A stretch of 39,167 nucleotides of DNA from Phycisphaerales bacterium (GTDB taxonomy: Bacteria > Planctomycetota > Phycisphaerae > Sedimentisphaerales > Anaerobacaceae). Location: positions 1 to 39,167 of the forward strand of contig DQCG01000609.1 of the NCBI GenBank assembly GCA_003533825.1. The letters run 5' to 3'. Each line of letters begins with the position of its first letter. The first letter of the stretch is position 1. Below, in pieces: positions 1 through 39,167 of this stretch. The position numbers were made by a program, and so were the translations under genes. The notes under the pieces were generated by a model. That model was not told the origin of the DNA. It did not search any database and saw only the letters and a program-made list of their open reading frames with translations.

Positions 1-108
1 CTTTGGGTGTTTAAAGTGGATTATTATTTGTTTGTTCTTGCTATCAGCGCTTTAGTATTCATCGCGACATTTGTAGCAGGTGTGCTGATTCTGGATCGTC
101 TTAAATGA
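1..108 (+). CDS. 3' end of an upstream CDS truncated by the window edge; C-terminal hydrophobic helix
   Basis: Frame 1 is open from base 1 to TGA at 106-108. It reads LWVFKVDYYLFVLAISALVFIATFVAGVLILDRLK*, a TM-like helix with a short basic end. There is no start codon in the window. Confidence 0.3.
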   Translation, partial: LWVFKVDYYLFVLAISALVFIATFVAGVLILDRLK

Positions 109-118
109 GCATCCGTGT

Positions 119-421
119 TCATGAGATAATCGAGGGATAAATTGAATCGTTTACCCTCGTCCAAGGTTGAGAGTGTCTCAGAAAAGCAAGATATACAAAG
201 AGAAGCCTGACGCGGTCTCCGGCCGCAATCAAAATATAAAATAAAATGTAAAATGCAGAACTTTGGAATCCAGTCAAGATAAGATAACTCTTTATTATCG
301 AAATGTTTACATCAGCCTTGTCGATGAAAAACGCATAAAAAACAAGAACTTGACGGATTGTAGTACAAAGATATGCGTTCATAACTGTTTTGCTTGGCAT
401 CGGCAATGTTGGAGTCTCCAC
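119..421 (-). CDS. hypothetical small membrane protein (uncertain)
   Basis: 100-codon ORF in an AT-rich stretch where stop codons should be frequent. The translation has 2-3 hydrophobic segments (VLVFYAFFI, AFYILFYILIAAG, LLFVYLAFL). No recognisable family and no clear RBS. Confidence 0.25.
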   Translation of the reverse strand: METPTLPMPSKTVMNAYLCTTIRQVLVFYAFFIDKADVNISIIKSYLILTGFQSSAFYILFYILIAAGDRVRLLFVYLAFLRHSQPWTRVNDSIYPSIIS

Positions 422-522
422 AGTTGGGATTACTTTCTATAAATGCGGCCAAACGTCAACATATTTGAATAAGGGTATTCAAAGAGTGAGAGCGAACATA
501 TTGAATATGTTGGAGGTCTGAA

Positions 523-1233
523 ATGTCAAACGAATATGCCCTGAAAGACCGGTCGAAGAAGCGAAAAGAAGGAAAAGAAGCATGGCTCATTGGGCCGTTG
601 TTATTCAGGTTATATGGCCTGTTAACACGAGGAAGTTTTCGTGCTTTTATTAGGAACGTTGTTCTGCACATCGAGGGGGGAGGGCATTATTCTCGTACGA
701 TTAGGAGAATATTCTCCGTCTATCATCAAGTTGAGATCGGTATGTACACATCTGGTCCCTGTTCTTATCCCCCACGCTGTTTCCCTCGCGGCACGAAGAT
801 AGGACGTTACAGCGGAGTGTACGAAGAAACAGTACGATTTTTTGGTGCAGACCACCCTATGGATCGCATATCCACTCATGCGATCTTTTACAATCCAAGG
901 CTTGGGTATGCCAACGGTGAGGCTGACATAGAACGAAGGGGCGTGATAATCGGCAACGATGTGTTCATTGGCCATAACGTTACCATCGTGGCGAGTGCTC
1001 ACAAAATTGGGGACGGTGCTGTAGTGGGGGCCGGGTCCGTTGTTACCAGGGATGTACCTGATTATGCTGTTGTGGTCGGTAATCCCGCGAAAGTGATAAA
1101 GTACCGTTTTTCAAAGGAGACACAGCTCAAGATCAAGGCATCAAAGTGGTGGGACAAGGATATCGAAGAGCTGAGGAAGGATTTCGACAAATTCGCAATA
1201 CCATTGGAGGATGGAAAGGACATAGTTATTTAG
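523..1233 (+). CDS. hexapeptide-repeat (LbH) O-acetyltransferase, CatB/Vat-like sugar acetyltransferase
   Basis: C-terminal hexapeptide turns [55 protein letters not shown]. The N-terminal region ([30 protein letters not shown]) is typical of this acetyltransferase subgroup. Confidence 0.85.
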
Positions 1234-1295
1234 CGTGATTATAGAAGTTGGTGCGATTGCTCGCAGTTGAATCGTTAGGTTAACAAGTACTAAGG

Positions 1296-3218
1296 ATGGA
1301 AGTCACACTTATGGGTATGCAGTTTGAGAATTCGGAACGGATAGGCAAGGTTTTGGTCAGACAAATTCTGGCGAATTCTAAAAGCAGTCCGATTTATAGT
1401 GACGGTCCAGTTGAAAAAGAGCTGCGCTATGGGTTCAAGGGCAATCCAAATTACGGTGATATCGATAATGGCTATACATTTCCCTCGTGGGCTCATGAGT
1501 ATCACCTTTCCCCTGTTCGGCGTAATTTGCTGGAGTGGTTTCCGTTCGATCCTGACGGATGCGCTCTCGAGATTGGAGCGGGGTGCGGCGCCCTCACAGG
1601 GCTTCTATGCAGAAAGCTCAAACGTGTCACAGCGTTGGAGTACAGCCGTCAAAGGGCGTTAGTGGTTGCCCAGCGGCATTCTACCAATGCGAATCTCGAT
1701 GTTGTTGTTTGTGGATTTCAGGATTTTGAAACGCAGAATCGATTTGACTACATCACAGTCATCGGTGTTTTAGAATATGCCGGCAAATTCTATGGAGGCA
1801 GGAATCCTTATGAATCTTTTTTGTCCAGGTCGCGAAAACTGCTAAATCCCAATGGTGTCCTGATTCTTGCGATAGAGAACAAAATTGGCTTGAAATATAT
1901 TACCGGTGCACCAGAGGACCATACCGGCCGCGTCTTTGATTCAATATATGACTATCCATTTGATAACGGAATCCGAACATTTTGCAAGAACGAACTAACA
2001 GATTTATTAAATTCAGCCGGATTTCACAATCAAAGCTGGTATTATCCCTTACCCGATTACAAAATGCCGAAAGTGATTCTATCAGACCAGATTGTGCCTG
2101 GCGATTTGGATTCCGTGTGGGATTTGTACCCGGCTAAGACAGGGACTGTTCCTCGTAAAGAGATCATAGCGGAAAAACGGTTCGCAAAGACTATGGCACG
2201 CGCGGGTCTATTTGGCGAGCTGGCGAACTCATTTCTGGTAATCTGTACAATGAATGACACATCTGAAAGCACCCGGTGCTTACGCTTTGAAGGTGCCAAT
2301 TTAGGTAGAAAGGCCGAATTCAGGACTAATAAACGGATACTTATCGATGGTAGCAAAAAGACATTTGTCAAAAGTGCAGACAATAGGCAATCGGAGCAGT
2401 TCTTACGAGGATTTGTTGAAAGAGAAGCCTTAGCCAAAGAGTTTTTTCTCGGTCAAGCAGAAGTTGTCAGTGCCAGATTGGAAGGTTCCAACTTGTATTA
2501 TCCCTATTTGAATACGTCCAATCTGGAGGAGTTGATTGCCAGGGCTATTACGAGCGGGGCTTCAGATTCTGGAAAATCTCTGATCAGAGACTATATGCGA
2601 TTTATACGGAGTCTGCCTTCGCAATCCTGTGTTCCAGAGGAATTCATGCAAGAATTTAATATTCCCTCTGCCGAAATTTCTGAACCCGTGACTTGCTTTA
2701 CGTGTGCTCCTATCGACTGTATTCCCCGTAATGTAATGGTTGGGGAAAAAGAATGGTACGTTATTGACTTTGAGTGGATGTATGGCTTCGCAATGCCTGT
2801 GGATTTATTAGTTTACCGTGCGATCTTCTCGCTTGTATGTGACCTTCAGCCACAGATTCAAGCCGGGGCGTCAGAAAAGCGGCCGGTTGCCCTGTTTTCG
2901 GGATATATGGATCCCCATTATGTTCCATTATCATGGTTAGACATGCTCAGGGAGCTTGAGATACCCTTGAAACGTTTGTCGGTTTGGACCTCTATATTTC
3001 AAAACAGAGCAATGCTGAGACATTCTTCACCTCCCAGAATTAGGCTCAAGTCAAATAACAGAGCACTCACCCACGTGAAGATTAGTGAAATAAGAACCGA
3101 GAACGAGAAGCTTTACCGTTTGCGTCAATTTCTGTGTAAGGTTGCACGCTATGCTTTGCGCGGAAAAAGACAACAGAAAAAAGCAAAAGGCAATTTTCGC
3201 TTCAAGAATCCGACTTAA
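1296..3218 (+). CDS. bifunctional-looking class I SAM methyltransferase + protein-kinase-like phosphotransferase domain (WbdD-like architecture)
   Basis: SAM motif I ALEIGAGCGALTG (about nt 1567-1600) and the downstream DYITVIGVLEY / GVLILAIEN motifs. The C-terminal half carries an APH/kinase-like catalytic loop and metal-binding motif, APIDCIPRNVMVGEKEWYVIDFEW (about nt 2705-2780). Basic C-terminal tail RGKRQQKKAKGNFRFK. The start could also be ATG 1311. Confidence 0.8.
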   Translation: MEVTLMGMQFENSERIGKVLVRQILANSKSSPIYSDGPVEKELRYGFKGNPNYGDIDNGYTFPSWAHEYHLSPVRRNLLEWFPFDPDGCALEIGAGCGALTGLLCRKLKRVTALEYSRQRALVVAQRHSTNANLDVVVCGFQDFETQNRFDYITVIGVLEYAGKFYGGRNPYESFLSRSRKLLNPNGVLILAIENKIGLKYITGAPEDHTGRVFDSIYDYPFDNGIRTFCKNELTDLLNSAGFHNQSWYYPLPDYKMPKVILSDQIVPGDLDSVWDLYPAKTGTVPRKEIIAEKRFAKTMARAGLFGELANSFLVICTMNDTSESTRCLRFEGANLGRKAEFRTNKRILIDGSKKTFVKSADNRQSEQFLRGFVEREALAKEFFLGQAEVVSARLEGSNLYYPYLNTSNLEELIARAITSGASDSGKSLIRDYMRFIRSLPSQSCVPEEFMQEFNIPSAEISEPVTCFTCAPIDCIPRNVMVGEKEWYVIDFEWMYGFAMPVDLLVYRAIFSLVCDLQPQIQAGASEKRPVALFSGYMDPHYVPLSWLDMLRELEIPLKRLSVWTSIFQNRAMLRHSSPPRIRLKSNNRALTHVKISEIRTENEKLYRLRQFLCKVARYALRGKRQQKKAKGNFRFKNPT

Positions 3219-3345
3219 ATACATTAAAGAGGATTGTATTACGCGGACCGACGAGGCCGTTGCAACCAATCGTCAAACCGGATAGATGGCATCAAGCCGA
3301 TAATGTGAAAAGGCCTGCCATAAGTTCGGACGAATTTGAACTACA

Positions 3346-4683
3346 ATGCAAAGTGTAACTTTAACATTTGCCCTTATTGTCTGTGTGTTGGTTATATCCT
3401 TGCGCCCGAAGTATGCCCTGGCCGCATACATTACCGCTTTGTTGTGGTATCCCAGCTTTCTGGCGGTGAGCATAGGCACTATTGACATATTAGTCGGTCG
3501 TTTTGTAGTTGCCGTACTGCTTCTTCGGTGCTTGTGTGAAGATAAGATTCGGGGCAAGTTTATCTGGTCTCGACTGGATACACTTGTTACGCTTAGTATG
3601 GTCGTGTACGTTGGGGCATATTTTATCTCCCAAACCATGACTTTTGGAGTTGCTGTAGAAAGCCGGGGCGGCTATTTAATGGATACCTGGTGTGCTTATC
3701 TGGCTACCCGGTTTATCGTGACCGACAGGTCGAAACTCATATCTGTTATAAAATGTATTAGCATTGTCCTGGTTCCTCTCGCCATATTGGGTGTGATCGA
3801 ATCAGTTACCCACTGGCAGCCGTTTGCCCCTTTATGGGTTTATTCTCCGTGGTTCAGAGGCGGACGGTTCATTTCAGAAGGGCGTTTTGGATTTGCCAGG
3901 GCGGTTGGGCCGTTTAGTATGGCCATTTTGTTTGGCGGTGCTTTTGCCATGTTTTTGCCTCTTGTATATTATTTGCGTTACGAAAAAAAGGAATGGCACA
4001 CCTTAGCTTATATTCTTTCAGGAATCGCGCTGCTCGGTGCTTTGAGCAGTATGTCCAGCGGGCCATGGGTTATGGTGATTGTGGTGATTTTCTGCCTGGT
4101 AATGGAAAGGCATAAGAAATTCGTAAAGCCGCTGTTCATATTACTTGTAGTCATGTGCTTATCCATTGGAATTGCAAGTAACAGGCCTTTCTATCATGTC
4201 ATAGCTTCCTGGGCGAACCCACTGGGCGGTGCCGGCTGGCACCGGGCGAAACTTATTGACATTGCTATCGAACATTTCAGTGAATGGTGGATGATTGGCT
4301 ATGGTGACAAAGATCCCGGTTGGGGCCCCCAGCTTGGTATGGGATTTTCGGATATTACAAATGAGTATATTATCAAAGGTGTCAGGTATGGTCTTCTTGG
4401 CATAATAGCACTTTGTGCAGTACTTGCAAAGGCCTTTCGCGATGTGATATCCACATACAGGAAAGTGAAACAGCCAGCCATGAAATCTTTGTGTTGGGCT
4501 TTCGGAAGTCTGTTGTTTTCCGTTACAATAGCCTGGATGTCTGTCAGTTTCTTTGGGCAATTAACGACGCTCTTATATTGTTCTCTTGGAATGATTGGTT
4601 CTTTGAGTAGTCCCAAATTCAACTGGCAGATCCCCAATAGAATTTCTCTGGTGCGGAATCGTCCCGCCCGGATGGTTTCTTGA
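3346..4683 (+). CDS. O-antigen ligase/polymerase-like (Wzy_C-type) integral membrane protein
   Basis: About 10 or more hydrophobic helices. A large loop, NRPFYHVIASWANPLGGAGWHRAKLIDIAIEHFSEWWMIGYG, resembles the conserved Wzy_C/O-antigen-ligase loop with its His/Arg residues. Located in an EPS locus. Confidence 0.75.
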   Translation: MQSVTLTFALIVCVLVISLRPKYALAAYITALLWYPSFLAVSIGTIDILVGRFVVAVLLLRCLCEDKIRGKFIWSRLDTLVTLSMVVYVGAYFISQTMTFGVAVESRGGYLMDTWCAYLATRFIVTDRSKLISVIKCISIVLVPLAILGVIESVTHWQPFAPLWVYSPWFRGGRFISEGRFGFARAVGPFSMAILFGGAFAMFLPLVYYLRYEKKEWHTLAYILSGIALLGALSSMSSGPWVMVIVVIFCLVMERHKKFVKPLFILLVVMCLSIGIASNRPFYHVIASWANPLGGAGWHRAKLIDIAIEHFSEWWMIGYGDKDPGWGPQLGMGFSDITNEYIIKGVRYGLLGIIALCAVLAKAFRDVISTYRKVKQPAMKSLCWAFGSLLFSVTIAWMSVSFFGQLTTLLYCSLGMIGSLSSPKFNWQIPNRISLVRNRPARMVS

Positions 4684-4757
4684 ATTCGTACCGACTGGTA
4701 AGCAACTGATGGCGGAAACACAGGTGATTTACTCGTTACATATTCACATACATAGTC

Positions 4758-5183
4758 GTGAGCGTAATAAATTCTCAGCAAGACCAGCAGGTTAATTTAC
4801 AGATTGTAGAGGGCGCAGATGGTATTTCCGAATTTGGAGAACACCGGGACGATTTGTTTGATCGTGTTGCGGATGCAACGCCGTTTCTCTCGCGCTTATG
4901 GGCAAGCACATTTGTTCGGGAAGCAAGGATACGGGGCACTCCGGTGTTTGTACTTGCATGGTGCGGAACCAAACTTGTGGTCCTGCTTCCTCTTGCAGTT
5001 CGTAGATGTCTGGATGCAAAAATAGCTGTGCCTATAGGTACAGGTCAATGGGCTTGGGGGAACATGCTCGGCGGCGTTTATTTCATTCTGTGGCACCTGG
5101 CAAGAATAAAATGGTTAAGACCGTTATATAATCACGCAGAAAGAATTTTATATCGTTTCAAACAAGAAACGGCGAATGTTTAA
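4758..5183 (+). pseudogene. probable truncated remnant of a FemAB/CelD-like GNAT (N-terminal third only)
   Basis: GTG-initiated 141-aa ORF. ATPFLSRLWASTFVRE...PVFVLAWCGTKLVVLLPLAVRR...IAVPIGTGQ matches the N-terminal region of CelD/FemAB-like (Acetyltransf_6-type) proteins. The ORF then diverges and stops, with no acetyltransferase core. A full-length paralogue starts 15 nt downstream. Confidence 0.4.
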
Positions 5184-5197
5184 AACAGAGATTCTCG

Positions 5198-6460
5198 ATG
5201 AGTTATAAAAAAGAATCTGAAATTCAGTCTTGTGATGGATGGAAAATAGTTGTTGCGAAAAACTTCAGAGAAATCGAAGCTATCCGTCCGATATGGGAGC
5301 AAATGCAGCGCGGCGAATCTGCGCCGTCGATCAATGCTGATATAGATCGTTATCTCTCCGTCCTGGAGGCTATGAAAGAAGCGGCTCAACCGTACGTAAT
5401 CGTTCTCTATCAAGACGGCGATCCGAAAGCAATGGTAATGGGTCGTATTGAAACACGACAAATTACATGCCGAATAGGGTACGCGACAATATTCAAGCCT
5501 TCATTGCGTTGCTTATCCGTTGTCTATGGAGGTATTCTCGGTCAGCCAGACGAAAATGTCAGTGCTGTACTGGTAAAGGAGTTGATGAATCTTCTAAGGC
5601 AGCGAAAGGTAGGAGCGATCTTCTTCAATTATTTGCGTACTGATTCAAATATATACAAGGCTGTTAGCGGAGTACCGGGTTTCTGGGAACGAAACCATTT
5701 CCCTACAATCCAACAACATTGGGAGACACAGATACCCAGTTCATCAGATGAAATGAACAGACTAATTTCCAGGAAACGACAACGCAAGATAAACCGTTGC
5801 ATCAGAAATCTTGAGAAAGAATATGGTTCTCTAAAGGTTGAGTGCTATCGTCAAAAGAAAGATATTGATGTCTTTGTGAGAATGGCTTCTCAGATATCAT
5901 CATTTTCATACCAGGCAGGCTTAGGCTTTAGATTTGTTTATGACCGATTGACGCGATCAATTCTGAAGCAATCGCAGAGGGATGGATGGCTCCGAGCCTA
6001 TGTGCTCTATGCAGGTAGTGAGCCAATTGCGTTCGAGTACGGTTGTGTCATAGGGGATAGGTATTTCGCCGAGAGTGCAGCCTACGATGCGCGTTTCAGG
6101 GTATATGGCCCAGGAACGATACTCCAAGTAAAAACATTCGAGCAGCTTACTCTGGAAAACAGTGTTGCCACCTATGACTATGGCTTCGGGGACGCCATAT
6201 ACAAGCAGCAGTTCGGTAACTTTTCTTGGCCGGAAGCATCTGTGTATATATTCGCACATGCATTATATCCTATCATCATAAATCTGTTGTACTCATCTGT
6301 CAAGGGTTTGTCGATTGGGTCAGCAAGCCTCATGGAGAGACTTAAACTCACTGCCAAGATCAAAAGATGGTGGAGAAATTACCTCTTATGGTTTAGTCGG
6401 AGAAGCGAGAAAAAAAATATCAAAAGTAGGAGCGGTAGAAATGAGCATGTCAATCAATAG
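5198..6460 (+). CDS. FemAB/CelD-like GNAT-fold acyltransferase (Acetyltransf_6-type; PEP-CTERM-locus FemAB-related type)
   Basis: N-terminal WKIVVAKNFREIEAIRPIWEQMQ. C-terminal core LRAYVLYAGSEPIAFEYGCVIGDRYFAESAAYDARFRVYGPGTILQVKTFEQL...YDYGFGDAIYKQQF, typical of this family. Confidence 0.75.
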   Translation: MSYKKESEIQSCDGWKIVVAKNFREIEAIRPIWEQMQRGESAPSINADIDRYLSVLEAMKEAAQPYVIVLYQDGDPKAMVMGRIETRQITCRIGYATIFKPSLRCLSVVYGGILGQPDENVSAVLVKELMNLLRQRKVGAIFFNYLRTDSNIYKAVSGVPGFWERNHFPTIQQHWETQIPSSSDEMNRLISRKRQRKINRCIRNLEKEYGSLKVECYRQKKDIDVFVRMASQISSFSYQAGLGFRFVYDRLTRSILKQSQRDGWLRAYVLYAGSEPIAFEYGCVIGDRYFAESAAYDARFRVYGPGTILQVKTFEQLTLENSVATYDYGFGDAIYKQQFGNFSWPEASVYIFAHALYPIIINLLYSSVKGLSIGSASLMERLKLTAKIKRWWRNYLLWFSRRSEKKNIKSRSGRNEHVNQ

Positions 6461-7109
6461 TCAGAATGGTATAACGATCCGACGCGCGCATCTCAGTGAC
6501 ATACCTTATCTACTGAAAATCTGTAGAAAGTGTTTCTCACGTATTCAATGGCGAGGAGTATCTAGTTATGTAAGGCCCTGGTGGCAGGCGGCAATAACTT
6601 CCGAAGCGGCCGACGTGTGTGTTGCACAGTACAAGGGCCGAGTTATTGCATTTGCCGTGCTGGTTAAGGATGAGGAGCTTTGGAGAAAACAGAAGAAACG
6701 AGGTGAAGGTCCATTCATGTCCCACTTGCTATCCTGTATTGTCTGCCCAGTTCTTACGTTTAAGGCCTTATGTATAAAAGTAGCTCGACTGATGGTTGGG
6801 AATGAAGACCAACTGCAATCTTCAATAGGGATGTCATACAAACGAACCTGGCTTGAAATACTTGCAGTTATGCCACGGGAACAAGGACGTGGAATAGCTA
6901 AGCTACTTTTGTGCGAATGCGAATCACTTACTAAAAACGAAGGTTGTGATGCTATCAGACTTATGGTTACAAAATCTAACAAACGTGCGATTCGATTGTA
7001 CAAAAAGATGGGATATCAAAAGACCACTGAGAATTCTGAGGGAGAATTTTATATGAAGGTGTTGAATTCCGGATGTCAAGTTGGCATAGTGTCTAATTCA
7101 GAAAATTAA
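6441..7109 (+). CDS. GNAT family N-acetyltransferase
   Basis: ITIRRAHLSDIPYLLKI start of the fold. The acetyl-CoA motif A context is LAVMPREQGRGIAKLLL, followed by AIRLYKKMGY. I chose ATG 6441, preceded by AGGAG at 6428-6432, over the longer 6315 ORF, which would overlap the upstream gene by 146 nt. Confidence 0.8.
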   Translation: MSMSINSQNGITIRRAHLSDIPYLLKICRKCFSRIQWRGVSSYVRPWWQAAITSEAADVCVAQYKGRVIAFAVLVKDEELWRKQKKRGEGPFMSHLLSCIVCPVLTFKALCIKVARLMVGNEDQLQSSIGMSYKRTWLEILAVMPREQGRGIAKLLLCECESLTKNEGCDAIRLMVTKSNKRAIRLYKKMGYQKTTENSEGEFYMKVLNSGCQVGIVSNSEN

Positions 7110-7295
7110 TTTATCATTGTGACTATCTTTTTCTCCTCAATAAAACCACATAGATGCTGTAAATTGGATAAAACGGCACTGGCGCAACTTGTTGCTGCCA
7201 AAGAAACAATCAGCCAGGGATTGAGGAGGTAATACGAAATTTCACTTGTATGGGCCAGTCTGATTATCTTCGTAGTCGTCTTTGTTTATGCGGGT

Positions 7296-7940
7296 GTGCC
7301 CCTGATCCATGGAAGAATCTCGCGACTTATGCTCAGACGCAAAGCTGTCGAGTCGAATGCGGTTGTATTGACGTTCGACGATGGTCCCGGCAGTAGATTA
7401 ACTACTGAACTTCTGATTGTACTTGCCGAGAGCAAAGCGAAGGCAACCTTTTTTATGCTTGGCAGAAATATTGCGGGCCGGGAGGTAATTGTCAAACAGA
7501 TCGCACAGCAGGGACATGATATCTGTTCTCATGGTTACGACCATTTACACTCATGGAAGGTCTCGCCGTTTCGTGCCTTGGCGGATATAAGACGCGGATG
7601 GGCGGCGATTGACGCTGCTTTGGGAACGGGGCGGCGAAAGTATCCGTTTCGTCCGCCTAATGGTAAATTAAACATTATTAGTCTGTTGTATTTGATTTTT
7701 TTACAGGTGCCGATTGTCTATTGGTCGATTGATTCGGGGGATACGTGGCGGGACATACCGAACAGCGACAGGATAGCTTTGTTAGTAAAAAAGACAGGGG
7801 GAATGGTGTCTTTAGCCCATGACTTCGATCGTTCTGATGACAGCAGGAGACAATTCGTCATTGAGTCTACCCGCTCGGCCCTTGCGGCGGCCAAAGAAAA
7901 AAATATGCCTGTCCTGACTGTCTCGGAATTATTCAAGTAG
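7296..7940 (+). CDS. polysaccharide deacetylase (NodB homology domain, CE4-like)
   Basis: NodB motifs VLTFDDGP, CSHGYDHLH and FRPPNGK. GTG 7296 is the first canonical start, but the in-frame upstream sequence encodes a TM helix (see findings), so the true start may lie upstream. Confidence 0.85.
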   Translation: MPLIHGRISRLMLRRKAVESNAVVLTFDDGPGSRLTTELLIVLAESKAKATFFMLGRNIAGREVIVKQIAQQGHDICSHGYDHLHSWKVSPFRALADIRRGWAAIDAALGTGRRKYPFRPPNGKLNIISLLYLIFLQVPIVYWSIDSGDTWRDIPNSDRIALLVKKTGGMVSLAHDFDRSDDSRRQFVIESTRSALAAAKEKNMPVLTVSELFK

Positions 7941-7951
7941 GTATTCCTAAC

Positions 7952-8890
7952 GTGGATGTGTCAATAATCATAGTCAACTGGAACACGAAAAAACTCCTTC
8001 GAGACTGTCTTGAATCGGTGTATGAGGAAGCGGGCGATATCGATTACGAAGTGATTGTCGTCGATAATGCCTCAGTGGACGGTTCGGCGGAGATGGTCAG
8101 GAATGACTTCCGGCGGGTAATTCTGATAGAAAATCAGGAGAACCGGGGTTTTGCCGCAGCAAACAACCAGGCGATGGCTGTTGCCAAAGGACGATATATA
8201 CTCCTGCTTAACAGTGATACGGTTGTTTTGGAGAACGCTATAGCAAATACCGTTCAGTTTGCCGATGCCCATCCCGATGCGGGAGTCACAGGTTGCAGGG
8301 TACTGAATCTGGATGGCACCGTACAGCGGACGTGTTTCATGTTTCCCTCGATATTGAATATACTGTTGTCGAGCACTTATCTATACAAATTCTTCCCGAA
8401 AAGCAAATTCTTCGGACGTGAGCAAATGACCTGGTGGGACAGAAGCGACGTGCGACAGGTGGATGTTGTCACCGGATGCTTCATGCTTGTCAGGCGGGAG
8501 GCAATTGATCAGGTTGGTATGATGGACGAGCGGTTTTTCATGTACGGCGAAGAAACCGACTGGTGTTATCGATTTGGCAAGAAGGGGTGGAAAGTTATGT
8601 TTGCCCCGGTTGGCCAGATCATTCATTTCGGTGGTCAAAGCGCCTCGCAAAAACCTGTGGCTATGATTGTTCAATTAAGGCTGAGCATTCTCAAATTTAT
8701 AAGAAAGCATAACGGCTGGCTGTCGCATCTGATCGCACGTTTTCTGATAGCCTTTTTTTTCGCCGTTCGTCTTCCGGCATGGTTCGCTGTGTTTTCTTTC
8801 CGGCCGGGCGTAAGGAGTAAAGCATCCGTCAAAATGCAAGCGTACTCCAGCGGTATTGTAGATGTTCTTTTTGGTCGGATTGATCCGTAA
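7952..8890 (+). CDS. family 2 glycosyltransferase (rhamnosyltransferase-like GT2)
   Basis: VSIIIVNWN, VVDNASVDGS, NRGFAAANN, LLLNSDT, GCFMLVRREA and FFMYGEETDWCYR. C-terminal hydrophobic tail. Confidence 0.9.
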   Translation: MDVSIIIVNWNTKKLLRDCLESVYEEAGDIDYEVIVVDNASVDGSAEMVRNDFRRVILIENQENRGFAAANNQAMAVAKGRYILLLNSDTVVLENAIANTVQFADAHPDAGVTGCRVLNLDGTVQRTCFMFPSILNILLSSTYLYKFFPKSKFFGREQMTWWDRSDVRQVDVVTGCFMLVRREAIDQVGMMDERFFMYGEETDWCYRFGKKGWKVMFAPVGQIIHFGGQSASQKPVAMIVQLRLSILKFIRKHNGWLSHLIARFLIAFFFAVRLPAWFAVFSFRPGVRSKASVKMQAYSSGIVDVLFGRIDP

Positions 8891-8951
8891 AAGGGCGCCT
8901 GTGCACAGCAAGACCGGGTGTTGTCTTGAAGTCAAGAGAATAGGGGATGAT

Positions 8952-10613
8952 ATGAAAAATCTATTGCAATCGATGGTAAAAATGAACAGAAGGGGGGCAA
9001 GTGCCATCTCCGCATTTTGCCTGCTGGTGATTCTGTTGTTCTGCCGGTTTACTTATGGCCGGCAGCAAATTGCCCAATTCGGAATTACGTGGACATTCGA
9101 CAAAGATTATACCGTCGGTCAGTTTGCAAACGGCGATTACTGGGTGATTGGGCCGGTAACCATAATAAAGATAGATCCGACTTCCGTTGAGTTAAATGGC
9201 AGGATGATAAACGGTTCTATGATAAATCCATCGCCAAGACTTGGACAAACACAGGGTTACGACAGTGCAATGTATGGAAAATTCGCCAGGCCAGGGAACT
9301 ATGATCCGGGTCTAAATGTTGCTCGTCCTAACGGCCGGGATCTCTCGGAAAGTAATCCTTTGGTTCTTCAGCCTGAGTGTTCTCTGGTTTCTGCCATCAG
9401 CACTGCACGGGCAGAAAGCAGCACAATATTACAGACGGCAGCAATTCTGACCATTCTCGGTAGTTCTGCTCCTGAAGGGAGCTTCAGACCTCCTTACTGT
9501 GGCGCCGATAAGACAATCAGATTCAATATAAGTCAATTGGACTATTCTTTACTTGCCGGCTTAAAACCTGTGCCCGGTGCACCCGGTCTTTCAACGGTTG
9601 AACGCACTTTTGAACGGCCATGGCTGGACCACGTTCCCAATTGGCCGAATAGTTATCTTCATCCGGTCGATAATATGCCCGGCTTCGGCAGGGAATTAGC
9701 CACTGAGATAGGCGTTGGCGCCTTGATGCTTAACCTTAATTTCGAGAACGCCCGTAAAGAAACGCTTCTTATTCGGTACTTACAGTTAGGCATTGATCTT
9801 TATGGAATTATCCAGGACGGGGGAAAAGATAACTGGGTCAATAATGGCGCGCATAACAGCGGGCGCAAGTGGCCGATTCTGTTCGCCGGGCTTATGCTTA
9901 ACGATCCATGCATGAAGAACATCGGGAGACCCGATATTCCGGATTACGGCCCTCTGCACCCGGAGTACGTTCATTTTGGAGAGGATGACCAGACGTTTTA
10001 TGTTTCTCAGGTGGATGTGGATGCGACCCACAGCACACAATGGAATCCGGATAAGAGGGATCCTCAGCGGATTCCGTATGAACAGGAGGATATTGGACTT
10101 CCTGAGTGGGGAATCGTACACGCGATCAGCCCATACAGGAGCAACAAGTTCTGGAATACGGCATATAGAAGGGTAAGTTGTCCATCCTGGGGCGGATTTG
10201 TCTTGGCAGCGCATATCATGGGAGTGAAGGATTTATGGAACCATGATGCTTTGTTTGATTTCAAAGACCGTTATATGCAGGCCGCTACCGATTGGAGACA
10301 GATGTCCAGATTCGTGGAGGCAATGTGGGATACCTACCGAAAAGATTATGATCCCGTGTGGACGATGTCTCCCACGCTAAATGTTGTCGCAGTTGGCGGT
10401 TCCGTCGCAAAGGTCCCGGATAAGGAGGCCTATACGCTTGGCGAGAGAGTGAGGCTGAGAGCTGTCGCCGATCCCGGATACGAGTTTGCAGGTTGGTCGG
10501 GTGGTTTATCCGGGATGGAAAATCCGGTGGCGATAGTGATGCACACTAAACGAACGATCACGGCGAATTTTACCACCGCCTCTAAATATCCGAAGTCGAG
10601 GGGTGGTAAATAA
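8952..10613 (+). CDS. secreted protein with an unrecognised ~450-aa catalytic-size domain and a C-terminal InlB B-repeat-like domain
   Basis: Signal-peptide-like N-terminus (MKNLLQSMVKMNRRGASAISAFCLLVILLFCRFTYG). The C-terminal TLNVVAVGGSVAKVPDKEAYTLGERVRLRAVADPGYEFAGWSGGLSG...TITANF matches the Listeria-Bacteroides/InlB B-repeat pattern. I chose ATG 8952 over the 8862 extension. Confidence 0.7.
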   Translation: MKNLLQSMVKMNRRGASAISAFCLLVILLFCRFTYGRQQIAQFGITWTFDKDYTVGQFANGDYWVIGPVTIIKIDPTSVELNGRMINGSMINPSPRLGQTQGYDSAMYGKFARPGNYDPGLNVARPNGRDLSESNPLVLQPECSLVSAISTARAESSTILQTAAILTILGSSAPEGSFRPPYCGADKTIRFNISQLDYSLLAGLKPVPGAPGLSTVERTFERPWLDHVPNWPNSYLHPVDNMPGFGRELATEIGVGALMLNLNFENARKETLLIRYLQLGIDLYGIIQDGGKDNWVNNGAHNSGRKWPILFAGLMLNDPCMKNIGRPDIPDYGPLHPEYVHFGEDDQTFYVSQVDVDATHSTQWNPDKRDPQRIPYEQEDIGLPEWGIVHAISPYRSNKFWNTAYRRVSCPSWGGFVLAAHIMGVKDLWNHDALFDFKDRYMQAATDWRQMSRFVEAMWDTYRKDYDPVWTMSPTLNVVAVGGSVAKVPDKEAYTLGERVRLRAVADPGYEFAGWSGGLSGMENPVAIVMHTKRTITANFTTASKYPKSRGGK

Positions 10614-10667
10614 CTTTGTGGAGAATAGCTTTCGACGTTTTGCGGTCAATTCGAAGAATGTGGTGAC

Positions 10668-11924
10668 TTGAAGCTCGTACTGAGATCACAAATGGATATT
10701 GAAAATAACACGGACATGTCGTTTATATGCTTTGGCGGTGAGGATTGGTGGTATCACAACCGGGCGCATATTGATATGCAGTTGATGCGCCGATTTTCCC
10801 GGGTAGGAACTGCTCTTTACGTTAACTCTATCGTCATGCGAAAACTCAATATAGGAGACAGAAAGGGCTTCACCGAAAAACTCGTCCGTAAGACCAGGAG
10901 CATCCTGAGGGGACTCAAGCAGTCAGGCGTCGGATTTTGGGTATATAGTCCGTATACCTTGCCCGTACAGCATATCTCCTGGGCAAGACCGTTTAATGAA
11001 GCTATCCTGCGATATCAGATACGGCGCATTATGCGAAAGCTGCAAATGAGAACCCCGGTGATGTGGGTTGCCTGCCCGCCGGCGTGTGATGCCGCAATTG
11101 CAATGAAAAGAGGAAAGCTGGTATATCAGAGAACGGATAGATACGAGGATGACCCTCATGTCGATAGAGAGACGGTACTAAACTATGACAGGAAATTGAA
11201 AGCCAACGCGGATATGACTGTTTATGTTAACCAGTCCCTGTATGAGGAAGAGACGGATCAATGCAAGAATGCCTTTTTCCTGGATCATGGCGTTGACTAT
11301 GAAATGTTTACTTCGGCGGAAAATGACCGGGACGTACCTGCTGAGATGGCCGGAATAAATAAACCGATCGTTGGCTATTTTGGAGTGATGGCGGACCATA
11401 AATTCGATGTCGAGTTTGTCAGCAAAGTCGCCGATTTGTTGCCGGAATTTTCCTTCGTGTTTATTGGGCGGGTTTCGCAGGAAAGTCAAGAAATGTTCGC
11501 CAGAAAAAATATTCATATCCTCCCAAAGCAACCTTATGAACGAATTCCCCATTTTGGCAAGTGTTTTGATGTGGCGGTGTTGCCCTGGAGAATCAATAAA
11601 TGGACCGAGGCCGCGAATCCGATTAAACTCAAAGAGTATCTGGCCCTTGGAAAACCAATCGTTAGCACACCCGCGTTCTCCGAGCTGCAAAGCTACCTTG
11701 ATATTGTCTGCGAGGCTACAACCCCGGAAGACTTTGCCGGTTGTATTAAGAAGGCCCACTCTGAAAACAACGCGGAGCTTGTACGAAAAAGAAGAGAAAG
11801 AGTTGCCCAATCCTCCTGGGAAAGTAAAGCGGAATTGATGCTTCGCACCCTATTTGCAGGACAGGAATCCGAGCTCAAAATGATAACCGATGCGTTGAAG
11901 CGTGACGGGGCCGATGGATGTTAG
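10668..11924 (+). CDS. GT-B fold glycosyltransferase (GT1/GT4-like, TuaH-like)
   Basis: N-terminal FICFGGEDWWYHNRAHIDMQLMRRF. C-terminal GT-B motif NPIKLKEYLALGKPIVSTP. The start is uncertain: TTG 10668 or ATG 10692. Confidence 0.8.
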   Translation: MKLVLRSQMDIENNTDMSFICFGGEDWWYHNRAHIDMQLMRRFSRVGTALYVNSIVMRKLNIGDRKGFTEKLVRKTRSILRGLKQSGVGFWVYSPYTLPVQHISWARPFNEAILRYQIRRIMRKLQMRTPVMWVACPPACDAAIAMKRGKLVYQRTDRYEDDPHVDRETVLNYDRKLKANADMTVYVNQSLYEEETDQCKNAFFLDHGVDYEMFTSAENDRDVPAEMAGINKPIVGYFGVMADHKFDVEFVSKVADLLPEFSFVFIGRVSQESQEMFARKNIHILPKQPYERIPHFGKCFDVAVLPWRINKWTEAANPIKLKEYLALGKPIVSTPAFSELQSYLDIVCEATTPEDFAGCIKKAHSENNAELVRKRRERVAQSSWESKAELMLRTLFAGQESELKMITDALKRDGADGC

Positions 11925-11973
11925 TGCAGGCGGCAGCATATTAAATGCTGTTTGGTGTAAAAGGTAAGTTGGT

Positions 11974-13317
11974 ATGAGCATTAGAGCAATAGCAAACGGC
12001 GCGGCACATTTGCTCGTTAAGCGATATACCGGGCCGTTCTGGTTGCATAAAAGATGGCTCAACAAAACACAGTGGCTTAGTTATTCGGAATTACAAATAA
12101 TCCAGTTAAAGCTGCTGAGAAAGCTTGTTCGGCATTGTTATAATTCGGTGCCGTACTACAGGCGTTCGATGGATGAATTGGGGATAAGTCCGGAGAGTAT
12201 TCGCACTCTAAAAGACATAGAGAAATTTCCCATAATCAACAAAAAAGAAGTTTTGAAAGCGGGTGATTCAATAATTTCAACAAAATATCCGAGGTGGGCT
12301 TTGCGTAAGGGCCGAACAGGCGGCAGCACAGGCACTCCCATGATCGTATATCGAACCTTGTTCTCGCTGGGGACCGAGCATGCATTCGCAAGGCGGCAGT
12401 GGGATTGGGCGGGAGTAGGCATGAGGGAAAAGAGCGCCTGGATATTTCAAAGAGTGGTTGCGCCGCCGGAGAAGAAGGATGCCCGCCTTTATGATTATGA
12501 CCCGGTCATGAGGGAATTAACGCTCTCGGCTTATCACTGTTCTGCCGATACGGCCCTTGATTATGCCAGGCTGATACAGGAGCACGGCATAAAAGTTGTC
12601 GTGGGTTATCCGAGCGCTATTTACACGATGGCTAAAACTTGCATAAATTCAGGTTTCAAGCTCGACCTTCGCGTGGTTATAAGCACGTGGGAGGCAATGA
12701 CCGAACCTATGCGACAAACTATTTCAGATGCTTTTGGCTGCAAAATCTTCGATTTTTACGGCAGCGGCGAGAGAGTTGTCGCCATTCATAAATGTGAACG
12801 CGGAAGTTATCATATAGTACCTGAATATGGATTGACCGAGCTGATTCCGATGGACGGATGCGAGGGAGGCCATTACAGGGTGGTTTCAACTGGTTTCTGG
12901 AACAAGGCGATGCCTTTAATCAGATACGACATGGGCGACGTTGTCGCCGGGTCGGACGAGAGTTGTTCGTGTGGCAGAAATTTTCCCGTAGTCAAATCAA
13001 TAATCGGCAAAGAAGGTGATATAATACAATCCCCGTCGGGAGTTCAGCTCGGTGTTACCGCGGTGGTGCAAATCCTGTACACTATAGGCGGCACGAATAA
13101 TATACTTGAGACACAATTCATACAGGATGCGCTGGATCATATCACAATAGAATATGTTCCCGGCCGCAAATTCACCGAAGATGATCTTGCGAATATGCGA
13201 AACAGTGCCGCAAGGTTTCTGCCGCGTGACTTGAAAGTCGACTTTGAGCAGGTTGAGGCGGTCAAAAGAACACCGATGGGCAAAATCAGACCTATTGTCT
13301 CCCAAATTGCACGTTAG
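11974..13317 (+). CDS. PaaK/CapK/F390-synthetase-like adenylate-forming ligase
   Basis: GRTGGSTGTPMIVY nucleotide motif, VVGYPSAIYTMAK, FDFYGSGE, and the C-terminal KRTPMGKIRPIV lysine context. The family is common in capsule loci (CapK). Confidence 0.8.
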   Translation: MSIRAIANGAAHLLVKRYTGPFWLHKRWLNKTQWLSYSELQIIQLKLLRKLVRHCYNSVPYYRRSMDELGISPESIRTLKDIEKFPIINKKEVLKAGDSIISTKYPRWALRKGRTGGSTGTPMIVYRTLFSLGTEHAFARRQWDWAGVGMREKSAWIFQRVVAPPEKKDARLYDYDPVMRELTLSAYHCSADTALDYARLIQEHGIKVVVGYPSAIYTMAKTCINSGFKLDLRVVISTWEAMTEPMRQTISDAFGCKIFDFYGSGERVVAIHKCERGSYHIVPEYGLTELIPMDGCEGGHYRVVSTGFWNKAMPLIRYDMGDVVAGSDESCSCGRNFPVVKSIIGKEGDIIQSPSGVQLGVTAVVQILYTIGGTNNILETQFIQDALDHITIEYVPGRKFTEDDLANMRNSAARFLPRDLKVDFEQVEAVKRTPMGKIRPIVSQIAR

Positions 13318-13403
13318 CATTATCGTAGTAAAGAAATTTCGAGTTATTAAGAATAAATGATTTCAGTTTGTAAATGAACCGGCGGTTTTCACAAAGTTGA
13401 GTA

Positions 13404-13874
13404 ATGGTTAAGAATAAAGGTAAATTGCGAATCTGTCTGGCTGCTTCAGCGGGGGGGCATATATCCCAATTGCTCAAGCTGGCTGAAAGTTGGGACGACT
13501 ACGAGACTTTCTGTGTCACTACGACACAAGTCGTGCGGGATAAGCTGAGCAGATTCGGCGAAGTCTATGTTGTCGGAGAGTGTAACCGCGAGCACCCGAT
13601 ACGGGTCGTCGCCGTATTGATGCGGTGTATCAGGATTGTGTTAAGGCAGAGGCCCGACGTCGTGATAAGCACAGGTGCGGCGGCCGGGTGCATGTTGTGT
13701 TTTCTGGGAAAAATGCTTGGCGCGAAAGTCGTGTGGATTGACAGTATTACCAACGTGGAGCGGCTCTCACTCTCGGGAAGAATGGTTCGTTACATTGCGG
13801 ATTTATTCCTGGTGCAATGGCCTGAGCTGGCCGGTAGGTATAAAAGGGTCGAATTTGTCGGGACAGTAGTATGA
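13404..13874 (+). CDS. Alg14-like glycosyltransferase subunit (PssD/Cps14F-like membrane-association subunit)
   Basis: RICLAASAGGHISQLLKL, PDVVISTGAAAG and VVWIDSITNVERLSLSGR are typical of Alg14/PssD. The stop overlaps the next start (ATGA at 13871-13874). Confidence 0.8.
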   Translation: MVKNKGKLRICLAASAGGHISQLLKLAESWDDYETFCVTTTQVVRDKLSRFGEVYVVGECNREHPIRVVAVLMRCIRIVLRQRPDVVISTGAAAGCMLCFLGKMLGAKVVWIDSITNVERLSLSGRMVRYIADLFLVQWPELAGRYKRVEFVGTVV

Positions 13875-14362
13875 TTTTTCTGATCGTTGGGACACAGTTT
13901 CCGTTCGACCGTTTGGTCAAAGCCGTTGACGAAGTCGCCGGTAAAAACGGATTTGACGAACGGATTGTCGCTCAGATCGGCGACAGCTCTTATCGTCCGG
14001 AGAACTTTGACGCCGTCCCATCGGTGGAGAAAGCTCTTTTCGATCGGTATTTTGCCGAGGCGGACAGCATTATCAGTCACGCGGGAATGGGAACAATAAC
14101 GATGGCGCTGGATCATAGAAAGCCCTTACTTGTTATGCCGAGATTGAAAAAGTATGGCGAAGTTGTAAATGATCACCAGCTCGCTCTTGCAGGGAAGTTC
14201 GAGCAGCTCGGCTATTTACTGGTAGCCTGCCAAGCGGAGGATGTGCCGGGGAAAATGGAGCAGTTGAAGTCCTTTGTTCCGCAGAAGCGCCAGCCGTCCG
14301 CAGAAGTTGTTGCGGCGCGCATCTCAACATTTTTGAATGAATTGGCTCAGTTGAAAAACTGA
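13871..14362 (+). CDS. Alg13-like glycosyltransferase catalytic subunit (Glyco_tran_28_C; PssE/Cps14G-like)
   Basis: MIFLIVGTQFPFDRLVKAVD, IISHAGMGTI and VVNDHQLALAGK. Translationally coupled to the Alg14-like gene. Confidence 0.85.
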   Translation: MIFLIVGTQFPFDRLVKAVDEVAGKNGFDERIVAQIGDSSYRPENFDAVPSVEKALFDRYFAEADSIISHAGMGTITMALDHRKPLLVMPRLKKYGEVVNDHQLALAGKFEQLGYLLVACQAEDVPGKMEQLKSFVPQKRQPSAEVVAARISTFLNELAQLKN

Positions 14363-14390
14363 TTCTTTGATAAGGCGACGAGAGTAGGCA

Positions 14391-15017
14391 ATGGGAAAAA
14401 AAAAGAAAGGCAAGCTGTACAAAACCATAGAGTTCATTACACCCACTTTTGTGAAGGTGATTGTTAAAAGGATATTCTGGAAAATCGTTCGCTTTTACAA
14501 CAGGTGCAGATATATCGAAAAGGGAAGGTTTGTGGAGTTTGGATACAGGTTTAGGTTTGACCGTTCAAGCCCTTACCGTGCTCGCGTTGGTGAGAAGACC
14601 ATCGCCGAGGATTTCAATGTGTGGAACACCGATCTCGGCGACATAACGGTTGGGAAAAATTGCTGGTTTGGGCTTAATAACGTTTTGATGGGTCCGCTTG
14701 AAATTGGTGATCAACTGTCTACCGGCCCGTACGTCAAGATTCTCGGGCCGAGGCACCCGGTTCCGCCGCAGGCTGCCAAGCAAGGTGAGAAGACCACGAT
14801 CGGAAACAACGTGTGGTTAAGTACAGGCTCTATAATTCTTTTCGGGGTTAATATAGGTGATAACGCCATCATAAGCGCCGGTTCGGTGGTCACAAAAGAT
14901 GTTCCCGCCGGAGCTTTTGTCGGGGGCAATCCGGCGAGAAACTTGTCCGGCCTTATTAAAAAGGCCTGGAAATCGACCGATGCGAAACAGCAACAGATGG
15001 CGAGTGACAAGAAATAA
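14391..15017 (+). CDS. hexapeptide-repeat (LbH) acetyltransferase
   Basis: [48 protein letters not shown]. Confidence 0.8.
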
Positions 15018-15108
15018 GCAGAGAGGCTTTCTCTATGCATCGATGTTTTCATTTGTAAAGTTTGTGTAACCGAATCTTGATTAACAACGATATTGGTATG
15101 AGGGTAAT

Positions 15109-15372
15109 ATGGATAATTCTTCTAAAGTCAGGGAGTTCGTAGTAGAAAATTTTCTTTTCGGAGACGGCGAAAAACTCAGGGATGATACTTCCTTCATGGA
15201 GGAGGGCATCATCGACTCCACCGGGATTCTGGAGCTGGTATTTTTCCTCGAAGAGACTTTCGGTTTTAGTGTCGAGGATGATGAGCTTGTCCCGGAAAAC
15301 ATGGATAGCTTACAGAATATCGCCCGGTTCGTCGGCCGGAAAATGAATGCAGGTTCTACAGCGGAGGCGTAG
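15109..15372 (+). CDS. acyl/peptidyl carrier protein
   Basis: 87 aa and acidic. The phosphopantetheine-attachment context is GIIDSTGILELVFFLEETF, with Ser37 at nt 15217-15219. RBS GAGGG lies upstream. Confidence 0.8.
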   Translation: MDNSSKVREFVVENFLFGDGEKLRDDTSFMEEGIIDSTGILELVFFLEETFGFSVEDDELVPENMDSLQNIARFVGRKMNAGSTAEA

Positions 15373-15424
15373 ATTTCGGACAGAGTTCGAGGATGCTGCT
15401 TTTTTAAAGCATCTGATTTTTATT

Positions 15425-17419
15425 ATGTGTGGAATAGTTGGTATCTGTCATATAGATGGTCCGGACGGTGTGTCCCTGGATGGTATCAAGAGCATGATAG
15501 GTGCTCTCTGCCATCGGGGGCCGGATGAAACGGGCGTCTATCTCGACGATCATGTGGGGCTGGGTCATGCCCGGCTGAGCATCATCGATCTTTCATCCGG
15601 CGGCCAGCCGATCCATAATGAGGACAAGAGCCTCTGGATCGTTTATAACGGAGAAGTTTTCAACTACCCGGAATTGAAAAAGGACCTGCTGCAAAAAGGT
15701 CACCGTTTCTACACGACATCCGATACCGAGGTGGTGCTCCATCTTTACGAAGAGCATGGGCCGGATTGCCTGGCTATGTTGAACGGCCAGTTCGCGATGG
15801 CGATCTGGGATGCGAAGAAAAAGGAGCTGTTCCTTGCTCGGGACAGGGTCGGGATTCGGCCGTTGTATTACACGATTCTCAATAATACCATCATTTTTGG
15901 TTCTGAAATCAAATCGATTTTTATGAACGAGAATGTCGCCCGCCGGATTGATCCGGTGGCGATGGACCAGATTTTCACGTTCTGGACGACACTGACTCCG
16001 AGAACTGTCTTTAAGGATATATATGAACTGCCCCCGGGCCACTATATGAAGAGTTACCGCGGCAAAGTCACATTAAAAAAATACTGGGACATTCCTTTGT
16101 ATGAGCATGCCGAGCAGTCGGATATGGCTCCGCAGGAAATCTGCCGGCAGGTCCGGGAGCTGCTGCAGGACGCAGTCCGAATACGCCTGCGGGCAGATGT
16201 TCCCGTAGGCTGCTACCTCAGCGGCGGGCTCGACTCCTCCGGGACTACTGCTTTGGTGGTGAAGAATTTCAATAGTGACGTCAGGACTTTTGGAATACGT
16301 TTTGACAGCGGCGGTTTTGATGAGGGCGAGCATCAGAATCTAATGGTCTCGTATCTGAACGTTAACCACACTGAAATGCGGGCGACGAATGAAAAAATCG
16401 GGGCTTTCCTGCCGGACTGCTTGTGGCACTGTGAAAAGCCGCTTTTAAGGACCGGGCCCGTTCCGTTATTCCTGCTCTCGGACGTTGTGCGCAACAGCGG
16501 CTATAAGGTGGTGCTGACGGGCGAGGGGGCGGACGAGGTCTTCGGCGGATACAATATCTTTCGCGAGGCCAAGGTCAGAAGGTTCCTGGCGAAGTATCCG
16601 AACTCACAGATGCGGGCAGAGTTAACCGGCAGGCTTTATCCGTATATATTCAACAATCCGAGGCTCAAGCGTACGCTGCAATCATTCTTTGCCAGGGGCC
16701 TTGATCAAATTGATGATCCTATCTTTTCACACTTTATCAGGTGGGAGAATACGAGCAGGATCAAGGCATTCTTTTCGCAAGAGCTAAACGAAGCTATCGG
16801 GCAATACGACGGATATGATCAGGTCAGGCAAAGTCTTCCGGATAATTTTGGGCGGACGGATGATTTTTCCAGGGCACAGTACCTGGAGATGGCGATTTTT
16901 ATGAGCAATTATCTTCTTTCGTCGCAGGGTGACCGGGTCGCCATGGCTCATTCAGTGGAGATAAGACTGCCGTTCCTGGATCCGAGAGTGATGGATTTTA
17001 TGGCGCGGGTGCCTGCAAAATGGAAAATACTGGGCATCAATGAGAAGCACATTCTGAAAAAGTCGTTTGAGCCAATACTGCCGAAAGAAATTACCGGCCG
17101 CCCGAAGAATCCTTACCGCGCCCCGATAAAGCAGAGTCTTCTGAATGACCAGACGCTGGAATATACAAAAGAGGCATTGTCCGAAGAGTCAGTGAAGAAA
17201 GCGGGCCTGTTCGATGCCGGTAAGGTTACAAAGCTGTTGCGAAAAGCTCAGATGGTTGAGAATCTGAGCGAGATCGATAACATGGCCCTTGTGGGAATTT
17301 TATCCTCTCAGCTCATCCATCGTCAGTTTGTCCGGGACTTCCCGTTAAGAAATGCCGATCCCGTTGTTCCCGCTCTTGTAGTGGACAGGAGATCAGAGGC
17401 TTTGAGAGCCGTTAGTTGA
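15425..17419 (+). CDS. asparagine synthetase B-like glutamine amidotransferase (EPS/exosortase-locus type)
   Basis: MCGIVG N-terminal nucleophile (Cys2) fixes the start at ATG 15425. Ntn-glutaminase motifs HRGPD and RLSIIDL. Synthetase-domain PP-loop CYLSGGLDSS. Confidence 0.9.
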   Translation: MCGIVGICHIDGPDGVSLDGIKSMIGALCHRGPDETGVYLDDHVGLGHARLSIIDLSSGGQPIHNEDKSLWIVYNGEVFNYPELKKDLLQKGHRFYTTSDTEVVLHLYEEHGPDCLAMLNGQFAMAIWDAKKKELFLARDRVGIRPLYYTILNNTIIFGSEIKSIFMNENVARRIDPVAMDQIFTFWTTLTPRTVFKDIYELPPGHYMKSYRGKVTLKKYWDIPLYEHAEQSDMAPQEICRQVRELLQDAVRIRLRADVPVGCYLSGGLDSSGTTALVVKNFNSDVRTFGIRFDSGGFDEGEHQNLMVSYLNVNHTEMRATNEKIGAFLPDCLWHCEKPLLRTGPVPLFLLSDVVRNSGYKVVLTGEGADEVFGGYNIFREAKVRRFLAKYPNSQMRAELTGRLYPYIFNNPRLKRTLQSFFARGLDQIDDPIFSHFIRWENTSRIKAFFSQELNEAIGQYDGYDQVRQSLPDNFGRTDDFSRAQYLEMAIFMSNYLLSSQGDRVAMAHSVEIRLPFLDPRVMDFMARVPAKWKILGINEKHILKKSFEPILPKEITGRPKNPYRAPIKQSLLNDQTLEYTKEALSEESVKKAGLFDAGKVTKLLRKAQMVENLSEIDNMALVGILSSQLIHRQFVRDFPLRNADPVVPALVVDRRSEALRAVS

Positions 17420-17482
17420 AGATATACATCCGCGGCTGGTTACCTGAGACTTGCGGCGGCATTCTGTGTTTTGGAGATTTTT

Positions 17483-18445
17483 ATGGAGTTTCACAAGGAT
17501 ATTCTCAAGTGTGACAGCAAAAGTGAGGTTGAACATATTTGCGCGTTCATTCAACAGCAAGTGCGCGCTATGAAACGCGGCGGCATCGTAATCGGACTAA
17601 GCGGCGGTATCGATTCGGCGCTGTGTGCCGCTCTTTGTGTGGAAGCGTTGGGTAAAGACAGGGTATTCGGATTGATTCTTCCCGAGAAGGAGTCCAATCC
17701 AGTAAGTGCCGAATACGCGGCCAAACATGCCCGGGAGCTGGGAATAGAAACAGAGACGGTTGACATTACACCTACGCTCGAAGCTTTTGGGACCTACCGC
17801 AAAAGAGATGAAATGATTAGAAGCGTGTTTCCCGAATACAGCAGTGAGTCCAAATCGAAAATCACTCTTCCGGCCGACTTGCTCTCCAAGGATTCTTTTA
17901 ACTTCTTTACCCTGAAAATCGATGACGGCAAAGGCAATGTGAAATCGGCGAGGCTCAACAAGAAAGCTCTCAATGGAATAGTTGCCGCCACCGATTCCAA
18001 GCAGAGAACAAGGATGATGCATCTCTATTATTATGCCGAAATGAAAAATTACATCGTGTGCGGCACGACCAACAAAACCGAAGTCCTGGAAGGATTCTTT
18101 GTGAAATACGGGGATGGGGGAGTGGATATTGAGCCGCTCAGTCATCTCTATAAAGCCCAGGTGTATCAGCTTTCGGAGCACCTTGGGGTGATTCGCGAAA
18201 TCATAGAGAGAGCGCCGAGCCCCGATACGTGGAGCTTTCAGGTCAGTGACGAGGAATTCTATTTTCGCATCCCCTACGACAAGCTCGATCTTCTGCTTTA
18301 TGCCTGGCAGAACGACGTTCCTGTCGAGCAGGTCTGCGAGACTATGAATCTGGCCGCCGAGCAGGTGAAAAGGGCGATGCGAGATTTTAATGCCAAATAC
18401 AATGCGACCAAACATCTACGGCAGTTGCCGCCGACACTTGAATAA
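17483..18445 (+). CDS. NadE-like (NAD synthetase family) PP-loop ATP pyrophosphatase with no glutaminase domain
   Basis: GGIVIGLSGGIDSALCAALC SGGxDS PP-loop, CGTTNKTEVLEGFFVKYGDGGVDIEPL and YKAQVYQLSEHLGV. The start is ATG 17483 (TTG 17471 also possible). Confidence 0.8.
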   Translation: MEFHKDILKCDSKSEVEHICAFIQQQVRAMKRGGIVIGLSGGIDSALCAALCVEALGKDRVFGLILPEKESNPVSAEYAAKHARELGIETETVDITPTLEAFGTYRKRDEMIRSVFPEYSSESKSKITLPADLLSKDSFNFFTLKIDDGKGNVKSARLNKKALNGIVAATDSKQRTRMMHLYYYAEMKNYIVCGTTNKTEVLEGFFVKYGDGGVDIEPLSHLYKAQVYQLSEHLGVIREIIERAPSPDTWSFQVSDEEFYFRIPYDKLDLLLYAWQNDVPVEQVCETMNLAAEQVKRAMRDFNAKYNATKHLRQLPPTLE

Positions 18446-18506
18446 GATGGTCGGATGAGTCGCAGTTAAAACGAAGGAACTTTTGAATTGGTAAGGATAT
18501 GAATGT

Positions 18507-20111
18507 ATGATCGAATTCGACCCAACATTAGTGCACGAGTGGCTTTCCCGCTCCGCCCGGCGTTTTCCGGACAAGGCTGCCCTTATATGCGGCCGGAAGC
18601 GCTGGACATACAAAACACTTGATCAACGTGCCGGACATCTGGCTGCCGCTTTGATGGATGCGGGAGTTCGCCGCCAGGACAGGATTGTAGTGTTCCTGGA
18701 CAACTCCGCGGAAACCGTAATTTCATTGTACGGGATTCTAAAGGCCGGCGGGATTTTCACCATATTGGCCGGCTCCATGAAGGGGGCAAAGCTACGATAC
18801 ATCCTGGAAAACTCCGGGGCCAGCATTTTGATTGCCCATACGAGCAAAGCCCGGGTTGTACAAGATGCACTGAGTGAAGGAGCCGGAGACTGCAATGTAA
18901 TCTGGGTGGGACCGACGAAACGAATCCCGGAACAACTCTCAGAATCTTCGCAGAGCTGGGATGGGATATTTTCCGATTTTTCCGAGAAAGACGGGGATAA
19001 ATATGATGACAGCCGGCTGCCTCGCTGTGTTGATGTGGATTTGGCCACGCTTATTTATACCTCCGGCTCGACGGGTGAGCCAAAGGGTGTTATGTCCACT
19101 CACCACAACATGATCTCGGCGGCAAGAAGTATCGTTCAGTACATCGGGAACGTCGATGATGATATTATTCTGGATGTGCTGCCTCTGTCGTTCGATTACG
19201 GCCTCTACCAGGTCATCATGGCATTTATGTTTGGCGGCACCGTGGTTCTTGAAAAATCTTTTCTCTATCTTCACAGCGTTCTCGAACGCATCGCCCAGGA
19301 GAAAGTGACCGGATTCCCTATTGTCCCCACAATTGTGGCTATGCTGCTGAAGCTGCAGGATTTGAAAAAATATGATTTCAGCACGCTTCGCTACATGACC
19401 AACACCGGGGCGGCACTTCCGGTAGATCATATCCAGAGGCTCAGAAAAATGTTCCCCCAGGTGACGATGATTTCCATGTTCGGCCTGACCGAGTGCAAGC
19501 GGGTTAGCTATCTGCCGCCGGAAGAGCTGGACCGGATACCGGCGTCGGTCGGCAAGGCGATGCCGAACTGCGAGGTCTTCGTCGTCGATGAAGATGGCCG
19601 CCAGGTCGCCCCGGGCGAAACGGGAGAGCTGATTATAAGAGGCTCGAATGTAATGCAGGGCTACTGGGCGGACCCGGAAATGACCGCCAGGACCTATCGA
19701 GACGGAAAATATCCGAGCGGCAGAATACTCTATTCCGGCGATTATTTCCGCCAGGATGAGCAGGGCTTTCTTTATTTTCTTGGCAGGAAAGATGACATGA
19801 TCAAGAGCAAGGGCGAGCGTATAAGCGCCAAGGAGGTTGAGAATAATATTTCCAGTATGGAGGGCGTCGCGGAGGTGGCGGTTATCGGGGTGCCGGATGA
19901 GATTTTCGGCCAGGCAATTAAGGCGTATATTGTGCCGGCCCCGGGCGTCGAGCTGGCCGAAAAGCAGGTATTGAAATACTGTGCCGCGAATATGGAAACT
20001 TTCATGGTGCCGAAATACATCGAGTTCCTCGACAGCCTGCCCAAGACACCGAACGGGAAAATCGACAAGAAACAGCTCAAAGCTAAGCAGCAGCCAAGCA
20101 TTACAAGCTGA
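18507..20111 (+). CDS. AMP-forming acyl-CoA/acyl-ACP ligase (ANL superfamily)
   Basis: A3 motif LIYTSGSTGEPKGV, FGLTE, YSGDYF..DEQGFLYFLGRKDDMIKSKGERIS, and the terminal PKTPNGKIDKK lysine. Confidence 0.9.
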   Translation: MIEFDPTLVHEWLSRSARRFPDKAALICGRKRWTYKTLDQRAGHLAAALMDAGVRRQDRIVVFLDNSAETVISLYGILKAGGIFTILAGSMKGAKLRYILENSGASILIAHTSKARVVQDALSEGAGDCNVIWVGPTKRIPEQLSESSQSWDGIFSDFSEKDGDKYDDSRLPRCVDVDLATLIYTSGSTGEPKGVMSTHHNMISAARSIVQYIGNVDDDIILDVLPLSFDYGLYQVIMAFMFGGTVVLEKSFLYLHSVLERIAQEKVTGFPIVPTIVAMLLKLQDLKKYDFSTLRYMTNTGAALPVDHIQRLRKMFPQVTMISMFGLTECKRVSYLPPEELDRIPASVGKAMPNCEVFVVDEDGRQVAPGETGELIIRGSNVMQGYWADPEMTARTYRDGKYPSGRILYSGDYFRQDEQGFLYFLGRKDDMIKSKGERISAKEVENNISSMEGVAEVAVIGVPDEIFGQAIKAYIVPAPGVELAEKQVLKYCAANMETFMVPKYIEFLDSLPKTPNGKIDKKQLKAKQQPSITS

Positions 20112-20134
20112 AGAGAGACACTTTCAAAAGTCAC

Positions 20135-21385
20135 ATGGCAAGCGGAATCGAATTATCTAAAGATATGAATTTGTACGAATCCTACGGGCGATTCATCAGC
20201 TCCTCATATCCCCCGTTTTTGAACAAGCTGGGATTGAACAAAGTCGCGGTCAAAGCTCAGGGAGCCACTATTACCGATTCGGACGGCAAGACTTACATCG
20301 ATTGCGTCGGCGGTTACGGCCTGTTTAACCTGGGGCACAATAATCCGGAGATAATCGAATCCCTTACCCACCAGTTGAAAGAGCAGCAGTTATTCACAAA
20401 ACCTCTTATCAGTGAAATTCAGGTCAGGATGGCGGAGCTTATCGCGAAAATTGCGCCCGGTGACCTGGAGTGTTCATTTATCCTGAACAGCGGCTCTGAA
20501 GCTATAGACTGCGCTATCAAGTTGGCGAGGCTCCACAGGGGCGGAAAAACAATTATAACAGCTCAAAAATCTTTTCACGGCCATACATTTGGTGCACTTA
20601 CGGCATCCGGCATTCCTTCCTTCAAGAGAGCCTTCCAGCCGCTTCTGCCGGGCTTTATAAGTGTTCCGTTCGGCGATATCGAGGCGCTCGAGCGATCCAT
20701 ATCGCTGGAAACCGGGGCAGTGCTGATAGAGCCGATTCAGCATGAGGCGGGGATTTTCCTGCCGCCGGACGGCTATCTTCAAAAGGTGCGCAAACTGTGT
20801 GACGAGCACAACCTGATAATGATTTTGGATGAGATAAAAACCGGCTTCGGCAAAACAGGCCGCATGTTCGCATGTGAACATTATAATGTAGTGCCGGATA
20901 TACTCGTTCTTGGCAAATCCCTGGGCGGCGGATTGATTCCAACCGGGGCGGTTGTAGCCAAAAGTCATCTTTGGAAGAGATTCGGATTAAGTTTTGCAAT
21001 GTCGGCGTCATCTTACGCCGGCAATGTGCTTGCCTGCCGGGCGGGTATATCAGCAATCCGGTATATCCAGCGAGTAAATCTGCCGGCAGACTGTGCGGAA
21101 AAGGGAAAGATGCTTCTTCGTTCGTTCAGAGATTACGTCGCAGAATATCCGGATATTCTGCGGTCTGCCGATGGTTTGGGTCTTTTGATTGGAATAGAAA
21201 CTCAAAGCCCCAGGATAGCGCTCGAACTGGCGGTAGAAATGATTCGGCGGGGCGTTATACTGGTTCCGGCTTTTGGCAGTTCATCCGTCCTGATGGTTGA
21301 GCCGCCGTTAGTCATATCTTTTAAGCAAATTCGGGCGGTTGTAGATTCGTTTGCGGCCGCATGTGTTAAAGTTAACGGTACTTAA
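20135..21385 (+). CDS. class-III PLP-dependent aminotransferase (acetylornithine/putrescine aminotransferase-like)
   Basis: NSGSEAIDCAIKLAR, ILDEIKTGFGKTGRMFA and DILVLGKSLGGG (Schiff-base lysine context). Confidence 0.9.
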   Translation: MASGIELSKDMNLYESYGRFISSSYPPFLNKLGLNKVAVKAQGATITDSDGKTYIDCVGGYGLFNLGHNNPEIIESLTHQLKEQQLFTKPLISEIQVRMAELIAKIAPGDLECSFILNSGSEAIDCAIKLARLHRGGKTIITAQKSFHGHTFGALTASGIPSFKRAFQPLLPGFISVPFGDIEALERSISLETGAVLIEPIQHEAGIFLPPDGYLQKVRKLCDEHNLIMILDEIKTGFGKTGRMFACEHYNVVPDILVLGKSLGGGLIPTGAVVAKSHLWKRFGLSFAMSASSYAGNVLACRAGISAIRYIQRVNLPADCAEKGKMLLRSFRDYVAEYPDILRSADGLGLLIGIETQSPRIALELAVEMIRRGVILVPAFGSSSVLMVEPPLVISFKQIRAVVDSFAAACVKVNGT

Positions 21386-21406
21386 AAAAGAGTAGGTGGT
21401 AATTAT

Positions 21407-22402
21407 ATGCAGACGTGTAAAAAATGTGTGTTAAACGAACGTTTTATCGGGATCCGGTTTGATGAAGAGGGCGTCTGTAATTTTTGCCGCTCGGCAAAAA
21501 ATCCGGATCAGCAGCGCTCTATCAGGGGCAAATATGAAGCCAAATTCCAGAAACTTATCGAGCAGAACAAAGGCAAAGGAAGTTACGATTGCCTGGTGGC
21601 CTACAGCGGTGGCAAGGACAGCACGTATACCCTCCACCTGTTACAGGAGCGATATGATCTGAGGCTCCTGGCGTATTCCTTCGACAACTGGTTTCAATCG
21701 GACAGGGCCAGGTGCAACATCCGTGCTGTCCTGAGCAATATTAACGTGGACCATTTAACTGTGATGCCAAGTTTCGAGGGCATGAAAAAGATTGTTCTGG
21801 CCTCCATGTCCGGCGATTTGTACCCGGCCAAGGCAATGGCACGGGCGTCAAGTATATGCACGAGCTGTATTTCTCTGATACGATTTATCGGTTTCAGGCT
21901 TACAATCGAGCAGGAAATTCCCTTTCTTATATTCGGGATGTCACCCGGTCAGGCGCCGATGGCTACGGCGGTAGTCAAGACAAATCCCCGGATGATAAGA
22001 ACGATGCAGGAAGCGCTGCTGCGTCCTCTGTCCGATCTATTGGGCGATATTATCAAGCCGTTCTTCCTGGAGCAGCGACACTTTGACAAGGTCGAACATT
22101 TTCCGTACAGCATCAATCCGCTGGCGTTTGCAGATTACGATGAGGATGTGATTTACAAGACTGCGGACAAATATGGTTGGAAAAAGCCCGATGACACGGA
22201 CGCCAACTCTACCAACTGTCTCTTGAATGCCCTGGCTAACCAGGTCCACCTGGATCAGTTCGGCGTCAATCCTTATGCTTATGAGATAGCCGAGCTGGTT
22301 CGCACCGGGTGCATGACGAGAGAAGAAGGTCTGGCCAGGCTGGCGGAACCTTTCCCGGCTGAGCAAATTGCAGCGGTGAAGAACAAGCTCGGAATCGACT
22401 GA
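21407..22402 (+). CDS. N-acetyl sugar amidotransferase (WbuX/WbpG/PseA-like PP-loop enzyme)
   Basis: N-terminal zinc-ribbon CKKCVLNERFIGIRFDEEGVCNFC, followed by the PP-loop VAYSGGKDSTY. Length and layout are typical of the family. Confidence 0.8.
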   Translation: MQTCKKCVLNERFIGIRFDEEGVCNFCRSAKNPDQQRSIRGKYEAKFQKLIEQNKGKGSYDCLVAYSGGKDSTYTLHLLQERYDLRLLAYSFDNWFQSDRARCNIRAVLSNINVDHLTVMPSFEGMKKIVLASMSGDLYPAKAMARASSICTSCISLIRFIGFRLTIEQEIPFLIFGMSPGQAPMATAVVKTNPRMIRTMQEALLRPLSDLLGDIIKPFFLEQRHFDKVEHFPYSINPLAFADYDEDVIYKTADKYGWKKPDDTDANSTNCLLNALANQVHLDQFGVNPYAYEIAELVRTGCMTREEGLARLAEPFPAEQIAAVKNKLGID

Positions 22403-22410
22403 TTCATTAC

Positions 22411-23280
22411 ATGAAAATCAGGACCATTTATATCTTCATAGCTGTGGTATGCGTATTGGCTCCTGGAATTATGATGATGGTTGTGACAAGAATAGAAACA
22501 AGGACAGACGTAAATAAAATAACGCTGCCCTCGATTGACGATGTCTCGGGAGAATCCTGGGCGAAACTTGCCGGCAAGAAGATTTTCTTCGGACATCAAT
22601 CGGTCGGATACAACATCATCGATGGAATATCGGATGTCATGAACGAACGTGACTGCATAAAACTCAACGTCCTTGAATCACACAAACCCGCGGTATTTGA
22701 CCAACCCGTTCTTGCTCATTCGCAGGTCGGAAGAAACACGGATCCCATCTCGAAGATCGAAAGCTTCGTGGATATTATGGATGCCGGCGCGGGCCGCAAG
22801 GTCGATATGGCATTTTTCAAGTTTTGTTATGTTGACATTATGCGGGATTCGGATCCGCAAAAAATATTCGATGCTTACAGCGCCGCGATTGAGGATCTAA
22901 AAGAGCGATATGCTGAAACAAGATTCATACACGTAACCGTCCCCCTGCGCTCAGCTCCAAAAGGGGCCGGGAAAAACCTGAAACAATCCGTCAAGTTGTT
23001 GATCGGCAGGCCGGGCGTTCTGGATGATAATATGATGCGCCAGCGTTATAACAAGTTGTTAAGGGACGCTTACTCTAAAACGGAGCCTTTCTTCGACTTG
23101 GCCCTGATAGAATCGATCAATCCGGACGGTTTTAGATGTTATGCCGTCAAGGGTGCGGAAAAAGTCGATTTCATGGCGTCCGAATACACCGAAGATGGCG
23201 GACATCTCAATGCCGAGGGCAGAAAAAAGATAGCCGAAAAAATACTTATAATTCTCGCTGAAACAGCGAACAGCATATAG
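22411..23280 (+). CDS. membrane-anchored SGNH/GDSL-like hydrolase-fold protein (putative O-acyl esterase/transfer partner)
   Basis: N-terminal anchor IRTIYIFIAVVCVLAPGIMMMVV. Block-I-like FFGHQSVGYN and block-V-like EDGGHLNAEG (DxxH). The assignment is tentative. Confidence 0.55.
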   Translation: MKIRTIYIFIAVVCVLAPGIMMMVVTRIETRTDVNKITLPSIDDVSGESWAKLAGKKIFFGHQSVGYNIIDGISDVMNERDCIKLNVLESHKPAVFDQPVLAHSQVGRNTDPISKIESFVDIMDAGAGRKVDMAFFKFCYVDIMRDSDPQKIFDAYSAAIEDLKERYAETRFIHVTVPLRSAPKGAGKNLKQSVKLLIGRPGVLDDNMMRQRYNKLLRDAYSKTEPFFDLALIESINPDGFRCYAVKGAEKVDFMASEYTEDGGHLNAEGRKKIAEKILIILAETANSI

Positions 23281-23328
23281 ACCGCAACTACGATATTTTG
23301 TTCTTAAGATTTTGTTGGAAGTTACAAA

Positions 23329-24342
23329 GTGAATTTACTTACCGGTAAAAATACAGTAGGAATGCTATTGAGCTCGATTCTTAGAGTCAAACCAGCGGTT
23401 GCCTCCGGGAAAGCCCGGATAGCAAATATAGAACGACTGCGTATTTTATCTGCGTTCGGTGTCGCCTCCTTTCATATCCATGATTGGTTTCCGCGAAGCC
23501 TTGGCGTGGTTGGCTTTATTGTCTTTTTGCTGACTTTCTGTATATTTGTCGTGAATAAGCCAGAGCCGTATGCAATGGCCCATCTGATAAAGCAAAAGTC
23601 CGGGCGTCTGCTGAAACCGTGGCTGTTTTGGTCGGGTATATATGGCTTGCTTAAACTGCTAAAGATAGTGTACATGAACGTGTCGTTTTCGGAAGTTTTT
23701 TCTCCGACGATGATTTTGACCGGCACTCGAATACATCTCTGGTTTCTGCCTTTCGCTTTCTTTGCAGCTCTGCTCCTTGCATTAATACATCGAAGAATAG
23801 TAAATGTTTCTAAGTCATTAACTATAATAACTGCAATTCTAATCGGAGTTGTCTGTGTACTTGTCTGTTCAATTATCCAGTCCCGGATTCAGCCGCCCAA
23901 GCCGCTGACACAATGGACTTTAGGTTTGCCGGCAATACCTCTGGGTTTCGCTATTGGTCGAATTACACTTTTGCGAAAAGCTGAAGAAAGGCGAAATATG
24001 TACCTGGTTATAGTTTTTTCAACGACGGTGGCGTGTGCATTATTTGCCTGGCTGGGCAATGGCACCTGGATGGGCTATGGCAGTACGTTTGCGATTCGAT
24101 ATTGTGTATCTTTGGCAATAGTCTGTTCTGCTTTGCATTGGAAGGGGAACTTCGGACCGATTTCGAGCAAGTTAGCATCTTTATCTTATGGAATTTATCT
24201 TATCCATCCCCTGGTAGTGGGTCCCTTTTATCAATTTGGAATAGCTATACAGCATCCGTTGATTTTGCTGTTTATAGTGCTGTTTATTTCCTTACTGATA
24301 ACGTTTATTCTTAGTAAAACACCGTTGAGGCAGTTTGTTTGA
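23329..24342 (+). CDS. acyltransferase family 3 (AT3) integral membrane O-acyltransferase
   Basis: GTG start. NIERLRILSAFGVASFHI (conserved AT3 R...H motif), about 10 hydrophobic helices, and C-terminal LSYGIYLIHPLV. Confidence 0.8.
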   Translation: MNLLTGKNTVGMLLSSILRVKPAVASGKARIANIERLRILSAFGVASFHIHDWFPRSLGVVGFIVFLLTFCIFVVNKPEPYAMAHLIKQKSGRLLKPWLFWSGIYGLLKLLKIVYMNVSFSEVFSPTMILTGTRIHLWFLPFAFFAALLLALIHRRIVNVSKSLTIITAILIGVVCVLVCSIIQSRIQPPKPLTQWTLGLPAIPLGFAIGRITLLRKAEERRNMYLVIVFSTTVACALFAWLGNGTWMGYGSTFAIRYCVSLAIVCSALHWKGNFGPISSKLASLSYGIYLIHPLVVGPFYQFGIAIQHPLILLFIVLFISLLITFILSKTPLRQFV

Positions 24343-24367
24343 TATCGGCAGGGCTGAAAGCATCTAA

Positions 24368-26335
24368 ATGCAGAATATCAAAGCTGTTATACTTGTAGGC
24401 AATAGCGACTTCGGACGGTGTCCGCTGGCGTCACGCTTGCCGCCGGCTTTGTGGCCGGTGGCGGGAAAACCTGCGCTGGAACGCCTGCTGAACCATTTGG
24501 CCGATCAGGGTATAAAGCAGGCGGTTGTTTGTGGCGGAGGTGCCGCTTTTTTACTGGCTAAAACGATTCTCACCGATGATCGTTTGGATATGGATTTTTT
24601 CGATGAATCGTTGCCGGTGGGTACCGCAGGTTGTATTCGCGGAGGTGTGAGCGAGCAAACCGATGAATTACTCCTGGTATTTCCCGCCGGTATATTATGT
24701 CCGCCGGAAGTAGATGTGCTGATGAAGGTGCACCGTGATGGCCGATCTGATGTAACTGTGATGTTGAATCCCACTTACGGAGACGATATATATTCGGAGC
24801 AGGCGTCCGGAATATATGTCTGCAATCCGTGCATCCTGGAACATATACCAAAGGCCGGTTATTTTGATATTAAGGAAGGCTTAATTCCTGAAATGCTCCG
24901 GGTCGGAAGGACAGTTCATGCAGCAAGGTTACCGAATCACGCCGGGAATTTTCGGAATCGGCAAGAATACTTATTTGCAATTTCCGATTACCTTGAAAAT
25001 GTCCCAAAACTGAATGCGGATTTGAAGCTCCTGAAAAGTTCCGATTCCGAAAATGTGTGGTTGGCGGCGAATGCCAGGGTGGACCTTCAGGCAAGAGTTG
25101 ATGGACCGGCTATTATTATGGACGGCGCAACAGTATCAAGCGGAGCAGTTGTTCTCGGGCCGGCTATCCTTGGAAAAAACGCTGCTATCGGCAAAGACAG
25201 CGTTGTAACGAATGGTGTGCTGTGGGACGGCGTACAAGTGGGCTCAAATTGCCTGATCAGGAAATGCGTTATCGACTTTCATGCATCTGTTCAAGATAAT
25301 ACTGTTGTGGAGGAGAAGTCCATACCATTTAAACCGGAGGGGATGTTGAGGCGTGCGGTCAGTCTTGCCTCTGAGGTTGCAAAAAATAACGCGGACAAAT
25401 TGCAGAGGGTATTACAACCACTTGACAAAATTTACGAAATATTGCCGGATTGGACCTGGTTGAGCAGAAAGAGTATTATTGCACTCCTCGGATCCGGCCT
25501 TGTTTTAATAGTTTTTCTCTGGTCTTACTGGTCCGGCCTTGGGGAGCTTTGGAGTTTGTTGCTGAGAAGTGATGAATATTCAGCCGGCCTGTTTGTTCCT
25601 TTTCTAAGTGTTTATATCTTGTGGTCAAGGCGACATGATATTGCTCAGTGCCCCGTTAAGCCTTCTATCTGGGGGCTGTTTGCCTTCATGGCGGCCCAGG
25701 CGATAAGACTTTTAGGGTTGTTCCTTATGTACAGTTCAGCGGAAAGATTATCTATCATCCTGAGCATTGCCGCATTGGTATTGCTGTTGTTTGGCTGGCA
25801 GCTTTTCCGGAAGGTATCTACGATATTATTGTTCCTGTGTTTAATGCTGCCTTTGCCTAACATGTTGCAGTACTTCATCGGGTTGCGCCTGCAAAACTGG
25901 GCCACTTCATCGGCGGTGTTCTGCCTTGAAATAATCGGATACGAGGTTATCCAGGAAGGCAATATAATTAATATTGGCAATGCGAGCGTTGCTGTAGTTG
26001 AAGCTTGTAACGGCTTAAGGATGATTACAGCTTTTTTTGTGATTACCGGGCTGGTTGTCCTGCTGGTCAAGCGGAAATGGTGGGAAAAGCTTATAATTCT
26101 GGCATCCAGCCTGCCCATCGCCTTACTTTGTAACACCATACGATTGGCAATTACAGCCGTGTTTTTCACAGTTCTTGAGGGTGAGTATTGGGAAAAAATA
26201 TTCCACGACTTTGGCGGGTATGCAATGATGCCATTGGCTCTTGCTGTGGTGGTTGGTGAGCTTTGGCTTTTGGCAAAACTGACTGTGCTTCCGGAAACGG
26301 AAGAAGCAATAATAATTACACGACAGAGGGGATGA
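24368..26335 (+). CDS. fusion protein: N-terminal nucleotidyltransferase-like + LbH module, C-terminal exosortase (EpsH/Xrt family)
   Basis: Exosortase part (about nt 25450-26335): SDEYSAGLFVPFLSVYILWSRR, VEACNGLRM (Cys547, nt 26006-26008), CNTIRLA (Arg592, nt 26141-26143) and FHDFGGY (His613, nt 26204-26206). N-terminal part: KAVILVG...WPVAGKPALERLLNHL and the LbH turns VVLGPAILGKNAAIGKDSVVTNGVLWDGVQVGSNCLIRKCVI. Confidence 0.85.
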   Translation: MQNIKAVILVGNSDFGRCPLASRLPPALWPVAGKPALERLLNHLADQGIKQAVVCGGGAAFLLAKTILTDDRLDMDFFDESLPVGTAGCIRGGVSEQTDELLLVFPAGILCPPEVDVLMKVHRDGRSDVTVMLNPTYGDDIYSEQASGIYVCNPCILEHIPKAGYFDIKEGLIPEMLRVGRTVHAARLPNHAGNFRNRQEYLFAISDYLENVPKLNADLKLLKSSDSENVWLAANARVDLQARVDGPAIIMDGATVSSGAVVLGPAILGKNAAIGKDSVVTNGVLWDGVQVGSNCLIRKCVIDFHASVQDNTVVEEKSIPFKPEGMLRRAVSLASEVAKNNADKLQRVLQPLDKIYEILPDWTWLSRKSIIALLGSGLVLIVFLWSYWSGLGELWSLLLRSDEYSAGLFVPFLSVYILWSRRHDIAQCPVKPSIWGLFAFMAAQAIRLLGLFLMYSSAERLSIILSIAALVLLLFGWQLFRKVSTILLFLCLMLPLPNMLQYFIGLRLQNWATSSAVFCLEIIGYEVIQEGNIINIGNASVAVVEACNGLRMITAFFVITGLVVLLVKRKWWEKLIILASSLPIALLCNTIRLAITAVFFTVLEGEYWEKIFHDFGGYAMMPLALAVVVGELWLLAKLTVLPETEEAIIITRQRG

Positions 26336-26430
26336 AGAACTATTTGTAGCGTTCCATTTTGCGAAAGACTGCAAAATGAAGCTCGAAACCTGGTCAGAAT
26401 CACAAATCATTATCATAAGGAGTAATAGAA

Positions 26431-28908
26431 ATGAACGAATTAGAGAAATATCACAGTCAGGCGACTGGACAAGAAATTGTTAATTTACAAATTCCGCCTG
26501 AACAGGAAAGTGAAGCCACGTCGGATCTGGTAGCCGGCATACTCCGCCGCTGGTACATTGTTTTACTGATATTAATATTAATCTGCGGTAGTGGCCTGCC
26601 TGCCGTATGGTTTATGGTAAAACCTATATACGATGTAACAGGCGCGGTAAGAGTTGCCCCCATATTAGCTGACATCCTGAGCGGCGAACAAGACAGAGGG
26701 GAAATATCCAACTATGAAAGCTTTATGAATACTCAGGCGGAAAAGATCACCAGCAACTCGGTTGTGCAAAGAGTGGCGGACGATTTGGTAGGCAAGAATC
26801 TGTTTTTCTTTGAAGCTGAACCGAACGATCTGGTCTCAAATTGGAAGCGGAAGATTCTCGGTACAAAAAAGATAGATCCGGCAATGAAATTGAAACTGGC
26901 TATAGTTGAAGATGAGACCATTACAGTAGCGGCGGACCGACGGAGTGAACTGATAAACATTACTATGCGAAGTGCAAACGAGGAAGAAGCAAAGCAGATT
27001 GTAGATGCCTTTATTAAGGCATATATGGAGATTGAAGTTGTCAGTGCGGACGAAGATGAGAACCGGCAGCTTGCTATCCTTGAGAACAGGCGTGACTATC
27101 TTTACGAGAAAATTGAAAACGACCGCCAGACCATCTACCAGTTGGGACAGGAATATGGAACTGTAGCTCTGGAAGGGCGGCAGGATATGATGCTGCAGCG
27201 TGTTGCAAGTCTGCTTGATACGCTTACAAGCGTCGAGGCCAAAAGAATAGAGCTCGAAGCGCAGGTCCTGTTGCTTGAGCGCACAAGAGAGCAGCCAATC
27301 TCGCCCGAAGAGCTGCTCAAGATGAGACAGGATTATATCAATCAGGATCCCGCGGTCGTGGCTTTCACGGGAAATATAACACAGTTGGAACAAGATCTCA
27401 TAATTGCCCAGCAGACATTAACCGCTGAAAATCCGGAACTTATCAGGAAAAATGAGCTGTTGAAAACGTTGAAGAAACATTTAGAGGATCGAAAGCAGGA
27501 GGCCAGTAATGCTTTTGATAATTTAGTGGCTAAGGAATCGGCGGTGGCCGGCAACAAGCAGCTTGTGGCTAAACGCAGTGAGCTTGAACAAACTCGAGAG
27601 TATGAAAAACGTCTTCAAGAGACACTATCGCAGCAAGATACTCAAACCATTGGAATTGGTAGAAAACAACTGACGATTCAGGAATTGCAGGAAGGGTTGG
27701 AATCTACAAAAGAAGCTTACCAAATAGTGCTAAAGCGAATACAGGATCTCGAGTTGCAGCGGAAGCGTCCGACAAGGATTTCCGTGCATTATAATGCCGA
27801 TATTGCCTCTATTAACGATAAGCGGGTGAAATATTCAGTAGCCCTGGTCTTTGGTTCGCTTGTTTGCGGTATGGGATTGGCGTATCTTCGGGATAAAGCC
27901 GACCAGAGTCTGAGGACACCCGATGACGTGGCAAAGCGTATAGGTATTCGAATAATCGGCACGACTACAAGTTTGAATACTGTTAAGCCGGCTCTTCTTC
28001 CGGAACAGATAGTCGGAGATTACCAGACTATTCGAGCCAACTTAAAGCTGCTTGGCGGCAGAGGGATACCAAAGAAACTGGTTGTTACCAGTCCGGGCAT
28101 GAAAGAAGGCAAAACCACTTTTTCCGTTAATCTGGCAACAAGCCTGTCCGAGTCGGGGAAAAAGGTTTTACTTATAGACGGCGATTTGAGAAAACCTGAT
28201 GTTGCGCGGTTGTTGAATCTTCCCAAGGGTTCGAGGGGATTGCAAGACGTTCTCTGTGGAGTAAAATTTGAACAGGCAGTCTTTTCTGTAGCTTCAACGG
28301 GCCTGGATGTACTTGCCGCCGATTTCCAGGATTCGGCGGATGCCTACGAGATGTTAGCTTTGCCTTCGACGGCTAAACGGATAAATGCAATCAGCAGAAA
28401 GTACGATCACGTGATCATCGACACTCCTCCCGCGCTGGTTTTTCCCGATGCTCTTATGTGGGCTAAGATTGGAAATGCGGTCATTTTGGTCAGCTATGCC
28501 GGCCATACTACCATGCCAGACCTCAAAGAAGCGAAAGAACGACTTTTACAAATAAATGTTAAGGTGCTGGGCACCGTGCTGAGTAGTGTTCAGGCAGAGC
28601 ATAGTTATTACCGCCACGGCCATAGTTATTATGCACAAAGCGCTCAAACAAGAGAAAGTGCCAGGGTATCCAGGAGAAAACTGATGTTCTCCATGGAAGA
28701 GGGCGCAGATAATACCTACGATTCGAAAATCCCGGAGTCTGATAAGCCGGGTGAAGGTTTTTCGTATTCACAAAGTGTCGAATCAAGAAAAAGCGTTATG
28801 CGAAAACGAACCAGGAAAAAGCCGCCGGTCTCGAATGAGGACATCGCGGATGCAGATAATACCGATACATCCGAGACCGACAGCGAAAATCGGCCGACTG
28901 AGGCCTGA
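26431..28908 (+). CDS. polysaccharide co-polymerase (PCP-2a, Wzz/GumC-like) fused to a BY-type tyrosine autokinase
   Basis: Strong RBS AAGGAG. TM1 is WYIVLLILILICGSGLPAVWFMV, followed by a long coiled-coil periplasmic region, then TM2 YSVALVFGSLVCGMGLAYL. Walker A SPGMKEGKTT, Walker A' LLIDGDLRKP, Walker B HVIIDTPP. Tyrosine cluster SYYRHGHSYY (aa 725-734). Confidence 0.9.
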   Translation: MNELEKYHSQATGQEIVNLQIPPEQESEATSDLVAGILRRWYIVLLILILICGSGLPAVWFMVKPIYDVTGAVRVAPILADILSGEQDRGEISNYESFMNTQAEKITSNSVVQRVADDLVGKNLFFFEAEPNDLVSNWKRKILGTKKIDPAMKLKLAIVEDETITVAADRRSELINITMRSANEEEAKQIVDAFIKAYMEIEVVSADEDENRQLAILENRRDYLYEKIENDRQTIYQLGQEYGTVALEGRQDMMLQRVASLLDTLTSVEAKRIELEAQVLLLERTREQPISPEELLKMRQDYINQDPAVVAFTGNITQLEQDLIIAQQTLTAENPELIRKNELLKTLKKHLEDRKQEASNAFDNLVAKESAVAGNKQLVAKRSELEQTREYEKRLQETLSQQDTQTIGIGRKQLTIQELQEGLESTKEAYQIVLKRIQDLELQRKRPTRISVHYNADIASINDKRVKYSVALVFGSLVCGMGLAYLRDKADQSLRTPDDVAKRIGIRIIGTTTSLNTVKPALLPEQIVGDYQTIRANLKLLGGRGIPKKLVVTSPGMKEGKTTFSVNLATSLSESGKKVLLIDGDLRKPDVARLLNLPKGSRGLQDVLCGVKFEQAVFSVASTGLDVLAADFQDSADAYEMLALPSTAKRINAISRKYDHVIIDTPPALVFPDALMWAKIGNAVILVSYAGHTTMPDLKEAKERLLQINVKVLGTVLSSVQAEHSYYRHGHSYYAQSAQTRESARVSRRKLMFSMEEGADNTYDSKIPESDKPGEGFSYSQSVESRKSVMRKRTRKKPPVSNEDIADADNTDTSETDSENRPTEA

Positions 28909-29013
28909 TTCATAAGATATTGGTTCTTAAAATCCCGGACGGCCCGGCACCGATTGAGTTGAAGATCACGCCTGATTAGCGCGGGCTCATAAATATTGTT
29001 CCTTCATTAATCC

Positions 29014-30732
29014 ATGAATATGATTGTTATACACAGGAACTCTGCAGATAAAAGCGGAGAGAGTTTGCTTCGGTTTGCTCTGGCCGACGAGCCTGTCGCC
29101 GGAGTTATTCTCGATGGATTGTGCAGGTGCTCAGATAAGGACATTAGGGGGGATTCCATTTTGCGATTCCCTGCGAAATTGAATCTCGGCAAGGCTGTTT
29201 GTGCTATCCCGAAGGAATGGGCGGTTGAATCTTGCGAATTGAGCCATGAAAATGAATCGGTGCGACAGACTTCATTTGATGACGGGCCAAATGTAATCCG
29301 CTACAGGGGAAAAGTGCATGTCCCAGTTGAGTTTCTTCGCAGGGCCGGACTGAATGTCGGCTCGGACTCATGGTTCGTTGTGTCCAATGGACGATTTGCT
29401 GCACAAATCAACGTCGAGCTGCTCTATAAGGTACTGGCCGGCGTCCGGGCGGACGTGGTGGCGGTTAATGCGGAACCCGGGTTGCTGGGAGAACGCGAAA
29501 AAGTGCGATTGACAACCCAGAGCAAGGTAGCGGGTTTCCGCCGGGCTTACTCGGATTCAGCCGAGTTCACATTTGTTTCTACTCAATGGCCTCATCATCT
29601 TTTTATTAAAACAAACGTACTCGATCGGATTTTGGTCGATGATGCTTTGCCTCAATCTTTTTCCGCTCTTATAGAAAAGTGCCGGTCAAAAGCATTAACG
29701 CTGCGGGCAGTTAATGTAGGCGGGACTGTGCTGGATTTAGAAACGGAAAATGGTTTACTGTACTTTTGCGAATCGAGGCTTTCGGAAATCCGGAACTCCA
29801 AATACGAACTTCGAGAATCAAGTACAATATCCGAAAATTCGAGATTTATCGGGAAGGTGCTTTTAGGAAAGAATATTCACATCGATCCTAAAGTCATTGT
29901 TGTTGGCCCGACTATTATTGCTGACAATGCCAGGATTGAGCGTGGTGCCGTTATAAATTCATCAATCATCGGGCCGGAAGTTTGTGTGCCGAAGAATCAA
30001 ATTGTCCAAAGCCGGATTATCAAGGGGCCGCAATACGACTGGAAGCGCCTGGTTCGACCCAAAAGCAGTAGAAGTATGTCACTGCGTTCCGATGGGCCGT
30101 TTCGCCTTTGGTCGAAATTTTCTTATGCGAGATTCTTAAAGCGAATTACCGATTGTATTGCCGCGGTAATGGTATTAATTCTGTTTGCCCCCGTGATGCT
30201 GTTCGTTGCCCTGGTAATCAAATTAACTTCGCCGGGTCCTGTATTTTATAAGGATAGACGTCAGGGACTGCACGGAAAGATGTTCAATTGTTTGAAATTC
30301 AGAACGATGGTTACCGGTGCTGATAAGATACAGGAGAAACTGCGAATCGTCAGCCAGGTGGATGGCCCGCAGTTCAAGATGACCGATGACCCTCGAATCA
30401 ATACTGTAGGCAGGTTTCTTCGAGAAACGTATATCGATGAAATACCTCAGTTCTTTAATGTTCTGCACGGCCAGATGAGTATAGTCGGTCCGAGGCCTTC
30501 ACCGGAATCGGAGAATACGCTGTGTCCGTTCTGGCGTGACGCCCGGCTGTCGGTTCGCCCGGGTATTACGGGGCTCTGGCAGGTTTACAGAACACGCCAG
30601 CCGATGAGAGACTTTCAGGAATGGATACAATACGACATCGAGTATGTCAGGAATCTGTCACTGAAAATGGATTTATTCATATGTTGGAAAACAGCAAAGA
30701 AACTTGTTGGAAATTTCATCAACCAATTCTGA
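29014..30732 (+). CDS. priming polyprenyl-phosphate phosphoglycosyltransferase (Bac_transf/EpsB/WbaP-type) with a ~340-aa N-terminal nucleotidyltransferase-like/LbH module
   Basis: PGT core (about nt 30120-30732): FLKRITDCIAAVMVLILFAPVMLFVALVI, LKFRTM and DEIPQFFNVLHGQMSIVGPRP. N-terminal LbH turns IVVGPTIIADNARIERGAVINSSIIGPEVCVPKNQIVQSRII. Confidence 0.9.
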   Translation: MNMIVIHRNSADKSGESLLRFALADEPVAGVILDGLCRCSDKDIRGDSILRFPAKLNLGKAVCAIPKEWAVESCELSHENESVRQTSFDDGPNVIRYRGKVHVPVEFLRRAGLNVGSDSWFVVSNGRFAAQINVELLYKVLAGVRADVVAVNAEPGLLGEREKVRLTTQSKVAGFRRAYSDSAEFTFVSTQWPHHLFIKTNVLDRILVDDALPQSFSALIEKCRSKALTLRAVNVGGTVLDLETENGLLYFCESRLSEIRNSKYELRESSTISENSRFIGKVLLGKNIHIDPKVIVVGPTIIADNARIERGAVINSSIIGPEVCVPKNQIVQSRIIKGPQYDWKRLVRPKSSRSMSLRSDGPFRLWSKFSYARFLKRITDCIAAVMVLILFAPVMLFVALVIKLTSPGPVFYKDRRQGLHGKMFNCLKFRTMVTGADKIQEKLRIVSQVDGPQFKMTDDPRINTVGRFLRETYIDEIPQFFNVLHGQMSIVGPRPSPESENTLCPFWRDARLSVRPGITGLWQVYRTRQPMRDFQEWIQYDIEYVRNLSLKMDLFICWKTAKKLVGNFINQF

Positions 30733-30752
30733 TTTTTAGAAAGGGTGTATAA

Positions 30753-33700
30753 ATGCCGGGTAGATACTTTAACTGGAAACTGGCAATTGTTTTGGTTATC
30801 AGCCTTGTTGTTTTAGGGGTAAGCGCCTTCGGACTGCGAAAGTGGCGCAGAACCAATAGAGTAGAGCAGGATTTTATCCTTGGTAATAAAGCATATAATG
30901 AGCACAGGTGGGAAGAGGCGGCAGAATATCTGGGTAGTTATATTGCCTTGGAACGAGATGATGTGCCCATACTGCTCAAATACGCGGACGCGCAGCTTAA
31001 AATCAGGCCTGCCAAGCGCAACAGAGTTTTACAAGCTATAGGGGCATATCGGAACGTCTTAAGGTTAGAAAAAGATAATTCCGAAGCTGCTATGCAGCTT
31101 ACTGAAATCTACCTGGGCCTCGGCAGCCCCGGCGAGGCGGAGCTTACTGCCAGAAGACAACTTGAGGCTGTTCGGAATCCCGCGCTTCGGAGGATGTTGG
31201 CTCTTGCGCTGGCCGGACAGCGGAAGTTCAAAGAAGCGGCGGCGGAATTGAAAGCAGTTGTACAGGAAAATCCTGAGCAGATATTAGCTTACGAGACATT
31301 AGGTCAGCTTATAGAGCAGCGTCCGGAAGATTTTCAAGATTTACCGTCCTTTTGGTTCGATCAAGCCGTGGAGAAAAATCCGTCTTCCGCCCTGGCATAT
31401 ATAATCCACGCGGGTTTCTACAGGAGAAGTGAAGATCCATCCAGTGCTTTGGCTGATTTGGAACTGGCCGAAAAGCAGGATTTATCTGATTCGGCCGTCC
31501 GGTTGCGCCTTGCAAAAGAACTGATCAATTTAAATGCTCTTGACAAGGCGGAGGTGCACCTCGCCGCTGTGCAGGAAACCTCGCCGGCGGATCAGGATCT
31601 CTGGACAACGTGGGCTACTCTTGCATTGAAATCACAGTCGCAGGAAAAAATGTTGAAAATAGCCGAGAACGGATTGAAAGAGCTTTCTTCTCAGCCGTGG
31701 GATTTTATGCCCTTAGCCACAGAGCTGTTTATCCGCTGCGGCGAGTTTGAAGACGCTAACGATTGTCTTTCGAAAATGTACGAAAAGGATGTTTCAGCGA
31801 TGTCGGTTACATTTTTGAGAGGCCTTGTAGCCGCCGAGCAGGGGAATCTGTTTGATGCCGTAAAATATTGGCAGCAGTCTATGGAATCAGGCAACAAATC
31901 CATACATGTGCGTTTGGCGCTGGCTTCGGCTCTGTCTCGCCTGGGTAACACGCAATCGGCCGTGCAGCAACTGCGTACACTCATTTCTGAAAGCCCCGCC
32001 TCCTTCGAGGGTTATCTGGCCCTGGCTAAACTCCTGTCTCAGACTGGAAACTGGGTCGAGGTCGCCGAGCTTGCTGCAAGAGCTATGGAACTATCGCCGG
32101 AAAACCAGGAATCCGTTTTACTGCATGTACAAGCTCAGATGCAACTGTTATCGGCAAGCTCAGGTAAACAAGGGACGGTAAATGCACAGACGTTGAGTGA
32201 CGTGCAGCGGCAATTGTCTGTTTTGGAGAAAACTCACGAGTCCGTCGGTGAAGTTAAATCGTTGCAGTTACATCTCGCATTACGACAGGGAAAATATGCC
32301 GAGGCTGAGTCTCTTCTGGCTCAACTTAAGGATTCCGGCCTGCCACAAGCAAGGATTGCCATAACCGAAGCTGAGCTGCTTGTCGCTCAGGACAAGATTG
32401 ATGAAGCAATACTGATATTAAATGAAGCCGGGGAAAAGTTTCCCGATGACGCTGATGTGGTAAGATACCTTGCGCTTTCGTTGGACCGGAAAGGAAATCA
32501 AAAAGAATGCGAAGCGCTCATTATAGATTCATTGGATCGTATTGATGCACCTATTGCCAGGCGTGAATTAGGTTTGCTGCTTGCCCAATTCTATGTTCGA
32601 TGGAGACAAAATGACAGTGTATATCCGATGCTTAAAACACTTTCAGGGAAGTTGCCCAACGATATTCCTATAAAGCGTCGGCTTTTATTGTGTGAGCAGG
32701 TTATCGAAGATCCCGAACAAGCACAGCAACTTGTCAATGACATAAAATCCATCGAAGGCGACAACGGCTGGCAATGGCGATATGAACAGGCGACAGTCTG
32801 GTTCGCCATGGATGATTTCAAAAATCGTTATCCCCAGATAGTGTCACTTCTGCAGGAAAATGCGCAGATTAATCCCAATGACCAGTTAAGCCGCGTGCTT
32901 CTGGCGAGAACCTATGAGCGAGCCGGTGAGATGCGATTGGCGCTTTCGATATACCGTGAGACCTTAAGGCGGTCACCTGATGATCTTCGTGTAATCATTC
33001 CCGCTGTTGCCGCACTCTACAATGCGAGGCAATATGATGAAGCCGAGCAGGTTTTGAACCGTGCATCGATACAAAGACTGTTCCATCCGGAACTTAAGAG
33101 ATTGCAATTTCAGAGCTATCTAAGACGTGGCCAGTTGGATTCGGCCTCGGATATTCTCCATAGCCTTCTCAATAACGATCCTGATAATCAGGCTGCCTGC
33201 CTGTCTCTTGCACTGCTCAAGATACAGCAGGGCGAGTTTGATGAGGCCTCTGAGTTGCTGACCGGTCTAAAAGCACAGAATCCTGAATCGCTGCCGGTGA
33301 CCGCCGCACAAATCCAGATCAATATTCGTCAAAACAAAAACGAAGAGGCGATGCGTATTTCTAATGAAATAGTGAAAAAACTGAACAATGCATCCGCCTA
33401 TATCCTCCGTGCTCGAACATATGCTACGCTGGGGCGGATGGAAGATGCCGTCAAAGACCTCGATCATGCTGTTTCCACCGAACCTGAGAACGCTGAGGTG
33501 TGGATTGCCAGAAGCGACTTCTATCGTTCTATAAACCAGGGCGAAAAAGCAACGGCTGATATTCAGAAAGCGTTAGATCTGGCCCCTGATAACATTCAAT
33601 TACAAAAACGTGCCATTCCGCTGTTTTTAGTGTCCGGAGAACCTAATATAGTTCATGCGGGAAAGGTGCTCCTTGAACAAGCTCTGGAATCAAATGCAGA

Positions 33701-34931
33701 AGATATTGAATTACGGCTGCTCAGTGCGCGATCGGCACTTATCGAAGGGACGGCTCCGGCAATCGAAAAAGCCAAGCAGATTCTTCAAAGGGTAACTAAA
33801 GACCGGCCTGAAATGAGTGGGGCATGGGTGCTGTTGGGTCAGATTGCCATAAAGGAGGGTCAGCTTGGGAAGGCCATGGATGCTGCTTTGGGAGGTCTCG
33901 CCTATGAACCCAGCGATAAAAATTTGTTACTGTTGAAAGCTCGCGTGGAGGCGGTGCGGTCACCGGTCCTGGCTATTCCAACTCTGAAATTATTACATGA
34001 GATGGATCCGAACGATCTTAGTATCGCGATATTAATGGCCGAGACGTATATTAAAGCGGGCGATCCGGAAAGAGCTGTAAATCTGTTGAGAGAGCAATTG
34101 ACTGCTTGTGATGCCTCGACGCGTAGAAAATGCGTAGTCGCTCTGGCTGTTGCCTTATACAAAAGCGGCGACAAAGAACAGGCACAAAAAGAATTTGATT
34201 CTCTGCTTGAGTCTGAGCCGGACGATCCGGGTCCATTATTAGCGCATGTGCAATTACTCAAAGACGATGAAGCATGGAGCGTGCTGAGCCGGATGGTCAT
34301 TGACTGGTATGGTAAGCACCCCCAGGACAGTCATACGCCTGTAAACATTGCCAAGGGTTTGATGGTGATTGAGGACAATAAGGCCAGGGTAACAGCCGAG
34401 GAAATACTACGGTTGATACTGAAAGGTGACCCTGATTGTAGTGAAGCTATGGGCATTCTTGCTATCCTGCTGCAAATTAAGGGCCGTCCTGAAGAATCAG
34501 CACCGCTCTACCGCCGACTTCTTGAGCTTGAGTCTGACAATGTAATCGCCATCAATAATCTTGCCTGGATAATGTCCGAAGTGCAAGGTGAACATCAGCA
34601 AGCTCTTGAGCTTGCCCAGAAAGGGATGGAAATGGCGCCAAATTATTATGATCTCATCGATACTCGTGGTGTTATATATTACCGGCTGGGTCAGTACGAT
34701 AAAGCTGTCGCTGATTTCATGGAATGTATTAAGCTTTACCCCGGTATTACGCCGGCAAGCATTGGCACACGTTTTTATTTAGCAAGAGTATTTGCCGATC
34801 TGGGAGAAAAGGACAAAGCAATTAAATATTTGAATGAGGCTTTGGAATTGGAGGGCCAAATCGGCGGTTTATCAACGGCAGACTTGGCCGAAGCAAAGAG
34901 TCTGCTAAAACAGTTACAGGAGGGTAGTTAG
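30753..34931 (+). CDS. very large membrane-anchored TPR-repeat protein (PEP-CTERM-system TPR protein PrsT-like)
   Basis: N-terminal anchor WKLAIVLVISLVVLGVSAFGL. TPR-like helical hairpins run throughout, e.g. GNKAYNEHRWEEAAEYLGSYIALERDD, AYILRARTYATLGRMEDAVKDLDHAVSTEPEN and GVIYYRLGQYDKAVADFMECIKLYP. 1392 aa. Confidence 0.85.
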   Translation: MPGRYFNWKLAIVLVISLVVLGVSAFGLRKWRRTNRVEQDFILGNKAYNEHRWEEAAEYLGSYIALERDDVPILLKYADAQLKIRPAKRNRVLQAIGAYRNVLRLEKDNSEAAMQLTEIYLGLGSPGEAELTARRQLEAVRNPALRRMLALALAGQRKFKEAAAELKAVVQENPEQILAYETLGQLIEQRPEDFQDLPSFWFDQAVEKNPSSALAYIIHAGFYRRSEDPSSALADLELAEKQDLSDSAVRLRLAKELINLNALDKAEVHLAAVQETSPADQDLWTTWATLALKSQSQEKMLKIAENGLKELSSQPWDFMPLATELFIRCGEFEDANDCLSKMYEKDVSAMSVTFLRGLVAAEQGNLFDAVKYWQQSMESGNKSIHVRLALASALSRLGNTQSAVQQLRTLISESPASFEGYLALAKLLSQTGNWVEVAELAARAMELSPENQESVLLHVQAQMQLLSASSGKQGTVNAQTLSDVQRQLSVLEKTHESVGEVKSLQLHLALRQGKYAEAESLLAQLKDSGLPQARIAITEAELLVAQDKIDEAILILNEAGEKFPDDADVVRYLALSLDRKGNQKECEALIIDSLDRIDAPIARRELGLLLAQFYVRWRQNDSVYPMLKTLSGKLPNDIPIKRRLLLCEQVIEDPEQAQQLVNDIKSIEGDNGWQWRYEQATVWFAMDDFKNRYPQIVSLLQENAQINPNDQLSRVLLARTYERAGEMRLALSIYRETLRRSPDDLRVIIPAVAALYNARQYDEAEQVLNRASIQRLFHPELKRLQFQSYLRRGQLDSASDILHSLLNNDPDNQAACLSLALLKIQQGEFDEASELLTGLKAQNPESLPVTAAQIQINIRQNKNEEAMRISNEIVKKLNNASAYILRARTYATLGRMEDAVKDLDHAVSTEPENAEVWIARSDFYRSINQGEKATADIQKALDLAPDNIQLQKRAIPLFLVSGEPNIVHAGKVLLEQALESNAEDIELRLLSARSALIEGTAPAIEKAKQILQRVTKDRPEMSGAWVLLGQIAIKEGQLGKAMDAALGGLAYEPSDKNLLLLKARVEAVRSPVLAIPTLKLLHEMDPNDLSIAILMAETYIKAGDPERAVNLLREQLTACDASTRRKCVVALAVALYKSGDKEQAQKEFDSLLESEPDDPGPLLAHVQLLKDDEAWSVLSRMVIDWYGKHPQDSHTPVNIAKGLMVIEDNKARVTAEEILRLILKGDPDCSEAMGILAILLQIKGRPEESAPLYRRLLELESDNVIAINNLAWIMSEVQGEHQQALELAQKGMEMAPNYYDLIDTRGVIYYRLGQYDKAVADFMECIKLYPGITPASIGTRFYLARVFADLGEKDKAIKYLNEALELEGQIGGLSTADLAEAKSLLKQLQEGS

Positions 34932-34933
34932 CT

Positions 34934-35257
34934 ATGCTTCAATTGCAAAATTCACAATCTGAGAACATAGTAAGTGGTGATTACGGGTGCAAACAGCCCG
35001 ATGTCATTCTGCTTAACCAAAAACAGTGGTCGTATGTGCAAAACATTTATAATTTAACGCCTCGAGAACGTCAAATAGCGGAATTAGTTTGTAAGGGTTT
35101 CAGAAATGGTAATATAGCTAAATTCCTGCACATAAAACCCGGTACAGTAAAGACTCACACAAGGAATATTTATCGAAAAGTCCACGTTAAAAGCAAAATT
35201 GCGATGCTCCTGAGATTTGTGAATGATTCGAGGGATCTTACAACTCCCTATGTATGA
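34934..35257 (+). CDS. small LuxR/GerE-type HTH transcriptional regulator with no receiver or ligand domain (EpsA-like role)
   Basis: LTPRERQIAELVCKGFRNGNIAKFLHIKPGTVKTHTRNIYRKVHVKSKIAML is a complete GerE HTH. The ATG lies 2 nt after the TPR gene's TAG stop (34929-34931). Confidence 0.85.
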   Translation: MLQLQNSQSENIVSGDYGCKQPDVILLNQKQWSYVQNIYNLTPRERQIAELVCKGFRNGNIAKFLHIKPGTVKTHTRNIYRKVHVKSKIAMLLRFVNDSRDLTTPYV

Positions 35258-35865
35258 GAGTATATATTGCTCTTTTTACTTACAACTGAACTTTTGCAAA
35301 ACTCTTGTTACAAGGCAAAGATCGCTGAGATAATTCCTACCTATAACACCCATATATACATCCCACCATATTAGTATTAATACAAATCATAACTGACTCA
35401 TACGAAAAAACAGCTTTATTAAAGCTGACAATCCCCTTTTCAATACTAAGAAAGCACAAAATGCAGATCTAAAACATAATATAAGGATTCTGTGTCTGCA
35501 TCATTTCAAAAAACTGCAAGTACTACAAATCTTCGTTAAATCAATTAATAATCATTTCCTGAACAAATATTTACTTATCTTAAAATAGTTTTCTATTTTT
35601 CCTATATTATAGAAGTTAAACTAAAGTTATTGCGCTTATTTGTCCGATAAGTACAACGAAAATATAATACGTCCGAGAATATATCCATAAAATGCAATAT
35701 TTTCATTTATTTCTTTTCATTTTTGTTCTATAATGAAGATATTGAACTTAGAGAATATACACATAGCAGATAAGGAGGGTAAGACCATCTCGAATATATT
35801 CTGAGAGGGTCCTCGGTAGGTTATGTGGTAAGATTAAAAGCGCCCTGTAAGGAGACAGAGGAGAA
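35258..35865. promoter_or_regulatory. ~600 bp AT-rich non-coding region; presumed promoter, operator and 5'UTR for the downstream secreted-protein genes
   Basis: No plus-strand ORF of 60 aa or more. G+C is about 22-30% in the 60-nt lines I counted, against roughly 45-50% in flanking genes. TATAAT at 35729-35734. Imperfect hairpin/palindrome at 35783-35811 (GACCATCTC-GAATATATTC-T-GAGAGGGTC). Strong RBS GAGGAG before ATG 35866. Confidence 0.5.
35411..35427. repeat. perfect 17-bp palindrome CAGCTTTATTAAAGCTG (candidate operator or weak terminator hairpin)
   Basis: CAGCTTTA-T-TAAAGCTG reads identically on both strands. It lies 154 nt after the LuxR stop and is followed by ACAATCCCCTTTT. Confidence 0.6.
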
Positions 35866-36768
35866 ATGGTTCGTGGCGAAAAAACCAAGGGAATGGTAGT
35901 TATGCTGTTGTTTTTTGGTACGGCGATCGTAAATGCTGCACCAACGATTAACGATAGCGATGGCGATATCTTCCTCTGCGCCAGGCCTTCAGGTTTATAC
36001 ATATATCCTCACTGCAGGCAAGATATAGACCACGTTACCGGACTATTCAATTCACACTTAGATTCCATCTCTAAGGAATTTCACAGGCCACCTGTTAAAA
36101 ATGGCAAGTTGCAGAATACGTATATGGGCGTAAAATCATTGCCCCCAGCGCCAAAAACACTGCTGATGGTCCTGGTTGGATTCCTGTGTGTATCACTGGT
36201 AAAGGATCGCAGAGTTTGGCTTGCGGCATTGGCAGGCCTGCTATGGGCCGGCCAGGCCGGAGTCTCTATTTTGCCGCAGTTGGCTGCAAATATAGCCGGC
36301 AGAGGAAGAAGTGAAAAACAATCATCTGATCATCAGGTTGCTCACCTAACCGGGCAAAAACATCCATATCGTCTGCGAAGTGATATTGAAGGTACATGCT
36401 ATATCGGCCTGCTGCGTCATTTAGAAGGAATTCCTAAATCCGGGAAATCATTTATACCGAACACAATAGTAAGGCATAAATTTCAACAGGGAACTGAGAG
36501 AATTTCAATATGGTCTTCCTTTCGAACATGTTCCATATCTAAGTCTTTGCAAAGACTTGCTAATCATAAGTTTTTTTCTTTACCTAAGAACAACCTTCAA
36601 AAAGAGAATCGTTATTGTGGAGAAGAATCCCATTCCGCAATAGCGGCACTTTCTTCCTGCCTATTCCAGGTAACAGAGTGCCTGGCTCCAGGTGCCAGGC
36701 AACATGTCCTTTATTCATCATCATTTAATATTGCCAGCCTGGCCCGAGGTCCGCCGAATTTAAAATAA
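35866..36768 (+). CDS. hypothetical secreted/membrane protein with an internal PEP-CTERM-like segment
   Basis: RBS GAGGAG. Signal-peptide-like MVVMLLFFGTAIVNA-AP. Internal SLPPAPKTLLMVLVGFLCVSLVKDRR at aa 91-116, then a second hydrophobic segment and a ~170-aa basic, Ser/Cys/His-rich tail. No family recognised. Confidence 0.5.
   Translation: MVRGEKTKGMVVMLLFFGTAIVNAAPTINDSDGDIFLCARPSGLYIYPHCRQDIDHVTGLFNSHLDSISKEFHRPPVKNGKLQNTYMGVKSLPPAPKTLLMVLVGFLCVSLVKDRRVWLAALAGLLWAGQAGVSILPQLAANIAGRGRSEKQSSDHQVAHLTGQKHPYRLRSDIEGTCYIGLLRHLEGIPKSGKSFIPNTIVRHKFQQGTERISIWSSFRTCSISKSLQRLANHKFFSLPKNNLQKENRYCGEESHSAIAALSSCLFQVTECLAPGARQHVLYSSSFNIASLARGPPNLK
36136..36213 (+). other. internal PEP-CTERM-like tripartite motif (P-A-P, hydrophobic helix, basic cluster)
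   Basis: SLPPAPKTLLMVLVGFLCVSLVKDRR. Compare the genuine C-terminal signal of the next gene, VIPAPGAILLSSIGVCLVGWLRRRKTL. Confidence 0.45.
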
Positions 36769-36827
36769 ATCGTCAGACTCTTTTCGAACAGGATATATGC
36801 ATTAATCCCTTTATTATGAATGAAGGT

Positions 36828-36842
36828 TGGTGTGGGCCTTGC
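36828..36842 (+). promoter_or_regulatory. candidate sigma-54 (-24/-12) promoter TGG-N8-TTGC
   Basis: TGGTGTGGGCCTTGC has the GG/GC elements at the canonical spacing (consensus TGGCACG-N4-TTGC). It lies 137 nt upstream of ATG 36979 in an intergenic gap. Several chance matches are expected in 39 kb. Confidence 0.2.
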
Positions 36843-36978
36843 CGGATGGATAAGACGAAGAACCCTATGGGGTTAAATGATTTAGATTGTGCCTTAATGG
36901 ATGAGTAGGCATATAAAGCGATTACACACATGCGGATTTCCTGCTCTCCGAGAGGTTTTGTAATAAGGAAGGATATAT

Positions 36979-37638
36979 ATGAAAGCTAAGGATGGTATGA
37001 GAATCTTGTCTAAGGTTAAGTATTTAAAGAAATATTGTGCGTCACGAATAAGCTTGTTTAGGCCTGTTGGGAGCAACCCATTTGTGCTGCCTGTTTTCAC
37101 AGTGCTTACAGCGGTTTTGCAAAAATCGGCGAAAACAGCAGTTTGTCTATCCGTGGTTATGTTGCTTTTCGGAGGATTAAGCACACCGGCAAATGCCATG
37201 CCGACTTTAGATCTGACAAACGCAGGCAATTCCGGATACACTGATCTTGCCTTTACCGGTAAACTTATGTTCCGAGTAACGATTGAAATCTATTTGGCAG
37301 ATGTGGGAAGTTTTACGAAAAATCCTCAGAAATACGGCTACATGATTTACGACTTCGATGCCGGCAATCTGGTCAAATTCAAATGGGGCAAGATGAATTG
37401 GCAGCACAATAAACCAAACGGCCCCGGAGAGTATATACCAAACGGTATATTTAACGATGGGGCACTTGCCTTTTTGTTTCCGAAGTTCGATCAATTTTAT
37501 CCAAATAAGCCCGGGATAAAGGATTTGGATGTCACAGCGGCCACGCCGCCGCCGGTAATTCCTGCTCCAGGTGCTATTCTTTTAAGCAGCATTGGCGTGT
37601 GTCTTGTAGGCTGGCTGCGCAGACGTAAAACACTATAG
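36979..37638 (+). CDS. PEP-CTERM sorting-domain protein (exosortase substrate)
   Basis: Strong RBS AAGGAAGGA. Signal peptide ...KTAVCLSVVMLLFGGLSTPANA-M (TTG 37117 is an alternative shorter start). The C-terminus TPPPVIPAPGAILLSSIGVCLVGWLRRRKTL* has the motif, TM helix and Arg-rich cluster of a PEP-CTERM signal. Confidence 0.8.
   Translation: MKAKDGMRILSKVKYLKKYCASRISLFRPVGSNPFVLPVFTVLTAVLQKSAKTAVCLSVVMLLFGGLSTPANAMPTLDLTNAGNSGYTDLAFTGKLMFRVTIEIYLADVGSFTKNPQKYGYMIYDFDAGNLVKFKWGKMNWQHNKPNGPGEYIPNGIFNDGALAFLFPKFDQFYPNKPGIKDLDVTAATPPPVIPAPGAILLSSIGVCLVGWLRRRKTL
37555..37635 (+). other. C-terminal PEP-CTERM sorting signal (PAPGA variant)
   Basis: VIPAPGAILLSSIGVCLVGWLRRRKTL are the last 27 codons before the stop. 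Confidence 0.8.
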
Positions 37639-37674
37639 ACAGATACGAACAATTGCATTAGAGGAGCATATATC

Positions 37675-37715
37675 AAAAAAGGCGGAGGTTATACGTCTTC
37701 GCCTTTTTTGATTTT
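37675..37715. terminator. Rho-independent, potentially bidirectional terminator between convergent genes
   Basis: AAAAAA-GGCGGAG-gttatacgt-CTTCGCC-TTTTTTGATTTTT. The 7-bp stem (37681-37687 / 37697-37703) has one G-U pair on the plus strand, which becomes an A-C mismatch on the minus strand. An A-tract lies 5' and a T-tract lies 3'. Confidence 0.7.
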
Positions 37716-37849
37716 TATGTCAGGAACAAGAATTTTGCAGAATTTCATTGAGAAATTGTTGTTCCTGCCGCCGCAGCCGGTGCTTTTCGAAGTCACCGGG
37801 GTAAGCGGATTTTGCCCTGTTGGATTTGAGTGAGCTATAATTGTACTTT

Positions 37850-38674
37850 TCAAACAATTGGTACGGCCCGCCAGTTTCCGATGCCGTCCCACCAGAAACT
37901 GATGTAGTCAAAAACAGCCCTGTTTTGGTATTTCTGTTTGCTTATAGCTATTGCCATATCGCGAAGCTCACTCATGCAGATCAGTCCCCCGGTTTGCCAT
38001 GCGCTGACACCAATACCGACCGCTTCCTGCTCCACCTGCTTCAGGTCCGTTATATCAGCCGTCAAAAGTCCGGCGAGTTTTTCAGCCTCTGGTTTCAGTA
38101 TTTCCTGCCAGTAGAGACGATCCGATTCTTCCCTGGCTAAGACCTCGTCCAGCAGGCGTTTTCTGTCTCTTTGTTTCTTTTCTCGTTCGTCTTTGGTATA
38201 GGCCAGCCGTTCAGCGCGGTGTTTTCGACTTGCGGGAAGTATCAGTTCGAGAAGGCCAATCGAAGGATCGACAACCACCCAGACAAGAAATGTTGTCCCA
38301 AGAGTTCCCATCGCAATGCCCAGAAGGAACTGGCTGATTGTATTTATGCCTATCATTCCCAGTAAGCCGGAAAGGCAGCCCAGAAATGGAGCTAAAACAT
38401 AGAACACCGCGTAATATATCGTACTGGTCAGCGGATGTTCCACCTGAACTTTTTGGCTGCTGCTGATACCTCTGAAAATTGCGAATAGATATAGACTGAC
38501 CAATATGAGAATGATTAACGCGCCTTGCCCTGAGAGGGAAAAGACGACCAACCATCGAACGCCGGCCTGTCGCAAGGCTACAACCAGGATATAGCCGACG
38601 CACAGAATGAACCAGACCGTGCTGGCAATGTGAGCAATTCTCAATCCATCTCGCCGCCCCAACACTATTATCAC
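37850..38674 (-). CDS. hypothetical integral membrane protein (~5 TM) with a charged coiled-coil-like segment and a C-terminal soluble domain
   Basis: Hydrophobic helices include IASTVWFILCVGYILVVAL, GALIILILVSLYLFAIF, IYYAVFYVLAPFLGCLSGLLGMI and LLGIAMGTLGTTFLVWVVV. They are followed by RKHRAERLAYTKDEREKKQRDRKRLLDEVLAREESDRLYWQEIL. The gene starts 43 nt downstream of the Wza-like gene on the same strand. No family recognised. Confidence 0.65.
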   Translation of the reverse strand: MIIVLGRRDGLRIAHIASTVWFILCVGYILVVALRQAGVRWLVVFSLSGQGALIILILVSLYLFAIFRGISSSQKVQVEHPLTSTIYYAVFYVLAPFLGCLSGLLGMIGINTISQFLLGIAMGTLGTTFLVWVVVDPSIGLLELILPASRKHRAERLAYTKDEREKKQRDRKRLLDEVLAREESDRLYWQEILKPEAEKLAGLLTADITDLKQVEQEAVGIGVSAWQTGGLICMSELRDMAIAISKQKYQNRAVFDYISFWWDGIGNWRAVPIV

Positions 38675-38717
38675 TCTCCTGTTCTAAATTCTTAAAACAT
38701 TGTTAGCTGCAAAGCTG

Positions 38718-39167
38718 TCAATAGCCCATGCCGACGCCGCGGTAGCGCGTAGCATCTTCTGATGTTCCGCCTCCCATCAAATAGTAACCGGAAAACGCTC
38801 TCGCAATTGGCCGTATGAACTCTTCTATCTTCATTGCTGCCGCAGCTAATATGGTCGGTGGCACGTATATGATATCACCTTCCTGCAGCAGAACATCCTT
38901 AGTGGCATCGCCATGAGCAGCCGCACGGTCGAAGTTAAATTCAAAGATTTTGGGCTTAACATTCTCATTGCTTGACGGCCTTATTACCTGGATACGTTGC
39001 TCCCAGGCCAATACAGTCGGGCTTCCTGCGAGTGCTAATGCGCCTATGACTGTATCGCGTCCCGAATAGGCTTGTGCGCCGGGAGAGGCAACCTGGCCAA
39101 AAACGTAGATCCTTTTGCTCCTGATAGCAACGATACGAACGTCGATCGGGTTATCACCTTCAATTTG
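38718..39167 (-). CDS. polysaccharide export protein (Wza/EpsE-like OPX, SLBB-type domain), 5'-truncated by the window edge
   Basis: The minus-strand frame is open from the window edge: QIEGDNPIDVRIVAIRSKRIYVFGQVASPGAQAYSGRDTVIGALALAGSPTVLAWEQRIQVIRP...LLQEGDIIYVPP. The V.G.V..PG.....G.T...A...AGG pattern and the L..GD.I.VP pattern are typical of Poly_export/SLBB domains. The M at 39011 in the ORF track is only an internal TTG. Confidence 0.8.
   Translation of the reverse strand, partial: QIEGDNPIDVRIVAIRSKRIYVFGQVASPGAQAYSGRDTVIGALALAGSPTVLAWEQRIQVIRPSSNENVKPKIFEFNFDRAAAHGDATKDVLLQEGDIIYVPPTILAAAAMKIEEFIRPIARAFSGYYLMGGGTSEDATRYRGVGMGY

Follow-up and report, generated by a model that had tools for sequence, protein, structure and literature searches.

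An ACP-centered cassette in an exosortase/EPS operon

We analyzed a 39,167-nt stretch of a Planctomycetota (Sedimentisphaerales-like) genome (contig DQCG01000609.1; hereafter, the window), which carries a long plus-strand exosortase/EPS operon. Six of its genes, all on the plus strand and spaced 8-61 nt apart, form a cassette encoding an ACP, an AsnB-like and a NadE-like amidotransferase, a stand-alone adenylating ligase (ANL), a class-III aminotransferase and a WbuX/PseA-like PP-loop enzyme, here called NASAT-like (Table 1). ORF coordinates and profile searches agree with the families that a first-pass annotation had assigned to the six genes, and its description of an ACP-centered cassette, rich in adenylating enzymes, in an exosortase/EPS locus is upheld. 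Its count of five AMP-forming enzymes holds as well, the PaaK/CapK-like ligase upstream being real; among related loci, that gene is found only in L005, L002, L010, L044 and L080. Two start codons were adjusted: AsnB-like translation is placed at ATG 15425 (MCGIVG, Cys2) rather than at the listed 15347, because the profile match begins at residue 27, and the NadE-like ORF, which opens at TTG 17471, likely starts at ATG 17483, because the L001 orthologue has 320 aa.

Table 1. Features of the window discussed in the text
Feature	Position	Strand	Basis
FemAB/VimA-like GNAT (Acetyltransf_6), candidate ACP-to-amino-sugar transferase	5198..6460	+	PF13480 89.8 bits
Polysaccharide deacetylase, putative VimE-like role (exposing a sugar amine)	7296..7940	+	NodB/PdaB-type matches; weak TIGR03006 (XrtA-system deacetylase)
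PaaK/CapK-like adenylate-forming enzyme, outside the conserved core	11974..13317	+	NF045666 and PaaK-family matches, all below cut-off
Hexapeptide-repeat (LbH) acyl/acetyltransferase, directly upstream of the ACP	14391..15017	+	PF00132; NeuD/PglB/VioB and maltose O-acetyltransferase family matches
Stand-alone acyl/aminoacyl carrier protein (ACP), 87 aa	15109..15372	+	PF00550 21.7 bits (cut-off 20.8); Ser37 in IIDSTG
Gln-dependent AsnB-type carboxylate amidotransferase	15425..17419	+	TIGR01536 511 bits (cut-off 267); Cys2 glutaminase domain, PP-loop SGGLDSS
NH3-dependent NadE-like PP-loop amidotransferase	17483..18445	+	NF002048 412.9 bits (cut-off 313); SGGIDSA
Stand-alone adenylating ligase (ANL), predicted aspartate-type amino-dicarboxylate:ACP ligase	18507..20111	+	PF00501, PF13193, YTSGSTGEPKG
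Class-III (putrescine-aminotransferase-like) PLP aminotransferase	20135..21385	+	PF00202 290.8 bits; NF008570 394.8 bits (below cut-off, 612)
NASAT-like PP-loop enzyme, 3-Cys clade	21407..22402	+	Zn ribbon C4/C7/C24/C27; SGGKDS 67-72; extra C151/C154/C271
Membrane-anchored SGNH/GDSL-like protein, candidate for periplasmic acyl transfer	22411..23280	+	PF00657 24.3 bits (cut-off 23.6)
Acyl_transf_3 integral-membrane acyltransferase	23329..24342	+	PF01757 80.2 bits; kept in L001, L005
Exosortase with fused N-terminal nucleotidyltransferase + LbH domain	24368..26335	+	PF09721 181 bits; TIGR02602 136 bits (cut-off 105.6)
Putative sorted protein, PEP-CTERM-like tail (…VIPAPGAILLSSIGVCLVGWLRRRKTL)	36979..37638	+	Tail read from translation

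The LbH gene has an equivalent place in L001, L005 and L006, and by Pfam the gene that immediately precedes the ACP in L003 likewise encodes a hexapeptide-repeat protein. The SGNH/GDSL-like protein carries the motifs FFGHQS and DGGH; homologues occur in 14 loci, and in about nine of these their gene immediately follows the NASAT-like gene. Profile searches of the window found no UDP-sugar dehydrogenase or DegT-type aminotransferase, and a profile search with the putative sorted protein gave no match.

The first-pass annotation had also likened the cassette to the exosortase-A-associated set. That likeness stands insofar as TIGR03098 is the ligase's best NCBIfam match and TIGR03108 (XrtA/PEP-CTERM amidotransferase) the second best of the AsnB-like protein, but the curated cut-offs are all missed (484.9 against 592 for the ligase, 461 against 816.9 for AsnB, 138 against 208 for the XrtA model); the XrtD and XrtW models also score below cut-off against the window exosortase. 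Judged by these profiles, the set is related to the exosortase-A-associated families rather than a member of them.

Conservation of a four-part core

Gene neighborhoods were counted in 38 related loci whose NASAT-like gene has 5 kb or more of sequence on each side, taking partners at a distance of up to 6 kb. A ligase gene lies within this distance in 36 of them and the ACP beside the ligase or NASAT-like gene in at least 33, with an ACP match just past the 6-kb limit in three more loci of the window's type. An amidotransferase gene accompanies them in 37 loci, AsnB-like only in 21, NadE-like only in 15 and both in one, so that the NadE-like gene mostly stands in place of the AsnB-like one. 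This clustering is far beyond chance. The conserved unit is thus an ACP, a stand-alone ligase, one amidotransferase (AsnB-like or NadE-like) and the NASAT-like enzyme, a core that recurs in over 30 loci spread across about ten phyla, and not the six-gene block initially put forward, which is whole only in the close relatives L001, L005 and L006. The aminotransferase is a lineage-specific accessory: outside the Planctomycetota clade it occurs only in L011 and L012, and wherever it is present the NASAT-like gene follows it directly. In the PDB it best matches E. coli putrescine aminotransferase (340 bits) and chain 4ppm, and we take the lysine of its GKSLGGG motif to be the Schiff-base lysine of this enzyme class.

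The core occurs without any exosortase in 28 of the 38 loci and in rhizobia, and is therefore not specific to exosortase systems. Polysaccharide-type neighbors are found in 25 of the 38 loci, polysaccharide deacetylase genes being recurrent among the neighbors; FemAB-like homologues or other GNATs adjoin the core in nine, and one GNAT does so in Azospirillum. At XrtW loci, DegT, LbH, deacetylase, FemAB-like and GT genes all adjoin the core. Across the 38 loci UGDH is near the core in only four and DegT in only two.

A compact asnB-ACP-ligase-nadE operon in Sinorhizobium and Mesorhizobium encodes proteins 43-55% identical to those of the window (55% for the S. meliloti ACP), and its ligase keeps the pocket motifs FDYGLYQ and TECKR described below. 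The S. meliloti operon has no NASAT-like gene, aminotransferase or exosortase, and no sugar or EPS genes adjoin the operon in either genus; such a version free of sugar genes speaks for amidotransferases that act together with the ACP and ligase. The NadE-like gene is also found on 117 plasmid records, directly beside the ligase gene in every record that lists both positions. From the published description, the rhizobial operon is probably smb20650/smb20651 of S. meliloti pSymB.

The ligase pocket and the NASAT-like clade

The pocket segment of the ligase scores 82 bits with VinN (3wv4/3wvn), while the next match reaches 51 bits. The key VinN motifs align without gaps: D230/F231 are matched by SFDYGLYQ, S299 by MTNTGAALP and K330/R331 by TECKRVS. 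The ligase thus keeps D230, an aromatic residue at 231, S/T299, K330, R331 and the short loop of the VinN pocket, whose residue roles are taken from PMC11253843. "Type A" ligases of different phyla share these motifs, and the arginine equivalent to R331 is kept in all ligase variants examined, including those without the amine-binding Asp, which fits a distal carboxylate as the invariant feature of the substrate. VinN and FlvN load 3-methylaspartate or aspartate onto a stand-alone ACP, and VinO then acts on the free carboxylate. By this match the window ligase is predicted to form a beta-aspartyl-ACP, the free carboxylate of which would be amidated here where VinO decarboxylates it in vicenistatin-type routes.

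These data bear on the chemistry that the first-pass annotation had predicted, namely a carrier-tethered, aminated and amidated substituent, with an aminotransferase and two extra PP-loop enzymes in place of the decarboxylase and hydrolases. The comparative data are best read as pointing to a carrier-tethered, amidated substituent. The amino group, however, probably arrives with the substrate, since the ligase has an amino-acid (VinN-type) pocket; the aminotransferase need not supply it, and the decarboxylase's place would instead be taken by amidation of the free carboxylate. Among solved structures, 7ylz, deposited under the name "hydroxyamidotransferase", is the closest to the AsnB-like protein.

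The assignment of the last enzyme to the WbuX/PseA family is right as to its zinc ribbon and SGGKDS motif, but three additional invariant cysteines mark it as a member of a separate clade. It scores 152.8 bits against TIGR03573 (cut-off 203.2). No sequence match in the PDB could be detected for its central and C-terminal half, and the best fold match of its AlphaFold model (pLDDT 92) is LpNASAT (8wex, TM 0.69-0.71), followed by the [4Fe-4S] enzymes TtuA, NcsA and LarE, and by YcfA. All 73 homologues keep the seven cysteines and the PP-loop; C151, C154 and C271 are missing from the two true NASATs compared, which adjoin HisH/HisF2, and present in NRPS-embedded copies. No HisH/HisF partners were found for the clade members examined; one adjoins ACP/ANL/AsnB genes in a Bacillus thuringiensis PKS-like cluster, another is embedded in a Roseovarius NRPS and a third, in Streptomyces, is fused to a condensation domain beside asnB and an NRPS gene. 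By sequence, then, the clade is distinct from true NASATs. Because its members do without HisH/HisF and occur fused inside NRPSs, the enzyme probably acts on a tethered unit. The product may be an amidine, a thioamide or a nitrile, and homology suggests conversion of an amide to an amidine.

A proposed pathway, its alternatives and its relatives

Taking sequence and gene context together, we tentatively propose that the cassette is a thiotemplated tailoring module building a small nitrogen-rich acyl unit for an exosortase-linked polysaccharide. The VinN/FlvN-type ligase would adenylate the side-chain carboxyl of L-aspartate or a close amino-dicarboxylate and load it onto the ACP, leaving the amine and alpha-carboxylate free, a step with good sequence support. 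An experimental hint in favor of the scheme is that, in S. meliloti, coexpressing ligase SMb20650 with the ACP SMb20651 yields acylated ACP although the ligase cannot stand in for FadD (PMC7232532). The free carboxylate would then become a carboxamide through the AsnB-like enzyme (with Gln), the NadE-like enzyme (with NH3) or both; the two fill an equivalent slot in other genomes. Amidation would stand where PLP decarboxylation by VinO does in vicenistatin-type pathways, and may also correspond to the decarboxylase step of the exosortase-A-associated set. The 3-Cys NASAT-like enzyme would spend ATP on a second activation, that of a carbonyl within the tethered unit. Off-loading might most likely be N-acylation of a de-N-acetylated amino sugar by way of the deacetylase and, as a guess, the FemAB-like GNAT, or else extracytoplasmic acylation by the Acyl_transf_3 and SGNH pair (22411-24342). 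The aminotransferase, a clade-specific accessory, may make an amine acceptor or remodel the unit. The window and the rhizobia have both an AsnB-like and a NadE-like gene; a single free carboxylate needs one, which counts against the proposed scheme.

A somewhat unlikely alternative is convergent sugar tailoring, in which each enzyme works independently on a sugar linked to a nucleotide or lipid: uronic acids would become uronamides through the AsnB-like and NadE-like enzymes, the NASAT-like enzyme would turn an acetamido into an acetamidino group, and the ACP and ligase would merely give an (amino)acyl donor with which the FemAB-like GNAT N-acylates the sugar after deacetylation. This would yield a linking sugar of the Wbp/Vim kind, for example 2-N-seryl-3-N-acetylglucuronamide, the acceptor for the T9SS sortase PorU. 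Known AsnB-like enzymes (WbpS, PGN_1234) and NASATs (WbpG, WbuX) do act on sugars and not on carrier proteins, Veith et al. pointed out that exosortase loci carry VimA-like, deacetylase and AsnB genes, and the Acetyltransf_6 GNAT and deacetylase of the window, the composition of XrtW loci and the frequent polysaccharide-type neighbors all point the same way. Against this stand the scarcity of UGDH and DegT genes, both missing from the window, the rhizobial operon without adjacent sugar genes, and the NASAT-like clade, with its NRPS-embedded members and no HisH/HisF partners.

The same carrier-protein partnership, without ammonia-delivering HisH/HisF, would also suit an improbable variant in which the NASAT-like enzyme is an Fe-S-dependent, CtaC-like sulfur insertase on the carrier-bound unit, so that the product, in place of an amidine, would be a thioamide or thiocarboxylate. 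Cys 151, 154 and 271 are spaced from the PP-loop almost like the CtaC ligands 154, 157 and 284 (PP-loop D77/S78), [4Fe-4S] enzymes are among the next-best folds, and the hosts are apparently mostly anaerobes, judged by taxon names. Yet the enzyme is far closer to zinc-ribbon NASAT (E = 6e-18, TM 0.7) than to TtuA (E ~0.03, TM ~0.4), the motifs around its cysteines are unlike those of CtaC (primer-derived LCFFCGR and SSGCKLG), the extra cysteines could hold a second structural zinc, and no sulfur-carrier gene was recognized within the window. We consider least probable a lipidation module, in which the ligase would load a fatty or hydrophobic acid onto the ACP for acylation of a polysaccharide primer or sorted-protein anchor, the amidotransferases being unrelated. 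The ACP's best NCBIfam match is the ornithine-lipid profile ACP_for_OlsHI, below cut-off, and in the original SMb20651 paper, that of Ramos-Vega from 2009, the ACP was reportedly acylated with C12/C18 in E. coli, a misfit with an aspartate substrate. The S. meliloti ligase SMb20650 is cotranscribed with SMb20651, which is acylated upon coexpression, but it neither complements or replaces FadD nor lowers free fatty acids (PMC7232532). Moreover, Asp, Lys and Arg at the VinN pocket positions suit a charged amino-dicarboxylate, and lipidation leaves the tight, widespread amidotransferase linkage without explanation.

Among known systems, the proposed thiotemplated module resembles VinN/VinL/VinO (vicenistatin) and FlvN (fluvirucin) in its stand-alone adenylating enzyme, shared pocket residues and short beta13-beta14 loop; there, too, an Asp-type acid is loaded via its side-chain carboxyl onto a stand-alone ACP and the next enzyme acts on the tethered carboxylate. 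The follow-up in the window consists of ATP-dependent amidotransferases and a NASAT-like enzyme instead of a PLP decarboxylase, with no second aminoacylation, acyltransferase or PKS of that kind, in a polysaccharide/exosortase operon rather than a macrolactam cluster. The exosortase-A set (TIGR03098, ACP, TIGR03099, two hydrolases, TIGR03108) likewise places an ACP, an ANL ligase and an AsnB-like gene beside an exosortase in an EPS locus, whereas the window lacks the decarboxylase and hydrolases, has additional NadE-like, NASAT-like and aminotransferase genes, and its exosortase is not XrtA. The S. meliloti pSymB operon shares four families, tightly linked. NASATs (WbuX, WbpG, PseA, LpNASAT; PDB 8WEX) have the same SGGKDS PP-loop, CXXC...[GN]XCXXC zinc ribbon and fold, but the window enzyme partners with ACP/ANL, and members of its clade occur fused into NRPSs, in place of HisH/HisF pairing. 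CtaC, the closthioamide thioamide synthetase, is also a PP-loop enzyme on a carrier-bound amide with three cysteines at near-equal spacing, and its homologues lie mostly beside thiotemplated enzymes in anaerobes; CtaC itself belongs to the TtcA/TtuA clade and its cysteine surroundings, known here via the primer-derived motifs, differ. Finally, the Wbp/Vim pathway of Porphyromonas gingivalis combines a deacetylase, a FemAB/VimA-like GNAT and an AsnB-like gene with a C-terminal sorting transpeptidase; its product is a sugar, both aminoacylated and amidated, to whose free amine the cargo protein is attached. Neither a Wbp-type dehydrogenase nor a DegT gene is present in the window, and the P. gingivalis pathway involves no ACP or ligase; compared with PorU, protein attachment by exosortase is putative for the window, as for all such loci.

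A conserved core within a polysaccharide operon

The window consists of one long operon on the plus strand, whose genes serve a secreted polysaccharide. The first-pass annotation had singled out six of its genes as an ACP-centred cassette, and profile searches give largely the same assignments for all of them (table), with the start of the AsnB-like gene moved from 15347 to the ATG at 15425, which yields MCGIVG with Cys2, and that of the NadE-like gene probably at 17483. The PaaK/CapK-like enzyme upstream is also real, which bears out the earlier count of five AMP-forming enzymes in the locus. The neighbouring genes encode a Wzy-like protein, several glycosyltransferases, an Alg14/Alg13-type pair, acetyltransferases, a FemAB-like GNAT, a polysaccharide deacetylase, an SGNH-like protein, an Acyl_transf_3 protein, an exosortase fused to nucleotidyltransferase/LbH domains, a Wzc-like tyrosine kinase, a phosphoglycosyltransferase, a PrsT-like TPR protein and a LuxR-type regulator. 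Promoter and terminator counts between 10.5 and 27 kb fell inside the shuffle expectation, so operon boundaries were not obtained for this interval. An ORF antisense across the NadE-like gene is open in other loci as well; a 388-aa "conserved neighbour" (sequence cluster c46) was rejected as such an antisense ORF, an artefact of greedy ORF picking with translated matches in 26 loci and the window, a gene-caller trap and no gene.

Coordinates of features in the window and in related loci (L numbers, loci from other records)
Record	Feature	Positions	Strand	Remarks
Window	640-aa protein	1296-3218		N-terminal methyltransferase domain, sole domain assigned
Window	FemAB-like GNAT	5198-6460
Window	Polysaccharide deacetylase	7296-7940
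Window	583-aa protein	8862-10613		C-terminal Flg_new_2 (InlB B-repeat-like), sole domain assigned
Window	PaaK/CapK-like enzyme	11974-13317
Window	ACP	15109-15372	+	PF00550; Ser37 within IIDSTG
Window	AsnB-type amidotransferase	15425-17419	+	TIGR01536, 511.4 bits vs cut-off 267
Window	NadE-like PP-loop enzyme	17471/17483-18445	+	NF002048, 412.9 bits vs 313
Window	Antisense ORF, 272 aa	17597-18415	-	Across the NadE-like gene
Window	ANL ligase	18507-20111	+	PF00501 + PF13193
Window	Class-III aminotransferase	20135-21385	+	PF00202, 290.8 bits
Window	WbuX-like protein	21407-22402	+	Zn ribbon + SGGKDS
Window	Exosortase, 655 aa	24368-26335		N-terminal nucleotidyltransferase + left-handed beta-helix fusion
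Window	Priming phosphoglycosyltransferase (Bac_transf)	29014-30732		LbH/hexapeptide domain N-terminal to catalytic domain
Window	ORF upstream of PEP-CTERM-like protein	35866-36768		Similar internal motif (SLPPAPKTLLMVLVGFLCVSLVKDRR), then about 190 more residues
Window	PEP-CTERM-like protein, 219 aa	36979-37638		Ends ...VIPAPGAILLSSIGVCLVGWLRRRKTL
L002	HemK/PrmC-type methyltransferase	10994-11893
L003	DUF362 protein, 421 aa	3690-4955		Between ACP and AsnB-like genes
L028	454-aa protein	12978-14342		Same sequence cluster as the L003 DUF362 protein; beside core
L058	HemK/PrmC-type methyltransferase	9094-9954
L080	HemK/PrmC-type methyltransferase	9053-9907
L086	HemK/PrmC-type methyltransferase	15704-16429
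L089, B. thuringiensis HD1002 plasmid NZ_CP009349.1	PKS/FAS-like cluster	7843-18963		NASAT-like protein annotated QueC
L090, Roseovarius pelagicus plasmid	NASAT-like 3-Cys domain inside 2,682-aa NRPS	6415-14463		Flippase and CMP-sugar genes adjacent
L092, Streptomyces sp. NBC_01216 plasmid	NASAT-like fused to condensation domain	4196-10888		asnB-NRPS-racemase cluster

A scan of one genome per species, with a WbuX-like protein alignment as query, gave 80 loci, which span Planctomycetota, Desulfobacterota, Chloroflexota, Omnitrophota, Zixibacteria, Krumholzibacteriota, Nitrospirota and two archaeal orders; all window proteins were then mapped onto them. Going by the names of homologues, the window itself comes from Planctomycetota, probably from Sedimentisphaerales; an exact-sequence look-up of its NadE-like protein gave no match. 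Counts are restricted to the 38 loci whose flanks reach at least 5 kb on either side. The ligase lies within 6 kb in 36 of these and the ACP is present in at least 33; an AsnB-like gene occurs without a NadE-like gene in 21 and the reverse in 15, the two being found together only in the window's own clade. The unit that these counts show to be conserved is the ACP, the ligase, one carboxylate amidotransferase and the WbuX-like enzyme (the core). As a block, the order of all six genes holds in the close relatives L001, L005 and L006 only and is broken up elsewhere: the NadE-like gene is absent from L003 and L007, L002 is rearranged, and the aminotransferase, invariably immediately upstream of the WbuX-like gene, is limited to the Planctomycetota clade, L011 and L012. 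Recognisable polysaccharide genes lie near the core in 25/38 loci and an exosortase in 10/38; in several Desulfobacterota and Nitrospirota loci the latter is XrtW, over its curated cut-off.

In a translated plasmid search the ligase also had matches of 46-47% identity, on Sinorhizobium, Ensifer, Mesorhizobium and Azospirillum megaplasmids. According to the annotated context, S. meliloti and Mesorhizobium carry a compact asnB-ACP-ligase-nadE operon with sugar genes not adjacent, while in Roseateles these four genes are found close to glycosyltransferases and in Azospirillum thermophilum they are flanked by glycosyltransferases, a deacetylase and a GNAT gene. Their products are 43-55% identical to the window proteins, with the ligase pocket motifs kept, and the NadE-like type is found on 117 plasmid records, adjoining the ligase in every record that lists both positions. 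By its fit to the published description, the S. meliloti operon is probably smb20650/smb20651. In Ramos-Vega et al. 2009 this operon is reportedly composed of asnB, ACP, ligase and nadE, and C12/C18 acyl forms of the ACP are said to have been observed. The ligase SMb20650 is cotranscribed with the ACP SMb20651, yields acylated ACP upon coexpression and is no substitute for FadD (PMC7232532); its function was still listed as unknown in 2017.

Ligase pocket and carboxylate amidotransferases

At full length, the window ligase best matches NRPS adenylation domains among solved structures; with the pocket segment alone, VinN of the vicenistatin pathway is the top match by far (82 bits vs 51 for the runner-up). 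Three key motifs align gap-free with VinN (3wv4/3wvn): SWDFGLYKV in VinN with SFDYGLYQV (D230, F231), FTNSAAALP with MTNTGAALP (S299), and MYGQTECKRISIMPP with MFGLTECKRVSYLPP (K330, R331 and the shortened loop). The ligase carries the full VinN-type code (Asp, bulky residue 231, S/T299, K330/R331, shortened beta13-beta14 loop; TECKRVS), and MAFFT places a 2-residue gap in this loop relative to a GrsA fragment. In VinN, D230 binds the beta-amino group, F231 and S299 push the beta-amino acid towards the beta13-beta14 loop, and this shortened loop has K330 and R331 as its key residues (PMC11253843). VinN and the fluvirucin enzyme FlvN load 3-methyl-aspartate or aspartate through the side-chain carboxyl onto a stand-alone ACP, after which the PLP enzyme VinO strips the free carboxyl group. 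A stand-alone ACP gene lies 3.1 kb upstream of the window ligase; in most other loci the two genes are neighbours. We think it rather likely that the window ligase takes an aspartate-type acid.

Two types of ligase occur across the related loci. Type A, which includes the window and rhizobial enzymes, has all the VinN features; type B (FYYSYGNS...TEAS-ARLSY) is without the amine-binding Asp and keeps the Arg, and it replaces or joins type A in L016, L036, L039, L060, L065, L078 and others. Type B may take a dicarboxylic acid that has no amino group. Since further variants keep the Arg too, the constant feature of the pocket is a residue suiting a distal carboxylate, and an amidotransferase would naturally act on such a group.

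In the AsnB-like enzyme the Cys2 glutaminase domain is intact and a PP-loop is present; among solved structures 7ylz, named a hydroxyamidotransferase by its depositors, is its nearest relative. We take 7ylz to be the trichostatin enzyme TsnB9, a protein of AsnB fold that acts on a carboxylic acid but not on aspartate. The NadE-like enzyme clears the NCBI NAD synthase cut-off, yet its genomic context speaks against a housekeeping function in NAD biosynthesis, with nicotinic acid adenine dinucleotide as substrate: it is interchangeable with AsnB-like genes across loci, and on plasmids for which both positions are listed ACP and ligase genes are adjacent. Because the two enzymes share a slot across genomes, we infer that both turn one kind of carboxylate into a carboxamide, for which the AsnB-like enzyme would use glutamine and the NadE-like enzyme ammonia. 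Where both are present, as in the window and the rhizobia, redundancy of nitrogen source or a second amidation site is possible. A HemK/PrmC-type (MTS) methyltransferase gene is a recurrent neighbour of the NadE-like or NASAT-like gene, either beside it or close by. The HemK/PrmC family N-methylates glutamine side-chain amides; such a neighbour fits a carboxamide product and hints that the new amide or amidine is N-methylated.

A three-cysteine clade of NASAT-like enzymes

The WbuX-like protein, described earlier as WbuX/PseA-like, does carry both signature motifs of N-acetyl-sugar amidotransferases (NASATs), the PP-loop SGGxDS and the tetracysteine CXXCXn[GN]XCXXC (PMC10607449), as S67GGKDS72 and as C4, C7, G22, C24 and C27. 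It scores below the TIGR03573 cut-off (152.8 bits vs 203.2), as does a distant L060 homologue with 150.1 bits. Its zinc-ribbon cysteines and PP-loop are invariant in 73/73 homologues and G22 is kept in 71/73. An AlphaFold model (pLDDT 92) best matches LpNASAT (PDB 8wex; TM 0.69-0.71); by sequence, the central and C-terminal half matched no PDB entry, 8wex included. Three extra cysteines, C151, C154 and C271, are also invariant in all 73 homologues (about 43-92% identity). They are missing from both annotated NASATs examined, one of which, the true NASAT of Spirosoma, is a neighbour of hisH and HisF2. Profile searches matched no window protein to the HisH/HisF families.

Copies recovered in the plasmid search keep the three cysteines in three further settings. 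In Bacillus thuringiensis, a copy of 37% identity lies in the order ACP - NASAT-like - two ANL ligases - two carrier proteins - ketosynthases - AsnB, in a cluster that also encodes a hydrolase, a thioesterase, FabZ and FabG. The Roseovarius copy is a domain within an NRPS, and the Streptomyces copy is fused to a condensation domain and adjoins asnB and an NRPS gene (table); this is gene-fusion evidence that the clade acts on carrier-bound substrates, without the usual ammonia-delivering partners.

The spacing of the cysteines from the PP-loop is nearly identical to that in CtaC, the Fe-S-dependent enzyme of closthioamide synthesis, which converts carrier-bound amides to thioamides. CtaC was rejected as an ortholog: its local motifs, taken from mutagenesis primers, differ from those of the window protein, and the likeness is therefore one of analogy. 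Set against Fe-S PP-loop sulfur insertases (TtuA, TtcA, CtaC and [4Fe-4S]-LarE), in which three conserved Cys ligate a [4Fe-4S] cluster, the WbuX-like enzyme has three invariant cysteines at CtaC-like spacing, with a TM to TtuA of only ~0.4. Its product may be an amidine, as homology would have it, a thioamide, if the cysteine analogy holds, or a nitrile, as in QueC. The 3-Cys NASAT-like enzymes form a separate clade with carrier-protein partners and NRPS fusions, which current pipelines label QueC, TilS or "N-acetyl sugar amidotransferase".

Predicted pathway and relation to known systems

We propose that the cassette would act as a VinN/VinL-type loading system coupled to amidotransferases, in which a predicted beta-aspartyl-ACP would be amidated at the step where VinO decarboxylates. 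We hold this on-carrier amidation as a tentative model. The main rival, in which these enzymes tailor sugars independently, appears unlikely to us; the polysaccharide neighbourhoods agree with it, and the NRPS fusions point instead to carrier-bound substrates. Because S. meliloti carries what is probably smb20650/51, an operon functionally unassigned since 2009, the prediction of amidation on the carrier is tied to a model organism. There is only a slim chance that a more far-reaching version is right, in which the core quartet would be an unrecognised phylum-spanning thiotemplated pathway, the PP-loop enzyme an Fe-S insertase making a thioamide or an unusual C=X on a carrier-bound aspartyl amide, and, in exosortase loci, the amine-bearing substituent on the polysaccharide the acceptor to which exosortase joins PEP-CTERM proteins.

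That last role is speculation. The window exosortase, whose fusion is kept in L001 and L005-L008, passes the general exosortase model only (136.2 bits vs 105.55) and not XrtA (138.2 bits, cut-off 208), XrtD or XrtW. A candidate sorted protein ends in VIPAPG-hydrophobic-RRRK, PEP-CTERM-like with PAP replacing PEP. The ORF upstream of it starts within the lowest-GC kilobase of the window (0.34, 35001-36000), and its extension may be a frameshift or read-through. An SGNH-like gene directly follows the WbuX-like gene in about nine loci, with homologues in 14, and is itself followed in the window by the Acyl_transf_3 gene; this pair may offer an alternative extracytoplasmic transfer route.

The cassette had been likened to the exosortase-A-associated set. 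The related families are indeed matched, and each of their curated cut-offs is missed in the NCBIfam profile search: the ligase reaches 484.9 bits on TIGR03098, its best match (cut-off 592.35), ligases of XrtW-linked loci likewise fall short at 391-500 bits, and the AsnB-like enzyme reaches 461 bits on TIGR03108 (cut-off 816.9), with the generic TIGR01536 higher. The cassette is therefore related to this set and not a member of it. Profile searches of the window proteins matched neither the PLP decarboxylase (TIGR03099) nor the hydrolase families. A homologue search for true TIGR03098 ligases returned only matches of at least 72% identity, the named ones all from Planctomycetota, and plasmid searches returned no exosortase-A-named ligase. 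We also considered a Dlt-like model, prompted by the ligase, ACP, membrane acyltransferase and SGNH protein, and rejected it because no MBOAT was found in the window, where the Acyl_transf_3 and SGNH pair is present in its stead, and because the SGNH/AT3 genes lie outside the conserved core; the ACP matches DltC at E = 5e-4 only. An ornithine-lipid lead, OlsH/OlsI, was the top profile match of the ACP and was dropped with a score far under cut-off.

We found no paper describing the gene combination including AsnB, NadE and ACP, and a literature search on XrtW likewise gave nothing relevant. Each part comes from a known family, and what is undescribed is their conserved combination, the predicted substrate logic and the 3-Cys clade. 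Exosortase systems are widespread, and the chemistry of the associated ACP, ligase and amidotransferase and the acceptor of the sorted proteins are the gap addressed here. If confirmed, the pathway would give bacterial polysaccharides a new kind of decoration (amide, amidine or thioamide) and thiotemplated biosynthesis an additional tailoring step. The exosortase acceptor we speculate on would have its counterpart in the aminoacylated linking sugar that the T9SS sortase uses. Deacetylase and FemAB-like/GNAT genes, candidates for off-loading the unit, recur beside the core, both kinds being present in the window, and the set of deacetylase, FemAB-like and AsnB-like genes mirrors the VimE/VimA/AsnB route to that aminoacylated, amidated sugar, for which the authors of the linking-sugar study speculated on a similar role in exosortase loci.

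Follow-up and report, generated by a model that had tools for sequence, protein, structure and literature searches.

We found that the 39,167-nucleotide window (the whole stretch of DNA analysed here) encodes on its plus strand, at 24368..26335 (stop codon included), a protein in which an exosortase is preceded by a module that combines a GDP-mannose-pyrophosphorylase (GMPP)-like nucleotidyltransferase (NTase) with a left-handed beta-helix (LbH). Judged from sequence, the fusion is real and old, and we read its product, with a probability of roughly 0.6, as a working exosortase carrying, on its cytoplasmic side, a pseudoenzyme with a regulatory or scaffold role, which would couple protein sorting to polysaccharide assembly. 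Exosortases were reportedly predicted in 2006 on the grounds that they co-occur perfectly with PEP-CTERM proteins and lie in polysaccharide loci. The fusion offers a hint of how these sediment bacteria link protein sorting to the production of polysaccharide (slime).

Domain architecture of the fusion protein

The gene is a single ATG-initiated frame of 655 aa, as the original prediction had it. The Rossmann-like, GMPP-like NTase domain with degenerate catalytic residues occupies residues 1-215 (24368..25012, plus strand), as located by Pfam, PDB profile search, Foldseek and alignment. It is followed on the same strand by a short LbH of the GMPPB_C/eIF2B-epsilon type at residues 228-320 (25049..25327), a linker at residues 321-368 (25328..25471), which is predicted to be helical (helix 326-358 in the structural model) and is poorly conserved by both identity and dN/dS, and the exosortase core with its eight hydrophobic segments at residues 369-645 (25472..26302), delimited by Pfam, NCBIfam, hydropathy and alignment. 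The NTP_transferase, Hexapep and Exosortase_EpsH models against which the prediction was to be checked all scored above their cutoffs: NTP_transferase (PF00483) at residues 5-134 (25.9 bits, cutoff 21.2), Hexapep_GlmU at 249-314 (34 bits) and Exosortase_EpsH (PF09721) at 381-635 (E=3e-53; 181 bits, cutoff 25.7). LbH_EIF2B matched at 228-319 (6e-13). The motifs named at the outset are also in place, namely, GNSDFGRC at residues 11-18, PPAL at 25-28, SDEYSAGLFVPFLSVYILWSRR at 401-422, and, in the exosortase core, Cys547 in VEACNGLRM, Arg592 in CNTIRL and His613 in FHDFGG (codons 26006-26008, 26141-26143 and 26204-26206, plus strand). Mean pairwise identity is 36% in the linker, 59% in the NTase+LbH module and 74% in the exosortase.

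Distribution of the fusion

Full-length copies of the fusion, at 56-75% identity, occur in 35 species-representative genomes of Planctomycetota, most of which are labelled Sedimentisphaerales or Pirellulales. Protein clusters that contain it number at least 120 at the 90% identity level and at least 50 at the 50% level. The best 120 clusters listed, drawn from ENA, JGI, NCBI and Logan, are all fused, with lengths of 655-680 aa, 66-95% identity and 99-100% coverage (96% in two shorter entries), and module identity goes down to 27% across 50 full-length fusions that represent clusters at the 50% level. Database names of these proteins say "exosortase" only.

An assembly, frameshift or gene-calling artefact joining two adjacent genes might be suspected from one of the 35 copies (L019), which has an internal stop in a crude extraction, and from some distant relatives that hold both parts as separate genes. 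However, the frame is uninterrupted across the linker, which is variable in sequence and always in frame, in 34 of the 35 independent genome assemblies, and the two parts are fused in the best 120 clusters listed as well as in the 50 divergent representatives; we therefore consider an artefact extremely improbable. Orthologous loci with two separate genes, which the original prediction had taken as a sign of artefact, do exist in distant relatives: in L036 a gene for the module alone lies directly upstream of an exosortase gene, and in L037 and L038 a separate module gene lies upstream of EpsI and EpsH genes, followed by a Wzz/tyrosine kinase gene and the N-terminal region of a priming phosphoglycosyl transferase (PGT). 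These are natural variants, and the two-gene versions support a functional linkage of the parts rather than an artefact; they also leave the module open to study on its own.

The exosortase half

Family models identify the C-terminal half as a full exosortase, in agreement with the original prediction. In addition to the Pfam match, it scores 136 bits against the NCBIfam model TIGR02602 (8TM_EpsH; cutoff 105.55) and 56 bits against TIGR04178 (the exo_archaeo signature; cutoff 23). C547, N589/R592 and H613/G617 are invariant in an alignment of 19 members, and the hallmark motifs of exosortases are an invariant Cys, Asn-x-x-Arg and His-x-x-x-Gly (Haft 2006, PMC1569441). The helices of the eight hydrophobic segments are also present in the AlphaFold model. 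Simple hydropathy and charge analysis, with the orientation taken from the positive-inside rule only, places basic loops (SRRH..K, FRK and KRKWWEK) on one side of the membrane, and the acidic loops, which carry Cys547 and His613, together with the catalytic triad on the other; this topology matches that given by Haft et al. (PMC1569441). Sequence analysis of the 655-aa ORF found no signal peptide. Since a signal peptide is absent and the N-in, 8-TM core fits the positive-inside pattern, we infer that the NTase+LbH module is cytoplasmic, as had been predicted. No solved exosortase structure was found in PDB sequence and fold searches.

None of the NCBIfam 20.0 subtype models (XrtA, XrtB, XrtC, XrtD, XrtN, XrtT, XrtV, XrtW and CrtA-C) reaches its cutoff, the best scores being those of XrtD (177 against 400), XrtW (140 against 425) and XrtA (138 against 208), with the rest lower. 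We therefore rejected membership of a named Xrt subtype, and the claim that the exact architecture is not a named subfamily holds for this model set. Literature searches on exosortases, together with Haft 2006 (PMC1569441) and a 2023 myxosortase preprint, yielded no description of an NTase-exosortase fusion, which agrees with the view that an N-terminal NTase-like fusion had not been described. The fused proteins point to a lineage of exosortases in Sedimentisphaerales-type Planctomycetota that is unclassified and escapes the current NCBIfam subtype models.

Fold of the N-terminal module

Residues 1-320 are identified as a GDP-mannose-pyrophosphorylase-like NTase plus LbH module by profile and fold comparison, both of which bear out the GMPP/GlmU-type fold originally suggested. 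A PDB profile search with these residues gave E-values from 2.6e-18 to 8e-10 against CugP-like UGPase, Leishmania GDP-MP, eIF2B-epsilon (1.9e-10) and GMPPB, with further matches to GlmU and to eIF2B-gamma (4.2e-06). The NCBIfam mannose-1-phosphate guanylyltransferase model gave 4.7e-26, yet stayed far under its cutoff. The predicted structures are of low confidence, with a mean pLDDT of 45 for the module alone (7 sequences) and of 53 for the full-length protein (19 sequences), the G-loop region lying below 40; the putative pocket was therefore not open to inspection, and the full-length model was used for fold-level Foldseek comparison only. This comparison matched GMPPA (7d72_B, the top match), VTC1 and GMPPB at about 1e-14, with low TM-scores of 0.3-0.4. 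In this low-confidence model, residues 228-320 form a beta-strand ladder; this LbH has only about five turns, and its best matches are the non-catalytic LbH_EIF2B and GMPPB_C types.

Degeneration of the catalytic residues

We aligned the 50 fused representatives to GMPPB and compared residues in GMPPB numbering. In the window the G-loop reads G11-N-S-D-F-G-R-C18 instead of G-x-G-T-R, and across the family GMPPB G11 is changed to D in 38/50, T12 to F in 44/50 and R13 to G in 43/50. The lysine of the P-K-P motif (GMPPB K23), a functional residue of sugar-1-phosphate nucleotidyltransferases, is P26 in the window and commonly R, T, P, L or A in the family. Likewise, of the two catalytic, metal-binding Asp residues, D110 is replaced by G108 (N, S, A, T or C in the family) and D218 by N194 (N, S, H, T or A), E194-K195 is inverted to K-E (K169-E170 in the window) in 49-50 of the 50, and a 24-residue hairpin with the EKP motif is deleted near residues 134-147, the gap being shared by all 50 fused and 39 stand-alone relatives. 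The corresponding residues of VTC1 are Gly9, Thr12 and Arg13, which bind pyrophosphate, and Asp111, Glu195-Lys196 and Asp219, which are catalytically critical (PMC9168903). The base-binding loop is retained in the window as E80...P83-V-G85-T-A-G88, with G85 and G88 kept in all 50 representatives and an acidic residue (E/D) at position 80 in 42. The degenerate signature originally noticed in the window copy therefore extends to the whole family, and on these alignments the NTase module looks non-catalytic.

The module could instead be an active enzyme with a non-canonical site, either an NTase working through R17, K169/E170 and N194/R196 or an LbH acyl- or acetyltransferase, which would produce or modify a nucleotide-sugar, a lipid carrier or a protein in the immediate vicinity of the exosortase. 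Such an activity would fit the near-invariance of the replacement residues over 50 divergent fused representatives (D14 in 38/50, F15 in 44/50, G16 in 43/50 and R17 in 39/50, along with K169-E170), the retained base-binding loop, the above-cutoff NTP_transferase and Hexapep_GlmU matches and the purifying selection described below. However, every pyrophosphate- or metal-binding position of the GMPP type is changed, the EKP hairpin is missing from all 50 fused and 39 stand-alone relatives, and the LbH, of the short GMPPB_C/eIF2B type, is unlike the long, trimeric helix of acetyltransferases. In addition, the equivalents of K23, D110 and D218 vary within the family, which argues against a conserved catalytic role at these positions. 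We thus regard an active enzyme as improbable.

Selection on the module

Leaving aside the most similar genome pair, dN/dS is about 0.2-0.35 over the module (aa 1-320), compared with 0.1-0.25 for the exosortase. Over the linker (aa 321-368) it is roughly 0.2-1.3. The module is therefore under purifying selection, and at these values we rejected the idea that it is a decaying relic. What is being maintained might be an oligomerisation or stability domain only, in which the LbH drives exosortase dimers or trimers, kept from an ancestral neighbouring gene with no ligand and no regulation. The LbH is known to mediate oligomerisation in GMPP, AGPase and VTC1 (PMC9168903), no other part of the module is modelled as well or looks as well conserved, and the catalytic positions vary freely, all of which would suit this role. 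On the other hand, the Rossmann-like half is constrained too (the same 0.2-0.35 over aa 1-320), the nucleotide-base loop, for which such a role has no need, is kept in all members, and a stand-alone relative of the module (L040) adjoins Wzz/tyrosine kinase and LbH-PGT genes on an 11.2-kb stretch on which no exosortase gene is seen. An oligomerisation domain and nothing more is thus unlikely, and we return to the reading of the module as a regulatory or scaffold pseudoenzyme.

Gene neighbourhood

Genes for polysaccharide assembly lie immediately downstream of the fused exosortase. A Wzz-type co-polymerase fused to a tyrosine autokinase (BY-kinase) is encoded at 26431..28908 (plus strand), as identified by profile matches and synteny, and follows the fused exosortase in 34 of the 35 loci, i.e., in every one that reaches that far. 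Next on the same strand are a priming PGT at 29014..30732, with a Bac_transf catalytic domain at aa 372-565 and one hydrophobic segment at about aa 384-402; a 1392-aa PrsT-like TPR protein at 30753..34931, assigned by synteny and a score of 275 bits against the PrsT model cutoff of 312; and a small GerE/LuxR-type regulator at 34934..35257, syntenic in 25 loci. This cassette of exosortase, Wzz-kinase, LbH-PGT, PrsT and GerE genes was found in about 30 loci, and the exopolysaccharide (EPS) locus of the fused exosortase also holds genes for an AsnB-like amidotransferase and an acyl-CoA ligase. Farther along, a conserved protein with no family assignment (35866..36768, plus strand) is syntenic between the regulator and the candidate sorting substrate; on the minus strand are a conserved membrane protein of unknown family (37850..38674), syntenic in L041-L044, and the final 146 aa of a Wza-like protein for polysaccharide export (38730..39167), cut by the window end and 86% identical to the Poly_export gene of L043. 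The window has no gene for a catalytically intact NTase.

The first ~365 aa of the PGT are soluble, and the LbH within them, along with the element before it, is homologous to the exosortase N-terminal module (hhalign probability 97-98% against module residues 180-303). In PGT residues 1-226, no NTase likeness was found by hhalign, PDB profile or Pfam searches, which match the LbH and preceding element at most. A GMPPA/GMPPB-like pairing of the two proteins would therefore have the LbH alone as its basis. With a related module on the priming PGT two genes downstream, the exosortase and the PGT may interact.

The candidate substrate, a 219-aa protein encoded at 36979..37638 (plus strand), was recognized by tail matches and synteny with the cassette. 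It ends in VIPAPGAILLSSIGVCLVGWLRRRKTL, a PEP-CTERM-like tail made up of a Pro-rich motif, a TM segment and a C-terminal Arg cluster, which scores 13.7 bits against the Pfam PEP-CTERM model, below the cutoff of 20.7. The extreme C-terminal tail is common to 119 of 120 relatives or tail-only matches, many of which share the tail alone. The motif (V/I)PAPGA...GWLRRRRTL would be a lineage-specific variant of the PEP-CTERM-type tail, and co-location suggests that this protein is the substrate of the fused exosortase. No further ORFs with sorting tails were found within the 10-kb flanks of the 35 related loci, because these flanks end before the position of the tail-protein gene.

Proposed function

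We propose that the exosortase is a polytopic inner-membrane cysteine transpeptidase with its Cys547/Arg592/His613 site facing the periplasm, which would cleave PEP-CTERM-type tails, here predicted to be (V/I)PAPGA...GWLRRRRTL of the 36979-37638 protein. The variable helical linker would join the GMPP-like module to its cytoplasmic N-terminus. Having lost the pyrophosphorylase residues, the module probably serves as a pseudoenzyme, a regulatory or docking domain by analogy with GMPPA acting on GMPPB and with eIF2B epsilon/gamma, and would tie the exosortase to the Wzz/BY-kinase and priming PGT encoded immediately downstream, and the retained base-binding loop may read out a nucleotide or nucleotide-sugar.

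More tentatively, and by analogy, GMPP-like modules that appear catalytically dead on the exosortase and the PGT might pair through their LbHs into a cytoplasmic bridge, so that protein sorting, the initiation of polysaccharide synthesis and the BY-kinase would be united in a single membrane supercomplex tuned by nucleotide or nucleotide-sugar, in which case the fused proteins would form a new subtype of exosortases that has IPAPGA...GWLRRRRTL as its own signal; we think such a bridge rather unlikely. If it exists, PEP-CTERM processing and exopolysaccharide synthesis, long suspected to be coupled, would for the first time have a physical mechanism that connects them. In any case, candidate interaction partners, a ligand class and a substrate tail can now be named for the fused exosortase, and with the module the few NTase-like pseudoenzymes (GMPPA and eIF2B epsilon/gamma) would gain a bacterial, membrane-tethered member.

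Comparison with known systems

The module shares its overall fold and base loop (E/D...P-x-G-T-A-G) with active GMPP and GlmU/RmlA-type enzymes, but departs from them at G-x-G-T-R, at the P-K-P lysine and at both Asp residues, has K-E where they have E-K, and lacks the EKP hairpin. The NTase plus LbH fold is also that of GMPPA and plant KJC1/2, which are inactive GDP-mannose pyrophosphorylase paralogues. GMPPA is non-catalytic and is reported to bind GDP-mannose and to regulate GMPPB via LbH contacts (PMC11228364, PMC9168903). However, GMPPA is the soluble partner of an active paralogue, whereas a membrane transpeptidase tethers the module, whose G-loop is far more degenerate and which has no EKP hairpin. 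With eIF2B epsilon/gamma the module shares a degenerate G-loop, and its best Pfam LbH match is LbH_EIF2B; these subunits play a non-enzymatic scaffolding role in a eukaryotic translation factor, with no membrane or polysaccharide context.

The exosortase half has the same 8-TM core with invariant Cys, N-x-x-R and H-x-x-x-G as the EpsH/XrtA-type exosortases of PEP-CTERM/EPS systems, although its best-scoring subtype model is XrtD, below cutoff. Wzz/tyrosine kinase, priming sugar transferase, PrsT-like TPR, AsnB-like and acyl-CoA ligase genes are likewise common to both kinds of loci, as is a nearby gene for a protein whose tail combines a Pro-rich motif, a TM segment and an Arg cluster. On the other hand, the fused exosortase differs from the EpsH/XrtA type in its ~368-aa, putatively cytoplasmic N-terminal extension, in having no EpsI domain, and in a tail motif that reads IPAPGA...GWLRRRRTL rather than PEP or VPLPA. 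In the exosortase fusions known so far, the partner is a C-terminal EpsI-homologous region or a domain resembling CAAX prenyl proteases (Haft et al. 2006, PMC1569441). They are likewise multidomain, Rosetta-stone fusions indicating functional partners, but the partner here is a soluble, presumably cytoplasmic nucleotide-sugar-enzyme fold, and it is attached at the N-terminus.

Architecture and topology of the fused exosortase

The 655-aa protein encoded at 24368-26335 (+ strand) is a single ATG-initiated open reading frame, as the original prediction held, and all the motifs named there are present where it placed them: GNSDFGRC at residues 11-18, PPAL at 25-28, SDEYSAG from 401, Cys547, Arg592 and His613. 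Its C-terminal half, which had been called an exosortase, matches Pfam Exosortase_EpsH at aa 381-635 (E=3e-53) and exceeds the cutoffs of the generic NCBIfam exosortase models. Since the defining features that were tested are present, the fused protein is a member of the exosortase family. Every named NCBIfam Xrt subtype scored far under its cutoff (XrtD 177/400, XrtW 140/425, XrtA 138/208), which rules out membership in a named subtype.

The N-terminal module (aa 1-320) had been read as a nucleotidyltransferase (NTase) followed by a left-handed beta-helix (LbH), and this reading is borne out by Pfam matches to NTP_transferase at aa 5-134 (25.9 bits, cutoff 21.2) and to the LbH_EIF2B and Hexapep_GlmU models at aa 228-319; the NCBIfam mannose-1-phosphate guanylyltransferase model also matches at 4.7e-26, well short of its cutoff. 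Among solved structures, the module profile matches CugP-type UDP-glucose pyrophosphorylase (2.6e-18), Leishmania GDP-mannose pyrophosphorylase (1.1e-11), eIF2B-epsilon (1.9e-10) and human GMPPB (8.1e-10), as well as VTC1 and GlmU. Overall confidence in the full-length AlphaFold model is low (pLDDT 53), rising to moderate values (about 70-85) across the Rossmann core and beta-helix; Foldseek against the PDB returned GMPPA, VTC1, the CugP-like tlr0611, GMPPB, eIF2B-epsilon and GlmU at about 1e-14, and the TM-scores were low (0.3-0.4). Since the structure-profile and Foldseek matches agree, the fold is securely that of an NTase with a short LbH of the GMPP kind; the fine structure is not secure.

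No signal peptide and, by hydropathy, no convincing membrane segment was found in aa 1-368, where a 19-residue stretch within the Rossmann-like core (aa 101-119) barely exceeds the threshold, and eight hydrophobic segments follow. Because some loops of the exosortase half are basic (SRRHDIAQCPVKP, QLFRK and KRKWWEK) while those bearing SDEYSAG, Cys547 and His613 are acidic or neutral, we infer an N-in topology with the catalytic triad at the periplasmic face, which would therefore place the NTase-like module in the cytoplasm. EpsH has been described with the same topology, its triad being on the periplasmic side (Haft et al., PMC1569441).

The fusion is real, old and widespread

In a search of 5.8 billion protein clusters, the best 120 matches, drawn from ENA, JGI, NCBI and Logan assemblies, are all 628-682 aa long, with 66-95% identity over 96-100% coverage, and where named at all they are called "exosortase" only. 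A scan of one genome per species recovered the full-length fused protein in 35 genomes (56-75% identity), and the frame runs unbroken across the linker (aa 321-368), a check that had been called for at the outset, in 34 of the 35 extracted copies. That the fusion is an artefact is contradicted both by these intact copies and by the uniform length of clusters from independent sources, and we give this explanation practically no credence; the fusion is real. The remaining copy (L019, 10001-11956) has an internal stop, which could mean that the gene is a pseudogene or that sequencing or frame extraction went wrong.

The 35 genomes, from hosts known here as metagenome-assembled genomes alone, are labelled Sedimentisphaerales, Phycisphaerae, Pirellulales and Planctomycetota, plus one bin outside Planctomycetota labelled Candidatus Aegiribacteria (contig JAIVYN010000037.1, full-length fusion, 67% identity), an occurrence that could be put down to misbinning or to lateral transfer. 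When 1.84 billion representatives were searched exhaustively with aa 1-345 in HMMER, 4063 matched at E<=1e-3, and 129 of these reached E<=1e-30. Since 50 of the best 150 are full-length fusions (616-688 aa) bearing the exosortase Cys motif, with module identity falling as low as 27%, the fusion is old and widespread in this lineage.

Modules encoded separately were found as well. In L036 (1411-3550), the module is a 321-aa protein of its own (40% identical), whose gene stands immediately upstream of, and in a different reading frame from, an exosortase gene 64% identical to the exosortase half studied here, with a Wzz-kinase gene next; this split is either a real fission or a sequencing frameshift. 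Two other loci, L037 (3512-6128) and L038 (3407-6023), carry a module gene, an EpsI gene, an EpsH gene and a Wzz-kinase gene, followed by a gene matching the N-terminal region of the priming phosphoglycosyl transferase (PGT) described below. In L040 (93-7385), a more distant stand-alone module (27% identity) is flanked by a heparinase II/III-like polysaccharide lyase on one side and by an adjoining Wzz-kinase and LbH-PGT pair on the other, with no exosortase gene on this 11.2-kb stretch. In all four informative loci, the module is beside a Wzz-kinase, plus an exosortase or a PGT, and such split versions appear to tie module, exosortase, kinase and PGT together; a fifth stand-alone relative (L039) lies on a 3.7-kb contig without informative neighbours.

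A conserved but catalytically degenerate module

In VTC1, Gly9, Thr12 and Arg13 bind pyrophosphate, Asp111, Glu195-Lys196 and Asp219 are catalytically critical, and Asp80 and Gly85 read guanine (PMC9168903). GMPPB served as the reference for aligning the protein studied here with 50 fused representatives and 39 stand-alone relatives. The NTase signature had been judged degenerate, and it is so across the 50 fused representatives: G11 is replaced by D in 38, T12 by F in 44 and R13 by G in 43, the P-K-P lysine position is variable (R/T/P/L/A), the equivalents of D110 and D218 are N/S/A/T/C and N/S/H/T/A, respectively, the E-K pair is reversed, reading K-E, in 49-50, and the 24-residue GMPPB segment with the EKP motif is absent from all. 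The base loop, on the other hand, retains G85 and G88 in 50/50, with E or D at position 80 in 42/50. In the roughly 39 stand-alone relatives, the canonical loops give way to 'AG.H.WG.C' and 'PRPL'. Because the would-be catalytic positions vary freely while others are fixed, the pattern looks like that of a pseudoenzyme conserved for a role other than catalysis. An active enzyme of non-canonical type would have to work with these replacements, and we consider it improbable.

Pairwise dN/dS is 0.2-0.35 over aa 1-320, which rules out a decaying module. The exosortase half gives 0.1-0.25 once the most similar genome pair is set aside, and the linker about 0.2-1.3.

A polysaccharide locus with a second, related module

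The window is a large polysaccharide locus. Upstream of the exosortase are genes for glycosyltransferases, a Wzy-like protein, a deacetylase, FemAB/GNAT-type enzymes, AsnB-like and WbuX-like amidotransferases, an aminotransferase, an acyltransferase and acyl-CoA ligases, one of them with an exosortase-A-associated type as best match. An Alg14-like and an Alg13-like (Glyco_tran_28_C) gene at 13404-14362 (+), overlapping by 4 bases (13871-13874), probably encode a split two-subunit glycosyltransferase; many related loci have such a pair just ahead of the exosortase gene. A 583-aa protein (8862-10613, +), whose gene begins 29 bases before the preceding GT2 gene ends, has a C-terminal divergent InlB B-repeat (Flg_new_2) as its sole recognisable part.

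Downstream, on the + strand, follow a Wzz co-polymerase fused to a tyrosine autokinase (26431-28908), the PGT (29014-30732), a PrsT-like TPR protein (30753-34931) and a GerE regulator (34934-35257), a cassette kept in about 30 of 35 related loci. The intergenic stretch after the GerE gene shows a sharp GC dip to 0.34 (35001-36000), against about 0.47 elsewhere. Next come a conserved 300-aa protein (35866-36768, +), syntenic in relatives and without a match in Pfam or NCBIfam, a 219-aa protein (36979-37638, +), and, on the - strand, a conserved membrane protein of unknown family (37850-38674) and a Wza-like Poly_export protein (38730-39167) that the window edge truncates to its C-terminal 146 aa, 86% identical to the Poly_export gene in L043.

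The PGT is a small Bac_transf enzyme with a single hydrophobic segment after about 365 soluble residues. Its residues 227-337 (approximately) align with module residues 180-303 (hhalign probability 97-98%; BLASTP E=4e-6), a region spanning the last NTase element and the LbH, and on this similarity its LbH and the preceding element are judged homologous to the exosortase module. All of the best 120 clusters listed have the GMPPB_C, LbH_EIF2B and Bac_transf architecture; PGT residues 1-226 gave no family or structure match in Pfam and PDB profile searches. One relative among the matches listed is annotated in JGI as 'glycosyltransferase/NDP-sugar pyrophosphor...'.

The 219-aa protein ends in VIPAPGAILLSSIGVCLVGWLRRRKTL, which scores under the Pfam PEP-CTERM cutoff (13.7 vs 20.7) and gives only a partial match to one NCBIfam PEP-CTERM family. 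The tail, (V/I)PAPGA...GWLRRRRTL, stands at the extreme C-terminus of 119 of the 120 best database matches, many of them otherwise unrelated proteins. Because many share the tail alone (25-40 residues, 12-23% coverage, 52-93% identity), it seems to behave as sorting signals do. The position of its gene in the cassette is kept in divergent relatives; in L041-L044 the tail genes lie at 10001-10915/10660. The tail protein is thus a likely exosortase substrate, and its tail may represent a variant of the sorting signal that is specific to the lineage and goes with exosortases of this kind.

Proposed role and comparison with known systems

A conserved GMPP-like module with degenerate catalytic residues is permanently fused to an exosortase of unclassified lineage, and the module-bearing exosortase, a PGT with a related module and the other parts travel together. 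We propose, with a probability of roughly 0.6, that the module, presumably cytoplasmic, is a regulatory or docking pseudoenzyme domain that connects the exosortase with the PGT, the kinase or both. On the outer side of the inner membrane, the exosortase half would process proteins with the IPAPGA tail, while the module at the inner face would act like GMPPA or the eIF2B pyrophosphorylase-like domains, possibly through LbH-LbH contacts, and might report nucleotide or nucleotide-sugar through its retained base loop. A ligand-free oligomerisation domain would do without that loop, and seems to us a rather unlikely alternative to the regulatory or docking role.

Sequences of this NTase-exosortase type are already abundant in public databases under the name "exosortase", and we came across no published account of such a fusion. 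It bears on how PEP-CTERM sorting may be coupled to polysaccharide synthesis: being real and conserved, the fusion is suggestive in this respect, though the mechanism proposed is inferred. The exosortase fusions already known involve EpsI and CAAX-protease-like domains (PMC1569441), whereas the partner here is an NTase-like module. This module shares its fold with sugar-1-phosphate nucleotidyltransferases, yet it should not be classified among them, because it failed every catalytic-residue test; by analogy, it would work most like the NTase-type pseudoenzymes.

What the first reader, a model, noticed from the sequence alone, without database searches (positions are those of the whole stretch)
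29014..30732. The priming phosphoglycosyltransferase carries a paralogous copy of the same N-terminal module
The C-terminal ~200 aa are a monotopic PGT (re-entrant helix ITDCIAAVMVLILFAPVMLFVALVI, KFRTM, DEIPQFFNVLHGQMSIVGPRP). The preceding ~340 soluble residues align by eye, in the same order, with the exosortase N-terminus. The LbH turns match: IVVGPTIIADNARIERGAVINSSIIGPEVCVPKNQIVQSRII versus VVLGPAILGKNAAIGKDSVVTNGVLWDGVQVGSNCLIRKCVI. Further upstream, HLFIKTNVLDRIL...LIEKCRSKALTLRAVNVGGTVLDLETENGLL matches GIYVCNPCILEHIP...LIPEMLRVGRTVHAARLPNHAGNFRNRQEYL. In the PGT copy the Gly-rich NTase motif is essentially gone (MIVIHRNSADKSGES). So the enzyme that starts glycan assembly and the enzyme that processes PEP-CTERM proteins share a pseudo-NTase module, and their genes flank the PCP/BY-kinase gene. 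My hypothesis is a shared ligand-sensing or dimerisation module that couples EPS initiation to protein sorting. Such coupling is widely assumed for PEP-CTERM systems, but I know of no physical basis for it. This is my best candidate for an undescribed system in the window.
Basis: partly seen in the sequence, partly recalled or inferred. Interest (0 to 1): 0.85.

Follow-up and report, generated by a model that had tools for sequence, protein, structure and literature searches.

The report
Dead nucleotidyltransferase modules on PGT and exosortase
The enzyme that starts exopolysaccharide assembly and the exosortase each carry an inactive-looking sugar-nucleotidyltransferase-like module, and the two modules co-occur across more than 70 related genome loci, which suggests a testable physical link between glycan initiation and protein sorting.

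Summary
ORF 29014-30732 is a monotopic phosphoglycosyl transferase (PGT). Its first ~340 residues form a soluble two-domain module: a nucleotidyltransferase (NTase)-like domain followed by a left-handed beta-helix (LbH). This is the same domain order as the N-terminus of the exosortase at 24368-26335.

- **Homology.** Profile-profile alignment of the two modules gives E 4e-23 over 226 columns. The NTase parts alone give E 2.6e-4, and 0 of 300 shuffles reach the real score. A confident AlphaFold2 model (pLDDT 86) matches GMPP, AGPase and GlmU-type enzymes.
- **Catalysis.** Both modules lack the catalytic motifs.
- **Not a recent duplicate.** The PGT module is no closer to the exosortase module than to real enzymes. 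It also keeps a hairpin that the exosortase module has lost.
- **Co-occurrence.** In 65 of 66 testable species loci the order is exosortase fusion, BY-kinase, PGT fusion. In other lineages the exosortase-type module is a free-standing ~360-aa protein in the same slot, or directly abutting the PGT fusion.

The conserved unit is therefore the module pair, and the exosortase is an add-on. I infer a GMPPA/GMPPB-like regulatory or assembly pair. No contact between the modules, and no ligand, has been shown. I found no description of this in the literature I searched. I class it as a new variant of a known kind.

The parts
29014..29799 (+). PGT fusion, aa 1-262: divergent NTase-like domain (module B, N1) with no Pfam match
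   Evidence: In the AlphaFold2 model most of this region has pLDDT 83-97, apart from loops 42-57 and 77-89. Foldseek aligns 360-430 columns to two-domain NTase+LbH enzymes. hhalign against the exosortase NTase domain gives E 2.6e-4 and beats 300 shuffles. Conserved residues: W120, N125-G126-R127, D147, E162, G174, R177, W192-P193-H194-H195, G237, D241.
29800..30033 (+). PGT fusion, aa 263-340: left-handed beta-helix (LbH)
   Evidence: Pfam LbH_EIF2B at E 1.7e-6, plus Hexapep. LbH profile against the exosortase LbH profile gives E 4e-20. The exosortase LbH HMM hits PGT LbH regions at mostly 1e-11 to 1e-18 (weakest 7e-8) in the related loci.
30034..30123 (+). Basic linker, aa 341-370
   Evidence: pLDDT is low around aa 350-360, and length varies across the family.
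30124..30732 (+). PGT fusion, aa 371-572: monotopic phosphoglycosyl transferase catalytic domain with re-entrant helix
   Evidence: Pfam PF02397 at 208.9 bits. Foldseek matches PglC 8e37/8g1n with TM 0.77-0.81 and WbaP 8t53. K428-F429-R430-T431-M432, D475-E476 and P493-R494-P495 are invariant.
24368..25033 (+). Exosortase fusion, aa 1-222: degenerate NTase domain (module A)
   Evidence: Pfam NTP_transferase at 25.9 bits (cut-off 21.2), and NCBIfam man1P_GTase_Rv at E 5e-26. The family signature ILxGxRDFGRCPLAS..LWP replaces GGxGTRLxPLT..PKP. It lacks the Asp of the LNGD motif and a 25-residue EKP hairpin.
25034..25360 (+). Exosortase fusion, aa 223-331: LbH
   Evidence: Pfam LbH_EIF2B at E 6e-13 and Hexapep_GlmU at E 3e-8.
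25496..26335 (+). Exosortase fusion, aa 377-655: 8-TM exosortase domain
   Evidence: Pfam PF09721 at 181 bits. TIGR02602 scores 136 bits against a cut-off of 105.6. No named Xrt subtype reaches its cut-off. C547, R592 and H613 are at least 90% conserved.
26431..28908 (+). Polysaccharide co-polymerase / BY-kinase gene, located between the two fusion genes
   Evidence: Pfam Wzz plus AAA_31, and TIGR01007 at 119 bits against a cut-off of 108. A homologue is present in 76 of 80 related loci.
30753..34931 (+). PrsT-like giant TPR protein, part of the conserved cassette
   Evidence: TIGR02917 at E 1e-81, below its cut-off. Present in 76 of 80 loci.
34934..35257 (+). LuxR/GerE-type regulator, part of the conserved cassette
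   Evidence: NCBIfam LuxR-family hits including EpsA TIGR03020, below cut-off. Present in 61 of 80 loci.
36979..37638 (+). Putative exosortase substrate with a PAP-type PEP-CTERM-like C-terminus
   Evidence: The C-terminus reads PAPGAILLSSIGVCLVGWLRRRKTL. NF038129 hits below its cut-off. Homologues lie downstream in 29 of 80 loci.

Best explanation
The window encodes two ancient, catalytically inactive relatives of GDP-mannose-pyrophosphorylase-type sugar-1-phosphate nucleotidyltransferases. Each consists of an NTase fold followed by an LbH.

- **Module B** is always fused to the N-terminus of a monotopic PGT. It takes the place of the transmembrane bundle and nucleotide-sensing domain found in large PGTs.
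- **Module A** is fused here to the N-terminus of an exosortase. In other lineages it is a free ~360-aa cytoplasmic protein in the same gene slot.

**Shown:** the fold, the loss of catalytic motifs, and the near-obligate co-occurrence of A with B-PGT.

**Follows from established topology:** both modules lie on the cytoplasmic face of the inner membrane. The reasons are the PGT re-entrant helix topology, and the absence of a signal peptide or transmembrane segment ahead of either module.

**Inferred mechanism:**
- A and B act together as a regulatory or assembly pair. Precedents are GMPPA/GMPPB, KONJAC/VTC1 and eIF2B gamma/epsilon, where a dead NTase-LbH paralogue binds a nucleotide-sugar and/or oligomerises through the LbH.
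- The pair would gate or organise the first, Und-P-consuming step of EPS synthesis, next to the BY-kinase.
- Where A is fused to the exosortase, as in this window, the same contact would hold the sorting enzyme at the site of glycan initiation.
For: **Fold and homology**
- Profile-profile alignment of the modules gives E 4e-23 and probability 99.5%. The NTase parts alone give E 2.6e-4, with 0 of 300 shuffles reaching the real score.
- The PGT module against genuine NTase-LbH enzymes gives E 2e-18 over 218 columns.
- The AlphaFold2 model has pLDDT 86.4 and pTM 0.78.
- After PglC and WbaP, the top Foldseek hits are all two-domain NTase+LbH proteins, including GMPPA/B (7d72), VTC1-KJC2 (8yre) and AGPase. 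They have E 2e-10 to 1e-7 and 360-430 aligned columns.

**Loss of catalysis**
- Module A has GxRDFGRCPLAS where canonical enzymes have GGxGTRL. It also lacks the LNGD Asp and the EKP hairpin.
- Module B has SNGR in place of LNGD and GFRR in place of F-EKP, and it has no Gly-rich loop.
- Both modules still carry strongly conserved polar residues, so they are under selection.

**Partnership**
- The exosortase fusion lies 2.3-2.7 kb upstream of the PGT fusion in 65 of 66 testable GTDB species loci.
- Free-standing module A sits in the same slot next to an intact PGT fusion in L084, L085 and L089. It overlaps the PGT gene in L088. An LbH C-terminus lies directly upstream of the PGT fusion in L090.

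**Precedents**
- The accessory domain of WbaP senses nucleotide and mediates dimerisation (PMC10942596).
- EpsW activates the PGT EpsZ by promoting its dimer (PMC12802240).
- GMPPA is a non-catalytic paralogue that binds GDP-mannose and regulates GMPPB (PMC11228364).
Against: - No direct evidence exists for contact between A and B, or for any ligand.
- Conserved operon synteny alone would produce the observed co-occurrence.
- Module B is no closer to module A than to active enzymes. Depth-matched hhalign scores are 124-158 against module A and 133 against canonical enzymes.
- Sequence support for the NTase part of module B is modest: probability 43%, and no Pfam hit in 74 members.
- Foldseek TM-scores to NTase-LbH structures are low, 0.31-0.42 with rmsd 10-13 A.
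- L070 has the PGT fusion with neither module A nor a BY-kinase within 10 kb upstream.
- All the data come from metagenome-assembled genomes.
Confidence: 0.5

Rival explanations
1. Each module works only in cis. Module B is the PGT's own dimerisation and allosteric domain, a functional analogue of the WbaP accessory domain. Module A does an unrelated job for the exosortase or the BY-kinase. The two never touch, and they co-occur only because they sit in one conserved operon.
For: - The whole five-gene core (exosortase, BY-kinase, PGT, TPR protein, LuxR regulator) is syntenic, so co-occurrence does not point specifically to the two modules.
- Module B is not specifically related to module A.
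- LbH and NTase domains commonly form homo-oligomers. WbaP's accessory domain acts within a homodimer (PMC10942596).
Against: - Module A persists as a free protein when the exosortase domain is absent, so it is not merely an exosortase accessory.
- In L088 and L090 it directly abuts the PGT fusion with no BY-kinase, TPR protein or exosortase nearby.
Confidence: 0.3
2. One or both modules are active enzymes with an unusual active site. They would make the NDP-sugar donor and channel it to the PGT.
For: - Module A passes the Pfam NTP_transferase threshold. It keeps the GTAG-like nucleotide motif and the GiY strand.
- Both modules have conserved polar pockets.
- Fusions of PGTs to pathway enzymes are known (the bifunctional PGT class, PMC11626204).
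Against: - The Gly-rich GGxGTRL loop with its Arg and the metal-binding Asp of LNGD are replaced in both modules. The Lys of PKP is replaced in module A in this window. The EKP sugar-phosphate motif is replaced in module B and deleted in module A.
- An NDP-sugar synthase fused to an exosortase has no obvious rationale.
Confidence: 0.08
3. The resemblance is only a shared hexapeptide-repeat LbH, which is common in EPS loci. The upstream alignment would then be chance.
For: - BLASTP and Pfam see only the LbH.
- LbH repeats are compositionally biased and ambiguous in register: the two BLAST HSPs are offset by one turn.
Against: - The NTase parts alone give a profile alignment at E 2.6e-4 that beats 300 shuffles.
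- The alignment to genuine enzymes extends 150 residues upstream of the LbH.
- A confident structure model matches only two-domain NTase+LbH proteins, over 360-430 columns.
- The PGT LbH HMM does not hit the locus's LbH acetyltransferases.
Confidence: 0.03

Closest known systems
GMPPA/GMPPB, KONJAC/VTC1, eIF2B gamma/epsilon and AGPase large/small subunits (paralogous NTase-LbH pairs with a non-catalytic regulatory member)
   Same: They share the two-domain NTase + LbH fold and are top Foldseek hits (7d72, 8yre, 5b04). One or both paralogues have lost catalytic residues. The paralogues work as pairs. GMPPA binds the product and regulates GMPPB (PMC11228364).
   Different: - Here both members look dead.
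- Each is tethered to a different membrane enzyme (PGT, exosortase), or one of them is free.
- No catalytic partner of the same fold is encoded in the locus.
- Hetero-oligomerisation is only inferred.
Large monotopic PGTs (WbaP, CpsE, EpsZ) with an N-terminal transmembrane bundle plus PF13727 nucleotide-sensing/dimerisation domain
   Same: They have the same catalytic domain (Foldseek hit to 8t53). A cytoplasmic non-catalytic accessory domain sits N-terminal to it, and in WbaP that domain senses nucleotide and mediates dimerisation (PMC10942596). Regulation of the PGT EpsZ by a partner protein is known (PMC12802240).
   Different: There is no four-helix bundle and no PF13727. The accessory domain has an unrelated fold (NTase-LbH). 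A paralogous module is encoded separately nearby.
Bifunctional monoPGTs such as Neisseria PglB, an acetyltransferase-PGT fusion
   Same: A soluble domain that includes an LbH is fused to a small monoPGT core (class described in PMC11626204 and PMC10942596).
   Different: In those proteins the fused domain is an active pathway enzyme. Here the LbH is the short GMPP/eIF2B type that follows a dead NTase domain, not an acyltransferase.
PEP-CTERM/exosortase (EpsH/XrtA) EPS-associated sorting systems
   Same: The elements match: exosortase with Cys/Arg/His, a PrsT-like TPR protein, XrtA-system-like amidotransferase and acyl-CoA ligase, a BY-kinase, a PGT, and a PEP-CTERM-like substrate. The exosortase gene is embedded among EPS genes, as Haft described in 2006 (PMC1569441).
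   Different: - No named Xrt subtype reaches its cut-off.
- The exosortase fusion described by Haft is to a C-terminal EpsI domain (PMC1569441), not an N-terminal NTase-LbH.
- The system's PGT is not the TIGR03013 type (172 bits against a cut-off of 393).

Membership tests
Monotopic phosphoglycosyl transferase (Bac_transf, PF02397) | Pfam domain scores above the gathering threshold | tested here: met
   208.9 bits against a cut-off of 27, covering aa 376-565.
Monotopic phosphoglycosyl transferase (Bac_transf, PF02397) | A single re-entrant membrane helix, the Asp-Glu catalytic dyad, and a PglC-like fold | tested here: met
   One hydrophobic segment, 374-412. D475-E476 are invariant. TM 0.77-0.81 to PglC 8e37/8g1n.
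Large monoPGT (WbaP type) | N-terminal four-helix transmembrane bundle plus the PF13727 domain | tested here: not met
   No hydrophobic segment in aa 1-373, and no PF13727 hit.
Bifunctional monoPGT | A second catalytic domain fused to the PGT core | tested here: inconclusive
   A fused two-domain module is present, but its catalytic motifs are replaced. Activity was not measurable here.
Sugar-1-phosphate nucleotidyltransferase with C-terminal LbH (GMPP/GlmU/AGPase type), applied to the PGT module | NTase (GT-A-like) fold followed by an LbH | tested here: met
   The AlphaFold2 model with pLDDT 86 has Foldseek hits to 5z0a, 8x7s, 8yre, 7x8j, 7d72 and AGPases at E 2e-10 to 1e-7 over 360-430 columns. 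hhalign against canonical enzymes gives E 2e-18.
Sugar-1-phosphate nucleotidyltransferase with C-terminal LbH (GMPP/GlmU/AGPase type), applied to the PGT module | Pfam NTP_transferase (PF00483) match | tested here: not met
   None of 74 diverse family members hits PF00483 at E <= 0.01.
Sugar-1-phosphate nucleotidyltransferase with C-terminal LbH (GMPP/GlmU/AGPase type), applied to the PGT module | Catalytic motifs: GGxGTRL, the LNGD Asp, and EKP | tested here: not met
   The N-terminus is MIVIHRNSADKSGES. SNGR replaces LNGD, and GFRR replaces F-EKP.
Sugar-1-phosphate nucleotidyltransferase, applied to the exosortase module | Pfam match and catalytic motifs | tested here: inconclusive
   PF00483 scores 25.9 bits against a cut-off of 21.2, so the match is met. 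The motifs are not met: GNSDFGRCPLAS replaces GGxGTRLxPLT, PAGI replaces NGDV, and the EKP hairpin is deleted.
Exosortase (EpsH, PF09721 / TIGR02602) | Family model scores above cut-off, with conserved Cys, Arg and His | tested here: met
   PF09721 at 181 bits. TIGR02602 at 136.2 bits against 105.55. C547, R592 and H613 are at least 90% conserved.
Named exosortase subtypes (XrtA, XrtB, XrtD, XrtW and others) | Subtype model scores above its cut-off | tested here: not met
   The best is XrtD at 176.9 bits against 400. XrtA scores 138 against 208.
Non-catalytic NTase-LbH regulatory paralogues (GMPPA / eIF2B-gamma type) | Hetero-oligomerisation with a paralogue, and binding of an allosteric ligand | not testable with these tools
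   The only evidence is genomic pairing of the two modules. No multimer prediction or binding assay was available.

The most novel reading that the evidence does not exclude
The two dead NTase-LbH modules form a heteromer that physically docks the exosortase onto the priming PGT and BY-kinase complex. PEP-CTERM proteins would then be processed at the place where Und-PP-linked glycan is started. The exosortase might even use the lipid-linked glycan or the nascent EPS as the acceptor for its transpeptidation. This would be the first structural basis for the long-assumed coupling of EPS synthesis and PEP-CTERM sorting.
Probability: 0.15. Interest if true: 0.9.

Novelty: new variant of a known kind. 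Interest (0 to 1): 0.62.

Why it matters
Exosortase genes are almost always embedded in EPS loci, but no physical or mechanistic link between sorting and glycan synthesis is known. Control of the committed, Und-P-consuming PGT step is also only beginning to be understood, through the WbaP accessory domain, EpsW-EpsZ and CapM phosphorylation.

This locus offers a concrete, testable candidate: a pair of pseudo-enzyme modules. One is on the PGT. The other is free or on the exosortase.

If the pair interacts or senses a nucleotide-sugar, three things would follow:
- It would define a new accessory-domain class of monotopic PGTs.
- It would define a new exosortase subtype.
- It would be a bacterial counterpart of GMPPA-type pseudo-enzyme regulation.

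The family is large: 162 clusters at 50% identity reach E <= 1e-10. It is unannotated beyond 'sugar transferase'.

Tried and rejected
- **BLASTP.** Plain BLASTP of the two proteins or of their first 340 residues aligns only the LbH.
- **Pfam, NCBIfam and PDB sequence searches.** Pfam and NCBIfam on the PGT, and an HMM search of PDB sequences, see only the LbH.
- **First hhalign run.** With a shallow alignment (51-100% identity), the NTase parts alone were not significant (E 0.087). Significance appeared only after adding 50%-cluster representatives.
- **First AlphaFold2 run.** It used the shallow alignment and gave pLDDT 57 with an unfolded PGT domain. The model built from the diverse alignment replaced it.
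- **hhalign global mode.** It gave a meaningless alignment.
- **Specific-paralogue test.** I tested whether the PGT module is a specific sister of the exosortase module and rejected it. Depth-matched scores are equal to those against canonical enzymes, and the pattern of hairpin presence and absence is discordant.
- **P0346.** This 482-aa protein looked like a BY-kinase fused to the PGT N-domain. It is a frameshift or read-through artefact.
- **Domain tree.** A neighbour-joining tree of module A suggests that fused and free forms are interspersed. Many 'short' entries are contig fragments, so I draw no conclusion on the direction of change.
- **PEP-CTERM regex.** A scan for PEP-CTERM tails in loci with free module A was inconclusive.
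- **Literature.** Searches found no description of either fusion. The 2021 monoPGT network paper (PMC7848588) is not in the held library, so I could not check its fusion catalogue.
Full report
**1. What is in the window.** All genes in the window lie on the + strand, and the region forms one EPS/exosortase locus.
- 24368-26335 encodes a 655-aa protein. It has Pfam NTP_transferase at aa 5-134 (25.9 bits, cut-off 21.2), LbH families at aa 228-319, and Exosortase_EpsH at aa 381-635 (181 bits).
- 26431-28908 is a Wzz plus BY-kinase protein.
- 29014-30732 encodes the 572-aa protein in the finding. Bac_transf covers aa 376-565 (E 6e-62). A sub-threshold LbH covers aa 266-335. Nothing is recognised in aa 1-260.
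- Downstream lie a PrsT-like 1392-aa TPR protein, a LuxR/GerE-type regulator, and a protein with a PAP-type PEP-CTERM-like tail.

**2. The observation checks out.**
- BLASTP between the two proteins aligns only the LbH: PGT 261-348 to exosortase 216-298, 32% identity, E 5e-6.
The profiles used 118 PGT-family and 71 exosortase-module sequences.
- I then added 50%-identity cluster representatives (162 clusters at E <= 1e-10, almost all 500-620 aa). The two whole modules now align at E 4e-23 with probability 99.5%, over 226 columns (PGT 91-345 to exosortase 72-311).
- With the LbH removed, the NTase parts still align co-linearly at E 2.6e-4 over 141 columns.
- In the control runs (match columns only) the real score was 27.1. 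The maxima were 24.9 in 150 column shuffles and 21.6 in 150 block shuffles. The reversed profile scored 13.0.
- Against a small set of genuine NTase-LbH enzymes, the PGT module aligns at E 2e-18 over 218 columns starting at the LNGD strand.

**3. Structure.**
- An AlphaFold2 model built from the diverse alignment is confident (pLDDT 86.4, pTM 0.78). Only loops 42-57 and 77-89 fall below 50.
- The order of secondary-structure elements in aa 1-258 matches the NTase fold. That order is: beta1, helix, beta2, beta3, helix, the beta4 strand 'WFVVSN', hairpins, the strand 'HLFIK', two helices, a long hairpin with 'LDLET', and a last helix. An LbH of about five turns follows.
- Foldseek against the PDB returns PglC (TM 0.77-0.81) and WbaP for the C-terminal domain.
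- After those, it returns only two-domain NTase+LbH proteins: ST0452, tlr0611, VTC1, the VTC1-KJC2 complex, GMPPA/GMPPB, AGPases and GlmU.
- TM-scores to these are low (0.31-0.42, rmsd 10-13 A). That is expected for a two-domain comparison with a divergent first domain, but it is a caveat.

**4. Both modules look catalytically dead, in different ways.**
- The exosortase-type module (A) has a family-wide signature, ILxGxRDFGRCPLASRLPTALWP, where genuine enzymes have ILVGGxGTRLxPLTxxxPKP.
- Module A also has PAGI in place of NGDV and lacks a 25-residue hairpin carrying the EKP motif. It keeps the GTAG and GiY elements.
- The PGT module (B) has no Gly-rich loop. SNGR replaces LNGD, so Arg127 sits where the metal-binding Asp should be. 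GFRRxY replaces F-EKP. It keeps the hairpin and an LDLET element that resembles W-D-x-G-T.
- Both modules retain strongly conserved polar residues. In B these are R127, D147, E162, R177, H194-H195 and D241. They are therefore under selection, which fits a remodelled binding pocket better than decay.

**5. They are not a recent duplicate.**
- Module A is far closer to genuine enzymes (E 7e-79) than to module B.
- Depth-matched subsamples of module A score 124-158 against module B. The canonical set scores 133.
- Module B keeps a hairpin that module A has lost.
- 'Paralogous copy of the same module' is therefore correct only at the level of superfamily and domain order.

**6. Genomic evidence.**
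- A scan of one genome per GTDB species found 108 relatives of the PGT module. Eighty loci were kept, nearly all from Planctomycetota MAGs labelled Sedimentisphaerales, Phycisphaerae or 'Pirellulales'.
- In 65 of the 66 loci with enough upstream sequence, an exosortase carrying module A lies 2.3-2.7 kb upstream, with the BY-kinase between them. L070 is the single exception.
- The syntenic core is exosortase fusion, BY-kinase, PGT fusion, PrsT-like TPR protein, LuxR regulator. It holds for the three distant exosortase fusions whose loci were examined (35-38% identity).
- Module A also exists as a free ~350-370-aa protein with no exosortase domain, in exactly the same slot between the Alg13/14-like genes and the BY-kinase. 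An intact PGT fusion lies downstream (L084 and L085).
- L089 shows the same arrangement in a different, rfb-type context. I reached it from the PGT side.
- In L088 the free module A gene overlaps the start of the PGT fusion gene, with no BY-kinase, TPR protein or exosortase nearby. In L090 an LbH C-terminus lies directly upstream of the PGT fusion.
- The invariant association is therefore module A plus B-PGT. The fusion of A to the exosortase is an elaboration that dominates in the lineage of this window.

**7. How it most likely works.**
- *Shown:* fold, loss of catalytic motifs, selection, and pairing.
- *From established knowledge:* the re-entrant helix of monotopic PGTs places both termini in the cytoplasm. 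Module A has no signal peptide and precedes the first transmembrane helix. Both modules and the BY-kinase domain therefore face the cytoplasm at the membrane.
- *Inferred:* A and B act as a pseudo-enzyme pair that senses a nucleotide or nucleotide-sugar and/or drives oligomerisation of the PGT.
  - GMPPA does this for GMPPB (PMC11228364).
  - The PF13727 domain does it for WbaP (PMC10942596).
  - EpsW does it for EpsZ (PMC12802240).
- With A fused to the exosortase, the same contact would place the sorting enzyme at the site of EPS initiation.
- My confidence in the pair model is about 0.5. The main rival, that each module acts only in cis, gets about 0.3.

**8. Comparison with what is known.**
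- The PGT is a true monotopic PGT. It is not a large PGT, because it has no transmembrane bundle and no PF13727. It is also not a classical bifunctional PGT, because the fused module is not an active pathway enzyme.
- The exosortase is a true exosortase, with TIGR02602 above its cut-off and conserved Cys/Arg/His. It belongs to no named subtype. The exosortase fusion described by Haft is to a C-terminal EpsI domain (PMC1569441).
- I found no paper describing either N-terminal fusion. The 2021 monoPGT network paper could not be read, so prior mention of this architecture there cannot be excluded.
- Some automated JGI names ('.../NDP-sugar pyrophosphorylase') show that pipelines occasionally glimpse the module.

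**9. Verdict.**
It is sharpened in one respect: the conserved unit is the module pair, and the exosortase is optional.
- It is a new variant of known kinds, and of moderate-to-high interest because it turns an old assumption into a direct interaction test.
- The main limits are three: only metagenome-derived sequences, no multimer modelling, and no ligand evidence.

Noticed in passing
window 36979-37638 (+): A 219-aa protein ends in VIPAPGAILLSSIGVCLVGWLRRRKTL. This is a PEP-CTERM-like sorting signal with PAP in place of PEP, and only a sub-threshold NF038129 hit. One to three paralogues sit downstream of the LuxR gene in related loci such as L057 and L071. It is the likely substrate of this unnamed exosortase subtype.
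   Followed up: partly
window 35866-36768 (+): A 300-aa ORF has a signal-peptide-like N-terminus and an internal PEP-CTERM-like element (LPPAPKTLLMVLVGFLCVSLVKDRR, around aa 92-117), followed by about 180 more residues. It has no family hit but is conserved at 31-37% identity in 25 of 80 related loci. The position of the sorting-signal-like element inside the protein is unexplained.
   Followed up: no
window 24368-24500 and the module A family (P0121-P0210): The exosortase-type module has its own conserved signature, G-x-R-D-F-G-R-C-P-L-A-S...L-W-P, with a near-invariant Cys. It replaces the GGxGTRLxPLT loop in both fused and free-standing members, which suggests a new function for that loop rather than simple decay.
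   Followed up: partly
L083 13388-15159; L053 10001-11712; L076 10001-11725: In a few genomes the PGT fusion is split into two or three ORFs: N-domain, then LbH plus the start of the PGT domain, then the rest. These could be pseudogenes or long-read frameshift errors. L083 also lacks the TPR gene and has a free module A.
   Followed up: no
P0346 (482 aa): This looks like a fusion of the BY-kinase C-terminus to the PGT N-domain. The junction is a Pro/Arg-rich out-of-frame stretch followed by a normal 'MQLIVMHERL' start, so it is most likely a frameshift or read-through artefact rather than a true fusion.
   Followed up: yes
window 15347-22402 (+): This run of genes comprises an XrtA-system-like amidotransferase (AsnB type), an NAD-synthase-like protein, an exosortase-system-like acyl-CoA ligase, a class-III aminotransferase and a PP-loop DUF7411 protein. 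All score below the NCBIfam cut-offs for the XrtA-specific (PEP-CTERM-system) models. Together they suggest amide or amino-acid decoration of the polysaccharide.
   Followed up: no
window 34000-37000: G+C content falls to 0.39-0.40, against 0.45-0.52 elsewhere, across the LuxR gene, a ~600-bp gap, and the two small ORFs that carry PEP-CTERM-like elements.
   Followed up: no
L070 (JBGLNQ010000001.1, 2.9-Mb contig): This is the only testable locus where the PGT fusion, TPR gene and LuxR gene have neither a module A gene nor a BY-kinase within 10 kb upstream. Nothing in that upstream 10 kb resembles any window gene. The missing genes may lie elsewhere in the genome.
   Followed up: partly
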